From a virus, in the IMG/VR virus record IMGVR_UViG_3300045911_000143, positions 1 through 64,000 of that record: a stretch of DNA of 64,000 nt; one strand, given 5' to 3'. Below, piece by piece: positions 1 to 64,000 of this stretch. Positions within the stretch are counted from its first letter, which is position 1. Every line of letters starts with the position of its first letter. Position numbers and translations under genes: made by a program. The notes below the pieces were generated by a model. That model was not told the DNA's origin. It did no database searches and worked only from the letters and a program-made list of their open reading frames with translations.

Positions 1-1075
1 ATGGGGTTACACTAGGTGTAATACTCGGAGTTATACTTGGTGTTATACTTGGTGTAATTGATGGAGTTACACTGATAGTTGGTGTACGTGTAGGTGTAAT
101 ACTTGGTGTAATTGATGGAGTTACACTGATAGTTGGTGTACGTGTAGGTGTAATACTTGGTGTAATACTTGGAGTTACACTTATTGTTGGTGTTATTGAT
201 GGAGTAATACTTGGGGTTACACTTACGCTAGGTGTTATTGATGGAGTAATGCTTGGTGTTACACTAATTGTAGGTGTTATAGATGGAGTAATACTTGGTG
301 TTATGCTTGGTGTAACACTTATTGTTGGTGTAATAGATGGTGTAATACTTGGTGTGACGCTTACACTAGGTGTAATACTTGGTGTTATGCTTGGTGTTAT
401 ACTGATTGTTGGTGTTATACTTGGTGTAATGCTTGGTGTAACACTTACGCTAGGTGTAATAGATGGTGTAATACTTGGTGTGACGCTTACACTAGGTGTA
501 ATACTTGGTGTTATGCTTGGTGTTATACTGATTGTTGGTGTTATACTTGGTGTAATTGATGGTGTAATACTTGGGGTTACACTTATTGTTGGTGTAATAC
601 TTGGTGTGACGCTTACACTAGGTGTAATAGATGGTGTAATACTTGGTGTAATACTTGGGGTTACACTTATTGTTGGTGTAATAGATGGTGTAATACTTGG
701 GGTTACACTTATTGTTGGTGTAATAGATGGTGTAATACTTGGTGTAATACTTGGTGTAATACTTGGTGTTATACTTACACTAGGTGTTATGCTTGGTGTT
801 ATGCTTGGTGTTATGCTTGGTGTTATGCTTGGTGTAATGCTTGGTGTAATGCTTGGTGTAATGCTTACACTAGGTGTAACACTTGGTGAAATGCTAACTG
901 ATGGAGTTAAAGTTATAGTTGGAGTTGGAGTACGTGTTACTGATGGTGTTAATGATGGTGATGGTGTTTTTGATGGGGTTCGAGATGGTGTAATTGTTAT
1001 TGTTGGTGTAATACTTGGTGTAGTAGATGGTGTTATCGATATTGTCGGTGTTACTGAAGGCATAGGGGTGGGGGT
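1..1075 (-). repeat. Imperfect 12/18-nt coding tandem repeat encoding a Thr-Pro-Ser/Thr-Ile low-complexity tract
   Basis: Units such as cttggtgtaata/cttggtgttatg recur continuously, with synonymous third-position variation. Confidence 0.95.
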
Positions 1076-2008
1076 TAATATGTTTACATATATCGGTTCT
1101 TTCGGTTTAAACAATATGCTAGTTTTATTTAAAATTATACCCACCTGCTGAATGAAACCCACCAATGGGGGGATTGTTGAAAAACTACCAGTCGTACTCA
1201 AATAAATTGGTGTACCAAAAGAGTCTGTAAAATTCCAATTAGAATTGGTAACTATACCATCAGTTTCATATTTTATAACTTGGCCGGTTGTAGCAGTATT
1301 CAGAGCTATACCAAAAACAGGTTTGTCTGTAGTTCTATCTGCAAGACCTATACCATCAGCGTAAAAACTTAAAAGATTACCATATGTAATATTTTCTCTA
1401 GCGACAGATAACTTAGACAAATCTGATATTTTTATTTGATTTTTGAATTCAATGTTAGATTCAGTCTCAGTGACAAAATAAATTACATCATCTATTCCTC
1501 TGACTAATCTTGGATTATTAAGACTATCCATTTTGATTTTATCAACAAATACTTTTTCGTTCTCTGAAACTTGTGTATTTGTGTGGATAATGTTTAACTT
1601 ATTATTGCTAATTTTAGCTAGGACGCAACCAATCTTTTCTATCCATGCATAACCGTTCCATTGTGTTAATATTTTTTTCTTATTGTCAAAGAAGAACTGT
1701 CCTATCTGTGGGTTACTTGGATATATTACGCCATTGATAAGTGGATTTAACGAAGTTAATACAAATTCTTTTTGTGCAGTTACGCGATCTAAAATAACTA
1801 AAAGCCAGTATTCTGAATCATCGGGAACAATGGCGACGTTTTTAATATCGTCGTTTATTTCCACGAGATAATTTTTAGAATAAAAACATAGATTTAGTAT
1901 TATAGGCGCAGTGGAACCTTTTATACTAATCTTACCATCTTTAATTACAATTGACGGTAAAGGCTCTTCTCCAATTTGTACCACTCCCTGTCTAAAATTC
2001 AATATCAT
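1..2008 (-). CDS. Probable virion structural protein with long mucin-like (TPSI/TPSV/TPTI)n C-terminal repeat; runs off window start
   Basis: ATG at 2008 overlaps the TGA of the upstream gene (ATGA). Reads MILNFRQGVVQIGEEPLPS...TPTPMPSVTPTISITPS...(TPSI)n. Not in the ORF track because it is edge-truncated; the + strand 249..1151 ORF is its antisense shadow. Confidence 0.85.
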   Translation of the reverse strand, partial: MILNFRQGVVQIGEEPLPSIVIKDGKISIKGSTAPIILNLCFYSKNYLVEINDDIKNVAIVPDDSEYWLLVILDRVTAQKEFVLTSLNPLINGVIYPSNPQIGQFFFDNKKKILTQWNGYAWIEKIGCVLAKISNNKLNIIHTNTQVSENEKVFVDKIKMDSLNNPRLVRGIDDVIYFVTETESNIEFKNQIKISDLSKLSVARENITYGNLLSFYADGIGLADRTTDKPVFGIALNTATTGQVIKYETDGIVTNSNWNFTDSFGTPIYLSTTGSFSTIPPLVGFIQQVGIILNKTSILFKPKEPIYVNILTPTPMPSVTPTISITPSTTPSITPTITITPSRTPSKTPSPSLTPSVTRTPTPTITLTPSVSISPSVTPSVSITPSITPSITPSITPSITPSITPSITPSVSITPSITPSITPSITPSITPTISVTPSITPSITPTISVTPSITPSITPSITPSVSVTPSITPTISVTPSITPSITPSITPTISITPSITPSITPSVSVTPSITPSITPSVSVTPSITPSITPTISITPSITPSITPSVSVTPSITPSITPTISVTPSITPSITPSITPTISVTPSITPSITPSVSVTPSITPSITPTISVTPSITPSITPTRTPTISVTPSITPSITPTRTPTISVTPSITPSITPSITPSITPSVTP

Positions 2009-3174
2009 GATTTAACAATTTCTGGATATACGTTTTCTATAATAGATTCACTAGAATATATGTCTGAATTTTTATATACTAGAAAATCAACATCATTTAA
2101 AACAATTTCGCCTAGATCAATTATTTTATCTTTTATTTTATCAATAAAAGAATATGGCGATTTAGATAATAACAATATTAAACCCTTTTGTTGTAAAGGT
2201 TCTAATACACCAGTTCCATAATCTATTCTAGTAAATTTTATTGTAGTTCCTTCTGGTATATCATCAAATTTTAATTCGGCGTTATCAAAAGTATCGAAGT
2301 CCAAAATGCTTTTTGTTCTAATATAGTAACTTTTTCTTTTATTAAGTAGTATCTCGTCCCAATCTGACCAAGGCGATCCTTGGTTTTTTGGAAACAATGT
2401 TTCCAAACATATAATCGGTTGATCATTTGGTTTCTGTATAATAACTTCTAAACGTATTTCAGCATTCTTTAAGTCGTATGGTAAAGATGGCATTTCAAAC
2501 CAAAATTCCGTACTCGGTGGTGAATTATTTAAATCGCTGGTATGTTGTTTTTGACAACTATATCTTTTACCTTGATAGGTAATAACTTTACTTAATGTAT
2601 AAGATACCCCGGTTTGCCATTCTTGTATTGTATAATCAACAAAGTTGAGTTTCGTCAAAAACTTAGGTATTGCAAAAGTAAATATTCCATTATTTGTGAT
2701 TTTAAACAAGTTTTCTTGAGCCTGTACTCTATCAACAAACTTTTCAGTAGAGCTTCTAGATAAGCAATGTATTTTTCCTCTTCTAGCAGTTAAAAATATA
2801 ATTTTTAAAGTATTGTTATCTATTATCTGTACATTATAATTTGAAGTTTTAAGTTGAGTATATACCCCTTCTTGATTTAAATCATAAATGGTTATAGATG
2901 GAAAACAGTTCAGATTGTGTTCAACTGTCCATTCAGAAGACGGAGATTTAATTTCTGTTTGAAAAAAGTTCAATCTTTGAGAGTAGTCTTCTAGACTACT
3001 AACAAATGGTGGTACTGTTTCTCTTAGATTGTCTGGATTTCTGGATATTTTATATAACTTTCCACGACATCCATCTGTTATAATACATTTAGAAAATACG
3101 GTCAACCCTCGTAAATTCTCAACCTTTTCAATTTCTCGCAGACAGGTGTCACATTTATATTTTATAGTAGCCAT
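2005..3174 (-). CDS. Probable virion protein with internal CBM5/12-like carbohydrate-binding module and N-terminal Cys motif
   Basis: WQTGVSYTLSKVITYQGKRYSCQKQHTS fits the CBM5/12 pattern; CDTC...C..C at N-terminus; late-promoter-like AATAAATA just upstream. Confidence 0.65.
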   Translation of the reverse strand: MATIKYKCDTCLREIEKVENLRGLTVFSKCIITDGCRGKLYKISRNPDNLRETVPPFVSSLEDYSQRLNFFQTEIKSPSSEWTVEHNLNCFPSITIYDLNQEGVYTQLKTSNYNVQIIDNNTLKIIFLTARRGKIHCLSRSSTEKFVDRVQAQENLFKITNNGIFTFAIPKFLTKLNFVDYTIQEWQTGVSYTLSKVITYQGKRYSCQKQHTSDLNNSPPSTEFWFEMPSLPYDLKNAEIRLEVIIQKPNDQPIICLETLFPKNQGSPWSDWDEILLNKRKSYYIRTKSILDFDTFDNAELKFDDIPEGTTIKFTRIDYGTGVLEPLQQKGLILLLSKSPYSFIDKIKDKIIDLGEIVLNDVDFLVYKNSDIYSSESIIENVYPEIVKS

Positions 3175-3330
3175 AATACTTTTTTTAAGTATTTATTGCC
3201 AGTGTTTCTGGATTAAATTATCATTATAGTTTTTAGGTTTAAGTTGGCCGTGAAAACATAATATACACAATTATTCATTATTCTTTTATAATCTCTAATG
3301 TATTATAGTTTAATACTAATAAATCGTATT

Positions 3331-3969
3331 TTATATGAAATCTTCTATGTTCTTAAATTGGAAACATTTCAAACTACTTTCTTTATTAAGATTGTATACA
3401 TTTATTCCAATTCTTGACAGCCCATCAGCCATAGATTTTATTGAAGGTATGAACTTTTCTTTATAAATTTCATTTGTACCGTGGCATATATGCTTATCAT
3501 GATAATTAGCTTTACCGGTTGGTGAAACATGCATATCAAAACCTAATAGAAGAATTTCTCTAGCTTTACAACTATATGCTAAATGTATTGCGTTTGCACC
3601 CGAATTATTTCCTCTTATTTTATATTCTTGCGGGTCAAGGCCGAAGTCACCTGTTTTATGCAAAATTTGACAATTTCCATACCCTAGCTTTTTACCTCTA
3701 TCGTAAAGACTGTTACAAAATGGTTTTGGATGAAATCTTAATCTTATTTGACTTTCTTCAAGCAACCTGTGATTATTAGCAGCCCACGGTTCGTCGGCCC
3801 AAATCCATGCTGTTGCTTCTGGTAACAACTCTGCTGCGTTGTTTGTAACAATTACTTGCTTTCCATTTAAAAAGCTTAAATCCATGTTTTTTAAACTTGG
3901 ACCGCCACCAATAATAAATACTTTTCTACCGGCTATTTTAGATTTTAATTCTTGAAAAAAGTCTGGCAT
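3331..3969 (-). CDS. DUF115/Maf-like (GT29-related) nucleotide-sugar transferase-like protein
   Basis: VFIIGGGPSL, TNN, NSGANAI.LA and ILLLGFDM motifs. Confidence 0.6.
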   Translation of the reverse strand: MPDFFQELKSKIAGRKVFIIGGGPSLKNMDLSFLNGKQVIVTNNAAELLPEATAWIWADEPWAANNHRLLEESQIRLRFHPKPFCNSLYDRGKKLGYGNCQILHKTGDFGLDPQEYKIRGNNSGANAIHLAYSCKAREILLLGFDMHVSPTGKANYHDKHICHGTNEIYKEKFIPSIKSMADGLSRIGINVYNLNKESSLKCFQFKNIEDFI

Positions 3970-4000
3970 CTATGTTAAAATTCATGAAATGAGTATCAAA

Positions 4001-4008
4001 TATTTATA
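4001..4008 (-). promoter_or_regulatory. T4-type late promoter TATAAATA
   Basis: Exact TATAAATA on the - strand about 30 nt upstream of the 3969 start. Confidence 0.6.
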
Positions 4009-4016
4009 CGTATATT

Positions 4017-4556
4017 ATGTTAAAAACTTTATCTGAAGAGTGTGATCAATATATTAAAACTATGGATGGGTTGAGTTTAGTGAAACTTCTACCCAAAAAT
4101 GGAGAAGGATTTAGAAAAGTTAAAGTCAGACACAAAAAAGATGATTCTCTACTCGCTAAATCTTTTAATCTTAGCATTCATGATTACTCAAAATTTATTA
4201 ACAGATGTGTTAACTGTTACAATTTCCCACAGAATAACACCGATCCTAATTTAGAAGAGTTTTACGTATTTCCTATCAACGATTATAAAATCATATTTAA
4301 TAAAGAAATAAAAAACAGTAAGACTGAACTAGGAAATACTCTAAAGATTTTGGAAAGCCAAATATCACAAGATGTTTGTGTCAAAACTTTAGCTGAAATG
4401 ATCAAACTTACATATTCTACACCTAGTATTCAAGATTTTACAGACTCTCAATGTGAATTTTTGATTTATAATATTGATTATTTTTACGCAATACGTAAGT
4501 CATTGATCAAAAATTATGAAGATATGTTCAAGAAAAATTATGCTATTGATATTTAA
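4017..4556 (+). CDS. Hypothetical phage protein
   Basis: 179-aa ORF with coding-like composition. Confidence 0.7.
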   Translation: MLKTLSEECDQYIKTMDGLSLVKLLPKNGEGFRKVKVRHKKDDSLLAKSFNLSIHDYSKFINRCVNCYNFPQNNTDPNLEEFYVFPINDYKIIFNKEIKNSKTELGNTLKILESQISQDVCVKTLAEMIKLTYSTPSIQDFTDSQCEFLIYNIDYFYAIRKSLIKNYEDMFKKNYAIDI

Positions 4557-4618
4557 ATGAAAATTTTTTGGATAGTATAGTAAAAATAAATAAAAAACTA
4601 AAATTACGGGAGATTTAA

Positions 4619-6922
4619 ATGGACAAGTGTTTAAATATAAACAACATCTCTATAAAAAAGAGAAATGGTCAAAGTGAAACATTCAATATTGACAAAATAC
4701 ACAGGATGGTTGCTAGAGCATGTGAAGATTTGACTGGTGTTTCAGTGTCAGATGTTGTGATGGAAGCCAAATTGAACTTTTTTGATGGTATGTCTTCTGT
4801 GGATATTCACAGATCACTAACAAGAGCAGCAACCCAACTCATTACAGAACACACACCTAATTATCAATATGTTGCAGGAAGACTATTAAACTACGACATA
4901 CGTAAAACAGCTTGGGGCGGTATGGAACCACCGCGTTTATATGACCATATTGTAAAAATGGTTAATAATGGTTTCTATACTAAAGATTTATTGGATTTCT
5001 ACTCCGAAGAGCAATGGGATAAGATAGAAACATTCATAGACCATGATAGAGATTTAAAAATTCCGCATATTGGTGTCTCTGAATATATGACAAAGTATGC
5101 AATCAGAGATAGAAGTTTAGACGAAATCGTTCCATTAGAAACGCCACAAATAACATATATTTTGATTGCTGCTTTAGTGTGTTCGGATACTAAATCTTTA
5201 AAAGATATTAAATCTTATTATAATCATATTTCTCAATATAATATAAGTTTACCAACACCCATCATGGCTGGCCTCAGATCACCAGAAAAACAATTTAGTA
5301 GTTGTACATTAATCGAGACGGAAGATAATCTTGATAGTATATACGCAACCTCACATGCTATAGGAAAATATATTTCAAAGAGAGCAGGAATAGGCATTTG
5401 TGCCTCTGCTATAAGAGCAGAAGGTTCTAAAATCAGAAATGGTGAAATCAAACATACGGGGGTCATTCCATTTTTTAGATTATTTGAAAGTTCCGTCAAA
5501 TCTTGTTCACAGGGAGGTGTCAGAGGCGGGGCAGCTACATTGTATACAATGCTTTGGCATTTAGATATAGAAGATATATTGGTTTTGAAGAATAACAAAG
5601 GAACTCCAGAAACCAGAGTCCGCAAAATAGACTATGCTATACAGATAAACAATTACTTATACAGAAGGCTCATTCAGGGTCAGGATATTACATTATTCTC
5701 ACCTCATGATGTTAGAGACTTGTATGATGCTTTCTTTTCCGACCAAGAAAAGTTTGCAGAACTTTATGAAAAGTATGAAAAAGATGATTCAATAAGAAAA
5801 AAGAAAGTTCCAGCTTCTGAATTATTCACTAAGTTGATGATAGAAAGAAAAGACACTGGTAGAATTTATATTATGAATGTTGATAATGCTAATAACAGTT
5901 CACCATTCTCTGTACCCATAAAGATGAGTAATTTGTGCCTTGAAATATTACTTCCTACGGCACCATTTACTAATATATTAGATGAAAATGGAAGAATTGC
6001 ATTATGTACATTGTCTGCTATAAATATCGCTAATTTGAAGAGTATTGATGATTTAGAAGATTTAATGTATTGGGCTGTTAGAGGTTTAGACAATATCCTA
6101 TCCTATCAAGATTACCCAGTTATCGCAGCCCAAAAAGCCACAGAAGACTTTAGACCATTAGGTATAGGTACGATCAACCTAGCGTACTACTTGGCTAAAA
6201 ACGGCTTTAAATACGGCGATTCTCAAGCATTAAATGCCCTTCATGAAATATATGAGGCTATGGAATTTTATGGATTAAAAGCTTCAGTGAAATTAGCTAA
6301 AGAGCGTGGTCCATGTAGGATGTATGAACAAACTAAGTATGCTAAAGGTCTTCTTCCGATTGATTGGTATAATAAGAATGTTGATGAGTTAGTCAAACCA
6401 AACTATAAACTTCCTTGGGAGTGGCTAAGAGAAGAGATTAAGAAGTATGGTGTTAGAAACGCTACAATAACAGCCCATATGCCAGCAGAATCAAGCTGCA
6501 AACCTGCTAATGCTACTAACGGTGTTGAACCTGTAAGAGCATTAATTACTACCAAAGGTAATAAGTCTAATATCAGCAAGCAAGTTGTTCCAGAAATCAA
6601 TAGATTAAAAAACAAATATGATCTTCTTTGGGATATGAAATCTATGGAAGGTGTTATTAAGACTATGGCTGTTATACAAAAATTCTGTTCGCAGTCCATA
6701 TCTACTAATCTTTCATACAATCCGGCGCATTATGAAAATGGTGAAATTCCAATGAGCACTCTAGTTAGAGATTTATTACTCTGCAATAAATTGGGCATTA
6801 AAACTTTGTATTACCACAATACAAACGATCAGAGAGATGTTGAGATGTTAGAAAAAAATGTTAAGATAGAAGAACAAGAAGTAAAGGCTGAAAATGAAGT
6901 TTGTGATTCTTGCGTAATTTAA
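4619..6922 (+). CDS. nrdA: Ribonucleoside-diphosphate reductase class Ia alpha subunit
   Basis: N-terminal ATP cone (IKKRNG), QFSSC, SCSQGGVRGGAAT, SNLCLE, C-terminal CDSC. Confidence 0.98.
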   Translation: MDKCLNINNISIKKRNGQSETFNIDKIHRMVARACEDLTGVSVSDVVMEAKLNFFDGMSSVDIHRSLTRAATQLITEHTPNYQYVAGRLLNYDIRKTAWGGMEPPRLYDHIVKMVNNGFYTKDLLDFYSEEQWDKIETFIDHDRDLKIPHIGVSEYMTKYAIRDRSLDEIVPLETPQITYILIAALVCSDTKSLKDIKSYYNHISQYNISLPTPIMAGLRSPEKQFSSCTLIETEDNLDSIYATSHAIGKYISKRAGIGICASAIRAEGSKIRNGEIKHTGVIPFFRLFESSVKSCSQGGVRGGAATLYTMLWHLDIEDILVLKNNKGTPETRVRKIDYAIQINNYLYRRLIQGQDITLFSPHDVRDLYDAFFSDQEKFAELYEKYEKDDSIRKKKVPASELFTKLMIERKDTGRIYIMNVDNANNSSPFSVPIKMSNLCLEILLPTAPFTNILDENGRIALCTLSAINIANLKSIDDLEDLMYWAVRGLDNILSYQDYPVIAAQKATEDFRPLGIGTINLAYYLAKNGFKYGDSQALNALHEIYEAMEFYGLKASVKLAKERGPCRMYEQTKYAKGLLPIDWYNKNVDELVKPNYKLPWEWLREEIKKYGVRNATITAHMPAESSCKPANATNGVEPVRALITTKGNKSNISKQVVPEINRLKNKYDLLWDMKSMEGVIKTMAVIQKFCSQSISTNLSYNPAHYENGEIPMSTLVRDLLLCNKLGIKTLYYHNTNDQRDVEMLEKNVKIEEQEVKAENEVCDSCVI

Positions 6923-6931
6923 GGAGAAAAC

Positions 6932-7207
6932 ATGAAAGAAAAATTATCTACACTTTTAGATGTATTGGTTTATGAAAAGTCAAAAGAAATTGCTGAAAAT
7001 TTTTTAAATAAACCCTTTAATTTTGAAAATTTAGAAAATGCTAAGTCTTATTTTAAGAATAATGGAATTGAATTTTATAATTCTTCTGTCATATATTCTC
7101 TAGACAGAAAGATTACTGAAGGTTTTGCTTTCTTTTATAAAGAAGAACAGTATAGACGTATGTTAACAATAGACAGTAAAAAAGGAGTGGTTTTAAGTTT
7201 ATGGTAA
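6932..7207 (+). CDS. Hypothetical protein between nrdA and nrdB
   Basis: AGGAG SD; 91 aa; overlaps the nrdB start. Confidence 0.7.
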   Translation: MKEKLSTLLDVLVYEKSKEIAENFLNKPFNFENLENAKSYFKNNGIEFYNSSVIYSLDRKITEGFAFFYKEEQYRRMLTIDSKKGVVLSLW

Positions 7208-8325
7208 AATCATTTAATAAGAATAATGTAGACTTTACAAAAGAATACATGTTTTTTGGAGAACAACCGAACGTTAGTAGATTTGACGTTCAGAGATTTC
7301 CAATCTTTAAAGAATTGTATATCAAGCAATTAGGATTCTTCTGGAAACCTGATGAGATAGATTTAAGTAAAGATTCTAGAGATTTCAAGATGTTATCTGA
7401 ATCTGAACAACATATATTTGTTAAGAATCTTTTGTTTCAAACATTTCTTGATTCTGTACAATCAAGAAGTCCCCAATTGGCTTTCTTGCCACATGTTTCT
7501 AATCCAGAACTTGAAAGTATGATTGAATTATGGGCCATGTTTGAATCACTTCACAGTTTCAGTTATTCATGGATTATCCAAAATGTATTTTCTGATCCAA
7601 CAAAAGTTTTAAATGAACTTATGATAGATGAACATATATTGAATCGTGCTGACCCAGTGACAAAATATTATGATGATTTCATGAAATATTCGAAATATTT
7701 CCAAGTTTTAGGTGGAGGTAAGCATGAAATTGACGGTGAAGAATATAATTTGTCTTTAAGAGAATTAAAGAGAAAATTATTGCGATGTGTAGCATCTGTA
7801 AATGTGTTAGAGGGGATTAGATTCTATGCATCCTTTGCTTGTTCATTCTCTTTCGCAGAAAGAGGATTAATGGAAGGAAACGCAAAAATAATTTCTTTAA
7901 TTGCTAGAGATGAAAATTTACATTTAGCTGTTACACAAAATATACTTAAGAAGTGGGCTAATGGAGATGATGACCCAGAAATGGCTGAACTCTTCAAAGA
8001 GGAAGAGCAAACAATTCGTCAGATGTATATCGATTGTGTAGAACAAGAAAAAGAATGGTCGGCTTACTTATTCAAACACGGTGCCATGTTGGGTCTAACA
8101 GAGGAAATATTAAACGAATATGTAGCATACATTGCAGGTAAAAGAATGCGCGCTATAGGTTTAAAAAATGAATTTTCTTCTAGAAACCCGTTATCTTGGA
8201 CTGACAAATATTTAATAGGGTCTTCGCAACAAGTTGCACCCCAAGAAGTGGAAATTTCTTCTTATATTATAGGTGGTGTTAAACATGATATTGAGAAAGA
8301 TACTTTTAAAGATTTTAGCTTTTGA
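7201..8325 (+). CDS. nrdB: Ribonucleoside-diphosphate reductase class Ia beta subunit
   Basis: FFWKPDEIDL, FESLHSFSY, LEGIRFY, IARDENLH, QVAPQEVEISSY. Confidence 0.98.
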   Translation: MVKSFNKNNVDFTKEYMFFGEQPNVSRFDVQRFPIFKELYIKQLGFFWKPDEIDLSKDSRDFKMLSESEQHIFVKNLLFQTFLDSVQSRSPQLAFLPHVSNPELESMIELWAMFESLHSFSYSWIIQNVFSDPTKVLNELMIDEHILNRADPVTKYYDDFMKYSKYFQVLGGGKHEIDGEEYNLSLRELKRKLLRCVASVNVLEGIRFYASFACSFSFAERGLMEGNAKIISLIARDENLHLAVTQNILKKWANGDDDPEMAELFKEEEQTIRQMYIDCVEQEKEWSAYLFKHGAMLGLTEEILNEYVAYIAGKRMRAIGLKNEFSSRNPLSWTDKYLIGSSQQVAPQEVEISSYIIGGVKHDIEKDTFKDFSF

Positions 8326-8538
8326 AATTTAATTTATAGAAAACACACTATATTTCTTCCAAAAATATAGTGTGTCTCTAAAAGAATTGCTACAGTAAAA
8401 AATTATTTCATATAAAAAGTTAAATACACTTAATGTAAATAAAAAATTATGATTAATTACTTAAATGTATTAATTTATAATATTAAAAAATATATTTCTG
8501 GATATAATAAATATTTAAACCCATATAAGGAATACAAT

Positions 8539-8730
8539 ATGAAACGAATAGAAGTCGATGGTATTGAATATAAAATTGGTGATAAAGTTAAAATCTTATC
8601 AGGTATAGACGCTAGAAGAGTTGGTAAGATATTCAAATTCTATAAAGCTGGCGATGAAGTATCTGTTGCCGTACAATTTTCTGATACGGACTATGGTATG
8701 TATCAAGTACAAATTATTGAAAAGGTATAA
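8539..8730 (+). CDS. Small KOW/SH3-like protein (likely start MKRIEV)
   Basis: AAGGA SD before 8539; KIGDKVKILSG...GKI motif. Confidence 0.6.
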   Translation: MKRIEVDGIEYKIGDKVKILSGIDARRVGKIFKFYKAGDEVSVAVQFSDTDYGMYQVQIIEKV

Positions 8731-8753
8731 AAATCCCCCTCACGGGGGTTTTC
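8730..8753 (+). terminator. Intrinsic terminator (possibly bidirectional)
   Basis: aaaatcccc-ctcacg-ggggtttt hairpin. Confidence 0.7.
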
Positions 8754-8806
8754 TCATAATAACAATATCATCTACATAAATATAATTATAAATTTAGGAT
8801 TATAAG

Positions 8807-9124
8807 ATGATTCAAGATAAGATTTCATTTAAAGATTTTTACCTTTTAGAAAGTGCAGTTTATCAAGGTAAAAAAGTAAAATTAAATAAACCTTTTAGAA
8901 CTCCATCTGGACCTAAGAAATTTGGTGTTTATGTAAGAAATGATAAAGGTAATATAATATTGGTCAGATTTGGTGACCCTGAACTTTCAATAAAAAGAGA
9001 TGACCCTGAACGTAGAAAGAACTTTAGAGCAAGACACGGGTGTGATGACGCTGGTCCAAAATGGAAGGCAAAATACTGGTCTTGCAAATTTTGGTCTTCA
9101 AAAAATGTAAGTGATATGGTTTAA
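8807..9124 (+). CDS. Conserved phage protein (DUF6321-like), probable internal head protein
   Basis: KLNKPFRTPSGPKKFGVYV...FRARHGCD...YWSC; N-terminal SFKDFYLLE/S resembles a T4 head-targeting and cleavage leader. Confidence 0.7.
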   Translation: MIQDKISFKDFYLLESAVYQGKKVKLNKPFRTPSGPKKFGVYVRNDKGNIILVRFGDPELSIKRDDPERRKNFRARHGCDDAGPKWKAKYWSCKFWSSKNVSDMV

Positions 9125-9133
9125 GGATTAATA

Positions 9134-10111
9134 ATGGCAATTATTACACATCTTTATGATGTTGACCAACAAATATGGTTCATAAATTCTTTGAATCAGA
9201 TATTCGCTGGAAAAATAAAGCAATTTAAAGGTAAAATTTTCTCTGATATAAATCAAAATATTATAGAAGAGAAAACATATGTTGTTGAATATAAAGATTA
9301 CAATCAAAAATTACATTCTATTTTTGTTTTAGAGGAAGATATATTTGCGTCATTAGAAGATGCAGTGTATTTCTTACAATCACGATTAATAACTGGAACT
9401 CCATTACCGTCAATAACTGCCACTCCTGTTCTAACTGTAACTCCTACTATGTCGATTACACCATCGACTACAATAACACCAACTGTAACACCTTCTGTCA
9501 CACCTACTATTACACCTACAGTATCGGAAACTTCTGGAGTGACACCTACGCCTTCTGTTACTCCTACTATTACGCCTACTGTGTCAATCACACCATCACC
9601 TACACCGACCGTGACTCCATCTGCAACGCTTAATGGGCTTTCAATATTTGGGGATGATAGTGCTGGCACATCCAGCAACCCCGGTGGTAGTGATAAGGGT
9701 ATTGTATCACAGTTTATTATGCCAGTAAATGGTAATATACAATCTTATTATGCACACTTCGCAGCCAGTAGTTTAAGCGGCGCATCTGCAAAAATTATTA
9801 TATATTCTTCAGTTGCAAATATGCCTGATACTTTAGTTCTAGTCAGTGACGCAAATACAATACCGGACGGAGGAGGTTGGGTACAATTTAGTGGAAATGG
9901 TTCTCTACCCGCTGGAACCTATTTTATGGGTGTTGTTTATAATAGTTTCGAAGCTAACATATCATGCGATAATGACGGTGGAACCTATATAACTAAAATG
10001 ACTAACGGGAATTTAAGTTATACGTCGCCACCAACAACATTTCCTACAGATTCAATAGTAGACTACACTGATATACAAGTCAATGTGTATGCTGAATACT
10101 TACCGAGTTAA
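9134..10111 (+). CDS. Probable virion accessory protein with TP-rich linker and C-terminal beta-rich domain
   Basis: (TPSVTPTI)n linker at about 9400-9630. Confidence 0.75.
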   Translation: MAIITHLYDVDQQIWFINSLNQIFAGKIKQFKGKIFSDINQNIIEEKTYVVEYKDYNQKLHSIFVLEEDIFASLEDAVYFLQSRLITGTPLPSITATPVLTVTPTMSITPSTTITPTVTPSVTPTITPTVSETSGVTPTPSVTPTITPTVSITPSPTPTVTPSATLNGLSIFGDDSAGTSSNPGGSDKGIVSQFIMPVNGNIQSYYAHFAASSLSGASAKIIIYSSVANMPDTLVLVSDANTIPDGGGWVQFSGNGSLPAGTYFMGVVYNSFEANISCDNDGGTYITKMTNGNLSYTSPPTTFPTDSIVDYTDIQVNVYAEYLPS

Positions 10112-10114
10112 ATC

Positions 10115-10381
10115 ATGACAGACATAAATTATAACTTTTCACCTAATCAACAGGTTTGGGTTGTCAATGAAAATCGACAAATAAAATTTGGCTCTATAAC
10201 ATCTGTACATTTCGATGTTTACAAAAATATTAATTCAAATTTGATACAGAATTTATATTATAAAGTTTCTATTGATGATACAGATAATAAACAACTAAAG
10301 TTTACTGAAGATAAAATTTTTGAAACAATACAAGATGCTTTAGATTACTTATATAACATTTTAATACCTTACACTGAATAA
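10115..10381 (+). CDS. Paralog of the N-terminal domain of 9134..10111
   Basis: QQVWVVN...G.I...EDKIFETIQDALDYL vs QQIWFIN...G.I...EEDIFASLEDAVYFL. Confidence 0.75.
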   Translation: MTDINYNFSPNQQVWVVNENRQIKFGSITSVHFDVYKNINSNLIQNLYYKVSIDDTDNKQLKFTEDKIFETIQDALDYLYNILIPYTE

Positions 10382-10635
10382 CACACCGTCTGCAATGAGA
10401 TTTCAGACAGCAGTAAATACTAGAGATGCTGGCGTGAGTTATTAAAACACACAATCTGTGTCTATAATTACATCTTGACATTTTCAAATAATTTGATATT
10501 CTGTTTCTAATACTAGAGAATATTAGATGAAAATTCAAAAAATATTATATAATGGTGCTGAATTTAAAATTGTTTTTGCACCAATACATTACCACACTAA
10601 TAATGTAGTATCGCTTTCTGAATGGAAAAATAAAA

Positions 10636-11007
10636 ATGTTAAAAAGTAAGTTTTCTATTTTTACGGATTCGGTTTTAAATTTTCTCGTTTACACGTTAAT
10701 AAAAACCATAATTTTATGGGGTTGCTATGCTCTTTTGGTCCCCTCCCCATTTACATTTTTACCAACAGTTTCTTTCTTCGAAATGATTATTGTCGTATTA
10801 TTTTTTGAATCCTTTTTTACCACATCTACACAAGCAAAAATGTTGTATTATATAGAAAATATTAATTTTGTCGCCAATATGCTTTATTATAAAGAAAAGG
10901 CCATACAAAATATGGTTAATGCTTTGATGAAAAACAAAGAAAATGTGTCTATAACTGAAATTAAGTCAAAGAACGAGAAAGACGATATTGACAAACCGGA
11001 AGATTGA
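10636..11007 (+). CDS. Membrane protein (2 TM)
   Basis: Two hydrophobic segments. Confidence 0.7.
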   Translation: MLKSKFSIFTDSVLNFLVYTLIKTIILWGCYALLVPSPFTFLPTVSFFEMIIVVLFFESFFTTSTQAKMLYYIENINFVANMLYYKEKAIQNMVNALMKNKENVSITEIKSKNEKDDIDKPED

Positions 11008-11025
11008 TATATACTAAGGCACATA

Positions 11026-11134
11026 GACGCTCCTTCTACTACTTTCGTGGTGGTTAGTAGTAGGAAGAACAGATATAAAACGTTGTTAGGTGTTAGATGG
11101 TGTTGTGGGGCAACGTTTTAGGACTGCTAACGTC
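11026..11134 (+). ncRNA. Putative structured RNA upstream of tRNA-Arg
   Basis: Follows TTGACA(10988)-N16-TATACT. GACG/CGTC closing stem, hairpins CTACTA/TAGTAG and TAAAACGTTG/CAACGTTTTA. Confidence 0.45.
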
Positions 11135-11149
11135 ATTTTATTTTTAATC

Positions 11150-11227
11150 GCCCTTGTAGCTCATTTGGAACAGAGCGGTTGGCTACGGACCAGCAGGTGG
11201 TGGGTTCGAATCCTACCAAGGGCACCA
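11150..11227 (+). tRNA. tRNA-Arg(ACG)
   Basis: GCCCTTG/CAAGGGC acceptor, loop CT-ACG-GA, GGTTCGAATCC, encoded CCA. Confidence 0.93.
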
Positions 11228-11235
11228 TTTCATAG

Positions 11236-11628
11236 GTGAGAAAAATGTACTCATGGGCTAGAAAACACATAAATGGCTATGAAGTATCATCTAGAGGTGA
11301 TATAAACTATTCAGCATTTAATGCTACCATGCAAGACGGTAGAACAATAGAAATTCATTATCAATGTGATGTGAAAGGTTACGATCCCGGTGGGACTAAC
11401 TGGAGATTAGGCAAGGGTAAACCGCCATTAAATAATCTTTCTAAGCAGGCCTTATGGGCGGCATACCTAGGTTTATGGTCAATATGGTTCAGTGACAATC
11501 CAAATAGATTATTGATCTTAAAAGATAAATTGGAAAAAGCAAATACATTTGTCTTGACTGATATGTTTGCAACAACAGAGATAAATCAAGCTAATGCTAT
11601 TAGCACAATATTAAATTTAACCTTATGA
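11236..11628 (+). CDS. Conserved phage hypothetical protein
   Basis: YEVSSRGD..SAFNA...IE.HYQ..VKGY motif typical of large myovirus ORFs. Confidence 0.7.
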   Translation: MRKMYSWARKHINGYEVSSRGDINYSAFNATMQDGRTIEIHYQCDVKGYDPGGTNWRLGKGKPPLNNLSKQALWAAYLGLWSIWFSDNPNRLLILKDKLEKANTFVLTDMFATTEINQANAISTILNLTL

Positions 11629-11957
11629 AAAAAGTATGGCTTTTACCTAAAAAACTAGATAGAAAATATTCTTTCTTTGAAAAATTTCGTCACTATTTTT
11701 TGAATATTAAAAACGTTTATGACGAAGATTTACAAGACTACATACCAACTGAATTTACTCTTTATAAAAGATTTAATAAGGAAGGATATACTTATCAAAA
11801 TCCATATCAATCCATTGGGTACTTTGGTGGTAGGACGATCCACTTTGATCTAGAATCTAGATACTCTGGCGGCGGCATTTCAACAAAAGTTTCTAACACA
11901 GCAGTAAAGTTATTATATGATTATTGCATACATAAAATTAAAATTAAAAACATATGA
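11625..11957 (+). CDS. Hypothetical protein
   Basis: ATGA-coupled ORF. Confidence 0.65.
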   Translation: MKKVWLLPKKLDRKYSFFEKFRHYFLNIKNVYDEDLQDYIPTEFTLYKRFNKEGYTYQNPYQSIGYFGGRTIHFDLESRYSGGGISTKVSNTAVKLLYDYCIHKIKIKNI

Positions 11958-12247
11958 TATTAAATAAAGATGAAAATGGTTGTTTATTGGGGTATAGAGA
12001 AACTGATACTTGGATCATGTTGGTTAACGAATGTGAAGATTTGATCGGACACATATTCGTTGATGAAACAACAGGTGAAGAATATCGATTTTTTGGATTA
12101 GTACATTCTGATGATGATTTTTACTACGGGATGCATGGAAAATCCGGGTTAAGGCTGTTATCATGTGTTGGCAATCTTGAAGTTCACAAATATAGGAAGT
12201 TAACAAATGATAAACCAAATAAACGAAGATTTGATAGCAAATTATAA
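11954..12247 (+). CDS. Hypothetical protein
   Basis: ATGA-coupled ORF. Confidence 0.65.
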   Translation: MILNKDENGCLLGYRETDTWIMLVNECEDLIGHIFVDETTGEEYRFFGLVHSDDDFYYGMHGKSGLRLLSCVGNLEVHKYRKLTNDKPNKRRFDSKL

Positions 12248-12785
12248 TGTATTAGATGGATATAAGTTTCTTTCACTAGAAGAAGTTAAAGAGATACAGC
12301 AAAAAGATAGTTTACCGTTTGCCGTTTGTGGATTTAACATTGCTGGTTCTCTTAATATTGGTATGATGATTAGAACTGCACTTCTGATGGGTGCTGAAAA
12401 ATTTATTGTCTTTGGTCGCAGAGCATATGATAGAAGAAGCTGCGTTGGTGCCCAAAATTATTTACCAATAGAAAGAATCGAAGGTTATGATGAGGATGGT
12501 AATTTCTCTAAGACTAAGTTTGACCAAGCGATGGATACTCTTGGATATATGCCAGTTTTCATCGAAACTGGCGGCATCGATATTAGAAATTTAGATTATA
12601 TAAAGACATTTAATAAAAAGCCCTGTTTAGTTTTTGGTACAGAATCTGAAGGAATTCCAGAGAACATAATTGGTGATGGTATTAAAATGTCTATACCCCA
12701 GTTAGGAGTTCTTCGCTCTCTGAACGTCGCTAGTGCAGCCTCTATTGCTATGTGGGAATTTAGTAAATTCTATCGTAACATATAA
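12207..12785 (+). CDS. SpoU/TrmH-family RNA 2'-O-methyltransferase
   Basis: NIGMMIRTA, LVFGTESEGI and SIPQLGVLRSLNVASAASIAMWE SPOUT motifs. Confidence 0.92.
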   Translation: MINQINEDLIANYNVLDGYKFLSLEEVKEIQQKDSLPFAVCGFNIAGSLNIGMMIRTALLMGAEKFIVFGRRAYDRRSCVGAQNYLPIERIEGYDEDGNFSKTKFDQAMDTLGYMPVFIETGGIDIRNLDYIKTFNKKPCLVFGTESEGIPENIIGDGIKMSIPQLGVLRSLNVASAASIAMWEFSKFYRNI

Positions 12786-12849
12786 AGTACTATTTGCTGA
12801 TTTTCTTAAATTGAAAAAAATGATTGAACTTTAATTACTTAATATAGTT

Positions 12850-13545
12850 ATGGACCATATTACTTTTTTGAATTCAAAAAATAGATGTCACAGGGATGGT
12901 GATGAGCCTGCCGTGATTTTGGCAAGTGGTACTCAGTATTGGTACAAGGATGGCAAACTTCACAGAGATGGCGATGGGCCTGCTGTGGTTTGGGCAGATG
13001 GTAAAAGGGAATGGTGGAAGGATGATAAACTTCACAGAGATGGCGATGGGCCTGCTGTGGTTTGGGCAGATGGTAAAAGGGAATGGTGGAAGGATGGCAA
13101 AATTCACAGAGATGGAGACAAGCCTGCTATGATTTATGCAGATGGTACTCAATATTGGTATAAGGATGACAAAATTCATAGGGGCGGAGATAAACCTGCT
13201 ATCATTTCGGCAGATAGTTCTAGGGTATGGGTTAAAGATGGCAAACGTCACAGGGATGGGGACAAGCCTGCTGCGATTTATGCAAATGGTAGTCAGTATT
13301 GGTACAAGGATGGCAAACGTCACAGAGATGGAGATAAGCCTGCTGTGATTTATGCAGATAATAGTAAGTATTGGTACAAGGATGGCCAAATTCATAGAGA
13401 TGGAGACAAGCCTTCTATCATTCGTGCAGATGGTACTCAGGAATGGTGGAAGGATGACAAACGTCACAGAGATGGAGACAAGCCTGCTGTGATTCATCCA
13501 GATGGTAGAAAGGAATTTTGGGTTAATGGAAGACGAATCAAATGA
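12850..13545 (+). CDS. HRDGDKPA 24-aa repeat protein (MORN-like repeat family of large phages and giant viruses)
   Basis: About 9 repeats of HRDGDxPAxIxADGxxxWxKDGK. Confidence 0.9.
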   Translation: MDHITFLNSKNRCHRDGDEPAVILASGTQYWYKDGKLHRDGDGPAVVWADGKREWWKDDKLHRDGDGPAVVWADGKREWWKDGKIHRDGDKPAMIYADGTQYWYKDDKIHRGGDKPAIISADSSRVWVKDGKRHRDGDKPAAIYANGSQYWYKDGKRHRDGDKPAVIYADNSKYWYKDGQIHRDGDKPSIIRADGTQEWWKDDKRHRDGDKPAVIHPDGRKEFWVNGRRIK

Positions 13546-13735
13546 ACTTATACAAATTACATACAAATCCTGAAAAACTAAAATATTATGACAAGTTATC
13601 GTCTAAGTTAGATAGTACTGGTTCTTTCTTTTTTAGAAATGCTAAAGGTAAACTCCACAGAAATGGAGACAAACCTACAATTATTTGAGTAGATGGTTAA
13701 AAAGAATTTTGGATTGATGGAATGCTTATAAGAAT
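13542..13735 (+). pseudogene. Degenerate HRD-repeat gene
   Basis: MNLYKLH...GKLHRNGDKPTII*VDG*KEFWIDG: two in-frame stops within a repeat unit. Confidence 0.6.
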
Positions 13736-13762
13736 AAAATATAATACAAATAGAGATATATT

Positions 13763-13999
13763 ATGAACAAAATTGAAATCTTTGTAAAGAAAAAACCGAA
13801 AATAAAATGTTGGTTATATAAATCTGATTTCAAATTTGATGAAATGCATAATAAAATATTTTTATTTTACGTTCAAGATTTAGAAGAACAAAATTCGGGG
13901 GTCAAATTCACACACTTAGGTAACATTAGTGAACAAATAATTAAAATTATTAAGATTTCTGTAAACAATAAAATAATTGAAAGTATATTAAAATTATGA
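13763..13999 (+). CDS. Hypothetical protein
   Basis: ORF with SD-like GAGA. Confidence 0.5.
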   Translation: MNKIEIFVKKKPKIKCWLYKSDFKFDEMHNKIFLFYVQDLEEQNSGVKFTHLGNISEQIIKIIKISVNNKIIESILKL

Positions 14000-14186
14000 T
14001 GATATGTTTATATAACTGTAAAACATAAATTTACTTCATAGAACTAGTAAGTTTATGGTTGAAGGCTATATTATAACATATTGTTTGTATTATAAATTTT
14101 GAAAAATAATTTTTCTTATAATCTTATTATAAGAAATGTGGCAATATGGATAATGAGTTTTTAAAAGTTTTAGTAAATTTTAACAT

Positions 14187-14774
14187 ATGAATGGCGAAAA
14201 AATTAAAACTATTTTTATTAATCAGGAAGGGAGAACAAGGTTCATTACTTTGACTAATTCCTTCTATATTCATAGCTATAATAGTTATGTTTGCTTTAGC
14301 GATTTAATTATAGATATGAAACATATAGAGATTGAAAAATACTCAGAAACATGGTATTTTGAAAATGCAGTTAAATATATGAAATTTATTTATGACTCTA
14401 TAGGTGCCGTTTAGAAATATGCGAAAATATTATTTTTCCTTTTATTATGACCCAGATTATGACATTCAGGATAGAATTTATGCATATCTGGGATTTGTTT
14501 CACCGCCATTATCGAAACGTACAATGAAGGATACCATTAATTTTGTCATTAGTAATCAGATTTTTAAAACAGTGGAGAAGATATGAAACAAGTTGCAGAT
14601 ATAAAATTTATAAAATTCTCTAAAGGAAAATACAAATCCTATAGATTGAGATTTATGAACAAGTATGGTGTATCGAGAGGATTCACTCAATCTTTAATGA
14701 AATCTACTAGAATCAATAAACCATTACTAATTAAAAAGCTCTTAGAATATAGTTTAAAAATATCTAGCATATAA
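14187..14774 (+). CDS. Three small overlapping hypothetical ORFs (14187-14414, 14404-14586, 14583-14774)
   Basis: Tightly coupled + strand ORFs. Confidence 0.5.
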
Positions 14775-14777
14775 ATA
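14770..14777 (+). promoter_or_regulatory. T4-type late promoter TATAAATA
   Basis: Exact motif 5 nt before the ATG at 14783. Confidence 0.6.
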
Positions 14778-14782
14778 TATGC

Positions 14783-15454
14783 ATGAAGATACAAACTATA
14801 CTAGAAGACTTAATTAGTACAAAAGTGAAAGACATTGATCTTTCTAATAAAAATGTTAATTTGCCATTAAAATCTAAAGATTCTACACGCAGGGTTACGG
14901 GTTCTTCTGGATATTACTCACATGGAATAGAAGATAAAGATCAACATTTATACAAAAAAATTGCAAGAAGTCATAGTAGGCAAGCAGATGACCCTTATTG
15001 GGGATATGTTGAACTCTGTATTAAATATCAGGATTCTAATCCATTTTTCCCTAGGATATATGAATTTAAAAAATACAGAGATAAAAATGGCAACGTGATT
15101 CCAAAGGTAAAACTAGAAAGATTAAACTCATTTCCTCCATTTGAAGGGAATGAAAAACTGTTTGTTGCCGCGATTAATAATGTTAAAGGTACTTATGAAT
15201 ATACAGAAGAAGATGTTTGGGGTAGTCCACATTTATCATCCATTGTACAAAATATTATAGAAGGACGTGAGTATTCTGAAAATGAACATATTATAGAATT
15301 TTCTAAGATATTAAAAAAATTCATGACAGAACAAACATCTTATCCCAAAGTTCAATTAGATTTACATCTCGCTAATATCATGTATAGAACTTCCAATCAT
15401 GGAATACAGGTTGTAATTACAGACCCATTTGCTGGAGTAATTAATAAAACTTAA
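14783..15454 (+). CDS. Protein-kinase-like (APH/ePK fold) protein, probable internal head protein
   Basis: G-rich loop GSSGYYS, FFPRIY, LERL, DLHLANIM, VITDP; leader MKIQTILE. Confidence 0.75.
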   Translation: MKIQTILEDLISTKVKDIDLSNKNVNLPLKSKDSTRRVTGSSGYYSHGIEDKDQHLYKKIARSHSRQADDPYWGYVELCIKYQDSNPFFPRIYEFKKYRDKNGNVIPKVKLERLNSFPPFEGNEKLFVAAINNVKGTYEYTEEDVWGSPHLSSIVQNIIEGREYSENEHIIEFSKILKKFMTEQTSYPKVQLDLHLANIMYRTSNHGIQVVITDPFAGVINKT

Positions 15455-15455
15455 T

Positions 15456-16106
15456 ATGAGAATACAAAAAATTTTAGAAAATCTCATTAGTGTAAACTAT
15501 GGAAAAAGAGAAGTTAAAGACTTTCCAAAAGGATATGAATCTAAAAAAAGTTTTTCCGGTGGATCGTTTTCCTCAGTCAGAAACGATAAAGACCCACATT
15601 TAGTAATAAAATACCCCTATGGGGAAGGCACAGACGGGTTTTGGAAATTCATCGAACATGTAGTTATACCCAATCAAGATTCTAATATATTCTTACCAAA
15701 AGTATACAATTATAATATTTTACAAAAAAGAATTAGTGAAGAAGGTTACAGCTTTAAGCCTTATTTAAAAATGGAGAAATTACACACTGTTCATGATGTT
15801 GACCATGAGAATGGTATACATAAAAAGATCAGCAATGAATCTTTGATAGAATTATATAAAAGATTATTTATCACCACTGAAAAGGACATTAAAGAAATGT
15901 CTTGGATGACAGCTAGTGAAATCCACGAAAAAATAGCAGAAAGTTTAAGACATAAAGTAAAAGATGAAGATTTAAAAGCAACCCTGAACATGATATATAA
16001 TTTTTGTGAAAAATATAAGTATAACGTAGACTTACATCCCGGCAATATCATGTATAGGTTAACCCCCCAAGGACCTCAATTAGTCTTGGTTGACCCTGTA
16101 TATTAA
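15456..16106 (+). CDS. Protein-kinase-like protein, paralog of 14783..15454
   Basis: SGGSFSSV, VIK, FLPKVY, MEKL, DLHPGNIM, LVDP; leader MRIQKILE. Confidence 0.78.
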   Translation: MRIQKILENLISVNYGKREVKDFPKGYESKKSFSGGSFSSVRNDKDPHLVIKYPYGEGTDGFWKFIEHVVIPNQDSNIFLPKVYNYNILQKRISEEGYSFKPYLKMEKLHTVHDVDHENGIHKKISNESLIELYKRLFITTEKDIKEMSWMTASEIHEKIAESLRHKVKDEDLKATLNMIYNFCEKYKYNVDLHPGNIMYRLTPQGPQLVLVDPVY

Positions 16107-16123
16107 CTTTTTTATAATTTTTA

Positions 16124-16622
16124 ATGGTTATACAATTTGAAATTCCAAAGTCTTTTTATTTTGGTATAATAATACCAAGATACTGTTTTGATATTATACT
16201 GAACTTAGAACAAAAGTCTGATCTCTTATTGTTTACCTGTTGCAAATGGTTATATGAAAATTTAGCACGGATCAATGGTAAAAAATATAAGATATCTGAA
16301 AGTATATTCTTTCCACAACAAGAATATGTGGATCAAATTATGCTAAAATATACTCAAAAATTTTATTATGATTTCATAGTGCATCAGGTGTTAAATGTCT
16401 AAACCATTGATAAAGTCTATTTCTTTACAAAAGTTTGAAGAAAAATATATTATTAAGTATAAGTATGAATGTACAGATTATACTAAAATTATAGGTGGGT
16501 TGACATTCGACAATGTTATCTCAAAAGGAATATCCAAAGAAGCTCTCGTATTAAAAATTAACATAGAGGCAGATGCCCCGATCATCTTAAATCTTGCTAA
16601 CACTATATTAAGTTTACTATAA
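16124..16622 (+). CDS. Two small hypothetical ORFs (16124-16402, 16395-16622)
   Basis: Overlapping + strand ORFs. Confidence 0.5.
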
Positions 16623-16642
16623 ATATTTAAAAGGATTAAATC

Positions 16643-17200
16643 ATGACAACGAAAAAATTACTAATTGAATTAACTCAAGCTTTACATAAAAAAGATACTG
16701 CACTTGCTGAACAGTTAATGTCTAAAATTTTGACTTCAAAAAGTGCTAAAATTGTAAATGAAATTTATAACAGAGAATCTGACTATCATACAAAAGTTGA
16801 AAATGATTATTTCTCAAAAGAAATTACAATTGATGGAAAACCATACAGTATTGATGTTATAGTCAGTATTGAAAAAGTCTATAGGTATGATAATGGTGGC
16901 ATGGATTCTCCGAGTGGATATGATTTGGCAGGATATGGTAAAGTTGTAGATATTAGAGAGGTAAAAATTGTTGATTTAAAGAATAACCTTAAAGCAACTT
17001 TAGTTGTAGATGGTACTACAGATGTTAGTGTTCGCGGAATCTTAAATGCTCTTATTGCAGATGTTAAAGAAATATTACCGGATCATTATCCTGAATTTTA
17101 TCAAGCAAATAAATCAAATCTACACAATGGTGCGTTCTTACAAAAGCTTGCACAAGAAATTTATAGTGTTGTTTCTGATTTGGAAGATTCCGAAGCTTAA
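16643..17200 (+). CDS. Late hypothetical protein, probable head protein
   Basis: TATAAATA at 16618-16625, AAGGA SD. Confidence 0.7.
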   Translation: MTTKKLLIELTQALHKKDTALAEQLMSKILTSKSAKIVNEIYNRESDYHTKVENDYFSKEITIDGKPYSIDVIVSIEKVYRYDNGGMDSPSGYDLAGYGKVVDIREVKIVDLKNNLKATLVVDGTTDVSVRGILNALIADVKEILPDHYPEFYQANKSNLHNGAFLQKLAQEIYSVVSDLEDSEA

Positions 17201-17202
17201 TA

Positions 17203-17994
17203 TTATTGGAGTATTTGCATAGGGTGTTTTACTTGATATGTACCAATTAAATCACCTATATCTCCCCAATAAACTCCACTGTTAAGATTAAGTATACCTA
17301 CAATTTTAGTAGCCCCAGAAAATCCTATCTGTTTATCTATTCTAACAGACTTAGAAGGATTTTCACCATAATTTAAGGTTCTTAGTCGTCTTGTCAATTT
17401 ATCTTGTTCTCGTTTTATATCTGCGGGCTGTTGTTCTATTGCGGAATCGACAATAACAGTAATGTATTCTTTCAAATCTTTTTCAAGATATGGTTTTAAC
17501 TTTTCATAATGTTTCTTATTACTTGATGTAACCATTTTCTCTTCGATTATTTTAAGACACATTTTTACTTGTTCTTTTACAAAATCATAGAAAACATCAT
17601 CTGAAATTTCATAATCATGCTCATTTAATAATTTCTTCAAATTTACGTCAATGGTATGGTGAATACTTGCTGAAACATAATCTTCATCTATGATTGTCTC
17701 TCTTTCTTGAGCCTTAATCACAACTATTATTTCAGGACTTTTGGTTTTAAAACTAATTTCTTTGGCCGCCGTGATTGCAGCTTGTTTGTCTTTAGACATA
17801 TAAACGCCATAAAGTGGAGTTTGTGGTATGTGAAAATAAGCTTCTATTTCATCACTTCCGTAGCCATCTTCACTTTTATTTGGAATAAGGCCATGTTTTA
17901 GTATAGAACGGAGATATGCTCCTCCTGTTCCATGATAAAAATATTTCTTTTCCTTAGAAAATTTTGCTTCTTTTAAAATATCAAAAATAAACAT
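17203..17994 (-). CDS. ADP-ribosyltransferase-fold protein, probable internal head protein
   Basis: FYHGT...ILKHGLIP...GVYMS ART/Tpt1-like motifs; leader MFIFDILKE/A; AATAAATA upstream. Confidence 0.6.
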   Translation of the reverse strand: MFIFDILKEAKFSKEKKYFYHGTGGAYLRSILKHGLIPNKSEDGYGSDEIEAYFHIPQTPLYGVYMSKDKQAAITAAKEISFKTKSPEIIVVIKAQERETIIDEDYVSASIHHTIDVNLKKLLNEHDYEISDDVFYDFVKEQVKMCLKIIEEKMVTSSNKKHYEKLKPYLEKDLKEYITVIVDSAIEQQPADIKREQDKLTRRLRTLNYGENPSKSVRIDKQIGFSGATKIVGILNLNSGVYWGDIGDLIGTYQVKHPMQILQ

Positions 17995-18047
17995 TTCTCA
18001 ATCAACTGTTTTTAGTATTTATTAAATAGTAATGGGAGATATAAAAT

Positions 18048-18581
18048 ATGATAGATATACCAGTTATTCGAAATCCTTTAACATATGAATCTAGATCATT
18101 TACATTATTATTGATGGATATAATTTTTAGCGAATGTGAAATATACTCAGATATTAGATATCCCGGTTCGTACTATATAGATGCTGTAGAAAAATTAAGA
18201 GAAGGTTTTTTTAAAGTCAATTCTTCCGATGAAGAATGGTCAAAATTTGAAAGATACGAAAATGCTTTATCAAACGAAAAAATTCAAATAACCAGAGAAA
18301 TGGATTATAATCTTTGTAAGAGATTCTATGAGCTATACAATCCATTCGGCAGCATCACGGATAGAGTCAAAAGTTTATTTACAAGTATAAAGATTCTACA
18401 TGATGAATTTCCATTTGTAAGAGAAATGATGATTTATGGTTTGATAAAATGTATTCAAAACTTTGACTACATAAGAACACAGAGAATTTATAGACACTAT
18501 AAAGATATATTTGGTAAATCATATAGTGAAATTACAGTTGATGATTATAGTAATTTAAAAAATATAAAAATAAATATTTAA
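18048..18581 (+). CDS. Hypothetical protein
   Basis: GGGAG SD, 177 aa. Confidence 0.7.
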   Translation: MIDIPVIRNPLTYESRSFTLLLMDIIFSECEIYSDIRYPGSYYIDAVEKLREGFFKVNSSDEEWSKFERYENALSNEKIQITREMDYNLCKRFYELYNPFGSITDRVKSLFTSIKILHDEFPFVREMMIYGLIKCIQNFDYIRTQRIYRHYKDIFGKSYSEITVDDYSNLKNIKINI

Positions 18582-18594
18582 AATATGGAAATAT

Positions 18595-19239
18595 ATGAAA
18601 GTTGACTTTGGTAATAGAAAATGGAACGGTAATGGTAGCATATGGTATAAAGACCAAGTGATGATGCAAAGCGAACTGATATATCCAGTTTTTGAAGAAT
18701 TTTTTAAGATTAATAAGTTTGATAAAATGATAGAGATAGGCACGGCATATGCAGGATTTTCTTTATTCTTGGAAGATTTAACAAAAAAAGATGGAACAAA
18801 AATAATAAGTTATGATATTATGCCTATAGAAAATATGCCGTTTCATGAAGCGTCACCAAACAAAAGAATTGAAAAATCAAAATATGTATTAGAGTCATCC
18901 ATTGACTTTAGGATAAAAAATACATACACTCAAGAAGTTCAGCAAGAAATCAAAGATATTATCCATTCATCTGGTCGATGTGCAGTATTCTGTGATGGCG
19001 GAAATAAGCCTAAAGAGTTAAATATTTTTGCTAATATTATAAAGTCAGGAGACTTTATTTTTGCACATGATTATGCACAATCGCCTGAATACTATTCAGA
19101 AAATATTTTAAATAAATATTGGCGTTGGTCTGATTGTTTTTATAGTGATATAAAAGACTCTGTTGAAAGCAATAATATAAAATTATATTATCCAGAATAT
19201 TTTGAAAAAGTTGCATGGTTTTGTGGAATTAAAGAATGA
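18595..19239 (+). CDS. Class I SAM-dependent methyltransferase (CmcI/Methyltransf_24-like)
   Basis: MIEIGTAYAG motif I, SYDI, VFCDGG, FAHDY. Confidence 0.8.
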   Translation: MKVDFGNRKWNGNGSIWYKDQVMMQSELIYPVFEEFFKINKFDKMIEIGTAYAGFSLFLEDLTKKDGTKIISYDIMPIENMPFHEASPNKRIEKSKYVLESSIDFRIKNTYTQEVQQEIKDIIHSSGRCAVFCDGGNKPKELNIFANIIKSGDFIFAHDYAQSPEYYSENILNKYWRWSDCFYSDIKDSVESNNIKLYYPEYFEKVAWFCGIKE

Positions 19240-20231
19240 AAACAATAAGAATAACAAGAGCAAATTTTCCAGAAAATGGAATGTTTTCATGGATGAATTA
19301 TTTTAAATGGATATTAGAAAAGAAATATAATGTAATAATTGATTCAAAAACCCCTGATATTGTTTTTTGGACTAACTTCCATAATGAGGGGAAGAATATA
19401 GATCATTATACAAAAGACTTAAATCACACTATAGATAAGTTCCCAAATGCAAAAAAAATCTTTATAACTGGTGAATATTTTAATCATAGTGCATACTCAA
19501 ATGTTTTAGCTTCAGGCGAAGATCATTATGCGCTTGGATTCTGTGATGCAATGGAACATGAGTCTAGATATTTGAGATTTCCAACTTATGTACTTGATAC
19601 TTGGGTGCTTTATGATGAGTCTAGAATATTTGATGAACCTTTCTCTTGGTTGACTAAACCAAAAGACCCCGAGAAAATGTTCAATAAATTTAAGCGTTTC
19701 TGCTCTATTGTTCAAGCCAGTGATAATCCAGTGCGTGGTAAGCTGTTTGATTTACTTATAAAATACAAACCTATTAAAAGTTCTGGCCCTTGGCGACCAA
19801 CTGTAGAACCAAACGAGTTGCCAGAAAAATATTTGTACTTACAACCGGAATACATTGGTCGTGTAGATGGATTAACATATAGAAGTAAAATTGAATTCTT
19901 CAAAGATTGTAAATTTAATATAGCGTTTCAATTCACTGATACTCCATGTTTAACACAAGAGAAGATTGTACATGCATTTGCAGCAGGAACTATTCCTATA
20001 TTTCATGGTAATAATAGAATATCTGAAGACTTTAATCCTGAAAGTTTTATCAATGCTCACAGTTTTAATTCTTTTGAAGAGTTGACGGAGTATGTTATAA
20101 AAGTAGATCAGGATGATAATTTATGTAAGAAAATATTGGCAGCCCCATATTGTCATAATAATACTTTACCTGAATACTATTCTTCTGAAAGATTGCTATC
20201 ATTTTTCGAAAAGGTGATAAATGCAATATAA
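19236..20231 (+). CDS. GT10 alpha-1,3/4-fucosyltransferase-like protein
   Basis: KIFITGE, YLRFP, K.EF...KFNIAF...TQEKIVHAFAAGTIPIFHG...DFNPESFIN match the H. pylori FucT-type GT10 motif. Confidence 0.85.
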   Translation: MKTIRITRANFPENGMFSWMNYFKWILEKKYNVIIDSKTPDIVFWTNFHNEGKNIDHYTKDLNHTIDKFPNAKKIFITGEYFNHSAYSNVLASGEDHYALGFCDAMEHESRYLRFPTYVLDTWVLYDESRIFDEPFSWLTKPKDPEKMFNKFKRFCSIVQASDNPVRGKLFDLLIKYKPIKSSGPWRPTVEPNELPEKYLYLQPEYIGRVDGLTYRSKIEFFKDCKFNIAFQFTDTPCLTQEKIVHAFAAGTIPIFHGNNRISEDFNPESFINAHSFNSFEELTEYVIKVDQDDNLCKKILAAPYCHNNTLPEYYSSERLLSFFEKVINAI

Positions 20232-20958
20232 TATATTATTCTGTACTTTAGCAGTTGGTAAAGAATATAATGGCTATGCACAAAGATTATATCACACATT
20301 ACAAAAAGTCCTCGGTTGTCCATTATTAATAGTAACTGATAACATAGAATATTTTAAAAATACACCTAAGAATAATTTAATTCTTCGAGAATTAACAAAA
20401 AATTATAAAACAGAAATAAATTGGGCTAATAATTATGCCCCCTTTAACTATAATTTAAAATTTCTTCCTATAAAATTCGCTAGAAAAGATTCAAAAGAAA
20501 ATAAAAAATTTGATTTCATTTTCTTTGTGGATTGTGATTGGTTTTTAAGACAATCTCATTCTAAGCATAAATTTAATTTAGAGTTGCAAGGGCTTGGCGA
20601 ATACGATGCTTTAGCTGGAAGAGATTTGAGATTATTTCATGAGAAGCAAAATAGACAACTAATCCCTATACAAAAGTTAGAACTTTACAACTTATATAAT
20701 ACAACTAAGTATGATCAAGCTCAAATCGTCAATGAACAATATCTTTTATTTCGAAATAGTGATAAATTAGATGTGTTTATTGAATCATGGGAAAAATTAG
20801 AAAAGATATGCTCCGATAATAATGGAATTGCATATGCTGAAGGTTTAGAGATAGGAATGTCTGCAATAGATGCTAATATTAAATTTAAGATATCTAATAT
20901 TGTAGGAGATTTATTTTGGTTTTATAGTAATAAACAATTAACATATTTCGGAGCATAA
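20221..20958 (+). CDS. GT-A fold glycosyltransferase (GT6-like)
   Basis: CTLAVGKEY, IVTD, FFVDCD (DxD). Confidence 0.6.
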   Translation: MQYNILFCTLAVGKEYNGYAQRLYHTLQKVLGCPLLIVTDNIEYFKNTPKNNLILRELTKNYKTEINWANNYAPFNYNLKFLPIKFARKDSKENKKFDFIFFVDCDWFLRQSHSKHKFNLELQGLGEYDALAGRDLRLFHEKQNRQLIPIQKLELYNLYNTTKYDQAQIVNEQYLLFRNSDKLDVFIESWEKLEKICSDNNGIAYAEGLEIGMSAIDANIKFKISNIVGDLFWFYSNKQLTYFGA

Positions 20959-20959
20959 A

Positions 20960-21694
20960 ATGAAAGATTTAATAGTGGTAACTGTATTATATAACTATCC
21001 AACTTTTGCTTTACCTATTTTTTACAATAGAGCTTTACAATATTTTGAACCAACAGACATACATACATTTAGATTTGAAAGTTTTAATGATGAAGAGTAT
21101 ATAAAATTCTCTAACGGAGAAAATGATTACTACTCAAAACTGTTCTTTTATAAAACAGTAAAGTTGGTGCGAGAACTACGGAATATTCAGAACGAATCTG
21201 AGCATATCTTGTTTTTGGACGCGCTAGACACTGCAATTATAAAAGATAAAAACACAATACTTGAAAGGTTTAAATCATTTGATTGCGACATTGTTTTAGG
21301 TGCTGAAAAGGGATTGTGGCCTGTTACGGAGTTTACCGACCAGTATAATAAAATTCCTTCTTCACATGAAACTAAATACTTGAACTCTGGTACTTATATT
21401 GGTAAAACATATAAGGTTATAGAGGCTTTAAATAAAATTGTTACTTTTGGTAGAGAAAAAGTTTTAGAAGACCAAGGTGCTTGGACTCGCCTTTTTTTAT
21501 CAAATGAAATGAATATAAAAATAGACTATGATAGAAAATTATTTTTTTCTACACATGAGTCAAAGGAAAAACTCATTATAGAGAATGGTGAATTTAAAGG
21601 ATTTCTAGATACTGATCCTTGTGTTATTCATGATAACGGTCCATACAATGATCAATTGACTTTTAAACTAGCTGAATACTATAAAATAGGTTAA
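20960..21694 (+). CDS. PLOD/LH3-type glycosyltransferase domain protein
   Basis: LFLDALD, IVLGAEKGLWP, YLNSGTYIG, EDQ, IH.NG motifs. Confidence 0.8.
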   Translation: MKDLIVVTVLYNYPTFALPIFYNRALQYFEPTDIHTFRFESFNDEEYIKFSNGENDYYSKLFFYKTVKLVRELRNIQNESEHILFLDALDTAIIKDKNTILERFKSFDCDIVLGAEKGLWPVTEFTDQYNKIPSSHETKYLNSGTYIGKTYKVIEALNKIVTFGREKVLEDQGAWTRLFLSNEMNIKIDYDRKLFFSTHESKEKLIIENGEFKGFLDTDPCVIHDNGPYNDQLTFKLAEYYKIG

Positions 21695-21823
21695 TTTATG
21701 AAAATATCACAAAAAATAGGTGACATATTGATTAGGTTTTCGATTGCCTGTATAATTGGCTTAATATTTGGCTTATTATTTATTTTAGGATTTTCTTTAG
21801 CATTTTTTCTGTTGAGTTAATAT

Positions 21824-23137
21824 ATGAACATTATCAAAGATTTAAACAAGACAGAAAATAAATTATTTCACATCGGGGAACAATTTATACTAAAAGTTGA
21901 AAAAGTTGAAAAACATGCAGATTGTTTTATCATAAAAACTGATCTTTATGAAAAAGATTTTTCAGATAGTCCAATATGCAATATTAATTTTAACATTCCA
22001 ATTTTAACAGTAGAATACGATAATTCAGTATATGAAAATGAGAACAATATACAAAAACAAAAAATTATTGCTTTTAATAAAGTATTAATAGAAAATAATT
22101 CATCCTTTTTATCAAAAAAGATGTTGTTTCAAATTAATGAACAATCTTTGAATATTATTCAAACTAATTTTAAGGAAATAGTTAATTATGAATGCTGATT
22201 CGGTTGTCGAAGTTAACTTAGAAGAAGAAATATTGTTTAACGTTCTAGGGTTATTTTCTAGAATTGATTGTAATGAAATTATATTTCAGTCTAAGAAGGT
22301 TAACTTTAATGAAGGCATTCTTTATCTTTGTTATGAAATGAATGGAGAACGTCAAATAAGCATAGATATTTATTCTTCCAAAAATAATATCTTTATTTTA
22401 ATAAATGAATTGGATTTTAGATTCAACAAAAATGATCCATATTTTTCATCTTATGCAATTATAGGTTCTTATAGTAAGAAAAATGAAGCATTAATCTTAA
22501 ATGCTGCTCTTCAAAGTGTAGACGTAACTAAAATATTTGAATTTATGCACCAAAATAAAAATAAAGAAACATCTCAATTCTTTGAAGATGCGGTCAGCGC
22601 ACATATTGATGACATAAATTCTATTCATATTCTTAAAAAATATAATTTAAAAATTCAAAAATGATATTAGAATCTAATTTTGAAAAGGAATTTTCAAAAC
22701 ACCTTTCTTACTGCAGGGATGAATTTTATGAAAATGTAAGGAATGATGTTAATGTAGCATTGAAGAGTGGTATAAAAATCAATAACTTAAATATCCAAAA
22801 AGCTATTATAGCTGAAGCACTGTTTAAAGATACATACGAAAAGTTTGCAATTAATGTCAAAAGATTAATTATTGAAAAGTTTAAAACACACAAAATAGAA
22901 CAGCGTTTAAATAGTATAAACTCTTTTTTCTCAGAAATGTGGAAGATAGGGTTTTCTTGGAAAAATGACATAGAAGAAATAATTATATTCTTTACATTTG
23001 ATCAAAATGATAATATTTTATATCAATGTAATAAATTAGATTATTCCTATTTTATAAAGGAAAAATATTCAACACCACTAAGCAAAATTGAGAAACCATT
23101 TCCAGATTGGTTTGTAAATTCACTTAAATTAAACTGA
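21824..23137 (+). CDS. Three hypothetical ORFs (21824-22198, 22188-22664, 22661-23137)
   Basis: Coupled + strand ORFs. Confidence 0.65.
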
Positions 23138-23165
23138 TATATAGAAACAAATATGAGGACAAAAC

Positions 23166-23417
23166 ATGATAAAAATGACTGATGTTGTATTTAATAAAGA
23201 AAGAAAATTCGGCTCTGCTGATTCATATATTCATACACACGTACAATTAGATGACGGAAAAGTTACACCCGCTCTTTTCACACCTAATGAAATTAGTAAA
23301 GGTATAAAGCGAGCTTCTGAAAACCCAGAAGACGTAAAAGACTTTACTGAACCAAGTCTTTGGAATTTTTTCATTTATAAATTGAAAAAGTGGTATAAAT
23401 TTATGTTCAGCTATTAA
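23166..23417 (+). CDS. Hypothetical protein
   Basis: GAGG SD. Confidence 0.7.
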   Translation: MIKMTDVVFNKERKFGSADSYIHTHVQLDDGKVTPALFTPNEISKGIKRASENPEDVKDFTEPSLWNFFIYKLKKWYKFMFSY

Positions 23418-23842
23418 CCTTTTAATAATTCTGCTGTACGTTTTGCTCTATTTGGCAACTGATTTGCCCATTTACTTTTAAGTACTTGGGCAGAAGCTTC
23501 TTGTAATTTACCAGCATTTAAAAATGTTAAAGTTTGTTTAAATTTAGAAAATCTAACATAACCTAAATTGAATGCCATATCCACTATACCCAATTTAGTC
23601 TTATATGGAAGAGAATCAAAATTTTTTACTAATAGTCTTGCAATCTTAACTGCTTCATTGAAATCTTCTTTCAGTTGCTGAATAGCCTTTTGTTTTGTCC
23701 ATCTTATATTTTTGAATTTTTCATCTTTTCCTAGCATATGACCAACACCGATGGTCCAGTAACCGAATATATCAGGATAACTTTTTAATCTTAGTCCTTC
23801 TTCAAAAATGAAGTGATTTTCAATCTGTTTTGAATATTCCAT
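23414..23842 (-). CDS. T4-type lysozyme / endolysin (GH24)
   Basis: EEGLRLKSYPDIFGYWTIGVGH catalytic E-D-T, DMAFNLG, SKWANQLPNRAKR. Confidence 0.93.
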   Translation of the reverse strand: MEYSKQIENHFIFEEGLRLKSYPDIFGYWTIGVGHMLGKDEKFKNIRWTKQKAIQQLKEDFNEAVKIARLLVKNFDSLPYKTKLGIVDMAFNLGYVRFSKFKQTLTFLNAGKLQEASAQVLKSKWANQLPNRAKRTAELLKG

Positions 23843-23866
23843 AATAATCCCTTATAGTGCATCTAT

Positions 23867-24559
23867 TTAAATTTCATGTATGATAAATTCAATTTCTTCA
23901 TCATTACGAATATGTGGGAGCGCAACAGCGCATAACCGTTGTCTAAATCCACACCCTATATCTATGTTTATAACATTATTGTACTTATAAGGTTTTAAAT
24001 CTTTTGGGGGCGTATGACCGTGTACAACCATTTTAGTGTGTGTATCATAATATTGTGGTTCCATTCTACCCCATATTACAAAGTCTTCCTTTTGTTTGTT
24101 AACAGGTAATTGCTTATTAAATGCGCCATGCACAAAGGTGTAATCAACATCATTATATAACAACACAGTTTTGGTTTGTATAAATTTTTTTATATAATTA
24201 TATTCTTTTGTAGTAAATACATGTTGGGGATTATTAAAATTAATTCTAATTTCTTTAAGAAATGTTTCACCGCCATTTTCTAACCACATTTGCATAACTT
24301 TTTTATCAGTTTCTGCTTCAATAAACATTTTCTCGTGGTTGCCATATAAAAATATATGTTGAATATCATTTCTATCTTTGAGTTTATTTAAAAAATCTAT
24401 GACTTTAAAATTTTCTTTTCCTCTATCAATATAATCACCCAAAAAAATTATTTTTGCACCGAATGGGTCATTTTTAGTTTCAATATGTTTTAAGATTTTG
24501 TCATAGATTCTACATAAAAGTGTGAAATTCCCATGAATGTCACCGACTGCATATATCAT
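23867..24559 (-). CDS. PPP-family Ser/Thr protein phosphatase (lambda NinI-like)
   Basis: GDIHG, LGDYIDRG, GNHE, VHG, HGHTP, IDIG. Confidence 0.92.
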   Translation of the reverse strand: MIYAVGDIHGNFTLLCRIYDKILKHIETKNDPFGAKIIFLGDYIDRGKENFKVIDFLNKLKDRNDIQHIFLYGNHEKMFIEAETDKKVMQMWLENGGETFLKEIRINFNNPQHVFTTKEYNYIKKFIQTKTVLLYNDVDYTFVHGAFNKQLPVNKQKEDFVIWGRMEPQYYDTHTKMVVHGHTPPKDLKPYKYNNVINIDIGCGFRQRLCAVALPHIRNDEEIEFIIHEI

Positions 24560-24641
24560 ATTTAATCCTTTTTATATTATAACAAATAATTTTTTCAAAC
24601 ATTATAAATAGAGTAGGGGATTATATTCAAGGAGAAATAAA

Positions 24642-25136
24642 ATGTTTAAGTATATATTAGGTCTAATCATGATCTTAGTTGCTGGAAGTGTAAATGCTGG
24701 TCTACCGGTGTGTACGTCTGGTGCTTTTTTTGAACCTGAAAGAGCAGGTGAAGGAGTTTTATTGACTGTTTCTAATGAACTCATCACTGGAGGTCTTTTT
24801 ACATATGACTACGTAAATGGATTTGTTACAAACACAGTACCAGTAAAAACTTGGTATAGTTTGGGTCCAGTGGTCAATGATGGTACCGTAAATACAGTGG
24901 TTTTACCAGTTTATGAAACCAAAGCTTTAGGACCAGCAAGCGGACCATTAGTTGTAGAGACTCGTGAAGTTGGTTTTGCTGAATTTACTTTTGTTGATAC
25001 ACAAACATTAAGATTTAGCTATAATATTGGTCAATTCTTATATCCAACTTGTGATTTCGGTCCACTGCCATTCTGGTGCCAGAGACGAGATGTTATTCTT
25101 AAGAGAGCTTCTGCAGTTCTTCCACAGTGCTTGTGA
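24642..25136 (+). CDS. Secreted protein with signal peptide
   Basis: Signal peptide ending SVNA; SGAFFEPERAGEG motif; TATAAATA at 24603 and AGGAG SD. Confidence 0.75.
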   Translation: MFKYILGLIMILVAGSVNAGLPVCTSGAFFEPERAGEGVLLTVSNELITGGLFTYDYVNGFVTNTVPVKTWYSLGPVVNDGTVNTVVLPVYETKALGPASGPLVVETREVGFAEFTFVDTQTLRFSYNIGQFLYPTCDFGPLPFWCQRRDVILKRASAVLPQCL

Positions 25137-25162
25137 TTGACATATCTGTTATTTTTGTGATA

Positions 25163-25192
25163 TAAAAACCCCTCAACCCGAGGGGTTTTTTA
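25163..25192 (+). terminator. Intrinsic terminator
   Basis: aaaaacccctc-aaccc-gaggggtttttt. Confidence 0.8.
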
Positions 25193-25195
25193 TTC

Positions 25196-25549
25196 ATGGC
25201 AGGAATTATAAAACTATTTGAATCTTCTAACTTTATACAAAAATATGTCGTAGAAAATACGATAAGAATTAACAACTATATCGGAACTCCATCATATGAA
25301 GTAAGCATCGATATAAATGATATTGAAGAAAAATGCATTTACAATATCATCCTAGATCATACTAGAATAAATGGTAAAATATATCTTACTTGTTACTTGC
25401 ATATTGCTAATACTGTCATACTTCTTTATAATGACAATCCAAAGCATTGGGTTGATCCTATCTTGAATGAAAAATTTAAAAATTTAGAATTTGTTATTCA
25501 ACAATTCAACCGCTTTAACATCACTAAGAAAGGATTAAGCAATGTTTAA
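25196..25549 (+). CDS. Hypothetical protein
   Basis: ORF coupled to the next gene. Confidence 0.6.
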   Translation: MAGIIKLFESSNFIQKYVVENTIRINNYIGTPSYEVSIDINDIEEKCIYNIILDHTRINGKIYLTCYLHIANTVILLYNDNPKHWVDPILNEKFKNLEFVIQQFNRFNITKKGLSNV

Positions 25550-25994
25550 CAACTATAGGATGTATTTTTTAGGAAATATGTATATCTCCCAAATACAACA
25601 TGGTATACAGGCCGCACATGTAATTGCGGAAATGTTTACAAAATACAAAAATACATCTTCTATAGAATCGGAAATACTTGATGATTGGGCTAGAAAATAT
25701 AAAACTATAATTGTATTAAATGGTGGTTATCAATCGGAATTGGAATCTGCCTTAATTAAAATACAAAATTCTTCAGTACTCCGTAAGCTTCCTTATGCTT
25801 ATTTTAGAGAGGAACAAACTGCCCTGAACGGAGCATTAACCTGTGTAGGTATTGTATTACCAGAGATATTCTATCAAGTTGATTCTGAAAAGATTAATGA
25901 GTTTCAATTTAATATGCACAAGATGTTTGGAACAGAAGAATCAGAAAAAATTACAAATTTTGTAAAATTTATACAATCTAAGAGGTTAGCATGA
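25542..25994 (+). CDS. Pth2-like peptidyl-tRNA hydrolase fold protein
   Basis: GIQAAHV, W...[11 protein letters not shown]...[10 protein letters not shown]. Confidence 0.65.
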
Positions 25995-27037
25995 GAATAG
26001 AAGAAGATGTAAAGTTAGATTTTAGTGATGTTTTAATTAGGCCAAAGAGAAGTTCACTTTCTTCAAGAAAAGATGTTTCATTGAATAGAACTTTTAAGAT
26101 GAAACATAGACCTGATAAGTCTATTACCGGAGTTCCTATCATAGCCGCTAACATGGATGGTGTTGGTACATTCGAGATGGCTGATGCTTTTATGAAGCAC
26201 GAAGCATTTGTCGCAGTTACTAAACATTACTCATTATCAGATTTGACATCATTTTATAATCGTGATCTTGTTACCGTGGATAGGGTCTTCTATTCTGTCG
26301 GCTTGAATGATCTTGACTTACAGAAACTCGATCTATTCTTGAATGATAATAATTTACAGCCATATGTAAGAGATAATATAATGCTTTGTTTAGATGTTGC
26401 TAATGGTTATTCTCAAAAATTTATTGATTTTATTTTGAGAATACGTGAAAAATATAATCCTCGTGCGATCATGGCTGGAAATGTTGTTACTGCTGAAATG
26501 ACAGAAGAATTGATTCTTTCCGGTGCCGATATTGTAAAAATTGGTATTGGTCCCGGTTCAGCATGTACCACCAGAAGAGTTGCAGGTGTTGGTTACCCGC
26601 AATTATCGGCGATTATAGAATGCGCTGATGCGGCACATGGTTTGGGTGGGCTTGTATGTTCAGACGGTGGTTGTACGGTCCCCGGTGACTTCTCGAAGGC
26701 TTTTGGGGCTGGTGCAGACTTCATCATGGCTGGAGGAATATTTGCTGGTCACGATCAAGGTGGCGGTGAAGTTATAGATGGTAAAGTTCAATTCTATGGT
26801 ATGAGTTCTGACACTGCCATGAAAAAACATCATGGTGGAGTTGCTGAATATCGTGCTTCGGAAGGAAGAACTGTTTTTGTCCCCTATAAGGGTGATGTTA
26901 ATAACACTCTTAGTGAAATTCTAGGAGGTGTTCGTAGTTGTATGACATACATCGGTGCTGCATCTTTAAAGGAGATTTCTAAGAGATGTACATTTGTAAG
27001 GGTTAATAGACAATTAAATACAATTTTTGATAAATGA
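25991..27037 (+). CDS. guaC: GMP reductase
   Basis: [47 protein letters not shown]. Confidence 0.96.
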
Positions 27038-27392
27038 GGATTATATGAATACAGAAAATATTTTTTGTTATAGATTATTGAATGGGCAAGATATTATTGG
27101 TAAATTTAATAGAGAGCAAGATGGTAAGATATACCTAGACAATGCGTTAGCGTATGTTATTAGTGAAGGGAAGACCGATAATGGACAACCAGCTTTGTCC
27201 TTTGCTTTTGTCCCACTATCATTTGCATCTACTAGAAATCCAGAAGAAGTTAGATATGGAATTTCTATTGAGTTAGAAAAGACTGCCATATGTTTTAAGT
27301 ATGATTTAGCAAAAGATTATATTGAAGCTTATCTTCAACAAATTTCTATAGTTCAAAAAATCTCTAAACCCGGACTTATAATTCCCGGATAA
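27027..27392 (+). CDS. Sm-like fold phage protein
   Basis: [10 protein letters not shown]...IIPG pattern common in T4-like phages. Confidence 0.55.
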
Positions 27393-27401
27393 TTTGACAA
27401 C

Positions 27402-27722
27402 ATGCAAAAATCAGGTAAGATAACTAGAACAACAGGAGAAAATATGTATTATTCAGTTTATTTCAAAGATGAAGAATCCGCATGGATGGGCCAAATAAAT
27501 GATAATGGTGAAATCGATACCTTTATCCCTTTAGATATCAATAATGAATCTGTGGTTCCCTATACTTTATATTATAGTATCGTTGAAGAGAATGGTGACG
27601 ATTTTACGATCACAAATATAGATTTTAAGCCAATTGATCCAGAGTTTATAGGAAATGATGCTGAGATTTTTGAATTGGCTAATTCGATGCTAAATTATTT
27701 TAAATCTAAAAAATTGCACTGA
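27402..27722 (+). CDS. Hypothetical protein
   Basis: AGGAG SD before an internal Met (about 27444). Confidence 0.65.
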   Translation: MQKSGKITRTTGENMYYSVYFKDEESAWMGQINDNGEIDTFIPLDINNESVVPYTLYYSIVEENGDDFTITNIDFKPIDPEFIGNDAEIFELANSMLNYFKSKKLH

Positions 27723-28246
27723 ATTCAAGTTTGTGTCTTTGCTGTTTAAAATCTGATATTAATAATTCAAGATCACCCCAGTTTTTTGGGTGTCTTGTGT
27801 AACATAAAAATGGCTGGTTTGTGTTTTCGTCATAATGAATCCAAAAGCCTACAGTACCAAAATATGACATGTTATTATAATCTGATTTACGCTTGTTTAT
27901 TTTTGCTTTCAATATTAAAAAATCATATATCTCATCAAGCAATGGTTGAAGATTTTCACTTCTATTCTGAATTTTAATTTGACCCATACATCACCTTCAT
28001 TTTATGAGCATTTTTATTTAGCCATGCACTTAGGAGCATGAAATTATAATCTAACATATACCGAATTACAAAATCTTTGATTTGCTCATAATAACAAAAG
28101 TTTTTATGCCTTTTAAACTTAAAAGTTAAAGGTATTCTCTTATCTGTATAATCAATAAAAATATAATCGAAAATCTCCCCATCTTCTTCATTATTGAAAC
28201 AATACCAGTAATTGATCTTAGATGTCTCTATATTTTTTTCGATCAT
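27706..28246 (-). CDS. Two hypothetical ORFs (27706-27987, 27974-28246)
   Basis: Overlapping - strand ORFs. Confidence 0.6.
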
Positions 28247-28286
28247 TTTAACTATACATAAATAGTAATAATATTTATAATAAAAT

Positions 28287-28895
28287 ATGGAACTTTTTAA
28301 GAGAATTTTAATTGAGGAAGGCGAAAGGGCAGCAGACGCTCAAGTTAAACATGCCATTTCTGTTATTAACAAAATATATAATGAATGGAAAAAAACAAAG
28401 AGAAGAATTAACGCTGTTGATATTATAACAACATCGATCAATAAAATTTCTAATATATCTCCAGCACTATTACCTTTCATTCACGATGCTGCAAAATTGA
28501 AATTAGTAATAATTATAACTAGATGTATGGATTCACCACCTTGGGAAGATATATCAAGACTAGAAAAAAGATATAAAAAACTATTCCCATTAATAAAATT
28601 ACTACAGAACATAACTTCTACATCTGAAAGTGGCGGTAGTTTGAGAGAAGTTATAATGACAAGACTTAGTGCCAATATTTGTTATAATGACAAGACTTGT
28701 AAAACTTTTGTTGGATATGAACCGATAATATCAAAAAATTATTTGAAGTATCTGTTAGGAACAAAACAGGTAGAGAAAGCATATAGAATGCAATCTCTAC
28801 CATTACCCGATGATTTTGAAAGATTGATTGAAACTTTAAAAATAAATCACGAAAAGGCAAAATCAAAGTTCGAAAAACAAACTTCCGTTGAATAG
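28287..28895 (+). CDS. Late hypothetical protein, probable head protein
   Basis: CATAAATA upstream; leader MELFKRILIE/E. Confidence 0.65.
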   Translation: MELFKRILIEEGERAADAQVKHAISVINKIYNEWKKTKRRINAVDIITTSINKISNISPALLPFIHDAAKLKLVIIITRCMDSPPWEDISRLEKRYKKLFPLIKLLQNITSTSESGGSLREVIMTRLSANICYNDKTCKTFVGYEPIISKNYLKYLLGTKQVEKAYRMQSLPLPDDFERLIETLKINHEKAKSKFEKQTSVE

Positions 28896-29684
28896 TGGAT
28901 TTTCACTACCATTGGAAGAATTTGAATAACCTCTTGGATTACAAATAATTCTCGTTTCACCAATAGTGTAGTCAAAACTGTCATGGGTGTGACCATGCAA
29001 CCAGTAGTCAGGCCCATTCTCTTCAATCAGATAATCATATTCATTGCAGAATCCATATGAAACATCGTCCGTTTTATAAATGTCTGCAATCGATTGCCAA
29101 GAAGGGCCATGATGCGTGACCACCACAGTTTTCAGTCCCTGTTTTTTATACTCCCTAAATGTTTTAAAAATATAATCCTTTGATTTTTTGTTTAATCCAA
29201 CGGTATGAATAGCTCTGAGTTTATACTTATAAGGTTCAGAGTCTGTACCAATTCTTATGTTCCTATAATCATTCAAAGAATTTTCTACCTTCCAAGAAAC
29301 TAAGGGGCAGTTATTTTTCAAATCAGTCCATAGTGTAGCTCCTATAAAGGCCACTCCATTCTTTACGAATGACGAGTCATTCAAGTAATGGAAGTTTTTA
29401 AAGCCAAGGCTATTAAAAGTATTATGCACCTTATGGATGCAAGAGCCATAGAACTCGTGGTTTCCTGCAACTAGAATAACATCTTCAAATCTAGAACAAG
29501 TTTCTTCCAAGAAAGGAATATAACTAGATGGTTTTTCGATCACACAGATATCACCCGCCAACACAAGCGTGGAAGAGGAATCTTCTAAAGTTTGCGGGAT
29601 ATTAAAAATGCAAAACTCATTATGTAGATCACTAAGAAGTCTTATTTTCATAAACTTAAATAAATATTTACATACTGTTATCAT
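28863..29684 (-). CDS. Calcineurin-like metallophosphoesterase (likely start MKIRLLSDLH)
   Basis: SDLH, LAGDI, AGNHE, THHGP, HGHTH, CNPRGY. Confidence 0.92.
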   Translation of the reverse strand: MITVCKYLFKFMKIRLLSDLHNEFCIFNIPQTLEDSSSTLVLAGDICVIEKPSSYIPFLEETCSRFEDVILVAGNHEFYGSCIHKVHNTFNSLGFKNFHYLNDSSFVKNGVAFIGATLWTDLKNNCPLVSWKVENSLNDYRNIRIGTDSEPYKYKLRAIHTVGLNKKSKDYIFKTFREYKKQGLKTVVVTHHGPSWQSIADIYKTDDVSYGFCNEYDYLIEENGPDYWLHGHTHDSFDYTIGETRIICNPRGYSNSSNGSENPLFNGSLFFEL

Positions 29685-29697
29685 ACGAGGTATTTAA

Positions 29698-30417
29698 ATG
29701 GAAGTCAATAGAAAGTTTGGTAGAATAGAAGTTTTAGACAGCAGGGATTCACTATATCCAGTTTCTACCATGTTACCACAGCAAAATTTTATCGAAGAAA
29801 AATATTGGTGGGCTGATGGATGGTGGGGTGACCAAAGAGATACATCGGAATGTGTTGCTTATTCTTGGATACATTGGTTAGAAGATGGCCCTGTTGTACA
29901 AGATGGAATTGAAAACCGTGCAAAACCTATCTTCAATCCAACTTCCTTTTATAAGGAAGCACAATTGAGAGATGGATTTCCCGGAAATAATTACAATGGT
30001 TCTTCTGTAAGAGCAGGTGCCAAAATTCTTAAAGAATTAGGTATTATAAAAGAATATAGATGGGCTTTTAGTTTATCCGATGTGGTTGGATGTTTACTAA
30101 ATTTAGGCCCCGTAGTGGTAGGCACGAAATGGTATGGCGACATGTATAAGCCAAATAGCCGTGGGTTTGTTAAACTATCTGGGGCTGATATGGGCGGCCA
30201 TGCATATTTACTGAATGGTGTGAACACCAAAGAGCAAGTGATTAGATTTAAAAACTCTTGGGGTAGAAAATGGGGGGATGATGGCCACGGTTATATCAGT
30301 TTTAAAGATTTTGCTGAATTACTGACTAGAAATGGTGATGCATGTATTGCATTTGAAGTCAAATTAGATAAACTACCATTACTAGAGAATTTAAGCCCAG
30401 CAGTTGATCAAATGTAA
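29698..30417 (+). CDS. Papain-like C1 cysteine peptidase
   Basis: DQRDTSECVAYS (Q...C), GGHAY, FKNSWGRKWGDDG. Confidence 0.9.
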   Translation: MEVNRKFGRIEVLDSRDSLYPVSTMLPQQNFIEEKYWWADGWWGDQRDTSECVAYSWIHWLEDGPVVQDGIENRAKPIFNPTSFYKEAQLRDGFPGNNYNGSSVRAGAKILKELGIIKEYRWAFSLSDVVGCLLNLGPVVVGTKWYGDMYKPNSRGFVKLSGADMGGHAYLLNGVNTKEQVIRFKNSWGRKWGDDGHGYISFKDFAELLTRNGDACIAFEVKLDKLPLLENLSPAVDQM

Positions 30418-30487
30418 CAAAGATCAAAAGTTCTTTCGTATATTCTTCTAGTAATTCATCCCAATATTAATTTTGAAATTTACATTT

Positions 30488-30931
30488 TTAAATTTTGCTT
30501 TTGAAGAGTCTAACATAATTTTCTATTGTTGTTGAATCTCCATTAAAGGTTTTCATTGCTAACTTAATTAATTTAGACTCTTTTTCTAATTTATTTTGCT
30601 CTACAAATTCTTTTATTTGCTCTTTCAATGTTTTTACAGTTGGTGCAAAATCTTTCTTAATTTCTTTTTCTTTCAATAACTTACGATAATTTTCTGGGTT
30701 TTTCTTATATCGATCCCAATTCGTCGGCTTTTCTTCGGTTTTATACAGATCATTCTTGTCCACAATAAAACCAAAGAAACCTTCAGGACAATCTATCTCT
30801 ATGGTGTTGGTGAAATCGTTTTTTGATAAAACTTCACCAATGTATTCTATTTTGCCCTTTTTGTCTTTATCGACAAACTTAACAAAGTCACCAATATTGA
30901 CTTCTTCTAATTTATTAAACTTAGATTCCAT
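30488..30931 (-). CDS. Hypothetical protein with SH3-like N-terminus
   Basis: VNIGDFVKFV; likely start MESKF. Confidence 0.65.
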   Translation of the reverse strand: MESKFNKLEEVNIGDFVKFVDKDKKGKIEYIGEVLSKNDFTNTIEIDCPEGFFGFIVDKNDLYKTEEKPTNWDRYKKNPENYRKLLKEKEIKKDFAPTVKTLKEQIKEFVEQNKLEKESKLIKLAMKTFNGDSTTIENYVRLFKSKI

Positions 30932-30980
30932 GCGCCTATTTATGTGAAAAAAGCCGGATTGCACCGGCTTCCTATGGATT

Positions 30981-31067
30981 TGGTGCTGGCGGTGAGATTC
31001 GAACTCACGAAGGCTTTACGCCGCCTACTTACAAGGCAGGTCCAATTGGCCGCTATGGGACACCAGC
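30981..31067 (-). tRNA. tRNA with UGU (Thr) anticodon and class II (Tyr-like) long variable arm
   Basis: GCTGGTG/CGCCAGC-A-CCA; anticodon arm CCTGC-CTTGTAA-GTAGG; V arm GGC-GTAAA-GCC-TT; T arm GTGAG-TTCGAAT-CTCAC. Confidence 0.88.
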
Positions 31068-31142
31068 ATTTTACATATTTAGTCTACTCAAAATTAATCT
31101 GAGTGTCAACCTCATCAATAAATAATAAAAAAAATAAAATTT

Positions 31143-32000
31143 ATGAAAATTGATGACATTTTATATGAATCTGTAAGTTTCTTCGTTGACAGTAATACAG
31201 ATGATAAAAGCGAGAACTACAAAGACTTATTATCGCTGGCAAACTTCATGTCGAATCAGTTGTTTTATAACCATATAAAACCTGACACATTTTTTTATAA
31301 ATTCTTACAAAGCAAAAAAGATGAAGATGGGCGTGTACGCTGGTGGCGAATGGAACCAGACGGTGACGATCATTTTGAAAAAACCGGCACAATAAACCTG
31401 TATCTGCCAAATGGTTTCATAAACGATAAATGGTGGCCCACATTCAAGAAACATCTATACGACATGATCCAAAGTTTAGATGAGCGAGTCACTGTTGGTA
31501 AAATAAAAATAGAAGGACACTGGAACAATCGTTCCAATTGGTCAGAAAAAAACTCTTGGGAAAATAGAAAAAGATTGCCTTATAACGAGGGAGAACCTGT
31601 TGCCAACATTGGAGTGATTAGAATTCCAATCTTAAAGAATGAAGTCACAGTAGAAGATAAACCAGAGATGACAATTGCAAATACAAATGTTGCTTCGCTA
31701 TTGAGAATTTTGGGATTGGATTCTAACACTCTAATGGGTACTATTAGAAATAAAGACATTCCAAAGTTATTGCTTCGAATTAAAAACATTTCAGAAGACA
31801 GGCTGAAGCAAGAGCAAAGGCCAACGACAAGCTCTCAGGAGGCTAGGATAGGCGATGTAGATGGTAGGCGAGGGATCATAAGAGGTCCAATGGTGATCGA
31901 CATGGGACTCGATGTAGATCGAATCAGGGGGTATTTAAACCGTTTGCAAGAGATATTGATTTACGCTCATAAAAATGGAAAAGATGTCAGCTACAATTAA
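31143..32000 (+). CDS. Late hypothetical protein, probable internal head protein
   Basis: AATAAATA upstream; leader MKIDDILYE/S. Confidence 0.7.
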   Translation: MKIDDILYESVSFFVDSNTDDKSENYKDLLSLANFMSNQLFYNHIKPDTFFYKFLQSKKDEDGRVRWWRMEPDGDDHFEKTGTINLYLPNGFINDKWWPTFKKHLYDMIQSLDERVTVGKIKIEGHWNNRSNWSEKNSWENRKRLPYNEGEPVANIGVIRIPILKNEVTVEDKPEMTIANTNVASLLRILGLDSNTLMGTIRNKDIPKLLLRIKNISEDRLKQEQRPTTSSQEARIGDVDGRRGIIRGPMVIDMGLDVDRIRGYLNRLQEILIYAHKNGKDVSYN

Positions 32001-32066
32001 ATGCTATATCTATTGATTCAACTTTCATTCATTGATAAAATATAAACTACCAATAGGAAATAAATC

Positions 32067-32474
32067 ATGAAGTCCTTCAGAAACATGCGCCACAATGATT
32101 TTGTAATTTCAATCGCGGTTTTAATCGTATCAGCCATAATGCTCATTGGAACCCTATTTGTGAATGCAAAAATAAATGAATCATCACAACAAGTCTCACA
32201 TCAAACCAACCCTGAACATGTCGCCAAATGTTCCCTGCTCTACATAATGACAGGAGATGAAGCAGCGTCCCTGACAATATTATCCTTGCATGATGGCAAA
32301 GAAGAAGCTATTAGACATCTAGAATTTGAAGTAGGATTAATAACGCAAATAGAAACAAGACCCGATTTACTAAAAAGGGTAGTCAATTCTTATATCAAGT
32401 CTTGCAATATTATAGGTGAAAAATTACCCACGGTATTCATCGATCAAAAAAGACATAGTTATAAAAATCTTTAA
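32067..32474 (+). CDS. Membrane-anchored hypothetical protein
   Basis: N-terminal TM segment, AGGA SD. Confidence 0.7.
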   Translation: MKSFRNMRHNDFVISIAVLIVSAIMLIGTLFVNAKINESSQQVSHQTNPEHVAKCSLLYIMTGDEAASLTILSLHDGKEEAIRHLEFEVGLITQIETRPDLLKRVVNSYIKSCNIIGEKLPTVFIDQKRHSYKNL

Positions 32475-33075
32475 TCACCGCAAATCGTACCCATTAGCAA
32501 ATTCGTGATTCACATCTCGATGCTTCATCTCATCATTCCTAACTGCAATCACCACATCTCTCAAGGTTGCAGATGCATCAAGATTCCAATACTTAATGGC
32601 AATCAAAGGTGCAGGAGTATTAGGAATAGAACCAGAATCAATCTCTTTTAAAAACTCCGTATAGCTATAAACTGCCTCTTCCTCAAAGTACCCAACAATT
32701 CTATGTGCAGTCTTAGGAGCAATAATGTATATAATAAGGTAAACATGCCAGAATATACCTTGAGCCAATAGTACCAATAACCTCTCAAACCACGTAGGCT
32801 TTGCAATCTCTATGAAAGTCATCAAGTGCATTCTTTCATTCTCAGCCTCATCCAACAGAGTATGGATTATAGGACCATAGCCTGTTTTCATCTGTCTAAG
32901 ACTCTTAAGATGAATCCACATACCAGCAACCATCCCCGGAACCGCTGCTACAGTTTCCAAAACAACTGCTCTATGACCATATCTCTTTTTAAAGAATGTA
33001 TCAGCAAGGAAACGTAAAGATTTGGTAAAGAGTTTTGCAAACTTATCAGAAAGAGTAATAGGGGGTGTGTGTCAT
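32475..33075 (-). CDS. aox: Alternative oxidase (di-iron ubiquinol oxidase), frameshifted near its 5' end
   Basis: [46 protein letters not shown]. The open frame reaches 33071; the ATG at 33075 is one base out of frame across the ACACACACCCCC tract. Confidence 0.92.
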
Positions 33076-33275
33076 ATGAATAAGAATTTTCAAGTCTATT
33101 TATGGGGTGTTACCAAAAATTTCCTAGGCCGAAAAAATTTTCTGGGAAAAATTTTTTGAGGTTTGAAATTTCAAAAATATTCGAAAAATGGCTGTGGAAA
33201 TATCGGCAAACTTGTTTTTAAGATTCAGGAATGTGGTAATACCGTGATATAATATTGTAAGAGGTTTAACAAAAT

Positions 33276-33365
33276 TTGTAAGGAATATTGTAAGGAATAT
33301 TGTAAGGAATATTGTAAGGAATATTGTAAGGAATATTGTAAGGAATATTGTAAGGAATATTGTAA
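33276..33365. repeat. Tandem array 7 x TTGTAAGGAATA flanked by TTTAACAAAATTTGTAA direct repeats
   Basis: Seven perfect 12-mers counted directly in a non-coding AT-rich region. Confidence 0.95.
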
Positions 33366-33542
33366 AAAGGTTTTAACAAAATTTGTAATTTATATTGTTT
33401 TCGGTCGAGCAACCCCCATACCCTCTATTTTATCACGAAAAAAAAGTAAGTCAATATTTTCCCAAACTTGTTTTTTGCTTTTACGATTGTACTACATAGT
33501 ATCCCCTACAGTATAACATAGCGTTATACTGTAGATCAAGCC

Positions 33543-33719
33543 TTACTCATAGTCCAACTGAATGGTATTATCGGAGTCGCAATAATTAACTGAGGTTATC
33601 GCCGTCCATCCACCCAACGGGGGATAAGGATTTTCATCAGGATCATACACTTGAAAAACTTGAACTTCGGCGTCACTCGGCAACTTTTGCAATTTGGCAA
33701 TTAATTCTGCCACCTTCAT
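33543..33719 (-). CDS. Small hypothetical protein (MKVAELIAKLQKLP...)
   Basis: GGAG SD; common phage small-protein N-terminus. Confidence 0.7.
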   Translation of the reverse strand: MKVAELIAKLQKLPSDAEVQVFQVYDPDENPYPPLGGWTAITSVNYCDSDNTIQLDYE

Positions 33720-33942
33720 TTTATTCTCCCTTGATGATTGCTGGAACAAATTGAACCAGCAATTTGATACTACACCAAACGAGGCCAATGATGCAAGCAG
33801 CCTGCGCAAACGGGAGAATGATTACGGAATACCAGAATGATTCAGTCATGCTACTATCTCGTAATCATTCTCATCTTCATGATGGGAAACCCTTGACAAT
33901 AGTATTGCATATTGGCATACCGTTGTCAAGGGTTATATTACA

Positions 33943-34143
33943 TTAACCGGTGGTCACTGCACTTCCACGGATAAGGCCACCGAAGCCAGCCTTTTCCATC
34001 GCTTCGTTCCACTGGTGCCCGGAGAGTCGCACCACGTGATCCATCTTACCATTGAGGCGAGGCGTGGTGACATTCGGAAGATTGACAAATATGGACTTGC
34101 GGCGACCTTCGACCATGAAGGAAATCAGCGTCAGTTTGTTCAT
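33943..34143 (-). CDS. Small hypothetical protein (MNKLTLISF...)
   Basis: GGAG SD, own promoter. Confidence 0.65.
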   Translation of the reverse strand: MNKLTLISFMVEGRRKSIFVNLPNVTTPRLNGKMDHVVRLSGHQWNEAMEKAGFGGLIRGSAVTTG

Positions 34144-34211
34144 TGTCTTTCTCCGGTGAGTGGTGGCGAGTGACAACAGTATCGCATATTGGGATACTGT
34201 TGTCAAGGTTC

Positions 34212-34409
34212 TTAGTAATAGTCCTCGGAGTAATAGTCCTCGCGGTAAGGCTTCCTGATGAAGAATCCCATACTGCGGGCACGGTAGATAATCATGCTGG
34301 CCACAACAATCGCCACGGTTGCCGACAGCCACAGCGGGGCAAAGTATGCCACAACCCAAACAGTCAGCACGTCGAGGGACAGCAGAATGGCGGCGGTAAG
34401 GTTGCTCAT
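34212..34409 (-). CDS. Small membrane protein (MSNLTAA...)
   Basis: GGGAG SD, 2 TM segments, own promoter. Confidence 0.65.
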   Translation of the reverse strand: MSNLTAAILLSLDVLTVWVVAYFAPLWLSATVAIVVASMIIYRARSMGFFIRKPYREDYYSEDYY

Positions 34410-34474
34410 GTTTTTCTCCCGTCGGTTGACCAGTGACAACAGTATCGCATGATGCGTTACTGTTGTCAAGGGTT

Positions 34475-34684
34475 TTAGTAAGTATCTCGGTTATATACCG
34501 CTTCGTCGAATCTCGCAGATTCAAAGAAACGCCATTCCTGTTCGGCCTTTTCTCCCGTGAAGATTTTCTTGGTGCGAGGATAGTAAAGGATCATGGTGCC
34601 AGCGTTGAAGGGGTTGCCGTAAAAGTCCCGACCAGCATACTTGGCCTTGATCCAGCGGGGGTCATCACGGTAGGAAGTCGCCAT
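34475..34684 (-). CDS. Small hypothetical protein
   Basis: GGAG SD; TTGACT..TATAAT promoter upstream. Confidence 0.7.
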   Translation of the reverse strand: MATSYRDDPRWIKAKYAGRDFYGNPFNAGTMILYYPRTKKIFTGEKAEQEWRFFESARFDEAVYNRDTY

Positions 34685-34950
34685 TGGTCATATCTCCACT
34701 TGGTGAAAGCATTATACTACAGCGGATGGTACGAGTCAAGAAAAATATTCTATTGCATTGTATTCCATTCTATGATAAAATGGGATGGTAGGACGGGGAT
34801 GGTGACAATATCCCCCTGTACCACACTTCCACTCCAATCTCCAAGATTGGAGAATCGCAGTCTGCAACACTGGAGGACAATGTTGCAGACTGTAGATTCT
34901 GAATCAGGCACTCGGGGCTGTCAACCCCTGTTCCCTTTCCTTCATTTCGA

Positions 34951-35226
34951 TTAGACAACGGTGGGGGAGAATCTAGTCTTGCGTCGGATGCTGGAATATC
35001 TGTTGCAGTTGCTTTCCTTGATATGGGGCCTTGCCTTTTCGTAGGTTCCCCATTTCGTTAAGATGAAAGTGTCGGCGTCCACATCCTCCTCCAGATAAGC
35101 ATACTTCCCATCCTTTGACATATAGGAATAGAAAGTAATCTTATCCATGATGCCAAGGTCACGGAGTTCCTGCATCTTGACACGGAGCCAGCCATGACCG
35201 GGATCGCTGTAGAAAATGTATTGCAT
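34951..35226 (-). CDS. Conserved phage hypothetical protein
   Basis: YSDPGHGWLRV...YLEEDVD motif; AGGAGG SD. Confidence 0.8.
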   Translation of the reverse strand: MQYIFYSDPGHGWLRVKMQELRDLGIMDKITFYSYMSKDGKYAYLEEDVDADTFILTKWGTYEKARPHIKESNCNRYSSIRRKTRFSPTVV

Positions 35227-35280
35227 GTGACTTCCTCCTAACGAGGATGTATTATATCACGAATGTATTACAAGTCAAGC

Positions 35281-35481
35281 CTACCAGCGGCTTTGATTCC
35301 TAGGGATCAAGCCAAAGACAACAAGTAGGGTTACAAAGGCACCGATCAGGATGATTAGGATTGTGCTTACAATCCACGGAAGCCAGAGCGGCGACAGAAT
35401 CCAAACCCACGACCAAGTGACAACGCCGGCCAGTTTCAGGACGATGAAGATTGTGGTTAGTATGATGTAAAATCGTACCAT
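35281..35481 (-). CDS. Small membrane protein
   Basis: IFIVLKLAGVVTWSWVWILSPLW, a widespread phage TM family. Confidence 0.8.
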   Translation of the reverse strand: MVRFYIILTTIFIVLKLAGVVTWSWVWILSPLWLPWIVSTILIILIGAFVTLLVVFGLIPRNQSRW

Positions 35482-35482
35482 G

Positions 35483-35854
35483 CTACATTCCTAGTTGTCT
35501 TGACAGAATCGTCACGGCGTCATCAACATCCTGCTTTGTATAAGGCTTGAGTTCGCCTCGCATCACTTGCTCGTCAATCCATTCACCATCGACTTCCCAG
35601 ACTTCACTATTGTCCAGACTGTCCCCGAAATGATCGAGATGACCAGTTGCATCAATCCATTCGCCGCTAGGCTTACGGACAGCCAGATGATTCACGTGGA
35701 AGTCATCATCACTTTCTGCGTCATCATTGAAGAAAACGTCCGCCACGATGGTTCCGCCATAGAGTTTCTGGAGGGCAATTGAAGCAACATGGCACCAGCC
35801 ATTGGTGTAGGCTTTGACGGCGAGACGATTCAGGGCTGCTTCGACATTGTTCAT
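35483..35854 (-). CDS. Putative papain/transglutaminase-like Cys-His-Asp protein
   Basis: YTNGWCHVASIAL...NHLAV...WIDATG; likely start MNNVE after a promoter. Confidence 0.55.
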   Translation of the reverse strand: MNNVEAALNRLAVKAYTNGWCHVASIALQKLYGGTIVADVFFNDDAESDDDFHVNHLAVRKPSGEWIDATGHLDHFGDSLDNSEVWEVDGEWIDEQVMRGELKPYTKQDVDDAVTILSRQLGM

Positions 35855-35903
35855 GAAATAGATTATACCACGGTTTTTAGAGTTTGTAAATGAGTGAGAG
35901 AGT

Positions 35904-36323
35904 TTAGGGTTGAACGCTTGGAGGACTGCCATAATTAGGGCAACCTCGTTCTGCATCAACATCCGTGGCGTGGCAGGCGCAGGTTATGCTCTCGAAAGAA
36001 TCACTGAGAAGATCAGTGTCGATGGTATAGATTACTGTCGTGCCGTTGACAGCACCACGAGAATCAAACTTGAAAGAAAGTACCAGTTCCGCCTCCCTAT
36101 CCTTGGTATGGACCCCATTCTGGCGGGACAGGAAATACACTACACCGGGTCCGGGGTTCTGGGTGCCTGTGTTGATATGCAGCGGCACCGTAGGATCGCC
36201 AGAATATGCACATTCATAAACAACATTTACGGGCATATTCGGGTTTTGCAGCAAGCAAAGTTGCTGTCCATCAGGATCAATGATGCAGAAGTTTGTCACG
36301 ATCATCAAGATGGCGTAGAGCAT
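35904..36323 (-). CDS. Putative secreted Cys-containing protein
   Basis: GAGG SD before MLYAILM; hydrophobic N-terminus; DLLSDSFE motif. Confidence 0.55.
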   Translation of the reverse strand: MLYAILMIVTNFCIIDPDGQQLCLLQNPNMPVNVVYECAYSGDPTVPLHINTGTQNPGPGVVYFLSRQNGVHTKDREAELVLSFKFDSRGAVNGTTVIYTIDTDLLSDSFESITCACHATDVDAERGCPNYGSPPSVQP

Positions 36324-36487
36324 AATTTTTTCCTCTTGGACGAATATTATACCACATGATATGGCAGTAGTAAAGTCAAATATTTTGTGCAGTGGAGTAC
36401 CTCCGTCCGACCATCCCATTTTATCATATAATGGAATAGAATGCAAGAAAAAGGCGGTAGAAACCGCCCTTAAATGAATCCGCGATT

Positions 36488-36562
36488 TGGTGCCGCCTGA
36501 GCGACTTGCGCGCTCCTGATCTGCTTACAAGGCAGTTGCCTCGCTATCTAGGCTTAGGCGGC
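36488..36562 (-). tRNA. tRNA-Thr(TGT) with atypical T-loop
   Basis: GCCGCCT/AGGCGGC-A-CCA; CTGC-CTTGTAA-GCAG; T arm GAGCG-CGCAAGT-CGCTC. Confidence 0.8.
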
Positions 36563-36674
36563 TTTAATCGTAATGATCCAGCAAAATCCAGCATCCTGCA
36601 ACGAGGATTGCTGCCACAGTGATCCAGAACATTCGGGAGATTCGATGCATTGGATTCAATCTTGAGTTAAGGGA

Positions 36675-36808
36675 ATGGTGGCGGAAACGTATTAGCGCCT
36701 TATTGATTCTCTTAGCCGGTCATCGACCAAAGGTTTCCGGCGCTAATCGGAAATCCTTTGCTGACCCATCCTAGCCATCCGCCTCAAGTGCGTTAGCAGG
36801 ACCACCAT
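36675..36808 (-). ncRNA. Novel pseudoknotted small RNA, copy 1
   Basis: TTGCAA-N17-TATAAT promoter; 41 nt identical to 41427-41467; closing stem ATGGTGG/CCACCAT. Confidence 0.7.
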
Positions 36809-36861
36809 ATGAAGCATTATACTACCATTGGATCAGGATTGCAAGGACTTTACTATCTGGA

Positions 36862-37086
36862 TTAGTAATCGTCCCCGAAGTATCCATAATCTTCATCGGT
36901 TCCCATCCCAGCAGATGCCAGCGCCCAGCCGTCATCGGAATCATCGCAGTCGATTTCAGGCTCCTCATCAGGGTCTTCATAGGCCAGCATGGGATCGAAA
37001 ACTTCCCGGCAATCCATGCAAGTCCAATTGTCATCGTGCGTTTCCTGAGTGTTGAGGGAACCGCAGGCGGGGCAATGATAGTTCAT
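36862..37086 (-). CDS. Small Zn-ribbon protein with acidic tail
   Basis: CPAC...CMDC; DDGWALASAGMGTDEDYG. Confidence 0.75.
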   Translation of the reverse strand: MNYHCPACGSLNTQETHDDNWTCMDCREVFDPMLAYEDPDEEPEIDCDDSDDGWALASAGMGTDEDYGYFGDDY

Positions 37087-37188
37087 TTGGGGTTCTCCGG
37101 TTGAGGAAAACATTATACTATGTTTGGTTGCAGGGTGCAAGCGATTACCTTGCTTTCCACCCTGCGCCTTCCACGAAAAGCGATTATC

Positions 37189-37865
37189 TTACTGATGCGA
37201 GATTTTTGCAATTCGCATCAAGTAGTTAGCCGCGTTGATGATGTATTCTTCATTCGTGATTGCGCGCTGCCAATACCATTGCTGGCGGGCCACGTATTCC
37301 CCCTTTCTTTCGTAAGGCATACGCTTTTCCCTTGCCTTCTCCCGATAGTGAAGAATACGCTTGGCGAAAACTTCGAGGATTTCAGGATTCATAGTATCAT
37401 GCCTTATACTTTTTCACCAGTCCAGCCAAATTTTCTTCTGCCCCTTCAAGGCTTGTACGTTGCGAGCATGGCCGCCATTTGGTCTTAAAAGTGGGGCAAA
37501 TGGCGGTATCAAAATTGTTGTAACAGAATGTTTCCAGCACAATATGCGAATCATCCTCAAGCCGGACGATTGCATATTTCTTTTCTGCGCTGACCGTTAC
37601 AACCCTGATCGCTTGCACTAACATTCTCCTGATCGATTATGCTGCTATTGTATCAGCCTTCCGCCCCAAGTTCAGCATAGGCAAGACTGATCGCAGCCGA
37701 ATCTGATTCGGTGTAAAAAAGTTCCGGCCACGACTTGTCGGGGTTGCCGTGGCGGTTCCAAATGAATTGGCCCAACCGCAGATGGGTGCCCTTGCGCGCA
37801 CCAACCTTGAAATACTCGTTAATCGTGGCGCTGAGGGTTTCGATGTTGCAGTTCAGGCGATCCAT
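37189..37865 (-). CDS. Three small hypothetical ORFs (37189-37392, 37397-37624, 37653-37865)
   Basis: SD sequences (AGGAG, GGGAG) and promoters; LRLGQ motif in the last ORF. Confidence 0.65.
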
Positions 37866-37930
37866 AGTGTTCTCCCTTGATATGGATTGTATTATATCAC
37901 AAAATGGATACCAGTCAACCCCCTTGATAG

Positions 37931-37966
37931 AAAAAGGGCCGCCAGTTTTTTGGCGGCCCTTTTTTG
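37931..37966. terminator. Bidirectional intrinsic terminator
   Basis: aaaaagggccgcca-gtttt-ttggcggccctttttt. Confidence 0.85.
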
Positions 37967-38206
37967 TCAGATCAGCCCTTCCCTTTTGGCCTTACTCACA
38001 TATACCGCCGCGCTGGATTTCTTAATCCCAGACGCCACGACAGCATCCACGCGAGCCTTGTTCTCCGCATCGGCGGGGAGGGCCTTCAGAATCGCAACTG
38101 CGCGGTCATATGCGGTTTCGGCCAACTTGGGCCGTCCACGGCCACGCTTGGCTTGGATCACAGGGGCAGTGTTCTCGGGGTTTGTGACTTCGGTGTTATC
38201 ATTCAT
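37967..38206 (-). CDS. AT-hook DNA-binding protein
   Basis: KRGRGRPK motif; paralog of the 46333 C-terminus. Confidence 0.75.
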   Translation of the reverse strand: MNDNTEVTNPENTAPVIQAKRGRGRPKLAETAYDRAVAILKALPADAENKARVDAVVASGIKKSSAAVYVSKAKREGLI

Positions 38207-38535
38207 GTTTCAGTTCCTATTTTGGTGGTGGAGGCTGTATTATACAACGATTAGATTAGACTTTCAAGCACCCCGTTGACGCATTCCAGTGACCGGGGTG
38301 GTGCAGGACCATTTGTTTTCAAGTGAGACTTACTATAGCACGCATCTTCTATCAAATACAAGTATTGTAATGTAAGATATTTCGTGCTAAAATGGGATGG
38401 TGGACGGGGATGGTATAAAAGAGAAAAAGGCGGGTGCCCTAGGACACCCGCCTTGTCTTGTCACCAGCCACCACGGCTGGTTTCTCGCTTCGCCCTCTCA
38501 AGGTGTAACTATTATCTCACAAATGGGGGAGGGTG

Positions 38536-39402
38536 TCAACCCTCCCCTTCCCCCGCGTCAGGCTTGCGGTTCAGGATGTAGTCTGCCGCCTTTTGCGCCC
38601 TTGCCGCTGCGGTGGCGAACAAATGCGGATCGCTTCGCAGCGCGCGGGACCATCCGTCAAGGTACGCCGCAGTATTCTCAATCACCTTGGGGGCAATCCC
38701 GGCTTCGGCACTCAGGAAACATGCTGCCAGTTCCGCCACAAGTTCCTCGCGGCTGTATTCGTGGGAACCGAAATAGGAAGGCTGATCGATTTCTTTTCGG
38801 TTCAAGCGAGACTTGTGGCCGGTGCTATGGGCAAGTTCATGGAACAGAGTAGCATAGAAACTTTCCGCAGAATCGAAAGTCTCACGATGCGGTATATTGA
38901 TTTTGTCAATCGTTGGGATGTAACATGCACGCTCCCCGCCGTAGCGGATTTCGGGGCGGTTCGGCATACCATTGACAATGGCCTCACATGCGTCCAGAAC
39001 CGGGACAGCCTCGCGGGCCTCATGGGGCGGAAGTTCGATCCCGTCAACTTGCGCAATGTTGTAAACGAGGAAAAATCTGAAAATGGGGAAGGTTGATTCC
39101 TCGCCACTTTCATCGGTACGCTTCACCCAGTTCCAAAAATAGACCGGAGTATGCGCCTTTTCCTCGCCAGCCTTGATTGTTCCCCCGGCAGCCTTGATCT
39201 GATTGTAGGTCAGCCAGACCGATTCGGGATAACCCTTCATGACTTGTACCATGTTAAGCATGAAGGTGTTGATTCCCCGGTAGGTCCGTCCGCTGATGTT
39301 ACGCGGGGGGTCCGATGCCTTCCACGGCTTCAACCACGGGGCCGTACCATTTTCGATCATCTTAAGAATCTGATCGGTCAGAATCTGATAGACTTTCGAC
39401 AT
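38536..39402 (-). CDS. ardC: ArdC-like antirestriction protein (ssDNA-binding domain plus zincin-like metallopeptidase domain)
   Basis: PWLKPW, YRGIN, WLTYNQ, VYNIAQ, FHELAHSTGH..RLNR, YSREELVAEL. Confidence 0.92.
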   Translation of the reverse strand: MSKVYQILTDQILKMIENGTAPWLKPWKASDPPRNISGRTYRGINTFMLNMVQVMKGYPESVWLTYNQIKAAGGTIKAGEEKAHTPVYFWNWVKRTDESGEESTFPIFRFFLVYNIAQVDGIELPPHEAREAVPVLDACEAIVNGMPNRPEIRYGGERACYIPTIDKINIPHRETFDSAESFYATLFHELAHSTGHKSRLNRKEIDQPSYFGSHEYSREELVAELAACFLSAEAGIAPKVIENTAAYLDGWSRALRSDPHLFATAAARAQKAADYILNRKPDAGEGEG

Positions 39403-39756
39403 AGCGTCGTCTCCGTTGATGGTGAAATCATTATCCGATATTAGCCTTTGGTTGTCAAGTGTCAATCGGCTATTTTTTGATCGTTTAAAGGCTTGACTAT
39501 CAGATTGGATGATGTATAATGCTTTACATGGTTAGGGCGGTAACGACAGCCCCGATCACAGCCCCGAAACGGGAACTTTGGCAACCTAGATTAATTGAGG
39601 GTAGGATGGTTTACCCCCGCGACGGCCCGTAAGAAAAATTGATGGTTGTAAACCAAACGAGCAAAAAATCCAGACCAAAGTTATGGTCTGGATTTTTTAA
39701 TTTACAGCATCCCGTCCGACCATCCCATTTTATCATATAATGGAATAGAATGCAAC

Positions 39757-39785
39757 AAAAAAGGGAGGCTTTTGCCTCCCTTTTG
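39757..39785. terminator. Bidirectional intrinsic terminator
   Basis: aaaaaagggaggc-tttt-gcctccctttt. Confidence 0.8.
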
Positions 39786-39959
39786 AGTTTGTTAGAATCC
39801 TTCCCCGTAAACGAACGCATCCTGATCCGCTGCACGCTCGGCGGCCAACCGATCCAGCCATTCGTGGTAGGCAATGTCGGATTCTAACATTTCAAGTTCT
39901 TCGTCGTTCATGGCTTCCTCCAGTTGGTGAAATCATTATATTACATCAACGCAGTTGAG

Positions 39960-40346
39960 TCAAGCGAAAACTTCGGAAATTTTCTGACGCCATTTTAGTT
40001 TTGCAGATTCTTTCACGAAAGCAATTTGCGTGCCGGACACCCCCATTTTCCAACACTCAACACCATCGTTATTTGCAGGGCCGAGATTGTAACAGGAAAC
40101 CAAGAAACCGGCTTCATGAAGGTGAAGGTCTAAGTATAGGGGGAACCACTGGCGCAGTTTTCTGACTGAAGGTGCGCCATAATACACTGTTCCGGGGTGT
40201 TGTCCCTTTAGTTTGTGGATGCCATCATTATATGGTGATGGATAACTTTCCCCAATGATTTCTCGGATAAGATCAGCCTGTCCGTCCCATTCATCGCAAC
40301 GGAATGGTCCCAAACCTTTCTCGTTTTCAACTCTATAGGCCAGCAT
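39960..40346 (-). CDS. Conserved phage hypothetical protein
   Basis: YRVENEKGLGPF...LRQWF...AGF pattern. Confidence 0.75.
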   Translation of the reverse strand: MLAYRVENEKGLGPFRCDEWDGQADLIREIIGESYPSPYNDGIHKLKGQHPGTVYYGAPSVRKLRQWFPLYLDLHLHEAGFLVSCYNLGPANNDGVECWKMGVSGTQIAFVKESAKLKWRQKISEVFA

Positions 40347-40465
40347 TGTAGTATCATACCATATATTATTTTATTTCTCAAGTGTTGTATTCTATTCCAT
40401 TCTATGATAAAATGGGATGGTCGGACGGGGTTGGTAATAAGTGATTAAAACCTCCCTATATCTTT

Positions 40466-40747
40466 TCACGTTGGGTATTCCAAACGATGCTTTTTCAGTG
40501 CATCGGCACGATCCCATGCACGATAATAACACTCGACCTCACCATCCGCATCATAGACGCAATAGAGGGGGATATAAGAACCCCAATAGGTACCGCTCGG
40601 ATCATATCCGCCACGATCCAATCGAACCTTGCGGCAGTAGAGTTTGGCCGAACGATTGGCGTTGTAGTTGCGCCGACCCAAGGGAGCGCCACGAGAGCAG
40701 TTGACGGGGTTGGCTTTCAGACGTGCGTTAATGTCCATGACCATCAT
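40466..40747 (-). CDS. Conserved hypothetical protein
   Basis: RGAPLGR...VRLDRGGYDPSGTYWG motif. Confidence 0.75.
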   Translation of the reverse strand: MMVMDINARLKANPVNCSRGAPLGRRNYNANRSAKLYCRKVRLDRGGYDPSGTYWGSYIPLYCVYDADGEVECYYRAWDRADALKKHRLEYPT

Positions 40748-40861
40748 TCTACACTGATTGGAATAGAAATCAAGTCTTGTAATGTAATTGATTTCGTGCT
40801 AAAATGGGATGGTGGTCGGTGATAGTGGTGAAGAAGTGAGTTGCCTCACTTCGGTCATACT

Positions 40862-41245
40862 CTAGTCGAGGAAAGAATACAAGGCTTCAACATTCAGCGA
40901 GCGATCATTATAGGCTGCCTCCCTCATCGCATAGAATCGCTCGCTCAATTCTTCGGTACATTTCTCAACATACTTCCACAGGGAAACATTGTAAAGCAAC
41001 AGGGTTAGGGCAACCCCGAAGGTGCGGTGATTCATCGTACCTTCATAGTAGTTGTTATCATTTACCACATTGTAAAGGCCCTCCGGGGCGATGACAAAAT
41101 CAAAGCCGCCGATGTTCTCGACAGTCCATTGACCGCCAGTGTAATCCTCAGAATGGTTCCGCGCAAGATTATACAGGCCATTCTCAGCCACGTGCGGGGG
41201 AAGTAGCGGAAAGATGCGAGCAAGATCATTCCAATTCATTGCCAT
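40862..41245 (-). CDS. ArdB/KlcA-family antirestriction protein
   Basis: DYTGGQW, APEG, NNYYEGTM, FGVALTL, FYAMREAA, C-terminal LYSFLD. Confidence 0.8.
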   Translation of the reverse strand: MAMNWNDLARIFPLLPPHVAENGLYNLARNHSEDYTGGQWTVENIGGFDFVIAPEGLYNVVNDNNYYEGTMNHRTFGVALTLLLYNVSLWKYVEKCTEELSERFYAMREAAYNDRSLNVEALYSFLD

Positions 41246-41355
41246 CAGATTTCTTTCTTTCAGTGTTGGGGTATTATATTCCATTATAGGATGGTTGTCA
41301 AGCGTTTTGGTTAGTCAACCCGCAAACATCCCTTGTCCAGTTCACTTAGGTTGGT

Positions 41356-41467
41356 TGGTGGCGTGGTCTAATCGACATTAACCCTCTTGTTGACACTACG
41401 CAGTCGATATTCGCGTTATACGTCTTATCCTAGCCATCCGCCTCAAGTGCGTTAGCAGGACCACCAT
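41356..41467 (-). ncRNA. Novel pseudoknotted small RNA, copy 2
   Basis: TTGACA-N16-TATAAT promoter; shared 41-nt scaffold; TGGTGG/CCACCA closing stem. Confidence 0.7.
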
Positions 41468-41708
41468 GCAAAACATTATACAGTGTTTTCTTCCGTTGTC
41501 AATAGTGGAGTTATCAGATTGGTGACTTTAAAGATGCATTCCCCCCGTCCTCCTGTCACCATTTTAGCATGGAATGTAATACAATGCAAGTCTTGACAAA
41601 CGATTTTTTTTATGGGAGACTAATCGCAAGGCATCCTCTTGTCACAAAAGATTCATAAGATATTTTTCAAAAAACGCTTGACAGTAACATTTCATTATGT
41701 TACACTAA

Positions 41709-42134
41709 TCAGTTGGCCAGTTTCAGTGCCAGCACTTCAATATTACCAAACGATTCAAAGTAATTGCTCCAAGGGTTATCCAATTTAACCTGTTTACCAT
41801 CGGATGATGTGTATACAAGGTATTGATTTTTCTGACAATTATTCAATTCAGATTCAGCCCTTCTAGCATCACATTCTGTTTCATATACGTCAAAAAATTT
41901 TATATTTGCATCCATGTTCCATCCGAGTGAGTCGTCAGTATCATAGATTGCAACAAGGGCGTAATAGAGTTGGCCCACCTTTGGTGTGAAGCCAACATCA
42001 ACAAATTCGTTGCCGTATGTCAACGATAGTTGACCAAACTTCCATTCAGTAATGGTGTTGGGATGTGAATGATCTTGCGATCCAAAACCGTCTTCATAAG
42101 ACAATTTTGAATATTGCAAATAGATTCTAGGCAT
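41709..42134 (-). CDS. Hypothetical protein (cargo of cassette 1)
   Basis: 141-aa ORF between conserved flanks. Confidence 0.75.
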   Translation of the reverse strand: MPRIYLQYSKLSYEDGFGSQDHSHPNTITEWKFGQLSLTYGNEFVDVGFTPKVGQLYYALVAIYDTDDSLGWNMDANIKFFDVYETECDARRAESELNNCQKNQYLVYTSSDGKQVKLDNPWSNYFESFGNIEVLALKLAN

Positions 42135-42256
42135 CTGGATGACCTATTAAGTCCTAACGCATACGTTAGTAGGGTCCAGTATACACTAGTTGTGGGAAAA
42201 TTAAAAGCTTACAGTTTAACAAAGTGATAGTCAGTTTTTCGACCTTCTTTGTCCTG

Positions 42257-42916
42257 TTATTCTGAGACGTAGGAAACCTTGACTTCAACACCATTAATGG
42301 TGAAAACCTTGTCCTTCTTTTGGGGAAGGTCAGCAAAGAATAGATCAACGCTCTCTGTGGTGAATCGTCTGGAAAGTACCTCTGCCAATTCTTTGCTGGT
42401 CATGATAAGATCATTTTTTCCGATGGCGCTAACTTTGACAATCATGACTTTCTCCAACCTACGAGGATATCATATCAGTCCTTTTTGTAGAATTCAAACT
42501 TTGCGCCATTTTTACAAGTGGCAATAATCAAACCTTTTCTATTGTAGGACAATTCCTTGAGTCCGCTATTATTATCACACTTTTTGGCAGCCAACTCGTA
42601 GGTTTCGGGAGCAAGGGGTGAGGACATAATCAAGGGATCGAAAACAAGTGCCTCCAGCATCAGAGTGATGGCCACGCCAAGAAGAGCAGAAATCAGATTC
42701 GTGAAAAAATCAGTCATGTTACCCTTTCCTCTTGTGAATGTCTTTACAATACTTTACCACAATGTCGGGTGGGAGTCCATCATGGTTAATCAAAGAAAGG
42801 CGAACAGTTTCGGCGTCAGGTGCATCCATGTAAACAGTGTCATGGGGGATCAAGTCGCCATTCCGATTCTTACGATATACTGTCCATGCTCGCAGCGTCA
42901 TTGGAATCTCCTTCAT
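42257..42916 (-). CDS. Three small ORFs (42257-42457, 42475-42717 membrane-anchored, 42719-42916)
   Basis: Co-oriented, tightly packed ORFs. Confidence 0.65.
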
Positions 42917-42976
42917 TTGATGAAACCATTATACCGCAATGGAAAGGAAATTGCAAGAGTGGGGATTATCATCCAT

Positions 42977-43369
42977 TTAGGGGTTATACTGTTCTCCATT
43001 TACCCACCACTCTTGTGTTCCGTCAGAACGGATTACAGCGGGTTGGCCATTGTCGCGGTGACGTACTCCGTTAACCCACCACTCTTGTGTTCCGTCAGAA
43101 CGGATTACAGCGGGTTGGCCATTGTCGCGGTGACGTTCTCCATTAACCCACCACTCTTGTGACCCATCGGGGTGAATTACAGCAGGTTGGTCTCCAAGGC
43201 GGTGCTTTACTCCGTCCTTCCACCAGCCTTGATACCCATTAGTTAGAATTAAAGCCGGTAAATCATCTCCTCGATGCCGAACACCATACTGATTTTGGTA
43301 CTCAGTCCGTATTAGCCTGCCGTCATCATCAAAAGTTTCTAGCCTATTGATCGTCATTATTATCTCCAA
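42977..43369 (-). CDS. HRD-repeat protein
   Basis: HRGDDLPA/HRDNGQPA repeats; near-exact 72-nt internal duplication. Confidence 0.88.
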   Translation of the reverse strand: MEIIMTINRLETFDDDGRLIRTEYQNQYGVRHRGDDLPALILTNGYQGWWKDGVKHRLGDQPAVIHPDGSQEWWVNGERHRDNGQPAVIRSDGTQEWWVNGVRHRDNGQPAVIRSDGTQEWWVNGEQYNP

Positions 43370-43770
43370 TTTTTGGGATATTTATAATAGTATTTCATGA
43401 TGGAAATCTAGGATTCCATCATCTCCCAAAAATGTTTTCACACTTTCAACGAGGATTGAGGGTGTCAACAATCCTCGTTGAAAACTCACCGTCAAACTGG
43501 GTTTTCTGCAAAACCACAATTTTACGATTTTGTTCCTTTGCCAAAGCCTGTGCCAGTGCAATAGCAAACTTGTAATGCTTTTCAGGGAAAACCAAACCTT
43601 CAACCAGATATTCACCGACATTCGCACTCATTATTTTTTCCCTTATGTTTTGGGTTGCGTTGGTAGTCGTTCTTGCGGTCCTTATGCTTTGCCGCTTTGT
43701 TGAATTTTCGGAAATGTTTGGCAACAGGATTCTTCACGTCCCTATTCTCTAAATTGATTGAAGCATTATA

Positions 43771-44250
43771 CTATGGATTGATTGTGCTGTCAATCATGAT
43801 TTGTTCATTTGTCGTTTGGGGTGAGGCCGGAGTGAATGAAAAAATACATGATGACTGACCGAATTGGTCAAGTTCCTCGAAACTATCAATCAATTCTGCA
43901 CTTAATTTAATTAATCCAGTGACAACGGCTACACCGTTTTCATTACGTACCACTTCTTTACGGTGGGCGTAACCAGAAATCTCATATGGTGGCAGACACC
44001 ATCCCAAAGGCCCTACGAATTCTTCTGGGCATTGATCCGTTAAAAGAACGTACCGGAAGGGATTTAAAAATTCTGTGAAGATTCCTCCGGGTGTTACCCC
44101 TTCTTTCTCTGAACAAAATCTTCTGCCTCTATAGACGTTTGTGTCATAGCACACAATGTCTGTGAAAACTTGAGGTTCAGATTCAATTACTGTGCAGATC
44201 GGATAACCCGCTGAAATAATTGATGATATTAGTAGAACATTTGTCAACAT
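43771..44250 (-). CDS. Putative secreted Cys-containing protein
   Basis: Signal-like N-terminus; LIDSFE motif; resembles 35904. Confidence 0.6.
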   Translation of the reverse strand: MLTNVLLISSIISAGYPICTVIESEPQVFTDIVCYDTNVYRGRRFCSEKEGVTPGGIFTEFLNPFRYVLLTDQCPEEFVGPLGWCLPPYEISGYAHRKEVVRNENGVAVVTGLIKLSAELIDSFEELDQFGQSSCIFSFTPASPQTTNEQIMIDSTINP

Positions 44251-44318
44251 TTTTCAATTCCAATAGGAAATCAATCCAAAAAGGATTGATTCCATGATAC
44301 TATGGAATTTGTAAAATG

Positions 44319-44603
44319 TCAATCAAGATTTGCTTCTACAAGAATCGTAATCTGTGATTCATGACCTTCATGGTCGATCAAGAACATTGACGATCCAGAC
44401 ACTTCAATTTCTTGGTTTTCCCCTTCCATGAACTTGGTACTGTATTCACAACCATCTGCACTATACCAAGTGACATACATGAATTCATTTTCATCCTTGC
44501 CGGTAAGAATGCCCAGCGATGGAAACGTCACTACACCATCCAAAACGATTCCGGCAGCGTTTTGGATAATCTTAAGAGCCTCGGGAAGTGTGATCTTTTT
44601 CAT
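44319..44603 (-). CDS. Hypothetical protein
   Basis: 94-aa ORF. Confidence 0.65.
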   Translation of the reverse strand: MKKITLPEALKIIQNAAGIVLDGVVTFPSLGILTGKDENEFMYVTWYSADGCEYSTKFMEGENQEIEVSGSSMFLIDHEGHESQITILVEANLD

Positions 44604-44991
44604 AGTATGACTTACCTGCTGTATGACTTACGTGCTGGAAAACTTGCGGGTGAACCACATCCCCGCTACCCGGTGGTATTGCCACAAATATTTCCTATCT
44701 ACATCATCGGTGGGTTGTGGCACCCGGTTTGTTTAATGATTTTTGCTATGCTTCCATTATAGCATGTTTTTCAAGATTGTCAAACTGGCTCGCCTTCATC
44801 ATCCACGGTCAGGCGTGTAATATGCCTCAAATCTTCCACACTTACATATTCATATGTATTCATGTCGAGCAATGCTTGCCAATCCCATCGAGATGGATCG
44901 TCATTCTCAGATGAAGTCTGAATCTTAAGTGTGATTACATATTGATCTACACTAAACTGACGACTCATACTATTTTCTCAGTGAGGTTGGA

Positions 44992-45067
44992 TGGTGGAAC
45001 CGGTGGGACTCGAACCCACAACCAATAGATTAAAAGTCTACTGCGCTACCAATTGCGCCACGGTTCC
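44992..45067 (-). tRNA. tRNA-Lys(TTT)
   Basis: GGAACCG/CGGTTCC-A-CCA; TAGA-CTTTTAA-TCTA; GGTTCGAGTCC. Confidence 0.95.
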
Positions 45068-45215
45068 AATATACTTACATTATACTTTGTTTTTCGACTT
45101 TGTCAACCCATCTTGCTTCAACAAACCCGAAAGGATAATTCTGGCTCGGATGATAGCATTGAATTCAGCCGTTGACAACGGCTTTCCGCTACCTTTTACA
45201 ATGATGCGAGAAAGA

Positions 45216-46192
45216 TCAGTGATTGCCTGCTGAACCTGTTCCTTGTTGATTACTTTCACGCAGATTCTCCAAGTAGGTTAGTCTTTCTCTCGCAGCATCA
45301 GCCAATCGTTGGACATGCTCAATTTGAGCCCTGAAATACTCTAGGCGGCTATTATACCATCCCACCCCTTGTCGTGTCAAGGAAATTGCCCATTCGATTT
45401 CCTCATTGGTTTGAGGATTGTTGAGATTGAGCATGTTCATGGCTTCACTTATTCTTGAGAAATTCCATTAATATCAGCGGCCAAAAAAGACCGACTACAA
45501 TGTATTCAATTATACTCCATTCTTTGTGTTCGTCAACCAAGTTAGAATTCAGCATCAGGGTTAAGGCCATAGCAACGGCAGCAGTCAGATAGAAGTCCCA
45601 GAAATTCATTCCGGCTCCACATCAATGACTACATCCTTCAACGATGCACCGGTGATGTTGGCAAACGCTTGACGCAGTACCGCAATGGAATACTCACGGT
45701 GCTCGTCATCAATAAACTCAAGATGCTGAATTTCGTAGCGTTCATTTGGGAGACCAACCGAAGGATCGTTACGGACCAGAATGTTAACGGTGTGCATGGT
45801 GTTCTCCAACCGATGAAATCATTATATTTCAACATGGGAGGCTTGTCAATAGCCTCCCATGTTTTTCAAGAACAAGACTTGATAACGTTGATAACATCCT
45901 GAACGCGGGTCGAAACTTTCGTCAAAATGTCACGCTCACGCTCACTACGCTGAATCCCACATTCATCAAAAATCTTCCGAATGCTGCGAGCAGCGTTACG
46001 GGCAGCATCGCGGGTTTTCATCCCGCCGATTCGCTTTCCACTGTTAGGGTCGGTTACGGCCCAACCAGTGAGATTTTTCACCGCACCGGACGGTACTACT
46101 TGCACGTTACGATGGATATAAAAACCAGCAACAGTTTCACCGTTGACCGGCTTGAACCCGTAATCATTGAAGTAAACCTTAACATTACGCAT
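45216..46192 (-). CDS. Small hypothetical ORFs (45216-45440, 45606-45809, 45866-46192)
   Basis: Each has an SD and/or promoter. Confidence 0.6.
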
Positions 46193-46332
46193 TTAATTTC
46201 TCCGGTGCGTTAGAATGGGAGCATTGTAATATGCTCCCATCCTTCAGTCAAGTGTTAGGTGGCTGTTAAACTTCCAGTATCGTAAGGACAGGGAAAATTA
46301 TAAACCCTGAACTCAGGCAATACCGGAAACCG

Positions 46333-46950
46333 TCAAACTCGCGGAATCACGCCCGCCTGCCGTGCGTTGCACAGATAAACGTGGGCACTCGACTTCTTAA
46401 TACCAGCGGCTTCCAGCGCAGAGATAACCGTCTTGGTATCATACTTGTCGAGGCTTCGCATGATCTTAACGGCGCGGTCATATGCGGTTTCGGCCAGTTT
46501 GGGACGACCACGGCCACGCTTGGCTTGGATCACTTCGGGGACGGCCACGATAGGTGCAGCATCTACAGCGGGCGTTGGGGCCTCCACCGTGGTTTCCGGG
46601 GCATCATCGACCGTCACCGTCACTTCCGGCTCAGGCGCGACTTCCACGACCACAGGGGCGGAATAGACAACCGGCACGAGGTCAGCCGGGACTTCCTTCA
46701 CGACGGCGGCAGAAAGAGCCTTAACCCGGCTCGAAACATATGCCTTAACCCTGTTTAGGTCATTCTCACCCTTGAGGACGGCATTGCAGATATACTTGGC
46801 GATCAGATTTGGGTTGTCGCCACCATGAATGTCAAACAGGGACGTAAACAGGGACGCATCTTCACTCGGCATGGCATCCACGAAAGCCGTGGCATCCACG
46901 ACCGAGGTCAGGGGGATATCAAACTTTTCCAGATACGATGTCAGGTTCAT
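46333..46950 (-). CDS. AT-hook-containing protein with Val/Pro/Ala-rich linker
   Basis: C-terminal VIQAKRGRGRPKLAETAYDRAV...GIKKSSA.VY shared with 37967. Confidence 0.8.
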   Translation of the reverse strand: MNLTSYLEKFDIPLTSVVDATAFVDAMPSEDASLFTSLFDIHGGDNPNLIAKYICNAVLKGENDLNRVKAYVSSRVKALSAAVVKEVPADLVPVVYSAPVVVEVAPEPEVTVTVDDAPETTVEAPTPAVDAAPIVAVPEVIQAKRGRGRPKLAETAYDRAVKIMRSLDKYDTKTVISALEAAGIKKSSAHVYLCNARQAGVIPRV

Positions 46951-47174
46951 TTGCTTTCCTTTGTTAGTGCCGGGACCATCCCCGACCATGTGAAGCATTA
47001 TACACCGTTTCAGTTGAATTGCAATATCCCGATGTGTTGTATTTTTACCACAACTCTTGTTGTATTTTTACCACATCGCTTGACAATCTTTACATTACAT
47101 GTTAAAATAGGTTGGTGGTTGAGATGATAACAAATAACCCCAAGCCCATTGTGGCGGGCTTGGGGCGGAAGCCC

Positions 47175-47939
47175 TTAGAAATCAAGGGCTTCGAGCAGCA
47201 ACGTGGCTTGAGGAGAGGCAGCAATATCATCCGGGGTGATATTCTCCCGATTGATTGTAATACTTTCAAAGTTATCAGCCTTGAGGCTGAAAGTCTTGAT
47301 CCCCACACTACGCTTGTTTAAGCAGCGTTCAATACAATTCTTCATGCGGACACTCGCACCAGAATTGACCACCTTCCGCTCACCCTCTACAACTGTCGTC
47401 GATGAAAGTTCCAGATAAAAGAGCATGATGGTTTCCGCTACCGGCAAACCATTGAATAGAACAGGCTCCATGATGCCATTTTCCTTTCGGCAGTCAAGGT
47501 TGACCTTAACACCATCAGCCACCGTGACATAACAACGATCATGCCCTTTCCGGTATCCATCGCTACGGTCGCCGTCATTGGTCTTAATCAGGGACTCCAA
47601 TTCCTGAGCCTTACGACCAGCGAACAGGGTCTTGAGAGTAGTATGGTCCATCACGGACAAAACCGGATCATTCTTGACGTACTCTGCCACATCGTCGAAC
47701 GCGATGGCTTCCAGTGCCTTGATCTTGCGATCATACAAATTCCGAATGGAAAACCGGGTGATGAAATTGATATTCTTGGACGGGGGCTTAGTGTATCCAG
47801 TGGAAGGCTTGTAACCGTGAATGGTTCCAATGCCGCCCTTCTGAATGGTAATGAGACGATCCAGCGTTTCGGCCTGAGCCGGGGTGCAAAGGAAAGGGCG
47901 GCTACCCTTGGTATATGTGACCAGCGATTCAGTATTCAT
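47175..47939 (-). CDS. Hypothetical phage protein
   Basis: 254 aa, GAGGA SD. Confidence 0.8.
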   Translation of the reverse strand: MNTESLVTYTKGSRPFLCTPAQAETLDRLITIQKGGIGTIHGYKPSTGYTKPPSKNINFITRFSIRNLYDRKIKALEAIAFDDVAEYVKNDPVLSVMDHTTLKTLFAGRKAQELESLIKTNDGDRSDGYRKGHDRCYVTVADGVKVNLDCRKENGIMEPVLFNGLPVAETIMLFYLELSSTTVVEGERKVVNSGASVRMKNCIERCLNKRSVGIKTFSLKADNFESITINRENITPDDIAASPQATLLLEALDF

Positions 47940-47987
47940 AGCAGTGTTATCCTCTCTGCGAGCGTGAGAACAGTATAGCAGGATTTT

Positions 47988-48497
47988 TCAATCTGTCAAT
48001 GTACGACGAAAAACATCTTCAATATATGCTCGCATAGTGGGGATTTGTGCTCGGTTGAATTCAGAATTCCAATTATCTTCTGTTTCCACAATAGCCTCAA
48101 GCGCCTCTAGCGAAAGTTCACCGTCAAGCAGATAGTAGGCATATTCATAATTATACCCATCTACACGATCAACGGGACCATCAACGGCGTCCCAAAAGAA
48201 TCCGTCAAACTCCAATCGAATATGATTGAAGTAAACATTATTAGCGTTCCATAGGTCAGCGTCATTTGGGACGCAACCCTCTTGTGCAATCAAGGTTTTT
48301 TCTACTTCTGAAACATCAACAGGGTCATCGTGGGACCACACACGAATTTTATAATTAAACACCCCATATCGTTCCAGAATCTTTGCTAATTCAAGAGCAA
48401 AGATGCCGCAACCACCTCGATTAATACGGTGAACGCAGTCGCAGATATGACCACAAATCTTATCCAAAGCGTTGCAGATGGATTCGTTAGTGTGCAT
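47988..48497 (-). CDS. Putative Cys-His-Asp (papain/transglutaminase-like) protein
   Basis: INRGGCGIFALEL...NHIRL...FWDA. Confidence 0.55.
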   Translation of the reverse strand: MHTNESICNALDKICGHICDCVHRINRGGCGIFALELAKILERYGVFNYKIRVWSHDDPVDVSEVEKTLIAQEGCVPNDADLWNANNVYFNHIRLEFDGFFWDAVDGPVDRVDGYNYEYAYYLLDGELSLEALEAIVETEDNWNSEFNRAQIPTMRAYIEDVFRRTLTD

Positions 48498-49209
48498 GAC
48501 AAGTAGTATAACACAATTAAATAACTTGTCAATCATTTCAAGTGTTGTATTTTTACCACAACAAATCTATGTATTACTATCCTCCCTCCACCATCCTATT
48601 TTAGCACAAGCATCCTGAACAGAAGCTGAATATTCAGGAAATTATTTGCTTGACACATACAAATTATTATTGTATACTAATCCTGCCGGGGCGTTCATGT
48701 TTGTAAAAGGATGAGCACCTGTGGAACCGCCTTCGCATTTATAATAATAAATTACACAGATCGATTTTACATAGAAAGATTGGTAGACTCGCCATCTGTG
48801 GGTTATGATGGTGGACACATAAAAAACATTTACAGATAGATAAAGATTGGCTTCTAGTTGTAAATTCACAAGAATATTATTTTGAAGAGTGTAGCCGATT
48901 TGTTATCTTATAATCCTACACCGTCTTTCACTCTTTCTAATAATCAATCTTAGTACCTATCAATTGTATGATTGTAATAATTCTAAATGACAGGTTTCAA
49001 CAATTCATTTAATGATGCAAAGACAGTGGTCTCTGATACGTAAATTAGATTGATTTCAGTGAAATTATTAGTTTTCTGATATAAGTATTATCTTTTAAAG
49101 ATAGAATTTGAAATATACCAGCCACATTTAAATAACATGTGGTGGGTAATACCCACTAAATCCTAACGCATACGTTAGTAGTGTCCAGTATACTTTAGCT
49201 GTGGGTTTA

Positions 49210-49802
49210 TCAACTACGAGCAAAGATATACCACATGATGTACGCAAAACTTGCACTAGCAATAATAATCAAATTTAAGACTTTGGAAAACTCGACATTT
49301 TCTGTTTTACCATTAATGATTAGAATAACCTTGCAAATGTCATAAATTTTTGCATTAATAAATGCAACTGTATTGACGAAAAACAGATAACTAGCAAAAA
49401 CGAACAGACCAACCAAGATTGGATCGAGCATTTTTATCTCCAGTGTCGTGATAAAATGTTGATGTTCTGACTATATTCCTGATTGGAATAGTATTGCCAG
49501 TGTTCTGCATTGTTGTTATGGATCGCTGCGAGGAAAAGAGCGACTGCCGGTTCAGACTTGGCGGCCACACTAAAGTGTCCAACCGGGTTAATATCATACT
49601 GATATACAGTCACAGGGCCTTCTTCAGTTTCCAGAACCCAGTGCTCTCCAACCTTACCATCTGCCGATGGTTTTGCGTTCGGCGGCCCTAGCATGTTCAG
49701 CAGGGTGTTATTATTGGTCATCAGCACTCCAAGACGGAATGAACCTTCCGTTTTTTGTGTAGGAGTGCTTGGGACGACACAATAATTAGAAAGGATTTTC
49801 AT
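49210..49802 (-). CDS. Membrane protein (49210-49431) and hypothetical protein (49434-49802)
   Basis: Co-oriented ORFs; LGPPN...DGKV..HW motif. Confidence 0.65.
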
Positions 49803-50193
49803 GGCTATTCTAGATATAAGTGTTATTCAACATCTTCATACTTGGAATTCCAAATTGCAGCAATTGCTGATACAAGGATGATAAGTCCTACAGCAATCGC
49901 ACCGGTCACAAGCATCTGCATCATTTATGAATTCTCTTGGTAATTTGTCTACAATTTGTCAGCATTATATCATTAATGGGGAGGGGTGTCAAGACAATCT
50001 AGTGACTTTCAAAGTCACCGGGTCAACATCGAGAATGACAGGCTTATGGTGAGATTCCTTAATCTCGAATACCGTTGCAGTAGACGTAGGATCGCGCTGA
50101 ATCGAAAATGCTTCCAGAACAGCATCTTCCGGTGTTTCAGCATCAATGTTTATAGCCCAAGTGACAGTAAATTCTCTCATTTTATTCCTACCT

Positions 50194-50523
50194 TTAAGGA
50201 AGTGTGATAGTTGCAATAAACTCACGACCCATTTGTTGATAAATTTCCCAAGCCCGAACGATTTCTTGCACGGTGGGGAAACGATTTTCTTTCTTCTCGT
50301 TGCACTTTCTACATGCTAGCACAATGTTTCCGGTCTTGCCATATCCTTTAGAACGCGGGAATAGATGGTCTACAGTGTAGCCTTTCTTACGAGAATCATT
50401 GTAAGTAATATACTCCATAAAACTATCGCAATAAAAACAGCGGCAGTTCTGATGGGAGTAAAGCAACGAGACAGGAACATGACGAGGCCGTAGAGCCTTA
50501 ATTTCCACGATTGCCGGTTGCAT
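50194..50523 (-). CDS. HNH endonuclease
   Basis: CFYC, TVDHLFPRSKG, NIVLACRKCNEKK. Confidence 0.9.
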   Translation of the reverse strand: MQPAIVEIKALRPRHVPVSLLYSHQNCRCFYCDSFMEYITYNDSRKKGYTVDHLFPRSKGYGKTGNIVLACRKCNEKKENRFPTVQEIVRAWEIYQQMGREFIATITLP

Positions 50524-50537
50524 GACACGGAGATTGG

Positions 50538-51103
50538 TTATTTGTAAAGTTGATTGTGGATTAGCGAACTACACTCAGGACTACAGTATACTTGACTTCC
50601 ATCTTCTTTCCAATACCTTGAGATTGGATAATTTACACCATCATTGATGCCTAGCCCGGTCGGTGCAGACTCAACTAGAACAAGTGTACCACAAACATGA
50701 CACTTATAGTGAAATGTTCTCGGTACAGGCTTTACCAACCATTTATAGTTCAGGTTCACCATCTTCATCAAGATTAGGTGTAGTTTTAGACGGGATATAA
50801 ACCCACTTAATTATTAGTGGAATTTCGTACCCTAGTTCTTCGGCTCGTTCAAGCATTTTATTTCTCGCAATAAAAATCACCAATATTTAGATCATTCCAT
50901 ATTTCTTTTTCAACATGATAATATTTTTCACGTATTCTAACCTGATACGTACTATCACCGTCAAATTCACCGTGATACTTTTTTTGTATCATACCACACG
51001 GAAGATCAGATTGGAATGCTTCGTTTATTAAAGCCCCTAAAATAAGACAGATAGCCATAACTCCTATGGCTATCTGTCCACTCGTTTTGCTATTTTTATC
51101 CAT
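50538..51103 (-). CDS. Zn-finger small protein (50538-50771) and membrane-anchored protein (50858-51103)
   Basis: CHVC...YCSPEC; N-terminal TM segment. Confidence 0.6.
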
Positions 51104-52091
51104 TCAATGCAGCATCCTGAACCGCTTTGATGAAGTATGCACGGGCTTTGGTGGAAACGTAACTATTAACCTGCTTCCATTCATAACCATTGGCTGCAAT
51201 CTCTTCCGTACATTCTTTCAAAATGTCCTTATGAATCCATTTAATATACTCACCAGTGAATTTGGAATTCACTTCCATCCCATTTTCCTTCAGGTAAGAG
51301 ATGCCCTGCTCCAGCCTCCATTCAGGCAAGATGTTATCAACCAGATTATTGATACCCTCAACAATGGTTGGGTCAACGGTAATTTTCTTACCTTCCTTAT
51401 TCGGTTTCTTATGCTTCAGCCCCTTTGTCTTGAACCAAAGTGAGGTATCTTGGGCCAGTGTATTGATGACTGGCATCCAGACAATTCCCTCACCAGTGCC
51501 AACCACACCATGCAACTTACCCCAAGGACATTCCGTTTCGACCATATTGGTCAGTTTTTCAATGTCATTGAGAACATCGGTGTTGTCAGCATTTTCCGAA
51601 AAATCAAGCGTAATACCAAAAATTGGAGCCTCCGCCACCCAACGGAACGGCGAATTATCATACGCTCCCGGAAAGAAAAACTTTCCGTCAAAATGAATCA
51701 TAAAACAAACGAAATGCTTTTCCAATTCAGAAACAGCAACTCCCTTCTGGATTCCCTTACCAATCCATTCACCATAGAATCGCACGACACCGTTGTTAAA
51801 ATACTTCTTAGCAAATTCAAGAATGGCCTGACTATTGGCAGCAACCCAAAAGGCAAACCCGTAATTATCAGATTCGACGGTAAGCGGACGCTCACGAGAG
51901 AACGCTTCAACTTCACCCGTTTCAGTATTCACGGCAATAGAGCCGTTGGTACCATGCAACTTGACCGAGCCAATATAATCTACAGTCCTGATAAACTTCT
52001 CAGGCTGATTGTTACCAAGGCACCAGTTATTGTGCTTGTGAACATGCTTGAAAACGTGATGAATAGAATCAATCGAAGGGAACTTCAACAT
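51096..52091 (-). CDS. RNA ligase, Rnl2-like
   Basis: KFPSI, motif I KLHGTN, FSRE, YGEWIGKGIQKG, GEGIV, FKTK. Confidence 0.88.
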   Translation of the reverse strand: MLKFPSIDSIHHVFKHVHKHNNWCLGNNQPEKFIRTVDYIGSVKLHGTNGSIAVNTETGEVEAFSRERPLTVESDNYGFAFWVAANSQAILEFAKKYFNNGVVRFYGEWIGKGIQKGVAVSELEKHFVCFMIHFDGKFFFPGAYDNSPFRWVAEAPIFGITLDFSENADNTDVLNDIEKLTNMVETECPWGKLHGVVGTGEGIVWMPVINTLAQDTSLWFKTKGLKHKKPNKEGKKITVDPTIVEGINNLVDNILPEWRLEQGISYLKENGMEVNSKFTGEYIKWIHKDILKECTEEIAANGYEWKQVNSYVSTKARAYFIKAVQDAALNG

Positions 52092-52118
52092 GTTAATTCT
52101 CCAACGCGAGAGGAAGAA

Positions 52119-52810
52119 TTATACAGCAATGGTTATTGGACTGTCAACTCGTTTGAGGACAATTCCAGTGTGTGGGCTTCCATTCTTCTTGACCCAGATG
52201 TTTCTGTCTATCTTCCAGACACCCCATTTGCTATGAATCATAGCATAATAAATTCCTTGACCACCGTAATCAGCAAATTCAATGCTACCCGAGTACCAAT
52301 AATCTCCGAATTGGTCTTTGAAAATTGTACCACTCTTTGGATACGTAACCTTCGTTAGAAAACGTCTAATCAAAGTTTCCATTAAAATCTTGAACTTTCT
52401 GCATTGCAATGAAGTTATCATACTTGCTAATCTTTTCCATTTCAATATCGACTAGCTTGCTAATATGATTAGCAGCTTCTGTTAGCCCACGTTCCTCAAA
52501 CTCAAAGGCTTTGTTCATCAGACTGTTTACTTTCCGAAACTTCCGAGAGGAAAGGCAGTGTAGCGTTTCCAGCATGTTGATAACATTGCTCATTTGATTC
52601 AGCCCTCGAAAATGGTTTAAAATCAACAACTTGAATATCTTCTGCGTATGGTTTAAAGACCAATTTGTTGTTTTTTTGCAACAAAGTGCCTATGTCACCA
52701 TCTTTCCAGAATTTTAAAACTGATTCATCAGCTTTTGCTATAGTACCATCTTCAAGATAGATGTAGGTATACTTTCTGTGAAGGGGTGTAAATCGTAACG
52801 CAGCCTTCAT
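52119..52810 (-). CDS. Three small hypothetical ORFs (52119-52382, 52366-52593, 52502-52810)
   Basis: Co-oriented overlapping ORFs. Confidence 0.55.
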
Positions 52811-52831
52811 GGAAGGTAATTAACTTCCGTA

Positions 52832-53068
52832 TTAATCACCATCATAGGTATAATCAAGGACAGCCTTAGCGGCTTCCATCCGAGCATCGACCTTGCCACG
52901 AGTGTATGCGGCTTCAAGTGCATTTTTAATAAGCGATACATGAAGTTCGTGGAAATCCAGAGAATCTGAATTCTGAGTCTTAAGGGTACGAATGCCTAGA
53001 ATTCGATTTGCGATGCCTTCGTAAATATCATTAATTTGGTTCATGTTCAATTTATCCTTTATTTTCAA
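52832..53068 (-). CDS. DUF6900-like small protein
   Basis: LGIRTLKTQNSDSLDFHELHV..IKNALEAAY. Confidence 0.75.
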   Translation of the reverse strand: MKIKDKLNMNQINDIYEGIANRILGIRTLKTQNSDSLDFHELHVSLIKNALEAAYTRGKVDARMEAAKAVLDYTYDGD

Positions 53069-53203
53069 TATGTTACATCAAGTTTTTGACAAATTAGATT
53101 ATTCCTCCAACAAGGAGGAATAAAATAACAATTATGCCTCCCTCTGTCAATAGAGGTCAAATTTGTAAATGTCGAGACTTATTTATTTACTATATAAGGT
53201 TAA

Positions 53204-53299
53204 TGTTCACTGGTGGGACTCGAACCCACATCGGAAGACTTTGTTCTCCCATGACATAACCTAAACTAAGGTTATCGCTTACCTTTTGCTACAGTGAAC
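53204..53299 (-). tRNA. Atypical tRNA-like element (8-bp acceptor, aberrant anticodon arm, long V arm)
   Basis: GTTCACTG/CAGTGAAC, canonical GTGGG-TTCGAGT-CCCAC T arm, hairpins ATAACCT/AGGTTAT and GGGAGA/TCTTCC. Confidence 0.6.
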
Positions 53300-53311
53300 A
53301 CGTTTAAAATT

Positions 53312-53387
53312 TGGTAGGGCCACCCGGACTCGAACCGAGACTCAAGCGATTATGAGTCGCTGGCTTTAACCATTAAGCTATAGCCCT
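53312..53387 (-). tRNA. tRNA with CAT anticodon (Ile2-like)
   Basis: AGGGCTA/TGGCCCT-A-CCA; GCGACTCATAATCGC arm as in enterobacterial tRNA-Ile2. Confidence 0.9.
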
Positions 53388-53526
53388 AATATTCAGATTA
53401 CACGCAAAACCCTTATTTCATTCTTACAACATCAAGCGAAAGTCATTATACCATGTTTCTTCCGCTTGTAAATTTTTATTTATATATCCTGTATTTCAGG
53501 TAGCAGTCTGTGTCGTTATCCGTACA

Positions 53527-53646
53527 TCATAGCATAGTTTGTGGAGCAGAAATGATGGCAGGATTATCATCATCCCGATGAAATACACCATTTTTATAGT
53601 ACTCAATAGAACTATCAAGGTGTTTGAATAAATAAATGTCATTCAT
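53527..53646 (-). pseudogene. Truncated HRD-repeat gene
   Basis: MNDIYLF...YYKNGVFHRDDDNPAII...TML* after one repeat; AAGGA SD. Confidence 0.55.
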
Positions 53647-53697
53647 ATTTATTCCTTAATCTCAGCCAAGATTTTATCAATCAAATCCATTTTTTCC

Positions 53698-54351
53698 TCA
53701 GTCCATTTCAGCCTTTGTCTTTCCATAAATGATAACATACAGACGCTCAATTGCTTTGTCAATTTCAAGAGATGCGTCATAAATGTCTTTAGGCCAGTGG
53801 CTACGATATTCTTCTTTTTTCTTTTCGTTACTAACGCCATATTCCATATTCAAACTGACCAGCCAGTAACGCAAGAAATCATAAAGTAGGATGGCCCATT
53901 CTTTGTTAATATTGTCAGGAAAGTTAAGACCCCTAGCATATTTTGTGCTAATACCCTTAGTGACATAAGGGCCGGAAGGTGCAGAACAAACGGAGCCTGC
54001 ATTAAAATCATAAGTATACTTAGAATTAACAATTTCCTCAATATTCTCAATAACGAAATTCCATCTAATTTGTTCCCATTTAGATTGAAGTCTACGACTT
54101 GTATTGAAGGCTTCCATACTAGGATTTTCAGGGAATTCATTTTTGAATTCCATAGGTTCGTGAATTTCGCTTTCAAACTCACTGTGATGCTTCAGTTTAC
54201 CATCCTCTTCATCCCATTTCATCCCATTGCCACTAACGGCAAACCAATGAAACAAAACATAGTTCGGAGATGGGAAAATTTCGTGACAAGTTAGCAGAGC
54301 ATGACGCATCATGCTCTTAATGTCACCGTTGGTAAACGTAATGTTAGTCAC
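53698..54351 (-). CDS. Hypothetical protein
   Basis: 217 aa, GGAG SD. Confidence 0.75.
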   Translation of the reverse strand: MTNITFTNGDIKSMMRHALLTCHEIFPSPNYVLFHWFAVSGNGMKWDEEDGKLKHHSEFESEIHEPMEFKNEFPENPSMEAFNTSRRLQSKWEQIRWNFVIENIEEIVNSKYTYDFNAGSVCSAPSGPYVTKGISTKYARGLNFPDNINKEWAILLYDFLRYWLVSLNMEYGVSNEKKKEEYRSHWPKDIYDASLEIDKAIERLYVIIYGKTKAEMD

Positions 54352-54353
54352 TG

Positions 54354-55481
54354 TTATTCTCCAAATTCTACGGGATCATCCTTGATCCCGTAGTCTTTAT
54401 AATGCTTAATCATGAATTCCTTAAGGTTGACTTCCTTACCAACATAAAGATTCATTGCCAAACCAAAAATTCCATCCTTCGACAATTCCTGTTGACCAAG
54501 GATAGCATAAGACTTGCGATCAAGTCCACGATTAGCATCATAGAATTCATACAAAGTCTTATGGAGATGATTATAAATCTTTGCAACCTTCTCCTCCATT
54601 TCATTAATTTGCGAGATTGCAACAACATCACCATGCAACATGCCGCGAAGATCATCGGCACCTTCATTCACGCAAGCCTCAAACAAGCGACGTGGCGAGG
54701 AAATGCTATCCTTAGTTTTATGCAGCGAGCAATACTTATCAGTCTTGACCTTCACCCACTTACCGTCACGGAACTTAAAGATAAAACCTTCAATATTATC
54801 CTGTGATTCGTATACGGACTTTACGAAGGTTTCAACATCAGCCGGGATAGGCAGTGAATCAACCCAATACTTTTGCAAGATGGTAGTCTGCTCCAGCGGG
54901 ATGTATTCGCCAGTTGCATTGTCCCGCACGTTCAGAACAACAAGCGAAGGCTTTTCATACCCAATAACAATTCGATTGTCTGGTGAAACATATTCCATAT
55001 TGACAGTCCAATTGTTTTGGACACAATTGATAATTCCAAAAAGCAAGTCTTCAAATTCCTCAGTGTGCAAAAGCGACTCCGCAGCCTTAGCCTGCTCAGA
55101 ATGAAAAGAACCCTTGGTCTTAAGGCAAAAACTACCACCATCGCCTAGAATCACTGTAGAAACCAGCGAGCCATCCATCTTATTTTGAATTTCGACTACG
55201 TTGGAAAAATCCAACGACATGACATACGGATTTTCACCGTTGTTGAAAAACTTCTGCATAGGAAGCGATGCAAGTTCTACCGGCTCGCCGTCAACCATAC
55301 GGAAGGTGTGTCCACGGCACTCCATAGCGTTAGGGAGCATGAAGTCAGTATAGGATGCCAGTCGGTACAGGAAGATGCGGAACGAGGCTCCTAGAGCTTC
55401 CTGATCGACGTAATAAAACGCCTCCGAGGATGCACAGAGAGTCATCAAATCATTATAGAGGGTGCGCTGGAAGTCGTTCAT
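54354..55481 (-). CDS. rnlA: T4 Rnl1-like RNA ligase 1
   Basis: YRLASY, ECRG, PMQKFFN, motif I KMDGSL, KTKGS, EYVSPDNRIV, IEGF, KVK...Y..LH. Confidence 0.93.
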   Translation of the reverse strand: MNDFQRTLYNDLMTLCASSEAFYYVDQEALGASFRIFLYRLASYTDFMLPNAMECRGHTFRMVDGEPVELASLPMQKFFNNGENPYVMSLDFSNVVEIQNKMDGSLVSTVILGDGGSFCLKTKGSFHSEQAKAAESLLHTEEFEDLLFGIINCVQNNWTVNMEYVSPDNRIVIGYEKPSLVVLNVRDNATGEYIPLEQTTILQKYWVDSLPIPADVETFVKSVYESQDNIEGFIFKFRDGKWVKVKTDKYCSLHKTKDSISSPRRLFEACVNEGADDLRGMLHGDVVAISQINEMEEKVAKIYNHLHKTLYEFYDANRGLDRKSYAILGQQELSKDGIFGLAMNLYVGKEVNLKEFMIKHYKDYGIKDDPVEFGE

Positions 55482-55757
55482 GGGATTCTCTATGATGTTG
55501 GAACATCATAACAGTAGTTTCAGGAAGATGCAAGGCAATCCACATTTATACCCTCGGGGGGGGGCGTTTTAATCGCGTCTTTATAGTACTAAAGATGGTT
55601 TTCCTTGTAAAGCCCCCTCAAAAATGAAAGATGCCGTTCTCCCTCCACCATCCTATTTTAGCACAAGCAACCTGAATGGAAGCTGAATATTCAGGAAATT
55701 ATTTGCTTGACACGGGCTAATTATTAATGTATACTATTCCTGCGGGGTTATGTTTTG

Positions 55758-56207
55758 TCAAAAATCTGATCCTGCTGTGGCCATGCTGTTTTTGTAACTT
55801 TGCACGACACCGACGTTTTCAAAATGGTAAGAACGCTTGATTGAAAGGTGGATTTCCTGAGAGGAATTCAGTGCGGTAACATACAAGTCACGATATTCTT
55901 GTTTAGGTGTATTGAAAGCGTCCTCAAACGCGGTAGGATGATAAAAGATAGTCAAATCACCATAATCCAAATTCAATTGAATATTGGAAATTGATTCCAT
56001 GCTGATAGTAATGGGGGGAATAGCTTCATCGTTCTGATCCTTACCGAGTAAGATTAGACTGTTGGTTTTATCTACGGCAAAGTGGAAATCAGACCACAAA
56101 CCCTGAATATTATTCCAAGTCACACAGTATATGCCGTTGGTGTCTGAAATCTTTTTCAGGGTTTCAGCAATATGCTGCTTTTCAGTAATTTTAACAATAT
56201 CGGTCAT
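55758..56207 (-). CDS. Hypothetical protein (cargo of cassette 3)
   Basis: 149 aa; SD supplied by the conserved repeat. Confidence 0.75.
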   Translation of the reverse strand: MTDIVKITEKQHIAETLKKISDTNGIYCVTWNNIQGLWSDFHFAVDKTNSLILLGKDQNDEAIPPITISMESISNIQLNLDYGDLTIFYHPTAFEDAFNTPKQEYRDLYVTALNSSQEIHLSIKRSYHFENVGVVQSYKNSMATAGSDF

Positions 56208-56259
56208 ATTAAGTCCTAACGCATACGTTAGAAGGGTCTAGTATACTCTAGTTGTGGAG

Positions 56260-57015
56260 TTAAGGGAAGAGAAGTTTGTCAGGAATCTGTGAGATGAATT
56301 CCATGTCATTCTTATCAATCTTCAATGTCCTATACATTTCTCTCAGAACATCTGTGGACTTGGGAACATTCCTAACCTTTTCAAGAAACCAAACAGGTGG
56401 CTTTTCTTCCATAGCCACTTGGATGGGAACACCCTTGGCAGTTTCATGCTTAAGAGTTTGACCGTCTTCCCTGTAATGAAAATACAGATTCATACGGCTG
56501 GCAATGTAATCGATATCATATCCAAAGGATAAACAATAGTTTTGCTTAGGCCAAGAATTGAAAAGATCAAACCAAGTAAAGAATCCCTTCCAAGTCGCAG
56601 CAGCAACGTCCATATCCTTATGGTTGCTACCAGTAGGATACGGATACATCAAATAATCAATGAAACCATGCTTGGTAGCATACTCATGAATCGTCTTATG
56701 ATGCAACTTCACGATTTCAATTTGACGAAGAAGACCATTAATGATCTTTTGATGGCCATTGAAAAGATCGGCCTCCCAGACTTCATTATGCAGTGCATCA
56801 TATTTGAAAGCAAGGTCATAATTCCTTTCGATCTCGCTAGAGGTTTCAGTTCTCATGAAATTTTTAATAGTTTCCATCAGGCTCATAGCCTTAACCTCAC
56901 TTACTTGATCGATGAGAGTCTCGAATCCCTGCTTACAATACATACCATTCAATTCCTTCCTTTCAGGTTGGAGACCTTGTGGAAGATCAACAATATGTTG
57001 ACGCAGAGGTTTCAT
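56260..57015 (-). CDS. Hypothetical protein
   Basis: 251-aa ORF. Confidence 0.75.
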   Translation of the reverse strand: MKPLRQHIVDLPQGLQPERKELNGMYCKQGFETLIDQVSEVKAMSLMETIKNFMRTETSSEIERNYDLAFKYDALHNEVWEADLFNGHQKIINGLLRQIEIVKLHHKTIHEYATKHGFIDYLMYPYPTGSNHKDMDVAAATWKGFFTWFDLFNSWPKQNYCLSFGYDIDYIASRMNLYFHYREDGQTLKHETAKGVPIQVAMEEKPPVWFLEKVRNVPKSTDVLREMYRTLKIDKNDMEFISQIPDKLLFP

Positions 57016-57019
57016 ATTA

Positions 57020-58522
57020 TTATTCTGTAAAGTTGATTGTCAGACTCTTAGCATACTTCATTTCTGGTGTAATATCAATAGGGCGATTATGAATCGCAAT
57101 ACACTTTTTACCTTTCTCGTCCCGATAATTGATCACAAAAATTGTATGATCTCTGAGATCAACCATCTCAACATTGTTGTAAGTTTTAACTTCATCGGTG
57201 TTGAGAGTAACAACAACAGTTTTGTCATTCATTCAGATACACTCCGTCAGAAGGATTCAGCATACCATCTTCATATGCGATTTCAAGATGATGCTGGGGC
57301 TTGAAATTTTGATAGTAAACTTCGTCTACTCGAATGACGCCGCCACACTCATTGACATATTCTACAATGTCACGAACATTCTCAATTTTATCTACACCGC
57401 CACGATGTTCATTGTAATATGCATTAACTTCACAGTTTGTTTCGACATGTTTTGCCCCCAATGTATGCAAATGCTCTGCAACACTATTGTCACCATATTC
57501 TTTGGGAATAAATGCTTGAATTGTATACATATTTTTCCTTAAATGAGAAAGTAAACTCGACCAAAGATCAATACTACAGAAACTAAAGCCCCGAGGCCGA
57601 GCAAAACGGGGAAAATTTCTTGTATAAGATTTTTCATATTTTTCATTTGTGGCTATTCTCCATAAAGGCTTATTTAGCCACAATCCTCTAGAGTGATGTT
57701 ACTAGAATTTTTTCTTTCGTCTAAACAAATAGTCTATTAGAAGAAAAAACCAACCTAAACCGAAAATAAACAACGGAAGTACAGCAGGTAGAAGATTGGT
57801 CCACACATTAGCTATGGTGAAAACCAAGCCTCCAATAAAAATCATGGAGGCTATGGTTCGAAGCATATCACCTTTCATCCAAATACTCGAATGTTGGGAG
57901 TACCAGTCTCCACCTCACCTACAACAAGCTTGATATGATTATCAGACAGCATAATCTTACCAAAAGTCTTCTTAGTATCTGAGAGATAGACAGTACCTTT
58001 CGGAGTTACACTAATCATAGAGACATCAATATTAAATGCTTCAAGAATTGGATTTGAAATCATAGTTAACTCCTAGAGTAGACTATTATTTATCAAACTT
58101 CAACCTCACGACCACGAGAATCTAGAATGAAGACTGTGGGGCTATTACGATGACGAACGAGTTCCTTGTGATATTCAAGACTAGTCACCGTAGGGCCTTC
58201 AGGGAGGTTAATCTCCTTCTTAGGGTTAAAGGAATAATAAGTGCCATCACTAGCAAAAGTATAGTTCTGATTCATAGATGTTTCACTCTTGTTAAGATTA
58301 ATTAATGGTTTCTTGGAAGGTGCCTACCTTTTGTGTCATACGGCTGGTAGCGTGGTAGGTGAATGCAAAACAGGTAAAACCAGCATTTACCTTTTTGTCA
58401 ATAAAATCATCGAGTTGCGTTTCATCGACAAAAACTGTGTCACGATTAAGGAGCGGTTTACTGATCAAATCGCTCAAGGTCATTCCACTATCCTTAATGC
58501 TAAGAACTAGATACATCTTCAT
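57020..58522 (-). CDS. Run of small hypothetical ORFs (57020-57232, 57225-57530, 57875-58063, 58093-58275, 58298-58522)
   Basis: Co-oriented ORFs with SD sequences. Confidence 0.6.
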
Positions 58523-58577
58523 ATTTAAGCGAGAGTAGTTAAACAGGGTTTTAGTATAGGTGAGGATTGCGGAAGTG

Positions 58578-59738
58578 TCAAGCCTTCCCTTCCGCAATCT
58601 TAGACAATGCCATCTTACCAGCCCACGTACCGGGAGCCTGAATTTCTTCAATACTTTCAAAGACCATCGGACGACCACGGATGCGCGACATAAACTCACC
58701 AGTCTTACCCATCTTAGGCATACCAATATCAACCTTGGTACCGTATTCCGGCCACGATGCGCCTTCACGAGTACCAATCAGATAGGCAGGCTCACCCACC
58801 GGCTTGATAAGAACTGAATCTTGCCCATACATCTTACCAAGTTCGACAAGATCACGTTCTAGATTATTTTTAGTATCATTCGGCTTGCGAGCAACAAACA
58901 GCGAGCGTTCAGATACTTCTGCCATATCTTTAAACTGTGTTTCCTTATCAGTTACTTCAAGGGAAGGATTGGCCTTACGTTCCTTACGACGACGCAGAAC
59001 ATCCTCAATTTCAGAAGCATTATTCTTATCATATCCTTCAATGTAAGTTCCGGCAACTTCTGTAACATCGTAACCAAGTTTAATCAATTTGGCACGAAGT
59101 TGGCGATGGAGTCGCATGTTTTCATCAAAATTACGCTCGTTACGAAACGCAGAAATGATTCCAATATCATTACGAGCCATTTTGGCGTGAAGGCGTGCAA
59201 GACCCGATTCAACAAGATCGACTTCCATATTAGGAAGGGCAGCCATTTCAACAATACGTGCGATGCGGTTAGACATTGCATTCTCCGATTCATTCAAGTG
59301 ACCAGCGATGATATCATTGGCCTCGTAAGATTTCAAATCGTCAGTACTGACCACGTTTATCTTTATATCAGCATACTTATCCATTACACCACTCTTAACA
59401 AAGGAGCGAACACCAACTTGAATATTATTTTTTGTAAGATTATTTAATTGCCAGACTGTAAATGACCAATGGTTTCTATATGCACGGATTCTGATCCATC
59501 CACGCTTCAATGCATTCACAATAATTAATTCTCTAGCTTCACCTTCCTGACCAACCTTTTCACCATATTCCTTATGAATATCGTTAATGAACTGGCTTGT
59601 GGTTCCAAATTTTTCAGGATTAGAGATAATATCTTGAATATGGGTTGTGTTGACTCTTAAGATTTCACCAGTAGGAGCGATCCATGCTCCTGCTAGGAAT
59701 CCTCGTCCAAAGGTGTTCTTCAAATCTTGTAGCTTCAT
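58578..59738 (-). CDS. Two-domain late protein with C-terminal SAM-lyase (T3 gp0.3)-like domain
   Basis: IISAFR...ENMRLHRQL...GTYIE...SERSLFV...GQDSVL parallels remembered T3 SAMase motifs (VSAFR, NMSRHRHM, GCYRE, EEKT, EQDCVL); TATAAATA at 59756-59763. Confidence 0.6.
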   Translation of the reverse strand: MKLQDLKNTFGRGFLAGAWIAPTGEILRVNTTHIQDIISNPEKFGTTSQFINDIHKEYGEKVGQEGEARELIIVNALKRGWIRIRAYRNHWSFTVWQLNNLTKNNIQVGVRSFVKSGVMDKYADIKINVVSTDDLKSYEANDIIAGHLNESENAMSNRIARIVEMAALPNMEVDLVESGLARLHAKMARNDIGIISAFRNERNFDENMRLHRQLRAKLIKLGYDVTEVAGTYIEGYDKNNASEIEDVLRRRKERKANPSLEVTDKETQFKDMAEVSERSLFVARKPNDTKNNLERDLVELGKMYGQDSVLIKPVGEPAYLIGTREGASWPEYGTKVDIGMPKMGKTGEFMSRIRGRPMVFESIEEIQAPGTWAGKMALSKIAEGKA

Positions 59739-59782
59739 AATAATCCTTTTATTATTATTTATATGCCCCCTTTACGAAGCGA

Positions 59783-60436
59783 CTAGATTGTTTCCCTTTT
59801 GTCTTTGTAGAACACATGCCGCTGGATGGATGCCACTCTAACATACCGGCGAGCCTTGGACCAATTTGGACTCACATATGAAGCATGATAGTGAGTAACA
59901 TTTTTTCCGAGGAAGTTTTCGACATTGCCGCTCAAAACTTCTACTGCAATTGTGTGAGCAGTATTCCACGCAATCAATTCCTTTTTGTTTTTCAGAGATG
60001 GAATATCCGGCTTACCATCGCATGTCCAAGAAAACTGACACTGATTTTTAAGACGCTTTCCATCGCTCATGCGACCTTGGAAAACAACATCACAGATCGT
60101 ATCGGGATAAAATTTACTAGCAACACGATTCATTGTGACGAGGGCAACAGCCTGCATAGCCTCTACCGATTGATTCCGAGCCTCGAAAAAAATGTTCTGC
60201 TGCAAACAGAACAAATCATCTTCCGAATATTCTACAAAGTCAGTTTCTTCTGGAAGAATAGTTTCGATCCCTTCCGGTTGAAGAATAACCGGAGTTGGCA
60301 ACACATTTGCTTGATTGCTGTAAGCGATATAAAAACTGGAAGGGTTCACCCCCAAAAGAACAAGCGAAATCGCAGCCATCGTAATTACAGCAAAAACGCG
60401 GACTGCAAGGTGCATGAACCGATCAAGGGAATCCAT
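59783..60436 (-). CDS. SleB-like cell wall hydrolase (Hydrolase_2)
   Basis: CLQQNIFFEARNQ, VTMNRV, YPDTICDVV, CQFSW, THYHA.YV.P.W. Confidence 0.93.
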   Translation of the reverse strand: MDSLDRFMHLAVRVFAVITMAAISLVLLGVNPSSFYIAYSNQANVLPTPVILQPEGIETILPEETDFVEYSEDDLFCLQQNIFFEARNQSVEAMQAVALVTMNRVASKFYPDTICDVVFQGRMSDGKRLKNQCQFSWTCDGKPDIPSLKNKKELIAWNTAHTIAVEVLSGNVENFLGKNVTHYHASYVSPNWSKARRYVRVASIQRHVFYKDKRETI

Positions 60437-60492
60437 TTCAATCTACCGTGGTGGTTAAGGTGGGACTAGAATAGAACGGAACTGATCAGTTG

Positions 60493-60897
60493 TCAATAGA
60501 CCTTAAATTTGTTATGTTTCCAATATTTTATATTACCTTCTGTTATAGGATTTGAAAGGTGCATCTGTAAATTCAGGCGAAGTGCATTTTCGACACACTT
60601 CTTATTTAAGCCTTTGTTTCTAAAGGATTTTTGAGTGTATGAATGGATGTATCTATCTTTACCCATTTGCATGTCACCATCACCGTTGAAGAAATAACGG
60701 CTAAAGATGATAGTCCATGAACGAGCAACACCATCAATTTCAGCAATAGAAAGAATTAATTTAGACTCTGGATTGTTCTTATAATCCCTGAAACAGGGCC
60801 ACATCATACCATCTCTAAAATGAATCTTTTGTAATTGGGAGATGACACGCGGGGGGATGAACTGGCCGGGACGATAAACAACAAATTTGGTGTTCAT
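60493..60897 (-). CDS. GNAT-like acetyltransferase
   Basis: HSYTQKSFRNKGLNKK resembles acetyl-CoA binding motif A. Confidence 0.5.
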   Translation of the reverse strand: MNTKFVVYRPGQFIPPRVISQLQKIHFRDGMMWPCFRDYKNNPESKLILSIAEIDGVARSWTIIFSRYFFNGDGDMQMGKDRYIHSYTQKSFRNKGLNKKCVENALRLNLQMHLSNPITEGNIKYWKHNKFKVY

Positions 60898-61049
60898 GGA
60901 CAGTCCCCATTTTGATTGAGAGAAATGTAAGCCTGAGATTAAGACTTAACGCAGCAACCTTTCCGGTCATTATCCCACACTTGCAGGTGTAGGTTCTACC
61001 GTTATCCACGCACTCGTGTGCGTATTTGCCATACCTGCTCATTTATTTA

Positions 61050-61782
61050 AAGCGCGCGAGCTTATTGCGCTTGTCACCAATGACACTACTCATGGTTCTG
61101 TCTACCGCTTGCCTTGCGGGCAATAAGAGGACGCTAATCCCCTACGTGCGACTTTCCCACAACAATCTATCACCTTGCGAGTTCTAGACTGGCTTGATTC
61201 AGTTGCCTGTCAAGCATTAAGGTACTTTTCATCATTGGCCGGTGACAACTTTGCTATGTACTTATATACCATTCAAAGTTTTAATACCGCCTGAACTTGC
61301 GTGCCACCGTTGCTTCATAACCTTTTGGGCTACAAAATACAACACAAGTTCGTATCCGTTCATTGGCATTACTAGGATTGTCATTTTCGATCAAGCTGTT
61401 AACTTGACCTATTGACTGGATTACGCACTTGCCTGCCAAGACTCGCACTAAAATCCTACACCTTAGATAGTAAACTATGAAAGTTGCATCTACTAGAGGT
61501 TTGCTGCCTCAACAATTTCAGTTTTACCCTCAATTGCTTTCGTAGCATTCAGTCGTTTACCCCCTCACCCAACTCGGTAAGTGGATACCCCCTCTTTTGG
61601 AGAGGAATACATCCGGTGCTTTCTTGAATAGACCATATTGCTATGGCGAACGGGTTGGCGACCCATCCTTTATGCATATCACTATGCACTATCCTTGCAC
61701 TTAAAGAGTTGCCCCTTTAAGTGTGTCAAGCCAGACCTTTCGGTTTCGTTCCTTTATGGTGGAACTCATCAGTGGCTACCGT
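61050..61782 (-). ncRNA. Large structured ncRNA (GOLLD/ROOL-like)
   Basis: About 730 nt with no credible ORF, many GNRA-capped hairpins on the - strand, TTGACA(61816)-N16-TAAGAT promoter, adjacent to tRNAs. Confidence 0.7.
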
Positions 61783-62094
61783 TTAAACATCTTAACACAA
61801 ATTTATCGCTTGTCAACACTTATTAAAAAGAATTGGGATGGGCTACATCGTGATTATCAGCTTCATGGTTCGATGTTAGTTTCGCATTGTACCCCCATCC
61901 AGTACAAGCATAGCACATTCTCACTAGTGGACTACAGACAGGAACGTGCAACCATCTGTATATTTTTGAAACATGTAAAATTAACCTACATTTGATTCTA
62001 TTTATTCTAACATAAAGAGACAGTTTGTCAATTTTAATTAGAACAATTTTTCATAGAAAACAAAAAGAGACAATTCTGTGTTTTAAACGTAAAT

Positions 62095-62168
62095 TGGAGC
62101 GTCCTGTCAGAATCGAACTGACACCTTAAGATTGGAAGTCTTTGATTCTACCATTAAACTAAGGACGC
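62095..62168 (-). tRNA. tRNA-Gly(TCC)
   Basis: GCGTCCT/AGGACGC-T-CCA; AAGA-CTTCCAA-TCTT. Confidence 0.95.
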
Positions 62169-62215
62169 ACAAAACTATATATCAATTCAACAAAATCAGT
62201 ATAAACTTTCCCCTA

Positions 62216-62822
62216 TCACTTGTCAATATCTGGCATCACGGGTGGATCAGGGTGCCACCAAGGCACATCGTGTATATCACAAAACCCGGACCTACCATGA
62301 AAAGTTTGGTACTCTGCATCATAAGTGCCAATATACCAAATTTTAAACGGCGCAAAATAATAAAGAACCCGCTGACCATCTTTCGGTGGATTCTCAAGTG
62401 TCTTTTGAGGATTCCAATCAAACAAAACAGTCATTTGTATTCTCTTCTTGAACTAACCTTTAATAAAGGGCTTACGAAAGATGTTAAAGATTCTTATCAA
62501 TCCAGCCTGCAATATAAGAAAAAGATTTATGAGCAAAATCATTTAGAGAAATGAGCCTTTCCTCTATTGTGTCTCCACGATTATTAATTTTCCCCCACTT
62601 TATACAAGTCAATCCATTTGCTGCATACCATCTTGTAGATGGGGTGTCACCTGATTCAACTTTACCAGTCAAACACTTTTGCAAAACACCTAAGCAGCAA
62701 TAAGCATCGCTATCTTTATTGTATAAAGTACCAACGCGAGTCTGTTTATATTTACCGCTGCGCAATGCTTTGATCCACTTATTCTTAATCTTCTTGTCTA
62801 GTTTATTAGATGTATTTTTCAT
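62216..62822 (-). CDS. Two hypothetical ORFs (62216-62434, 62484-62822)
   Basis: The second has the widespread phage motif KWIKALRSGKYKQ...YCCLGVL...LNDF...F..IA. Confidence 0.75.
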
Positions 62823-62945
62823 GTGTTAACCTTAAGTTTGATTAAGTATAGACTATACTGAAATTATAGTCAAGTCAAGGTTGATGGAGTGTCACGGTAT
62901 CCAATATAGGGCTTGACCGTGCAATATTTTTATTGCAGTTTAATT

Positions 62946-63020
62946 TGGTCGGAGTGTGGTGAATCGAACACCAGAATTTCTCGCCCCAAACGAGACCCCG
63001 TACCACTCGGGAACACTCCG
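62946..63020 (-). tRNA. tRNA-Pro(TGG)
   Basis: CGGAGTG/CACTCCG-A-CCA; TCTCG-TTTGGGG-CGAGA. Confidence 0.93.
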
Positions 63021-63050
63021 ATTTATCTTTATTTATACTTACAGATATTT

Positions 63051-63127
63051 TGGTACAACCGACGAGATTCGAACTCGCAATCCCCAGATTGAAAGTCTGG
63101 TGGCTTAACCTGTTTGCCTACGGTTGT
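63051..63127 (-). tRNA. tRNA-Glu(TTC)
   Basis: ACAACCG/CGGTTGT-A-CCA; CCAGA-CTTTCAA-TCTGG. Confidence 0.92.
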
Positions 63128-63207
63128 ACTGTATGTGTACAGTATATATACATCTTTCATATTTGTCAAGGATGATGAAACTTTTCATTCTTGACGACTA
63201 ATTATCC

Positions 63208-63660
63208 TCAAATTTTTACAGTTTTATACTTTACTCCATTTTTATACCATGCTTTGCCACCATTAGGCCAAACTACGGCAGGTTCATCACCATCTCGGTG
63301 CAATACTCCGTATCTGTACCAACATTGTTTGCCATTAATGCATATAGACGCAACCTGATTATTCTCTCTATGCCGCAACCCAAATTTGTACCAGTGCATT
63401 TCTCCATTTGGAAATATAATGGAGGGTTCATCACTGTCACGATGGAGAACACCGTTATAGTAGTAGTACAGCCTGCCGTCAAAGTATTCTAATGCAGGTA
63501 AGTCATTGTTTCTATGGAACAATCCATCCTTAAACCAAGCCTTACTACCATTACTCCAGACTATTGCAGGTTCATCATCGTCACGATGAATTACGCCAAA
63601 TTCGTTACGGTATTCTACTCTTGAAAATTTACCGTCTTTGATTTCAACTTTCGTTAGCAT
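63208..63660 (-). CDS. HRD-repeat protein
   Basis: Five HRxxDxPA repeats. Confidence 0.88.
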   Translation of the reverse strand: MLTKVEIKDGKFSRVEYRNEFGVIHRDDDEPAIVWSNGSKAWFKDGLFHRNNDLPALEYFDGRLYYYYNGVLHRDSDEPSIIFPNGEMHWYKFGLRHRENNQVASICINGKQCWYRYGVLHRDGDEPAVVWPNGGKAWYKNGVKYKTVKI

Positions 63661-63856
63661 CTTCGTCTATAACTCTGATCTGCCAGTCATTATGAACCAC
63701 TTTGTCACCAGCATCAAGAGTTACATAGATTTCATTATAATCGTATTGCCCCCTGAATCCCTTCTTGGCTTCAACGGCAGTCACGATACCCTGACGTTTA
63801 GAGCCATCTAGTATCTGAACTCTCTGTCCTTTTTTAATAGTCCAAGACTGTTTCAA
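63644..63856 (-). CDS. Small SH3/KOW-like protein
   Basis: IKKGQRVQI...GIV; AGGAG SD. Confidence 0.6.
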   Translation of the reverse strand: MKQSWTIKKGQRVQILDGSKRQGIVTAVEAKKGFRGQYDYNEIYVTLDAGDKVVHNDWQIRVIDEDANES

Positions 63857-64000
63857 TTCCGGCTCCTAATCATAGAGGCACAGTTTTTCGCTACAGAAAT
63901 TGCAATCTGTGCGTTTTTACCTCTACTCGCACAAGATGCGGATACAGCCACGGCTTCACAAATCGAAGCACAGATTTCTCTCTCAGACTTTGATCCTGCA
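63853..64000 (-). CDS. 3' end of a small phage protein (edge-truncated)
   Basis: ...EREICASICE...NCASMIRSRN*. Confidence 0.6.
   Translation of the reverse strand, partial: AGSKSEREICASICEAVAVSASCASRGKNAQIAISVAKNCASMIRSRN

Follow-up and report, generated by a model that had tools for sequence, protein, structure and literature searches.

Judged from their sequence, two elements on the minus strand of a giant (jumbo) phage from a hot-spring mat probably encode structured sRNAs that belong to an undescribed family. They lie in a window of 64,000 nt, the stretch of virus record IMGVR_UViG_3300045911_000143 that was analysed; the whole 78-kb record is a fragment corresponding to about 21% of the phage genome. 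We tentatively read the two elements as paralogous, early, stable and modular sRNAs, each composed of a constant handle, a CCA-ended closing helix and a variable domain, and possibly acting as decoys. A structured RNA of no known family had been proposed in the original prediction and is still the best reading, as Rfam and ARAGORN were blank; the covariation argument offered for it did not hold statistically.

Two copies with an identical 41-nt start

36676-36808, minus strand: copy 1 element, 133 nt, predicted start A through terminal CCACCA
41356-41467, minus strand: copy 2 element, 112 nt
36816-36844, minus strand: early sigma-70 promoter of copy 1 (TTGCAA, 17-nt spacer, TATAAT)
41475-41502, minus strand: early sigma-70 promoter of copy 2 (TTGACA, 16-nt spacer, TATAAT; 12/12 match)
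36769-36801, minus strand: invariant hairpin of copy 1 (-11.4 kcal/mol, z -2.0)
41428-41460, minus strand: invariant hairpin of copy 2, identical to that at 36769-36801

As had been predicted, both elements begin with the same 41 nt (36768-36808 and 41427-41467, minus strand; 41/41 identity), and no chance match to this segment was found in 100 shuffles. The 78-kb record contains only these two copies, which are dispersed (4659 nt apart) and form no tandem array. In the assembly graphs, the 41-mer was a separate unitig at about twice the depth, which is consistent with exactly two copies. The identity is complete in the transcribed 41 nt; the promoter spacer and discriminator upstream differ, and the downstream sequences are unrelated. 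Such identity bounded by diverged flanks suggests selection or homogenisation on that transcribed segment. Copy 1 was found as predicted, except that its 3′ end is at 36676 and not at 36675.

The shared segment folds into the hairpin originally described, with stems UCCU/AGGA, GCU/GGC and CGC/GCG, a 7-nt loop (ACUUGAG) and internal loops AA and GAU, and it is more stable than shuffled sequences. Both this hairpin and the closing helix described below exceed chance expectation.

The near-consensus sigma-70 promoters expected ahead of each copy were also present. In both copies, the element's first A is 7 nt past the -10 box. Downstream of the copy 1 -10 box the sequence reads GCTTCAT, then ATGG, a discriminator style common to other early promoters nearby. 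More than 20 such consensus promoters occur in the region, about one per small early gene, and a consensus promoter is by itself nothing special here. Neither element has a Shine-Dalgarno sequence at its start, and strong ones are found on most neighbouring early genes.

A predicted closing helix and a tRNA-like 3′ end

36676-36683, minus strand: shared 3′ motif of copy 1, CGCCACCA, complementary to nt 2-8
41336-41363, minus strand: 3′ end and trailer of copy 2, CGCCACCA and then ACCAACCUAAGUGA, resembling the end and trailer of the tRNA-Lys gene (44972-44997)

Copy 2 likewise terminates in CGCCACCA (41356-41363, minus strand), and in both copies the motif stands about 65-85 nt beyond the shared 5′ part. 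Its predicted pairing with the 5′ TGGTGG (UGGUGG in the RNA) was recovered in both; a complement of at least 6 nt to the 5′ end in both copies arose in about 2% of shuffles. The strongest closing register has 7 bp (-10.4 kcal/mol), with the CCA paired. The motif can alternatively be read as CCGCC followed by a single-stranded ACCA, and this tRNA-like register has 5 bp in copy 1 and 4 bp in copy 2. Copy 1 folded as a self-contained domain closed by the 5′/3′ helix even within its full 369-nt transcript. Base 36675 is a U, which could lengthen the closing helix of copy 1.

The end and trailer of copy 2 were identical to those of the phage tRNA-Lys gene at 17 of 20 positions, a score reached by none of 3000 shuffles; the trailer alone matched at 11 of 14. 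The CCA is encoded in all eight predicted phage tRNAs (8/8), and the tRNA-Lys gene has its own consensus promoter. Taken together, these features make the elements resemble tRNA-style transcription units. The earlier suggestion that the CCA-like end might allow tRNA-like processing thus gained independent support from the copy 2 match. Like tRNAs, tmRNAs and viral tRNA-like structures, the elements have an encoded CCA, predicted 5′/3′ pairing, a possible 3′-proximal pseudoknot and a tRNA-gene-like trailer. However, their most stable predicted register base-pairs the CCA end, and a closing helix that would bury this end, unlike in tRNA, argues against the sRNA reading.

Variable middles and the proposed pseudoknot

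36728-36760, minus strand: copy 1 variable-domain hairpin, 12 bp with one bulge (-13.6 kcal/mol, z -4.83)
36739-36747, minus strand: copy 1 hairpin-loop segment AUUAGCGCC, 5′ strand of the long-range (pseudoknot) helix
36691-36699, minus strand: copy 1 segment GGCGCUAAU, 3′ strand of the same helix, 9 nt ahead of CCACCA
41392-41424, minus strand: copy 2 weak hairpin, GAC/GUC and ACGC/GCGU (-4.9 kcal/mol, z +0.69)
41371-41376, minus strand: copy 2 segment GUCGAU, proposed 3′ pseudoknot strand, 9 nt ahead of CCACCA

The original prediction held that the middles differ in sequence and keep the same fold, and took a covarying pseudoknot as the signature of a functional RNA. The sequence similarity between the two middles was indeed not significant (p about 0.3). 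The common fold and the pseudoknot were borne out only in part. The fold stood up in copy 1, where none of 200 shuffles gave an equally stable hairpin and the long-range helix AUUAGCGCC/GGCGCUAAU was perfect over 9 bp (p about 0.01; duplex -13.3 kcal/mol), with the nested MFE structure containing this helix in place of the hairpin. In copy 2, the hairpin was no better than shuffled sequence. The loop of this hairpin contains AUCGAC (41403-41408), whose long-range helix has 6 bp (-5.9 kcal/mol) and alone gave p about 0.3; a layout like that of copy 2, from hairpin loop to downstream strand, appeared in 3.6% of copy 2 shuffles. Alternatively, GUCGAU can be taken up by a local hairpin, where it makes up the loop and the 3′ arm, as seen in the centroid.

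Both copies have the same 9-nt spacing to CCACCA, with AAGAG 7-9 nt upstream. The scaffold of the original prediction lay 0.5-1.8 kcal/mol from the MFE in both copies, and whole-element folding energies were only weakly better than those of shuffles (z -2.0 and -1.0). With two sequences only, and with the copy 2 hairpin at shuffle level, the central pairing argument fails statistically. The common arrangement of the two middles is therefore a likeness of layout and not statistical covariation. No homologue of the elements was found in any collection searched, so that covariation evidence could not be drawn from relatives either, and a pattern scan found no copy of the invariant hairpin in the genomes of 185,579 species. 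A look for RNA sequencing runs likewise returned none.

ORFs of 21 and 23 codons begin with the AUG found where transcription is predicted to start; they are identical in their first 13 residues (MVVLLTHLRRMAR), and each has an arginine-rich tail. We consider it very unlikely that the elements are leaderless mini-genes, although the AUG is placed exactly 7 nt past the -10 box in both copies, the two ORFs are of similar length and R-I-S occurs near both ends (codons AGG-AUU-UCC vs CGA-AUA-UCG; rough chance estimate 0.02-0.05). The ATGGT start is general to several promoters here, some with ordinary leaders, and chance alone is expected to leave frames of about 20 codons open. Not one synonymous change separates the 13 codons, against saturated flanks, a pattern in favour of a constraint on the nucleotide sequence itself. 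Moreover, mini-genes would leave unexplained the 3′ CGCCACCA and AAGAG past the stop codons, their start codon would be buried by the closing helix, and most neighbouring early genes use a strong Shine-Dalgarno sequence.

Downstream sequence and gene neighbourhood

36445-36470, minus strand: intrinsic terminator of the copy 1 unit, read from the sequence and paired in the transcript fold
41273-41301, minus strand: separate promoter of the next gene after copy 2, from the promoter scan
40862-41284: ORF of an ArdB/KlcA-type antirestriction protein (PF03230, E 2.3e-7)

No terminator stands directly after either copy. The 230 nt between the end of copy 1 and its terminator hold only a 28-codon ORF (36564-36650) without a Shine-Dalgarno sequence, and the transcript would end at 36445-36470 if the RNA were not excised at the CCA. 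Copy 1 could thus form the 5′ domain within a transcript of 360 nt, which counts against the sRNA reading. In both copies, mutually exclusive helices are of comparable strength (-8.0 and -8.1 kcal/mol, against the hairpin and the closing helix): CGGAAAC of copy 1 can pair with either UUUCCG segment, and GUGGUC of copy 2 with GACCAC.

These observations would suit a cis-acting 5′ leader domain of a longer early transcript, controlling its stability, processing or elongation, with about 360 nt from copy 1 to the terminator, read-through from copy 2 into the ArdB-type gene, and the alternative pairings as a switch. Leader aptamers are typically closed by a helix joining the two ends of the domain, as the closing helix does here. 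We nevertheless regard a leader as improbable. The short ORF after copy 1 is no credible target. The ArdB-type gene has its own full promoter, so that copy 2 is not needed as its leader. No Rfam riboswitch or leader family matched, and two unrelated middles cannot both be the same ligand-binding aptamer.

The elements lie in an early antirestriction island that includes ArdC and ArdB; the flanking ORFs encode a zinc-ribbon protein, a protein of unknown type and the ArdB-type protein. The region is also rich in repeated promoter modules (families D2, D5, D6, D7, D10 and D11). One further repeat, D9, takes in the -10 box and everything up to the end of the 41 nt, with 93% identity. With consensus promoters and repeated modules throughout the region, duplication by recombination is a real alternative. 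The 41 nt and the -10 region would then be a duplicated or converted promoter-proximal cassette with no RNA function of its own, whose hairpin would at most stabilise the 5′ end of the following transcript. The promoters at 47024 (minus strand) and 39493 (plus strand) have the same TATAAT-GCTT..ATGGT start and drive unrelated sequence, and the unrelated middles of the two copies also fit such a relic.

Module shuffling of this kind is documented for PeSL (promoter-early stem-loop) motifs in T4-type phages, where a terminator stem-loop followed by an early promoter forms a mobile cassette at gene boundaries (PMC4122927, PMC2839356). The present region resembles PeSL in its repeated early-promoter motifs among small variable early genes, and in conserved ends around unrelated cargo. 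However, the PeSL stem-loop is a terminator upstream of the promoter, whereas the stem-loop here is downstream of the start, transcribed and not a terminator; the cargo is non-coding, without a following gene, and a short 3′ complement closes the unit. Perfect identity covers exactly the hairpin-forming transcribed part, next to a diverged spacer and discriminator. The 3′ complement is present in both copies, and an 8-nt motif cannot be a recombination site. Neither copy leads to a Shine-Dalgarno sequence and an ORF, unlike most other cassettes here. A relic of recombination therefore seems to us possible but somewhat unlikely.

Tests against known RNA classes

The original prediction recognised no known family, and the Rfam search agreed, returning nothing at E up to 10. 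ARAGORN found no tRNA or tmRNA over either copy, at default or at 75% thresholds with introns allowed. A tRNA (RF00005) was rejected on these results, and the elements have no cloverleaf, T-loop or anticodon arm. A tmRNA was rejected as well, with ARAGORN's tmRNA mode and Rfam blank and no alanine-started tag frame with a hydrophobic tail seen by eye. YrlA-type Y RNAs are defined by a Ro60 (TROVE) gene in the genome, a Ro-binding stem and a tRNA-like module; no Y RNA model of Rfam matched, and the 78-kb record (about 21% of the genome) has no TROVE domain. Retron or DRT template RNA was rejected, as the same record has no RVT_1 match and the flanking ORFs are the three described above. ToxI-like type III antitoxin RNA consists of tandem repeats of about 34-45 nt directly upstream of an endoRNase toxin gene; it was rejected with two dispersed copies, no tandem array and no toxin-like neighbour. 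No gene for a CCA-adding enzyme was found in the 78-kb record (about 21% of the genome).

We therefore give only a slight chance to a known class, whether a degenerate tRNA or tmRNA, one of the other RNAs just named, or an RNA anti-CRISPR mimicking a host repeat. The tRNA-like CCA end and trailer speak for it. The 5′/3′ stem with UGGUCC near the 5′ end faintly recalls Y RNAs, and the copy 1 hairpin followed by CUAAGAGA resembles the type I-F repeat handle CUAAGAAA; both are leads only. The invariant hairpin is, to our knowledge, unlike any class of CRISPR repeat.

Phage Racrs are solitary repeat units, each driven by a promoter (PMC10651486). The elements would resemble Racrs as small, promoter-driven, structured phage RNAs among counter-defence genes, and this is our working model for their possible action. 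However, Racrs are defined by similarity, in sequence and structure, to a CRISPR repeat of the host.

Discussion

Large phages carry small stable RNAs of unknown role, among them the T4 pair C and D (species 1 and 2), sequenced 50 years ago; the present elements are candidates for a similar pair. Their sizes (rnaC 139 nt, rnaD 119 nt) are near those of our candidates (133 and 112 nt), and both phages are large and lytic with T4-type RNA ligases. Both pairs have a tRNA-gene-like organisation: the T4 pair directly follows tRNA-Arg, and here copy 2 has the tRNA-Lys end and trailer. T4 rnaD runs straight into ...GCGCACC-A, and rnaC has the T-arm-like GGGUUCGAAUCCC, a true T-arm, whereas the present elements have none. 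The T4 RNAs have no common 5′ module and sit side by side in a single tRNA cluster with no promoters of their own, whereas ours share such a module, lie 4.7 kb apart and have an early promoter each. A scan of the T4 tRNA region with a model of the invariant hairpin gave no match, and sequence similarity was not detectable. Homology with rnaC and rnaD was rejected on this result and on the differing predicted folds; Rfam has no model with which to test this formally.

The sequence anatomy and the link to the tRNA-Lys end and trailer are observed; how the RNAs of the preferred reading are expressed and processed, what they bind and what they do is inferred as follows. Each RNA would start from its own early sigma-70 promoter, at or within 2 bases of the first nucleotide, and its body would be closed by pairing of 5′ UGGUGG(U) with 3′ (G)CCACCA. 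Host tRNA 3′-end machinery may trim it to the CCA, leaving stable products some 133 and 112 nt long. The invariant 33-nt hairpin, internal loops included, may serve both RNAs as a handle for a single partner, probably a protein, and the unrelated, partly pseudoknotted middles may give each RNA a different specificity. Given their place in the midst of early antirestriction genes (ArdC, ArdB), the RNAs would most likely act in host take-over or counter-defence, possibly as decoys that mimic or titrate a host factor; it is this gene neighbourhood that suggests a decoy. A sponge, an aptamer or a ribozyme had been put forward in the original prediction as possible functions. Base-pairing regulation would not be expected, and no antisense target of at least 12 nt was found in the same genome.

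It is also conceivable, but doubtful, that the pair represents a new modular class of phage sRNA, in which a protein-binding 5′ hairpin and a CCA end derived from a tRNA gene frame interchangeable pseudoknotted cargo, each decoying a different host defence or RNA-handling factor early in infection. The CCA end would then hijack host tRNA end-processing for stability, and the decoying would fall in the first minutes after infection. Only recently has counter-defence by RNA been recognised, RNA anti-CRISPRs being one example. The evidence so far comes from one metagenomic phage fragment, and its value is that of a well-defined and cheap test, not of an established discovery. If the reading is true, the constant handle with two cargos would be a tidy system for studying handle binding and cargo titration, and it would show a phage putting a tRNA gene's end to a second use, for stabilisation or processing.

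Constant ends of the two elements

Two minus-strand elements of the phage record begin with the same 41-nt module, which contains an invariant hairpin.

36676-36808 (-): copy 1, 133 nt, invariant hairpin at 36769-36801
41356-41467 (-): copy 2, 112 nt, invariant hairpin at 41428-41460

The position and strand of both agreed with the original prediction, and the 41 nt were identical, counted from A36808 in copy 1 and A41467 in copy 2. As predicted, a promoter precedes each copy: copy 1 has TTGCAA-17-TATAAT, copy 2 has TTGACA-16-TATAAT, and the distance from the -10 box to the first A of the element is 7 nt in both. Both copies also terminate, as had been proposed, in CGCCACCA, which pairs with nt 2-8 to form a closing helix of 7 bp, one of them G-U (-10.4 kcal/mol). 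Complements to the 5′ end of at least 6 nt, within 150 nt in both copies, occurred in about 2% of dinucleotide shuffles, and this 3′ complement was the sole 8-mer common to both copies. The invariant hairpin, with its UCCU/AGGA, GCU/GGC and CGC/GCG stems, folded as originally described (-11.4 kcal/mol, z -2.0). Forcing the whole predicted scaffold cost 1.8 kcal/mol in copy 1 and 0.5 kcal/mol in copy 2 compared with the minimum free energy fold, and copy 1 remained a closed domain in the fold of the whole 369-nt transcription unit. We conclude that the constant ends of both copies are real and non-random.

All 41 nt, stems included, are perfectly conserved, whereas the copies differ in the promoter discriminator 5 nt upstream. 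This fits either recognition by a sequence-specific partner or two interchangeable copies that are still being homogenised. In Logan assembly graphs, the 41-mer stayed a unitig of its own with double the local depth, which is what two copies of a repeat should give, and the DNA contigs of four runs from one sample had zero variants inside either element. A third copy was absent from the 78-kb record, both by a pattern allowing three mismatches and by a covariance model of the module, which returned the two copies alone.

Our favoured reading, held tentatively, is that the copies are early-expressed structured small RNAs assembled from three modules. The first would be the constant hairpin, acting as a handle. 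The second would be the closing helix, whose tRNA-derived CCA end would recruit host end-trimming and confer stability. The third would be a variable domain, possibly pseudoknotted.

Promoter cassettes and other repeats

The main rival, which we consider rather unlikely, is that the shared module is another repeated promoter cassette of the region, akin to the promoter-early stem-loop (PeSL) motifs of T4-type phages, through which early genes are shuffled (PMC4122927). Repeated promoter cassettes litter the region, and two other promoters with the same TATAAT-GCTT..ATGGT start lead into unrelated sequence. However, such a cassette leaves unexplained the 3′ complement in both copies and the absence of any gene behind them.

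The following other features were recorded in the region.

34753-34808, 36403-36452, 38365-38420, 39712-39761, 40385-40440 and 40777-40832 (both orientations): dispersed repeat of about 50 nt (families D2 and D10) with GATAAAATGGGATGGTCGGACGG
33255-33386: tandem array (D1), about nine repeats of the 12-nt unit TAAGGAATATTG, at the border of the GC-rich early block
38091-38161 and 46463-46533: 71-nt repeat (D8), 90% identity
42991-43206: three tandem repeats of 72 nt, within the gene for a 130-aa protein that has MORN-like repeats
39493-39790 (+): consensus promoter (TTGACT-16-TATAAT) between minus-strand genes, again with the GCTT..ATGGT start

The D2/D10 repeat is a promoter-like element with a G-rich start, and two of its copies are 98% identical. 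The D1 array looks like iterons or a protein-binding array. A small minus-strand gene contains the D8 copy at 38091-38161, and the D8 copies may mark paralogous small basic proteins; this repeat is also a junction point of other contigs from the source sample. About 240 nt beyond the plus-strand promoter at 39493 lies a strong terminator (39759-39784), which makes 39493-39790 a candidate stand-alone or antisense small RNA.

Downstream sequence and coding potential

The trailer of copy 1 is unlike that of copy 2, and its unit extends 230 nt to a good intrinsic terminator (36445-36470). This 230-nt stretch folds better than its shuffles (z -2.3). The single ORF between copy 1 and the terminator has 28 codons (36564-36650, minus strand) and no Shine-Dalgarno sequence; it carries a lipoprotein-box-like LVAGC motif. 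After copy 2, the ArdB-type gene has a complete promoter of its own. We also considered a cis-acting leader domain, which seemed improbable because there was nothing obvious for it to regulate.

A Shine-Dalgarno sequence was absent from both elements but present in most of the surrounding early genes. The elements might instead be leaderless mini-ORFs of 21 and 23 codons, given the AUG at the start point and an R-I-S triplet that the copies spell with different codons. We regard this as highly improbable: it leaves the 3′ motifs unexplained, and ATGGT is a general start-site motif in the region.

Variable middles

The favoured small-RNA reading includes a variable domain between the constant ends, for which a covarying pseudoknot had been predicted. 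The evidence for it was uneven. The middle of copy 1 forms a very stable 12-bp hairpin (z -4.8), and its loop bases 36739-36747 form a perfect 9-bp helix with 36691-36699, which lies 9 nt ahead of CCACCA (P about 0.01, -13.3 kcal/mol). Nested folding of copy 1 took this long-range helix in preference to the hairpin; thus, the two may be alternatives rather than a pseudoknot. Copy 2 gave less: its hairpin was no better than shuffled sequence (z +0.69), and its 6-bp helix between the loop (41403-41408) and the 3′ side (41371-41376) was unremarkable on its own (P about 0.3). The 3′ strand of that helix is able to form a small local hairpin instead, and a hairpin loop pairing downstream occurred in 3.6% of copy 2 shuffles.

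The two middles had no significant sequence similarity, and two sequences cannot establish covariation, so only part of the original observation is confirmed. The spacing is common to both copies, with the 3′ strand 9 nt from CCACCA and AAGAG 7-9 nt before the 3′ strand. This is suggestive of a common layout, and a fold shared by both middles is our working hypothesis.

Likeness to tRNA genes

Eight tRNAs were predicted in the record, all with an encoded CCA end; the Rfam tRNA model also recognises five of them. The tRNA-Lys gene (44992-45067) has its own consensus promoter and continues into the next gene without a terminator. We found that the last six bases of copy 2, together with the 14 nt that follow, agree with the tRNA-Lys end and trailer at 17 of 20 positions (CCACCA-N-CCAACCU-N-A-N-UGA), a score reached by none of 3000 shuffles. 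Copy 2 and tRNA-Lys also have a GAAAAC(A) motif in common within their promoter spacers. From these matches, copy 2 looks like the occupant of a tRNA gene slot consisting of promoter, RNA, CCA and trailer. The likeness lends support to an earlier suggestion of tRNA-like processing, and a discrete, trimmed RNA is plausible for copy 2, judged from sequence.

The elements themselves were not taken as tRNA or tmRNA, because ARAGORN returned nothing, even at 75% of thresholds with introns allowed. The element has GCUAAGAG in common with E. coli tmRNA, a likeness at chance level.

Two further RNA genes were noted. Downstream of tRNA-Met, at a distance of 12 nt, is a 96-nt tRNA-like gene (53204-53299, minus strand) with a long insertion and a normal T-arm; it lacks an encoded CCA and an assigned anticodon, and the Rfam tRNA model does not recover it at gathering score. 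A GOLLD RNA (189.5 bits) at 60930-61352 (minus strand) adjoins tRNA-Gly, tRNA-Pro and tRNA-Glu. Stenotrophomonas phage RAS14, distant kin by RNA ligase 1, likewise carries a GOLLD RNA.

Search for relatives

The elements had been described as belonging to no recognised family, and Rfam 15 indeed gave zero matches for either locus, whether at gathering thresholds or with the E cut-off relaxed to 10. A blastn search of 50,697 phage records with both units as queries was likewise negative. In IMG/VR, the exact 39-mer had no match and a stem-degenerate pattern had six chance matches; a loop-anchored degenerate pattern likewise had six matches in JGI metagenome contigs, all by chance. Two patterns had no match in the genomes of 185,579 species. 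The covariance model of the module found nothing credible in 20 ArdC-bearing viral loci, the T4 tRNA region, three cultured jumbo phages or seven IMG/VR kin. The proteins flanking copy 2 had no relatives in IMG/VR. For ArdC, relatives reached at most 41% identity in IMG/VR, none were found in metagenome contigs, and four in the protein collection (P0002-P0005) had 71-85% identity. The element is so far known from a single phage population.

Several roles were also considered. The copies are dispersed rather than tandem, which excludes a ToxI-type array. An antisense or guide role was dropped because there was no complement of at least 12 nt elsewhere in the phage. Genes for Ro60/TROVE, reverse transcriptase and CCA-adding enzyme were absent from the record, which is weak evidence, as the record holds about a fifth of the genome. 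At its apex, the invariant hairpin (36769-36801) resembles E. coli 16S rRNA (rrsH) at 838-854, the helix 26 loop (CUUGAGGCG..UGGCU), and at 861-868 (GCUAACGC), with P about 0.04 for a local alignment noticed post hoc. We did not adopt this likeness because that part of 16S rRNA is variable.

Phage setting and relation to known RNAs

The window covers the first 64 kb of an IMG/VR virus record. The record has 78,354 nt and a CheckV completeness of 21%, implying a genome of roughly 370 kb. Its source DNA was present in hot-spring and microbial-mat metagenome runs, none of them listed as an RNA run. It encodes a class Ia ribonucleotide reductase and T4-type RNA ligases 1 and 2; by RNA ligase 1, the closest cultured kin are Xanthomonas, Stenotrophomonas and Vibrio jumbo phages (42-49% identity). 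The interval 34-48 kb is GC-richer (42-50% vs about 30%) and consists of small minus-strand genes. For most of them, a consensus sigma-70 promoter of the gene's own precedes a short leader that carries a strong Shine-Dalgarno sequence. The interval contains ArdC and an ArdB/KlcA-type antirestriction gene, and it looks like an early region for host take-over.

The two-copy element is a real and tidy finding, yet unproven. Its closest analogues are the stable RNAs C and D of T4 (139 and 119 nt), which directly follow tRNA-Arg. Their sizes and tRNA-gene-like setting are strikingly similar to those of copies 1 and 2. However, we found no homology in sequence or fold, and RNAs C and D lack a shared module. 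We would class the copies as putative phage small stable RNAs. We infer from their position among antirestriction genes that they may act as decoys, for which RNA anti-CRISPRs (PMC10651486) would be the closest model by analogy.

Follow-up and report, generated by a model that had tools for sequence, protein, structure and literature searches.

Three cassettes about 7 kb apart in an XacN1-like jumbo phage: probable PeSL-like regulatory single-gene slots

Within a 64,000-nt stretch of viral DNA, here called the window, three short cassettes lie about 7 kb apart, and the question they raise is what such an arrangement represents: gene cassettes under convergent promoters, periodic landmarks on the DNA, the remains of an old triplication, or regulatory slots of a kind found in related phages. 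The window is part of a 78,354-bp contig from a hot-spring or microbial-mat metagenome, derived from an uncultured XacN1-like jumbo phage that encodes both T4-type RNA ligases and tRNAs, and whose closest relatives are Xoo-sp13, RAS14/CM1, and XacN1; the RnlA and Rnl2 families present in the window support this identity. The cassettes are set in a small-ORF, tRNA-rich early region, and the region holding the three slots is the host-takeover region. Their neighbors, all on the minus strand, include genes for an ArdA-type antirestriction protein (40862..41284; PF03230, 31.3 bits against a cut-off of 25), an HNH endonuclease (50194..50523), an RNA ligase 2-like protein (51096..52091, phrog_548), and a T4 RnlA-type RNA ligase 1 (54354..55481). 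As argued below, the three copies are probably PeSL-like regulatory single-gene slots typical of XacN1-like jumbo phages.

Flanks and contents of the three cassettes

The 78-kb contig holds exactly three copies of the right flank, a 51-nt repeat; they are 86–94% identical, share one orientation, and are spaced by 7009 and 7053 bp. A preliminary description had proposed three cassettes with conserved flanks and unrelated cargo about 7 kb apart, and these measurements bear it out. The 16-nt palindrome of the flank was found three times where 0.27 occurrences were expected, with no further copy anywhere in the 78,354-bp record, and a weight-matrix scan for degenerate right flanks returned none (next best score -0.2, against 30.6–37.5 for the three copies). 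Right flank 1 (42145..42196, with the 51-nt repeat at 42145-42195) reads ATTAAGTCC-TAACGC-AT-ACGTTA on the plus strand (42146-42168), followed by AGTATAC (42178-42184); read on the minus strand it gives CCCACAAC...TATACT, a hairpin, and AGGA. Right flank 2 (49154..49204) has its motif at 49156-49177 and an AGTATACT box at 49187-49194, and right flank 3 (56207..56257) has them at 56208-56230 and 56240-56247. All three carry the motif conserved across the clade, here with ACGTTA as the second half-site. The preliminary description had assigned this repeat a TATACT box, a hairpin, and an AGGA; the repeat is real, but the AGTATACT box equals its own reverse complement, and the strand it would serve is therefore not readable from the sequence. 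No -35 box accompanies the -10-like TATACT on the minus strand, and transcription of the cargo genes may therefore simply continue from genes upstream of them, a point against the regulatory reading favored below. For cargo 3, both the SD (AGGA) and the ATG fall within right flank 3, whose hairpin overlaps that SD (-7.4 kcal/mol). The motif also contains a stop codon, and it is not an intrinsic terminator, since no U tract follows it.

The left flanks are of another kind. Copies 2 and 3 (48582-48690 and 55639-55747, 7057 bp apart) are 91% identical over 109 nt and share a CCTGAAT...ATTCAGG palindrome and a plus-strand TTGACA-N17-TATACT promoter, and copy 1 is diverged, much as had been described; it matches a general promoter family (34753-34798 against 41589-41543, 85%). 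The minus-strand TAAAAT with its G-rich element is likewise present at the cassettes as claimed, without being specific to them, as about 10 copies occur on both strands between 34.7 and 55.7 kb, and XacN1 and Xoo-sp13 likewise possess this conserved family-A G-rich promoter. In cassette 1 it appears as a leftward TGC-TAAAAT with a TTGCAT -35 and a G-rich leader (41541..41566, minus strand). The inward sigma70-like promoter of this cassette is TTGACA-N17-TACACT (41678..41706, plus strand; 445 nt from the end of the -10 to the motif), and a second, weaker inward promoter starts from 41593. Cassette 2 has an extended -10 TGC-TAAAAT and G-rich leader (48575..48603, minus strand) facing leftward to the ORF at 47988-48536, then the palindrome CCTGAAT-N-ATTCAGG between the back-to-back promoters (48614..48638, hairpin about -11 kcal/mol), and an inward TTGACA-N17-TATACT with 11/12 consensus matches (48650..48678, plus strand; 482 nt to the motif). 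Cassette 3 repeats this order, with TGC-TAAAAT and a G-rich leader (55639..55660, minus strand), the same palindrome (55671..55695), and an inward TTGACA-N17-TATACT (55707..55735, plus strand; 478 nt to the motif); its leftward promoter is predicted to serve the RNA ligase 1 gene. In cassettes 2 and 3 the hairpin (-7 to -11 kcal/mol) is placed immediately upstream of the TAAAAT promoter; it is not GC-rich and was not listed by a terminator scan. In 18.5 kb of the window only about five strong plus-strand promoters occur, the three inward ones among them.

Similarity between copies ends at the inner edges of the flanks, a pattern that recombination at the flanks, or selection on them, would produce. 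The trees of the two flanks conflict: right flanks 1 and 3 are closest to each other, as are left flanks 2 and 3. Judged by terminal repeats and target-site duplications, a transposable element of IS or MITE type was rejected as a candidate, since the left and right flanks of one cassette are unlike except for a GTATAC hexamer (22 copies, not rare), and no end duplication was seen.

What lies between the flanks differs in each slot, as the preliminary description had stated. Cargo 1 (41709..42134, minus strand) is a 141-aa ORFan for which no relatives and no family were found. Cargo 3 (55758..56207, minus strand) is a 149-aa protein of mostly beta fold with four metagenomic homologs (59–66% identity) and no match in the PDB. 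Cargo 2 (48691..49153, 31% GC) is non-coding: each frame contains 9–18 stops, and reassigning any one stop codon opens none of them; its fold z-scores are -2.9 on the plus and -2.2 on the minus strand. The two ORFs resemble neither each other nor cargo 2. Searching Rfam 15 over 41.5–56.3 kb at E up to 1 matched only tRNAs, leaving the flanks and cargo 2 without a match.

The same unit in the XacN1 clade

The motif of the right flank is shared by cultured relatives, in which it takes the oriented form (A)ATAAGTCC-TAACGC-NN-GCGTTA and occurs 4–6 times per genome in XacN1, Xoo-sp13, and RAS14/CM1. Its core, TAACG-N4-CGTTA, was counted seven times in XacN1 (four unique sites and three terminal-repeat copies), six times in Xoo-sp13, and five times in RAS14, against reversed-motif control counts of 0, 2, and 0; nearly every site also carries the one-sided TAAGTCC extension. 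Besides these four phages, none in a set of 50,697 phage records has the motif, and of the loci hit by an 18-mer search of metagenomes, five (L005, L006, L011, L012, and L015) encode homologs of clade proteins. The half-sites are invariant and the central dinucleotide is free (AA, TC, AT, AG, GT, CA, and others), with no covariation. The motif stands in both orientations relative to flanking genes, and at many co-directional sites it lies just after a stop codon, 3–37 nt ahead of a start codon. Homologs of the window's HNH endonuclease are encoded about 1 kb or less from a motif site in XacN1, Xoo-sp13, and RAS14, and those of its RNA ligase 2-like protein equally near in Xoo-sp13 and RAS14.

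A sigma70-like promoter aimed at the motif, with its -10 ending 420–600 nt upstream, was present at 16 of 22 sites (background 11.6%, binomial P 4e-11), and its polarity relative to the motif was constant at all scored sites. The succession of promoter block, slot of about 0.45–0.6 kb, and motif thus recurs, with other cargo on either strand, in XacN1, Xoo-sp13, RAS14, and related metagenome contigs. Examples are a GNAT acetyltransferase in sense orientation to the inward promoter (XacN1 ORF064 and Xoo-sp13 gene 51) and an 82–85-aa protein antisense to it (XacN1 ORF052 and Xoo-sp13 gene 46), and at least five unrelated kinds of content fill the slots of three genomes. Because the module is found with other contents in cultured XacN1-group relatives, it is a real clade-wide regulatory cassette; no description of it was found in the literature searched. 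Of the suggestion that these are gene cassettes with convergent sense and antisense promoters, the architecture is thus supported, and no instance of gene exchange was seen in the comparisons given below.

Regulatory slots and competing explanations

The regulatory slot that we favor would comprise three parts. At the left, a back-to-back promoter block would send the extended -10 TAAAAT promoter with its G-rich leader toward the next minus-strand genes and aim a near-consensus sigma70 promoter into the slot. About 0.45 kb of freely replaceable content would follow, in the window a non-coding filler in one slot and, in the other two, unrelated orphan genes antisense to the inward promoter; if used, this promoter would make antisense RNA against the cargo. 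The third part would be the end element around (A)ATAAGTCC-TAACGC-NN-GCGTTA, set in the window beside the -10-like AGTATACT box, whichever strand that box may act on, and the ribosome-binding site and start codon of the cargo. The motif is a putative binding site of a conserved phage protein that would mark or insulate the far end of the slot, and its role as a DNA operator or roadblock is a serious candidate, put at slightly under even chances. Recognition as DNA by a protein appears favored by the invariant half-sites, the free center, the lack of covariation, and the occurrence in both orientations relative to flanking genes. The conserved flanks could act as homology arms and let ordinary phage recombination replace the contents, a mechanism proposed for the PeSL cassettes of T4-type phages, and the near-equal 7-kb spacing, which is probably accidental, would be a by-product of slot positions.

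The motif might instead work as RNA, an explanation we hold tentatively and as the less probable one. Transcription from the inward promoter would yield, after the AU-rich AAUAAGUCC, a 5-bp hairpin capped by a CNNG loop, which would define the 3′ end of a transcript of about 0.5 kb or be a site for its processing or stability; a variant for the window phage makes it a 5′-terminal hairpin and translational operator of the minus-strand cargo mRNA. The constant polarity relative to the inward promoter, the placement between stop and start codons at co-directional sites, and the overlap with the SD of cargo 3 all agree with it, and the commonest motif variant forms a G(CUUG)C tetraloop on one strand. 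Stable intercistronic hairpins in T4 (Tuerk et al. 1988) are reportedly a precedent. However, the stem shows no covariation although the phages share only 42–49% RnlA identity, the loop is the variable part although an RNA-binding protein would usually read it, the hairpin is weak and lacks a U tract after it, and the flanking genes run opposite at several sites, including all three in the window. The strict polarity of the motif and its internal stop codon would also fit an RNA 3′-end or processing signal, which is a point against the regulatory slot.

Less likely again is a polar device constrained in size, in which a clade-specific protein would read the motif and act together with the promoter block 0.42–0.6 kb away, as a DNA loop or a dedicated cassette-exchange site, the sites lying in some genomes at measured distances (3860/3859 bp in XacN1, 7009/7053 bp in the window phage).

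If the flanks belonged to a dedicated site-specific exchange system, integron-like or dif-module-like, the slots would be capture sites, which we judge improbable. Two distinct conserved ends in fixed order do bracket unrelated cargo of similar size, the slots of three genomes hold those five or more unrelated contents, and the core is an imperfect palindrome with a variable center, like core-type recombination sites. Yet tyrosine and serine recombinases (PF00589, PF00239) are absent from the contig and from the complete XacN1, Xoo-sp13, and RAS14 genomes, with controls positive in 14/14 and 12/14 genomes, the slots lie kilobases apart rather than in an array, and the left end is plainly a promoter block. 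The comparison of relatives that the preliminary description had proposed revealed no cargo swap: where slots of XacN1 and Xoo-sp13 are orthologous, so is their cargo, though these two phages are too diverged for a close comparison, and CM1 and RAS14, the only close pair, are identical at the two motif regions compared (3/5 sites). A check for excision or circular forms found no joint or circle in contigs.

Still less credible are periodic DNA landmarks (ejection pauses, looping anchors, or origins) with a selected spacing of about 7.03 kb. The 7009- and 7053-bp gaps differ by 0.6%, three random points would be equally even with a probability of about 0.002–0.003, all copies are identically oriented, and in XacN1 three same-strand sites follow one another at 3860 and 3859 bp, the intervening DNA being unrelated. 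But the period continues in neither direction, even as degenerate copies (none at 35.1, 63.2, 70.3, or 77.3 kb), the orthologous counterparts of the XacN1 trio in Xoo-sp13 are spaced by 2737 and 4618 bp, the gaps in RAS14 are 17396, 14096, 36597, and 87 bp, and 3.86 and 7.03 kb differ, neither being a multiple of the other; the landmark proposal of the preliminary description is not supported. The equal spacing in the window (P ~0.003), together with the 3860/3859 bp of XacN1, does exceed chance regularity and counts against the regulatory slot. An old tandem triplication of a 7-kb block, which the equal spacing and direct orientation of both flanks might suggest, is the least probable explanation: the test for residual homology that the preliminary description had named was negative, as blastn, blastp, and tblastx revealed no collinear similarity between blocks (only scattered MORN-like repeat and tRNA matches at non-corresponding offsets) and the flank trees disagree.

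Comparison with known systems

Several known systems share parts of this design. The lambda nut site consists of a linear boxA element and a boxB hairpin, and the motif resembles it in joining a single-stranded conserved stretch to a 5-bp hairpin, read in one orientation downstream of an early promoter. The sequences are not alike, the loop of the motif is variable whereas that of boxB is read, there are 3–6 copies per genome, and no N-like protein is known. Integron attC and dif sites similarly hold unrelated single-gene cargo between conserved sites with an imperfect palindrome core (AAC...GTT), but the window has no integrase or Xer-type recombinase, array, or attC-length structure, and the slots have a promoter block at one end and, across the clade, cargo on either strand. 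Phage morons, built of promoter, gene, and terminator, are likewise self-contained single-gene units among other genes, and the window's neighbors include an anti-restriction gene; morons, however, have no conserved clade-wide end signal, and the window's end motif is not the intrinsic terminator of a moron. The MotA/AsiA middle promoters of T4 combine a MotA box at -30 with a -10, and in the window, L011, and L006 the motif ends 8–10 nt before a -10-like hexamer, so that it sits where a -35 would be and resembles a -35-replacing activator box. Its sequence is unrelated to the MotA box, most sites in relatives have no -10 at that distance, and profiles for MotA and AsiA (PF09158, PF09010) matched nothing in XacN1, Xoo-sp13, RAS14, or the contig, nor in the control genomes.

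The closest system is that of the PeSL (promoter-early stem-loop) cassettes of T4-type phages, in which repeated modules flank orphan genes and offer homology for shuffling, and a stem-loop just ahead of the promoter acts as a terminator (Arbiol et al. 2010, PMC2839356; Comeau et al. 2014, PMC4122927). They differ in that in a PeSL cassette the same element stands on either side of an ORF, whereas the window has two different ends in fixed order, direct repeats 7 kb apart, a right-flank hairpin downstream of the -10-like box, and an inward promoter at a constrained 0.42–0.6 kb; the end motif is invariant across distant genera where PeSL stems vary, and PeSLs feature mini-circles and indels between close relatives, of which the contigs and the 3/5 sites compared in CM1 and RAS14 gave no sign. 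The likeness lies in repeated intergenic modules of about 50–110 nt in a hyperplastic early region, which unite strong sigma70-type promoters with a stem-loop, an SD, and a start codon; in the left blocks of cassettes 2 and 3 a stem-loop, the possible counterpart of that of a PeSL, stands directly upstream of the promoter.

Genomic setting and the three cassettes

Every credible gene between 41 and 60 kb lies on the - strand, and tRNA genes are present among them. Products encoded here include an ArdA-type antirestriction protein (PF03230; 40862-41284, -), just downstream of cassette 1, an HNH endonuclease (50194-50523, -), RNA ligase 2 (51096-52091, -) and a T4-type RNA ligase 1, RnlA (54354-55481, -). 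The DNA derives from a hot-spring or microbial-mat metagenome, and in protein comparisons it is closest to the jumbo phages Xoo-sp13, RAS14/CM1 and XacN1; RnlA is 46-49% identical to the proteins of Xoo-sp13 and RAS14/CM1, and a 254-aa ORF (47175-47939) has 39-48% identity in Xoo-sp13, RAS14, CM1 and XacN1. In the relatives, the homologous genes sit in a terminal region of small ORFs, which in XacN1 is a tRNA-rich direct terminal repeat of 65,875 bp (PMC5852040).

Several other features of this DNA were recorded. At about 34000 the G+C content jumps from about 0.30 to about 0.48, separating a left part with repeat-rich proteins and + strand genes from the early-type region; the step could mark the edge of a module, a terminal-repeat junction or a join made in assembly. 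Proteins built of 24-aa (72-bp) repeats are encoded at 12850-13545, 42977-43369, 63208-63660 and contig positions 75542-78273, giving at least five paralogs, four of them in tandem at the contig end. A tRNA-rich stretch holds a full-length match to GOLLD RNA (Rfam; 60930-61352, -; 189.5 bits against a gathering threshold of 150, E 4e-52), and a weak hammerhead HH9-like match at 61720-61780 (26.6 bits) falls below gathering. Adjoining tRNA-Met is a 96-nt tRNA-like gene (53204-53299, -; ARAGORN) with an odd two-base anticodon call. A G run in the RNA ligase 1 leader (55551-55564; C on the - strand) shows a two-base length difference in the contigs of one run, which reflects either homopolymer variation or an error of assembly. 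Beyond the window, at contig positions 68572-71775, lie rIIB- and rIIA-like genes, respectively 41% and 31% identical to their Xoo-sp13 counterparts; the latter directly precede RNA ligase 1, whereas here about 13 kb of other genes, including cassette 3, intervenes.

Each cassette consists of a left promoter block, a slot of about 0.45 kb and a right flank. The repeat finder places the right flanks in one 51-nt family with 86-94% identity, its members lying at 42145, 49154 and 56207 (gaps of 7009 and 7053), and their 16-nt palindrome occurs three times per strand in the window against 0.27 expected. The window makes up the first 64 kb of a virus record of 78,354 bp, for which CheckV estimates about 21% completeness, and the whole record contains no fourth copy. 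A weight matrix for the right-flank motif, built from 13 distinct clade instances, scored the three window sites at 30.6-37.5 and all other positions at -0.2 or below. Within the right flank, AGTATACT is its own reverse complement, so the sequence is compatible with action on either strand.

Between the flanks, the interiors have nothing in common beyond chance-level words, and the ORFs of cargo 1 (41709-42134, -) and cargo 3 (55758-56207, -) are unrelated to each other. Cargo 2 (48691-49153) has 9-18 stops in every frame, stays closed when any single stop codon is reassigned, and contains no detectable remnant of cargo 1, cargo 3 or the GNAT gene of XacN1/Xoo-sp13. Four metagenomic proteins are homologous to cargo 3 (59-66% identity). 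Scans of viral and metagenome contigs returned no relative of cargo 3, and the viral contigs yielded neither RnlA relatives nor the exact right flank. The predicted model of cargo 3 (pLDDT 72) had no PDB match below E 1e-3, and a PH/PTB-like barrel, suggested by weak rows, was set aside; the Atlas offered nothing usable for cargo 1 or the 254-aa protein. The repeat finder, the cargo comparison and the stop counts thus bear out the preliminary description of three cassettes with conserved flanks and unrelated cargo. The left flanks of cassettes 2 and 3 form a 109-nt pair at 48582 and 55639, separated by 7057 bp and 91% identical. One point of the description needs correction: about ten copies of the - strand TAAAAT/G-rich element occur on both strands (34.7-55.7 kb), so it is not cassette-specific.

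That element belongs to a G-rich promoter family (TTGCAT/TTGACA-N17-TAAAAT; window 34753-55660), also found at 3245-22491 of the XacN1 record. Its promoters lead into G-rich starts, GGGATGGTGGACGGGG for example, and XacN1 and Xoo-sp13 share this combination of promoter and start. In several cases (38388, +; 39732, -) a terminator hairpin comes immediately afterwards, so that these units look like small RNAs of about 60 nt.

Promoter, slot and motif across the clade

The same layout occurs in relatives. At XacN1 22458-22973, an outward G-rich TAAAAT promoter stands back-to-back with a sigma70 promoter that points into a slot of about 0.45 kb ending at the motif, and Xoo-sp13 repeats this arrangement at 18497-19029 and 21225-21766. 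In one slot the cargo, encoded in the sense direction, is a GNAT acetyltransferase (XacN1 ORF064, Xoo-sp13 gene 51); another slot carries an antisense gene for an 82-85-aa protein, which has a promoter of its own next to the motif (XacN1 ORF052, Xoo-sp13 gene 46), and both are orthologous pairs between the two phages. At 16 of 22 scorable sites (mutual orthologs included), a sigma70-like promoter is aimed at the motif, its -10 ending 420-600 nt upstream; for random positions, taken from the same DNA in the same orientation, the figure is 11.6% (binomial P 4e-11). A promoter one gene-length upstream is likelier for a gene end than for a random position, and with a background of 25% P is estimated to be still near 1e-6. 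In the window, the corresponding distances are 445, 482 and 478 nt. The window stretch is exceptionally dense in promoters: sigma70 matches across 18.5 kb comprise nine perfect (12/12) examples on the - strand and about five strong ones on the + strand, three of which are the cassettes' inward promoters. The layout in relatives and the distance rule mark the cassette of the preliminary description as a genuine family-wide unit. An HNH homolog in XacN1 (ORF062), Xoo-sp13 and RAS14, and an RNA ligase 2 homolog in the latter two phages, are encoded no more than about 1 kb from a motif site, a conserved linkage.

The core TAACG-N4-CGTTA occurs seven times in XacN1 (four unique sites plus three terminal-repeat copies), six in Xoo-sp13 and five in RAS14; the reversed control pattern gave 0, 2 and 0, respectively. 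A one-sided extension at nearly all sites yields the full motif, (A)ATAAGTCC-TAACGC-NN-GCGTTA, which among 50,697 phage records is restricted to XacN1, Xoo-sp13, CM1 and RAS14. Scanning metagenome contigs for the exact 18-mer gave 11 loci; five (L005, L006, L011, L012 and L015) encode homologs of clade proteins, four of these with the extension as well. Covariation is absent, as the half-sites are invariant and only the central dinucleotide varies freely. Both orientations relative to neighboring genes occur, and the motif often overlaps a stop codon or precedes a start codon by 3-37 nt. A literature search with the motif letters returned only unrelated primers, and the XacN1 genome paper does not treat promoters and mentions "motif" once (PMC5852040).

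Individual sites vary in setting. In locus L011 (2089-2349) and L005, a stretch of 260 bp contains three motif copies, two of which belong to near-identical tandem units and are 98 bp apart. A TGTTATAAT promoter follows each copy at a distance of 8 nt; one such promoter serves a homolog of the Xoo-sp13 tRNA-His guanylyltransferase gene. The fourth XacN1 site (66100) falls within a divergent intergenic region of 735 bp, 225 bp beyond the terminal repeat (65,875 bp).

Spacing and possible cargo exchange

Three random points would be as evenly placed as the window sites with P of about 0.002-0.003. A 7.03-kb period does not continue, as the weight matrix found no site at 35.1, 63.2, 70.3 or 77.3 kb. 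Three same-strand sites in XacN1 (AP018399.1; 19100, 22960 and 26819) are 3860 and 3859 bp apart, their Xoo-sp13 orthologs are 2737 and 4618 bp apart, and spacing in RAS14 is irregular. With four genomes compared, the even XacN1 trio does not establish a rule, but it leaves measured placement a small probability. An old triplication is not supported, since blastn, blastp and tblastx found no collinear homology between the 7-kb blocks. The XacN1 blocks likewise show no DNA or tblastx similarity to each other.

Similarity among the copies ends at the inner flank edges, and at least five unrelated types of content occupy the slots of three genomes, a pattern that fits replacement of slot contents by homologous recombination within the flanks. 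CM1 and RAS14, the only close pair, are identical at the two motif regions compared. Logan contigs contain no joint at the cassettes and break at 31-mers shared by left flanks 2 and 3; joints seen elsewhere stem from paralogous repeats (36768/41427 and 38091/46463). No tyrosine or serine recombinase was found in a search with controls.

Possible function and relation to known cassettes

The left block probably starts the next - strand transcription unit. Cassettes 2 and 3 also have a CCTGAAT...ATTCAGG hairpin immediately upstream, which may attenuate transcripts that arrive there. The block would fire into the slot too, and with antisense cargo, as here, the inward promoter would yield antisense RNA. 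For the cargo itself, transcription may start from a -10-like TATACT located 8 nt ahead of the motif, or enter by read-through out of the genes upstream. The conserved flank of cassette 3 includes both SD and ATG, with the hairpin overlapping the SD.

DNA loops most easily at a particular length, and the distance rule lies near it. Together with the invariant half-sites around a free center and the occurrence of both gene orientations, this leads us to favor, tentatively, the view that the motif is read by a protein bound to DNA. The HNH endonuclease is no more than a lead for a reader, and the clade-specific 254-aa protein (47175-47939) was considered as a possible one because its distribution is that of the motif; a search for a MotA/AsiA-type activator, run without a positive control, gave no match. 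An RNA-level end or processing signal is the less probable reading, given weight by the constant polarity of the motif relative to the inward promoter. An intrinsic terminator was rejected, as no U tract follows the motif. A T4 late promoter was rejected as the identity of the right flank, TATAAATA being reported from elsewhere in the genome and the flank occurring only three times.

Jumbo phages of the XacN1 group carry tens of kb of small early genes without assigned function (in XacN1, a 66-kb terminal repeat), the regulation of which is so far undescribed. The motif is common to phages of Xanthomonas and Stenotrophomonas and to an uncultured hot-spring phage, and its conservation, distance and polarity from the promoter point to a specific putative regulator or boundary factor. 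It also provides a simple marker for sites of putatively exchangeable accessory genes, with an anti-restriction gene and an HNH endonuclease among the slot neighbors.

Judged from sequence, the cassette is a real, conserved and putatively regulatory unit of this jumbo-phage clade, closest to the promoter-early stem-loop cassettes (PeSLs) of T4-type phages, whose terminator/promoter arrangement the left blocks of cassettes 2 and 3 may share (PMC2839356, PMC4122927). In contrast to PeSLs, the cassette described here has two unlike ends, its end motif is sequence-invariant and polar, and the distance from promoter to motif follows a rule.

Follow-up and report, generated by a model that had tools for sequence, protein, structure and literature searches.

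A predicted type I hammerhead ribozyme at the 5' end of a GOLLD RNA gene in a jumbo-phage fragment

Introduction

What does a stretch of about 730 nt encode when it lies among densely packed phage genes and carries its own promoter, yet holds no credible open reading frame (ORF)? The question was raised by an earlier note on positions 1 to 64,000 of the IMG/VR virus record IMGVR_UViG_3300045911_000143 (the whole 64,000-nt stretch is hereafter called the window). It placed a highly structured RNA gene at 61050-61782, read from the minus strand, and suggested either a member of the GOLLD class or a new giant RNA family. GOLLD itself is already known and was reportedly described by Weinberg and colleagues in 2009. 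It assembles into a homo-oligomeric RNA nanocage, its expression is higher during lytic growth, and to our knowledge few other natural RNAs form a protein-free cage larger than the ribosome.

The source DNA is a 78-kb viral contig, a jumbo-phage fragment with an estimated completeness of 21%. Its NrdA is nearest to those of the jumbo phages XacN1, RAS14/CM1, and Xoo-sp13 (58-60% identity) and, judged from sequence, the fragment that hosts the RNA gene is related to XacN1.

Results

The RNA is a GOLLD with both of its domains

In an Rfam scan of the whole window, GOLLD (RF02032) was the only non-tRNA family that matched above a gathering score. The match, found at 60930-61352 in the model search that the earlier note had proposed, reached 189.5 bits (gathering score 150; E = 8e-52; reported composition bias 0.0) and spanned model positions 1-416 of 416. 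The idea of a GOLLD-like member was thereby borne out, and that of a new giant RNA family is rejected because the full model matches above its gathering score. Models for ROOL, RNase P, tmRNA, and group I/II introns gave no match at E ≤ 10 in 60700-63300 and none at E ≤ 1 in the whole window. According to the cmscan alignment, the 3' domain has the long-range pseudoknot (CCAAUGAU with a AUCAUUGG-type partner), the terminal UAAUCUCA loop, and UUAAUCUCA, with few non-canonical pairs. Its AU-rich linker is short (~61291-61240) and without a tRNA insert.

Published GOLLDs measure about 700-830 nt, of which about 400 nt belong to a variable 5' domain outside the Rfam model (PMC12286853, PMC12990946); GOLLD env-38, for example, has 833 nt, divided into residues 1-420 and 421-833 (PMC12286853). 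As the Rfam model comprises the 3' domain only, and given these published dimensions, we set the limits of the RNA at ~61733-60930. The predicted mature GOLLD would thus have 804 nt (61733 to ~60930), with a 5' domain of 381 nt and a 3' domain of 423 nt, and the whole RNA gene, promoter included, occupies 60930-61816 on the minus strand (Table 1). An RNA gene does lie within the limits first given for it, but it runs 120 nt further at the 3' side, to 60930, and the first ~50 nt of that interval (61782-61734) form a separate hammerhead outside the predicted mature large RNA.

Table 1. Positions of the features of the GOLLD locus in the window
Feature	Position	Strand	Details and basis
Sigma-70-type promoter	61816-61789	-	-35 TTGACA 61816-61811, 16-nt spacer, -10 TAAGAT 61794-61789
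Predicted type I hammerhead ribozyme	61777-61729 (61780 with pseudoknot strand)	-	Motif, fold, covariation
Candidate hammerhead pseudoknot strand	61780-61778	-	GGU
Hammerhead stem I	61777-61773 / 61733-61729	-	AGCCA/UGGCU, 5 bp
Hammerhead core	61772-61766	-	CUGAUGA
Hammerhead stem II	61765-61761 / 61752-61748	-	GUUCC/GGAAC, 5 bp; loop ACCAUAAA 61760-61753
Hammerhead GAA	61747-61745	-	
Hammerhead stem III	61744-61742 / 61737-61735	-	ACC/GGU, 3 bp; loop GAAA
Hammerhead C17	61734	-	
Predicted self-cleavage site	C17 61734 ^ U1.1 61733	-	Hammerhead consensus (cleavage 3' of H17)
GOLLD variable 5' domain	61353-61733	-	381 nt; full-length alignment with XacN1 and RAS14
GOLLD conserved 3' domain	60930-61352	-	Rfam RF02032
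134-aa ORF	60493-60897	-	Start 33 nt past GOLLD 3' end
tRNA-Gly(UCC)	62095-62168	-	ARAGORN; Rfam tRNA 64.1 bits; nearest of the upstream tRNA cluster
tRNA-Pro	62946-63020	-	ARAGORN
tRNA-Glu	63051-63127	-	ARAGORN

No Rfam model matches the 5' ~380 nt. The whole ~900 nt, including the promoter, aligns by BLAST and nhmmer to XacN1 (a Xanthomonas phage) and to RAS14 and CM1 (Stenotrophomonas phages), with 65-71% identity to XacN1 over ~900 nt; the stretch is unannotated in XacN1, and RAS14 and CM1 are identical to each other across the GOLLD cassette. An nhmmer profile search added the Xanthomonas phages BUDD and X1, which aligned along the entire profile, and further GOLLD loci, whose alignments began within the 5' domain, at profile position 314 or 394. 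Clade-specific DNA patterns taken from the 5' domain retrieved nothing further in IMG/VR. The domain contains a GCAA-capped 11-bp hairpin (61723-61698), a GUGA-capped hairpin, a CCAUA-GCAA-UAUGG hairpin (near 61646-61633), and a conserved CCAAAAG loop. Both GCAA hairpins had been listed before, together with TTGCCC-GCAA-GGCAA (near 61123-61109) and ACC-GAAA-GGT (61744-61735), and all four were found on the minus strand; the last, however, is stem III of the hammerhead and not a part of the giant RNA.

The high degree of structure that had been claimed is evident from the fold of an 809-nt RNA (-259.5 kcal/mol, z = -4.65), which none of 20 shuffles equalled. For covariation, the predicted mature RNAs of three lineages (window, XacN1, and RAS14) were aligned and a consensus fold was calculated by RNAalifold. 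Both sides change in 78 of its 208 pairs, and 93.5% of cells pair, a fraction that is flattering because these three sequences were also the source of the structure. In controls with partners shifted by 1-3 columns, 35-42% of cells pair and 6-16 pairs change both sides, and none of 500 shuffles reached the observed values, so that the contrast in compensatory changes is still large. Helices 2-15, in the 5' domain, carry their share of compensatory changes, and helices 16-34, in the 3' domain, covary with XacN1 and RAS14; covariation among homologs, which had been named as a test of the RNA gene, is therefore present. All covariation statistics given here draw on only 3-7 related sequences, and the structures were derived from or fitted to those sequences. 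A helix between the 5'-end GCUUGA and the 3'-terminal UCAGGC, which appeared both in RNAalifold and in single-sequence folds, was rejected because it shows no covariation, fails in IMG/VR contig L100 (see below), and competes with the terminal hairpin of the Rfam GOLLD consensus. The conserved loop of that terminal hairpin (L27) makes tertiary contacts in the cryo-EM structure (PMC12286853).

It is hardly credible that the locus represents a giant RNA family not described before, or else a protein-coding gene that has degraded (the latter named earlier as a refuting alternative): the 5' 380 nt do lack an Rfam match, but RF02032 is above its gathering score over the full model, 5' domains of GOLLD are known to be variable and to lie outside that model (PMC12286853, PMC12990946), no ORF of more than 62 aa overlaps 60930-61800, as the claim of an ORF-free stretch had implied, and the substitutions follow no codon pattern but compensate for each other within helices.

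Neighboring genes

The proximity to a tRNA cluster was correctly described, with three tRNA genes on the same strand within 1.4 kb upstream. An endolysin gene and a SAM-lyase-like gene are located downstream of GOLLD. No terminator was found between the GOLLD 3' end and the 134-aa ORF, which may be co-transcribed with GOLLD; the ORF belongs to no Pfam or PHROG family and has no counterpart adjoining the GOLLDs of related phages. We propose no protein partner, since no neighboring protein is common to the window and the GOLLD loci of its relatives.

Further elements were observed in the window. A second near-consensus promoter, TTGACA-16-TAGAAT (62031-62004, minus strand; 11/12 matches), drives ~175 ORF-free nt (61824-61998, minus strand) that end in a T-run directly before the GOLLD promoter. 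As an RNA gene, 61824-61998 is not convincing, its fold being like that of shuffles (z = 0.06). ARAGORN predicted a 96-nt tRNA-like gene with a 2-base 'anticodon' at 53204-53299 (minus strand), which adjoins tRNA-Met (53312-53387) and is absent from the Rfam tRNA matches. A weak PrrB/RsmZ-like match lies at 39755-39891 (minus strand; 26 bits vs. a cut-off of 44, E = 0.054).

Additional small RNA genes, or matches to them, lie around GOLLD in other loci. A tmRNA gene adjoins it upstream in XacN1 (L002:1601-2020; unannotated in the stretch shown) and downstream in DSS3_MAL1 (L035:2814-3230). Matches to the small SRP RNA (4.5S-like), just above the Rfam cut-off, occur in two unrelated IMG/VR phage contigs (L005:11344-11427 and L014:5261-5348), and in both some 470 nt separate the match from the GOLLD 3' domain that follows, which places it at or before the 5' domain. 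The RAS14 GOLLD cassette is flanked by unannotated, ORF-free stretches of ~400 nt (L031:1600-2010) and ~230 nt (2950-3180), in which no Rfam family was found at E ≤ 0.05.

The leader contains a canonical hammerhead motif

The promoter TTGACA-N16-TAAGAT had been recognized before and is indeed present (Table 1). It matches the consensus at 10 of 12 positions, has a TG-extended -10 element (TGtTAAGAT), and predicts a transcription start near 61782-61784. Equivalent promoters are found in the same place in XacN1 (TTGACA-17-TAATAT) and RAS14 (TTGACA-17-TATAAT). From the promoter end to hammerhead stem I, there are 11 nt in the window and 12-21 nt in XacN1, RAS14, and BUDD.

The sequence that follows the promoter fits a type I hammerhead ribozyme at the 5' end of GOLLD, for which cleavage is predicted. 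Its core is canonical throughout, comprising C3 U4 G5 A6 U7 G8 A9, G12 A13 A14, A15.1-U16.1 (A61744-U61735), and C17. A simple scanner found it to be the sole such motif on both strands of the 78-kb contig; none of 200 shuffles gave one, and the chance expectation is <0.005 per contig. Folded by itself, the leader has the hammerhead three-way junction, with stem I open, as its minimum-energy structure. The best Rfam match in a local search, Hammerhead_HH9, scored 26.6 bits (E = 9e-4) against a cut-off of 52, although the Rfam hammerhead cut-offs are database thresholds for particular sub-models and not a property of the ribozyme class. Covariance model R1 gave 53.5 bits (E = 9e-12), which is circular because the window sequence is part of its training alignment. 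The candidate pseudoknot between its strand and loop II (GGU/ACC) has only 3 bp in the window, where a rival pairing of equal length exists and about half of the shuffles do as well.

Hammerheads of related GOLLD loci covary

Hammerhead and GOLLD were found together in five lineages, i.e., the window, XacN1, RAS14/CM1, BUDD/X1, and L100 (IMGVR_UViG_3300001605_000031, found by a ribozyme-pattern scan of IMG/VR). A strict scanner misses relatives in which stem II has a bulge or 1-2 nt are inserted behind A9, and it was replaced by a lenient scanner (~0.8 chance matches per 78 kb) and by R1. The Rfam hammerhead models failed to detect the relatives with a long stem III; on the L100 copy, Hammerhead_1 scored 26 vs. 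a cut-off of 34. Across the lineages, stem I covaries (AGCCA/UGGCU, AACCA/UGGUU, AGACCA/UGGUCU, and UACCA/UGGUA), as does stem II (GUUCC/GGAAC, GGCCC/GGGCC, GCCCA/UGGGC, GU(C)GCC/GGCAC, and GUUCAG/CUGAAC), and stem III varies in size between 3 bp and a ~46-nt hairpin. Position N7 is U, C, or A, whereas the remaining core and GUC^UGG are invariant in all five. In an alignment of seven copies built with R1, and hence fitted to that model, 7 of the 14 stem pairs change both sides and 92.7% of cells pair, compared to 16-33% when partners are shifted. The pseudoknot, in which the 3-5 nt immediately preceding stem I pair with the first nucleotides of loop II, also covaries (CGGU/ACCG, AUCGG/CCGAU, GUCC/GGAC, and CGUCC/GGACG) and has 4-5 bp in the relatives. 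A pseudoknot of this kind occurs in about 40% of natural hammerheads and is required for their fast cleavage (Perreault et al. 2011, PMC3088659). With 1-2 extra U after A9, the copies of XacN1 and RAS14 are less certain to be active.

These data bear on the possibility that the GOLLD is genuine and its leader an inactive relic or a chance motif, in which case the mature RNA would keep a triphosphorylated leader. The sub-threshold scores of all Rfam hammerhead models, the short stem I, the insertions after A9 by which XacN1 and RAS14 depart from the consensus, and the fact that most GOLLDs do without a hammerhead would all fit. We nevertheless regard it as unlikely. The canonical core in the window and the low chance expectation speak against coincidence, and in five lineages the core and cleavage triplet were kept while three stems and the pseudoknot covaried, at a position relative to GOLLD that is fixed within 13 nt (see below); a relic would not keep compensatory changes.

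Linkage between hammerhead and GOLLD

In all five lineages, the R1 match ends 371-384 nt before the Rfam 3' domain begins. Co-occurrence was strict in three complete genomes, those of XacN1 (385 kb), RAS14 (320 kb), and BUDD (199 kb): each GOLLD copy had one adjacent R1 match, and there were no matches elsewhere, with two hammerhead-GOLLD copies in the terminal repeats of XacN1. Neither element was found in five related jumbo phages (Xoo-sp13, XbC2, Kaldavass, GAP32, and CBB), for which the XacN1, RAS14, and BUDD searches served as positive controls. About 30 other GOLLD loci, comprising 28 from IMG/VR (22 above the GOLLD cut-off), DSS3_MAL1, and the Sinorhizobium phage Phosso, had no convincing hammerhead and no Rfam ribozyme; in three of them, a tRNA lies ~360-520 nt upstream of the 3' domain. 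R1 matches at the GOLLD loci L014, L018, and L024 (E 0.3-2.4) were rejected, as C3 or other core bases were absent or the match was kilobases away. Conversely, 64 IMG/VR contigs fit the hammerhead pattern, and GOLLD was present in L100 but in none of the 62 others searched (L067 was left out). As the linkage is not universal in either direction, the hammerhead-led GOLLD is a clade-specific variant, and the ~30 loci without a hammerhead argue that a ribozyme-made 5' end is not a general GOLLD requirement.

Some of these loci have features of their own. The 63 pattern contigs other than L100 (L049, L092, L099, and others of L036-L099) carry type I hammerheads with CCA-CUGANGA ... GUC^UGG ends, several of them with 2-4 copies in 10 kb. 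The tRNA array of L100 contains three hammerheads, one between tRNAs (855-938), one leading GOLLD (1056-1117), and one directly past the GOLLD 3' end (1982-2043), and its GOLLD has a tRNA in the linker (1572-1638). Phosso (469 kb) harbors an unannotated GOLLD (186.6 bits; L101:1929-2397 = PV764938.1 33533-34001), likewise with a tRNA in the linker (L101:1994-2065), and no hammerhead was found upstream of it.

Such arrangements could mean that the hammerhead is active for a purpose other than shaping GOLLD, either freeing the ~49-nt leader as a functional small RNA or serving generally as an insulator by cutting transcripts that read through from upstream tRNA and sRNA units. A general punctuation role would fit the additional L100 hammerheads between tRNAs and past GOLLD, the multiple hammerheads that flank genes in prophages (Perreault et al., PMC3088659), and the lack of GOLLD in the 62 searched pattern contigs. 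We consider this quite improbable for the locus studied here. With a promoter 11-21 nt before the hammerhead in the window, XacN1, RAS14, and BUDD, most transcripts would start there and not upstream; in the three complete genomes, this type of hammerhead occurs nowhere except at GOLLD; and the leader sequence is unconserved outside the ribozyme.

Discussion

Taken together, it is very probable that promoter, hammerhead, and GOLLD constitute a self-contained jumbo-phage RNA gene cassette, in which the leader would remove itself by self-cleavage and GOLLD would assemble into a nanocage. Host RNA polymerase would start at the near-consensus promoter, at ~61782, and from there the primary transcript would just include the pseudoknot strand. 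The first ~49 nt would fold into the type I hammerhead, which would cut between C61734 and U61733 once the stem I partner strand UGGCU has been made. The triphosphorylated ~49-nt leader, ending in a 2',3'-cyclic phosphate, would be discarded, and the remaining ~804-nt GOLLD (61733 to ~60930) would begin with an exact 5'-OH at U61733. By family membership, this RNA would fold into a 5' cap and a 3' ring domain and self-assemble into an RNA-only nanocage during infection. In cryo-EM, GOLLD env-38 is a 14-mer and that of S. agalactiae a 12-mer (PMC12286853, PMC12990946), and cage assembly of the window GOLLD is expected by analogy.

Why the 5' end should be trimmed to a 5'-OH can be answered by a best guess: a homogeneous end may favor symmetric assembly, and the RNA may be insulated from promoter-proximal sequence and read-through transcripts. 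With the promoter adjacent, the ribozyme cannot serve for cutting the latter only. It would rather provide GOLLD with a uniform, triphosphate-free end that is independent of the start-site sequence needed by the promoter. A more far-reaching reading, which we offer tentatively and rather doubt, holds that the cassette is mobile and gained or lost as a unit among the tRNA islands of jumbo phages, that trimming is obligatory, and that the 5'-OH end is needed for nanocage closure or for escape from 5'-end-dependent host RNases. If so, GOLLD biogenesis would for the first time become accessible in cultured, tractable phage-host pairs (XacN1, RAS14, and BUDD).

No paper in the literature searched, which did not include the 2009 discovery paper and its supplement, describes a ribozyme attached to GOLLD. 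Both the full RNA and the ribozyme escape standard pipelines because the Rfam GOLLD model covers the 3' half only and the hammerhead models miss these copies. The hammerhead-led arrangement is a precise prediction on GOLLD maturation, although it does not reveal GOLLD function: the conserved front-end ribozyme predicts the mature 5' nucleotide (U61733 in the window) to single-base precision, and its conservation suggests that a trimmed, uniform end matters in this GOLLD clade. As the cassette is present, unannotated, in cultured Xanthomonas and Stenotrophomonas phages, ribozyme-dead mutants could be assayed for RNA accumulation, cage assembly, and phage fitness.

Comparison with known systems

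ROOL is likewise a large ornate RNA that is associated with phages and tRNAs and forms RNA-only cages, but its sequence and fold are unrelated, and its model gave no match at the locus or in the window at the thresholds given above. With GOLLD (RF02032), the window RNA shares the full conserved 3' domain, the long-range pseudoknot, the terminal UAAUCUCA loop, a length of ~800 nt in two domains with a short AU-rich linker, and the location in a phage genome beside tRNA genes; it differs in the promoter of its own and the hammerhead that stand in front of it. Its linker is without a tRNA, whereas those of L100 and Phosso bear one, and it belongs to an uncultured jumbo phage, with a hot spring or microbial mat as the source of the metagenome. 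A search for sequencing runs with this DNA listed only DNA metagenomes of such habitats, probably the source sample, and no RNA run.

The predicted ribozyme resembles bacterial and phage type I hammerheads (Perreault et al. 2011, PMC3088659; RF00163, clan CL00010) in its canonical 11-nt core, A15.1-U16.1, the GUC triplet, and three stems, of which stem I is the open one; the pseudoknot that would connect loop II with the tail past stem I is a candidate in the window. In contrast to these, it is located at the extreme 5' end of a promoter-driven non-coding RNA and not between protein genes, and it scores below the Rfam cut-offs; its relatives have a very long stem III and 1-2 nt inserted after A9. 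Further parallels are the unannotated GOLLD loci of XacN1, RAS14/CM1, and BUDD/X1. There, stem III is a long hairpin, compared to the minimal ACC-GAAA-GGU in the window, and what follows GOLLD also varies, with a tRNA in XacN1 and BUDD, a second hammerhead in L100, and an ORF in the window. The order of promoter, hammerhead, and GOLLD, the length of the 5' domain, and the position inside tRNA islands are the same in all of these phages.
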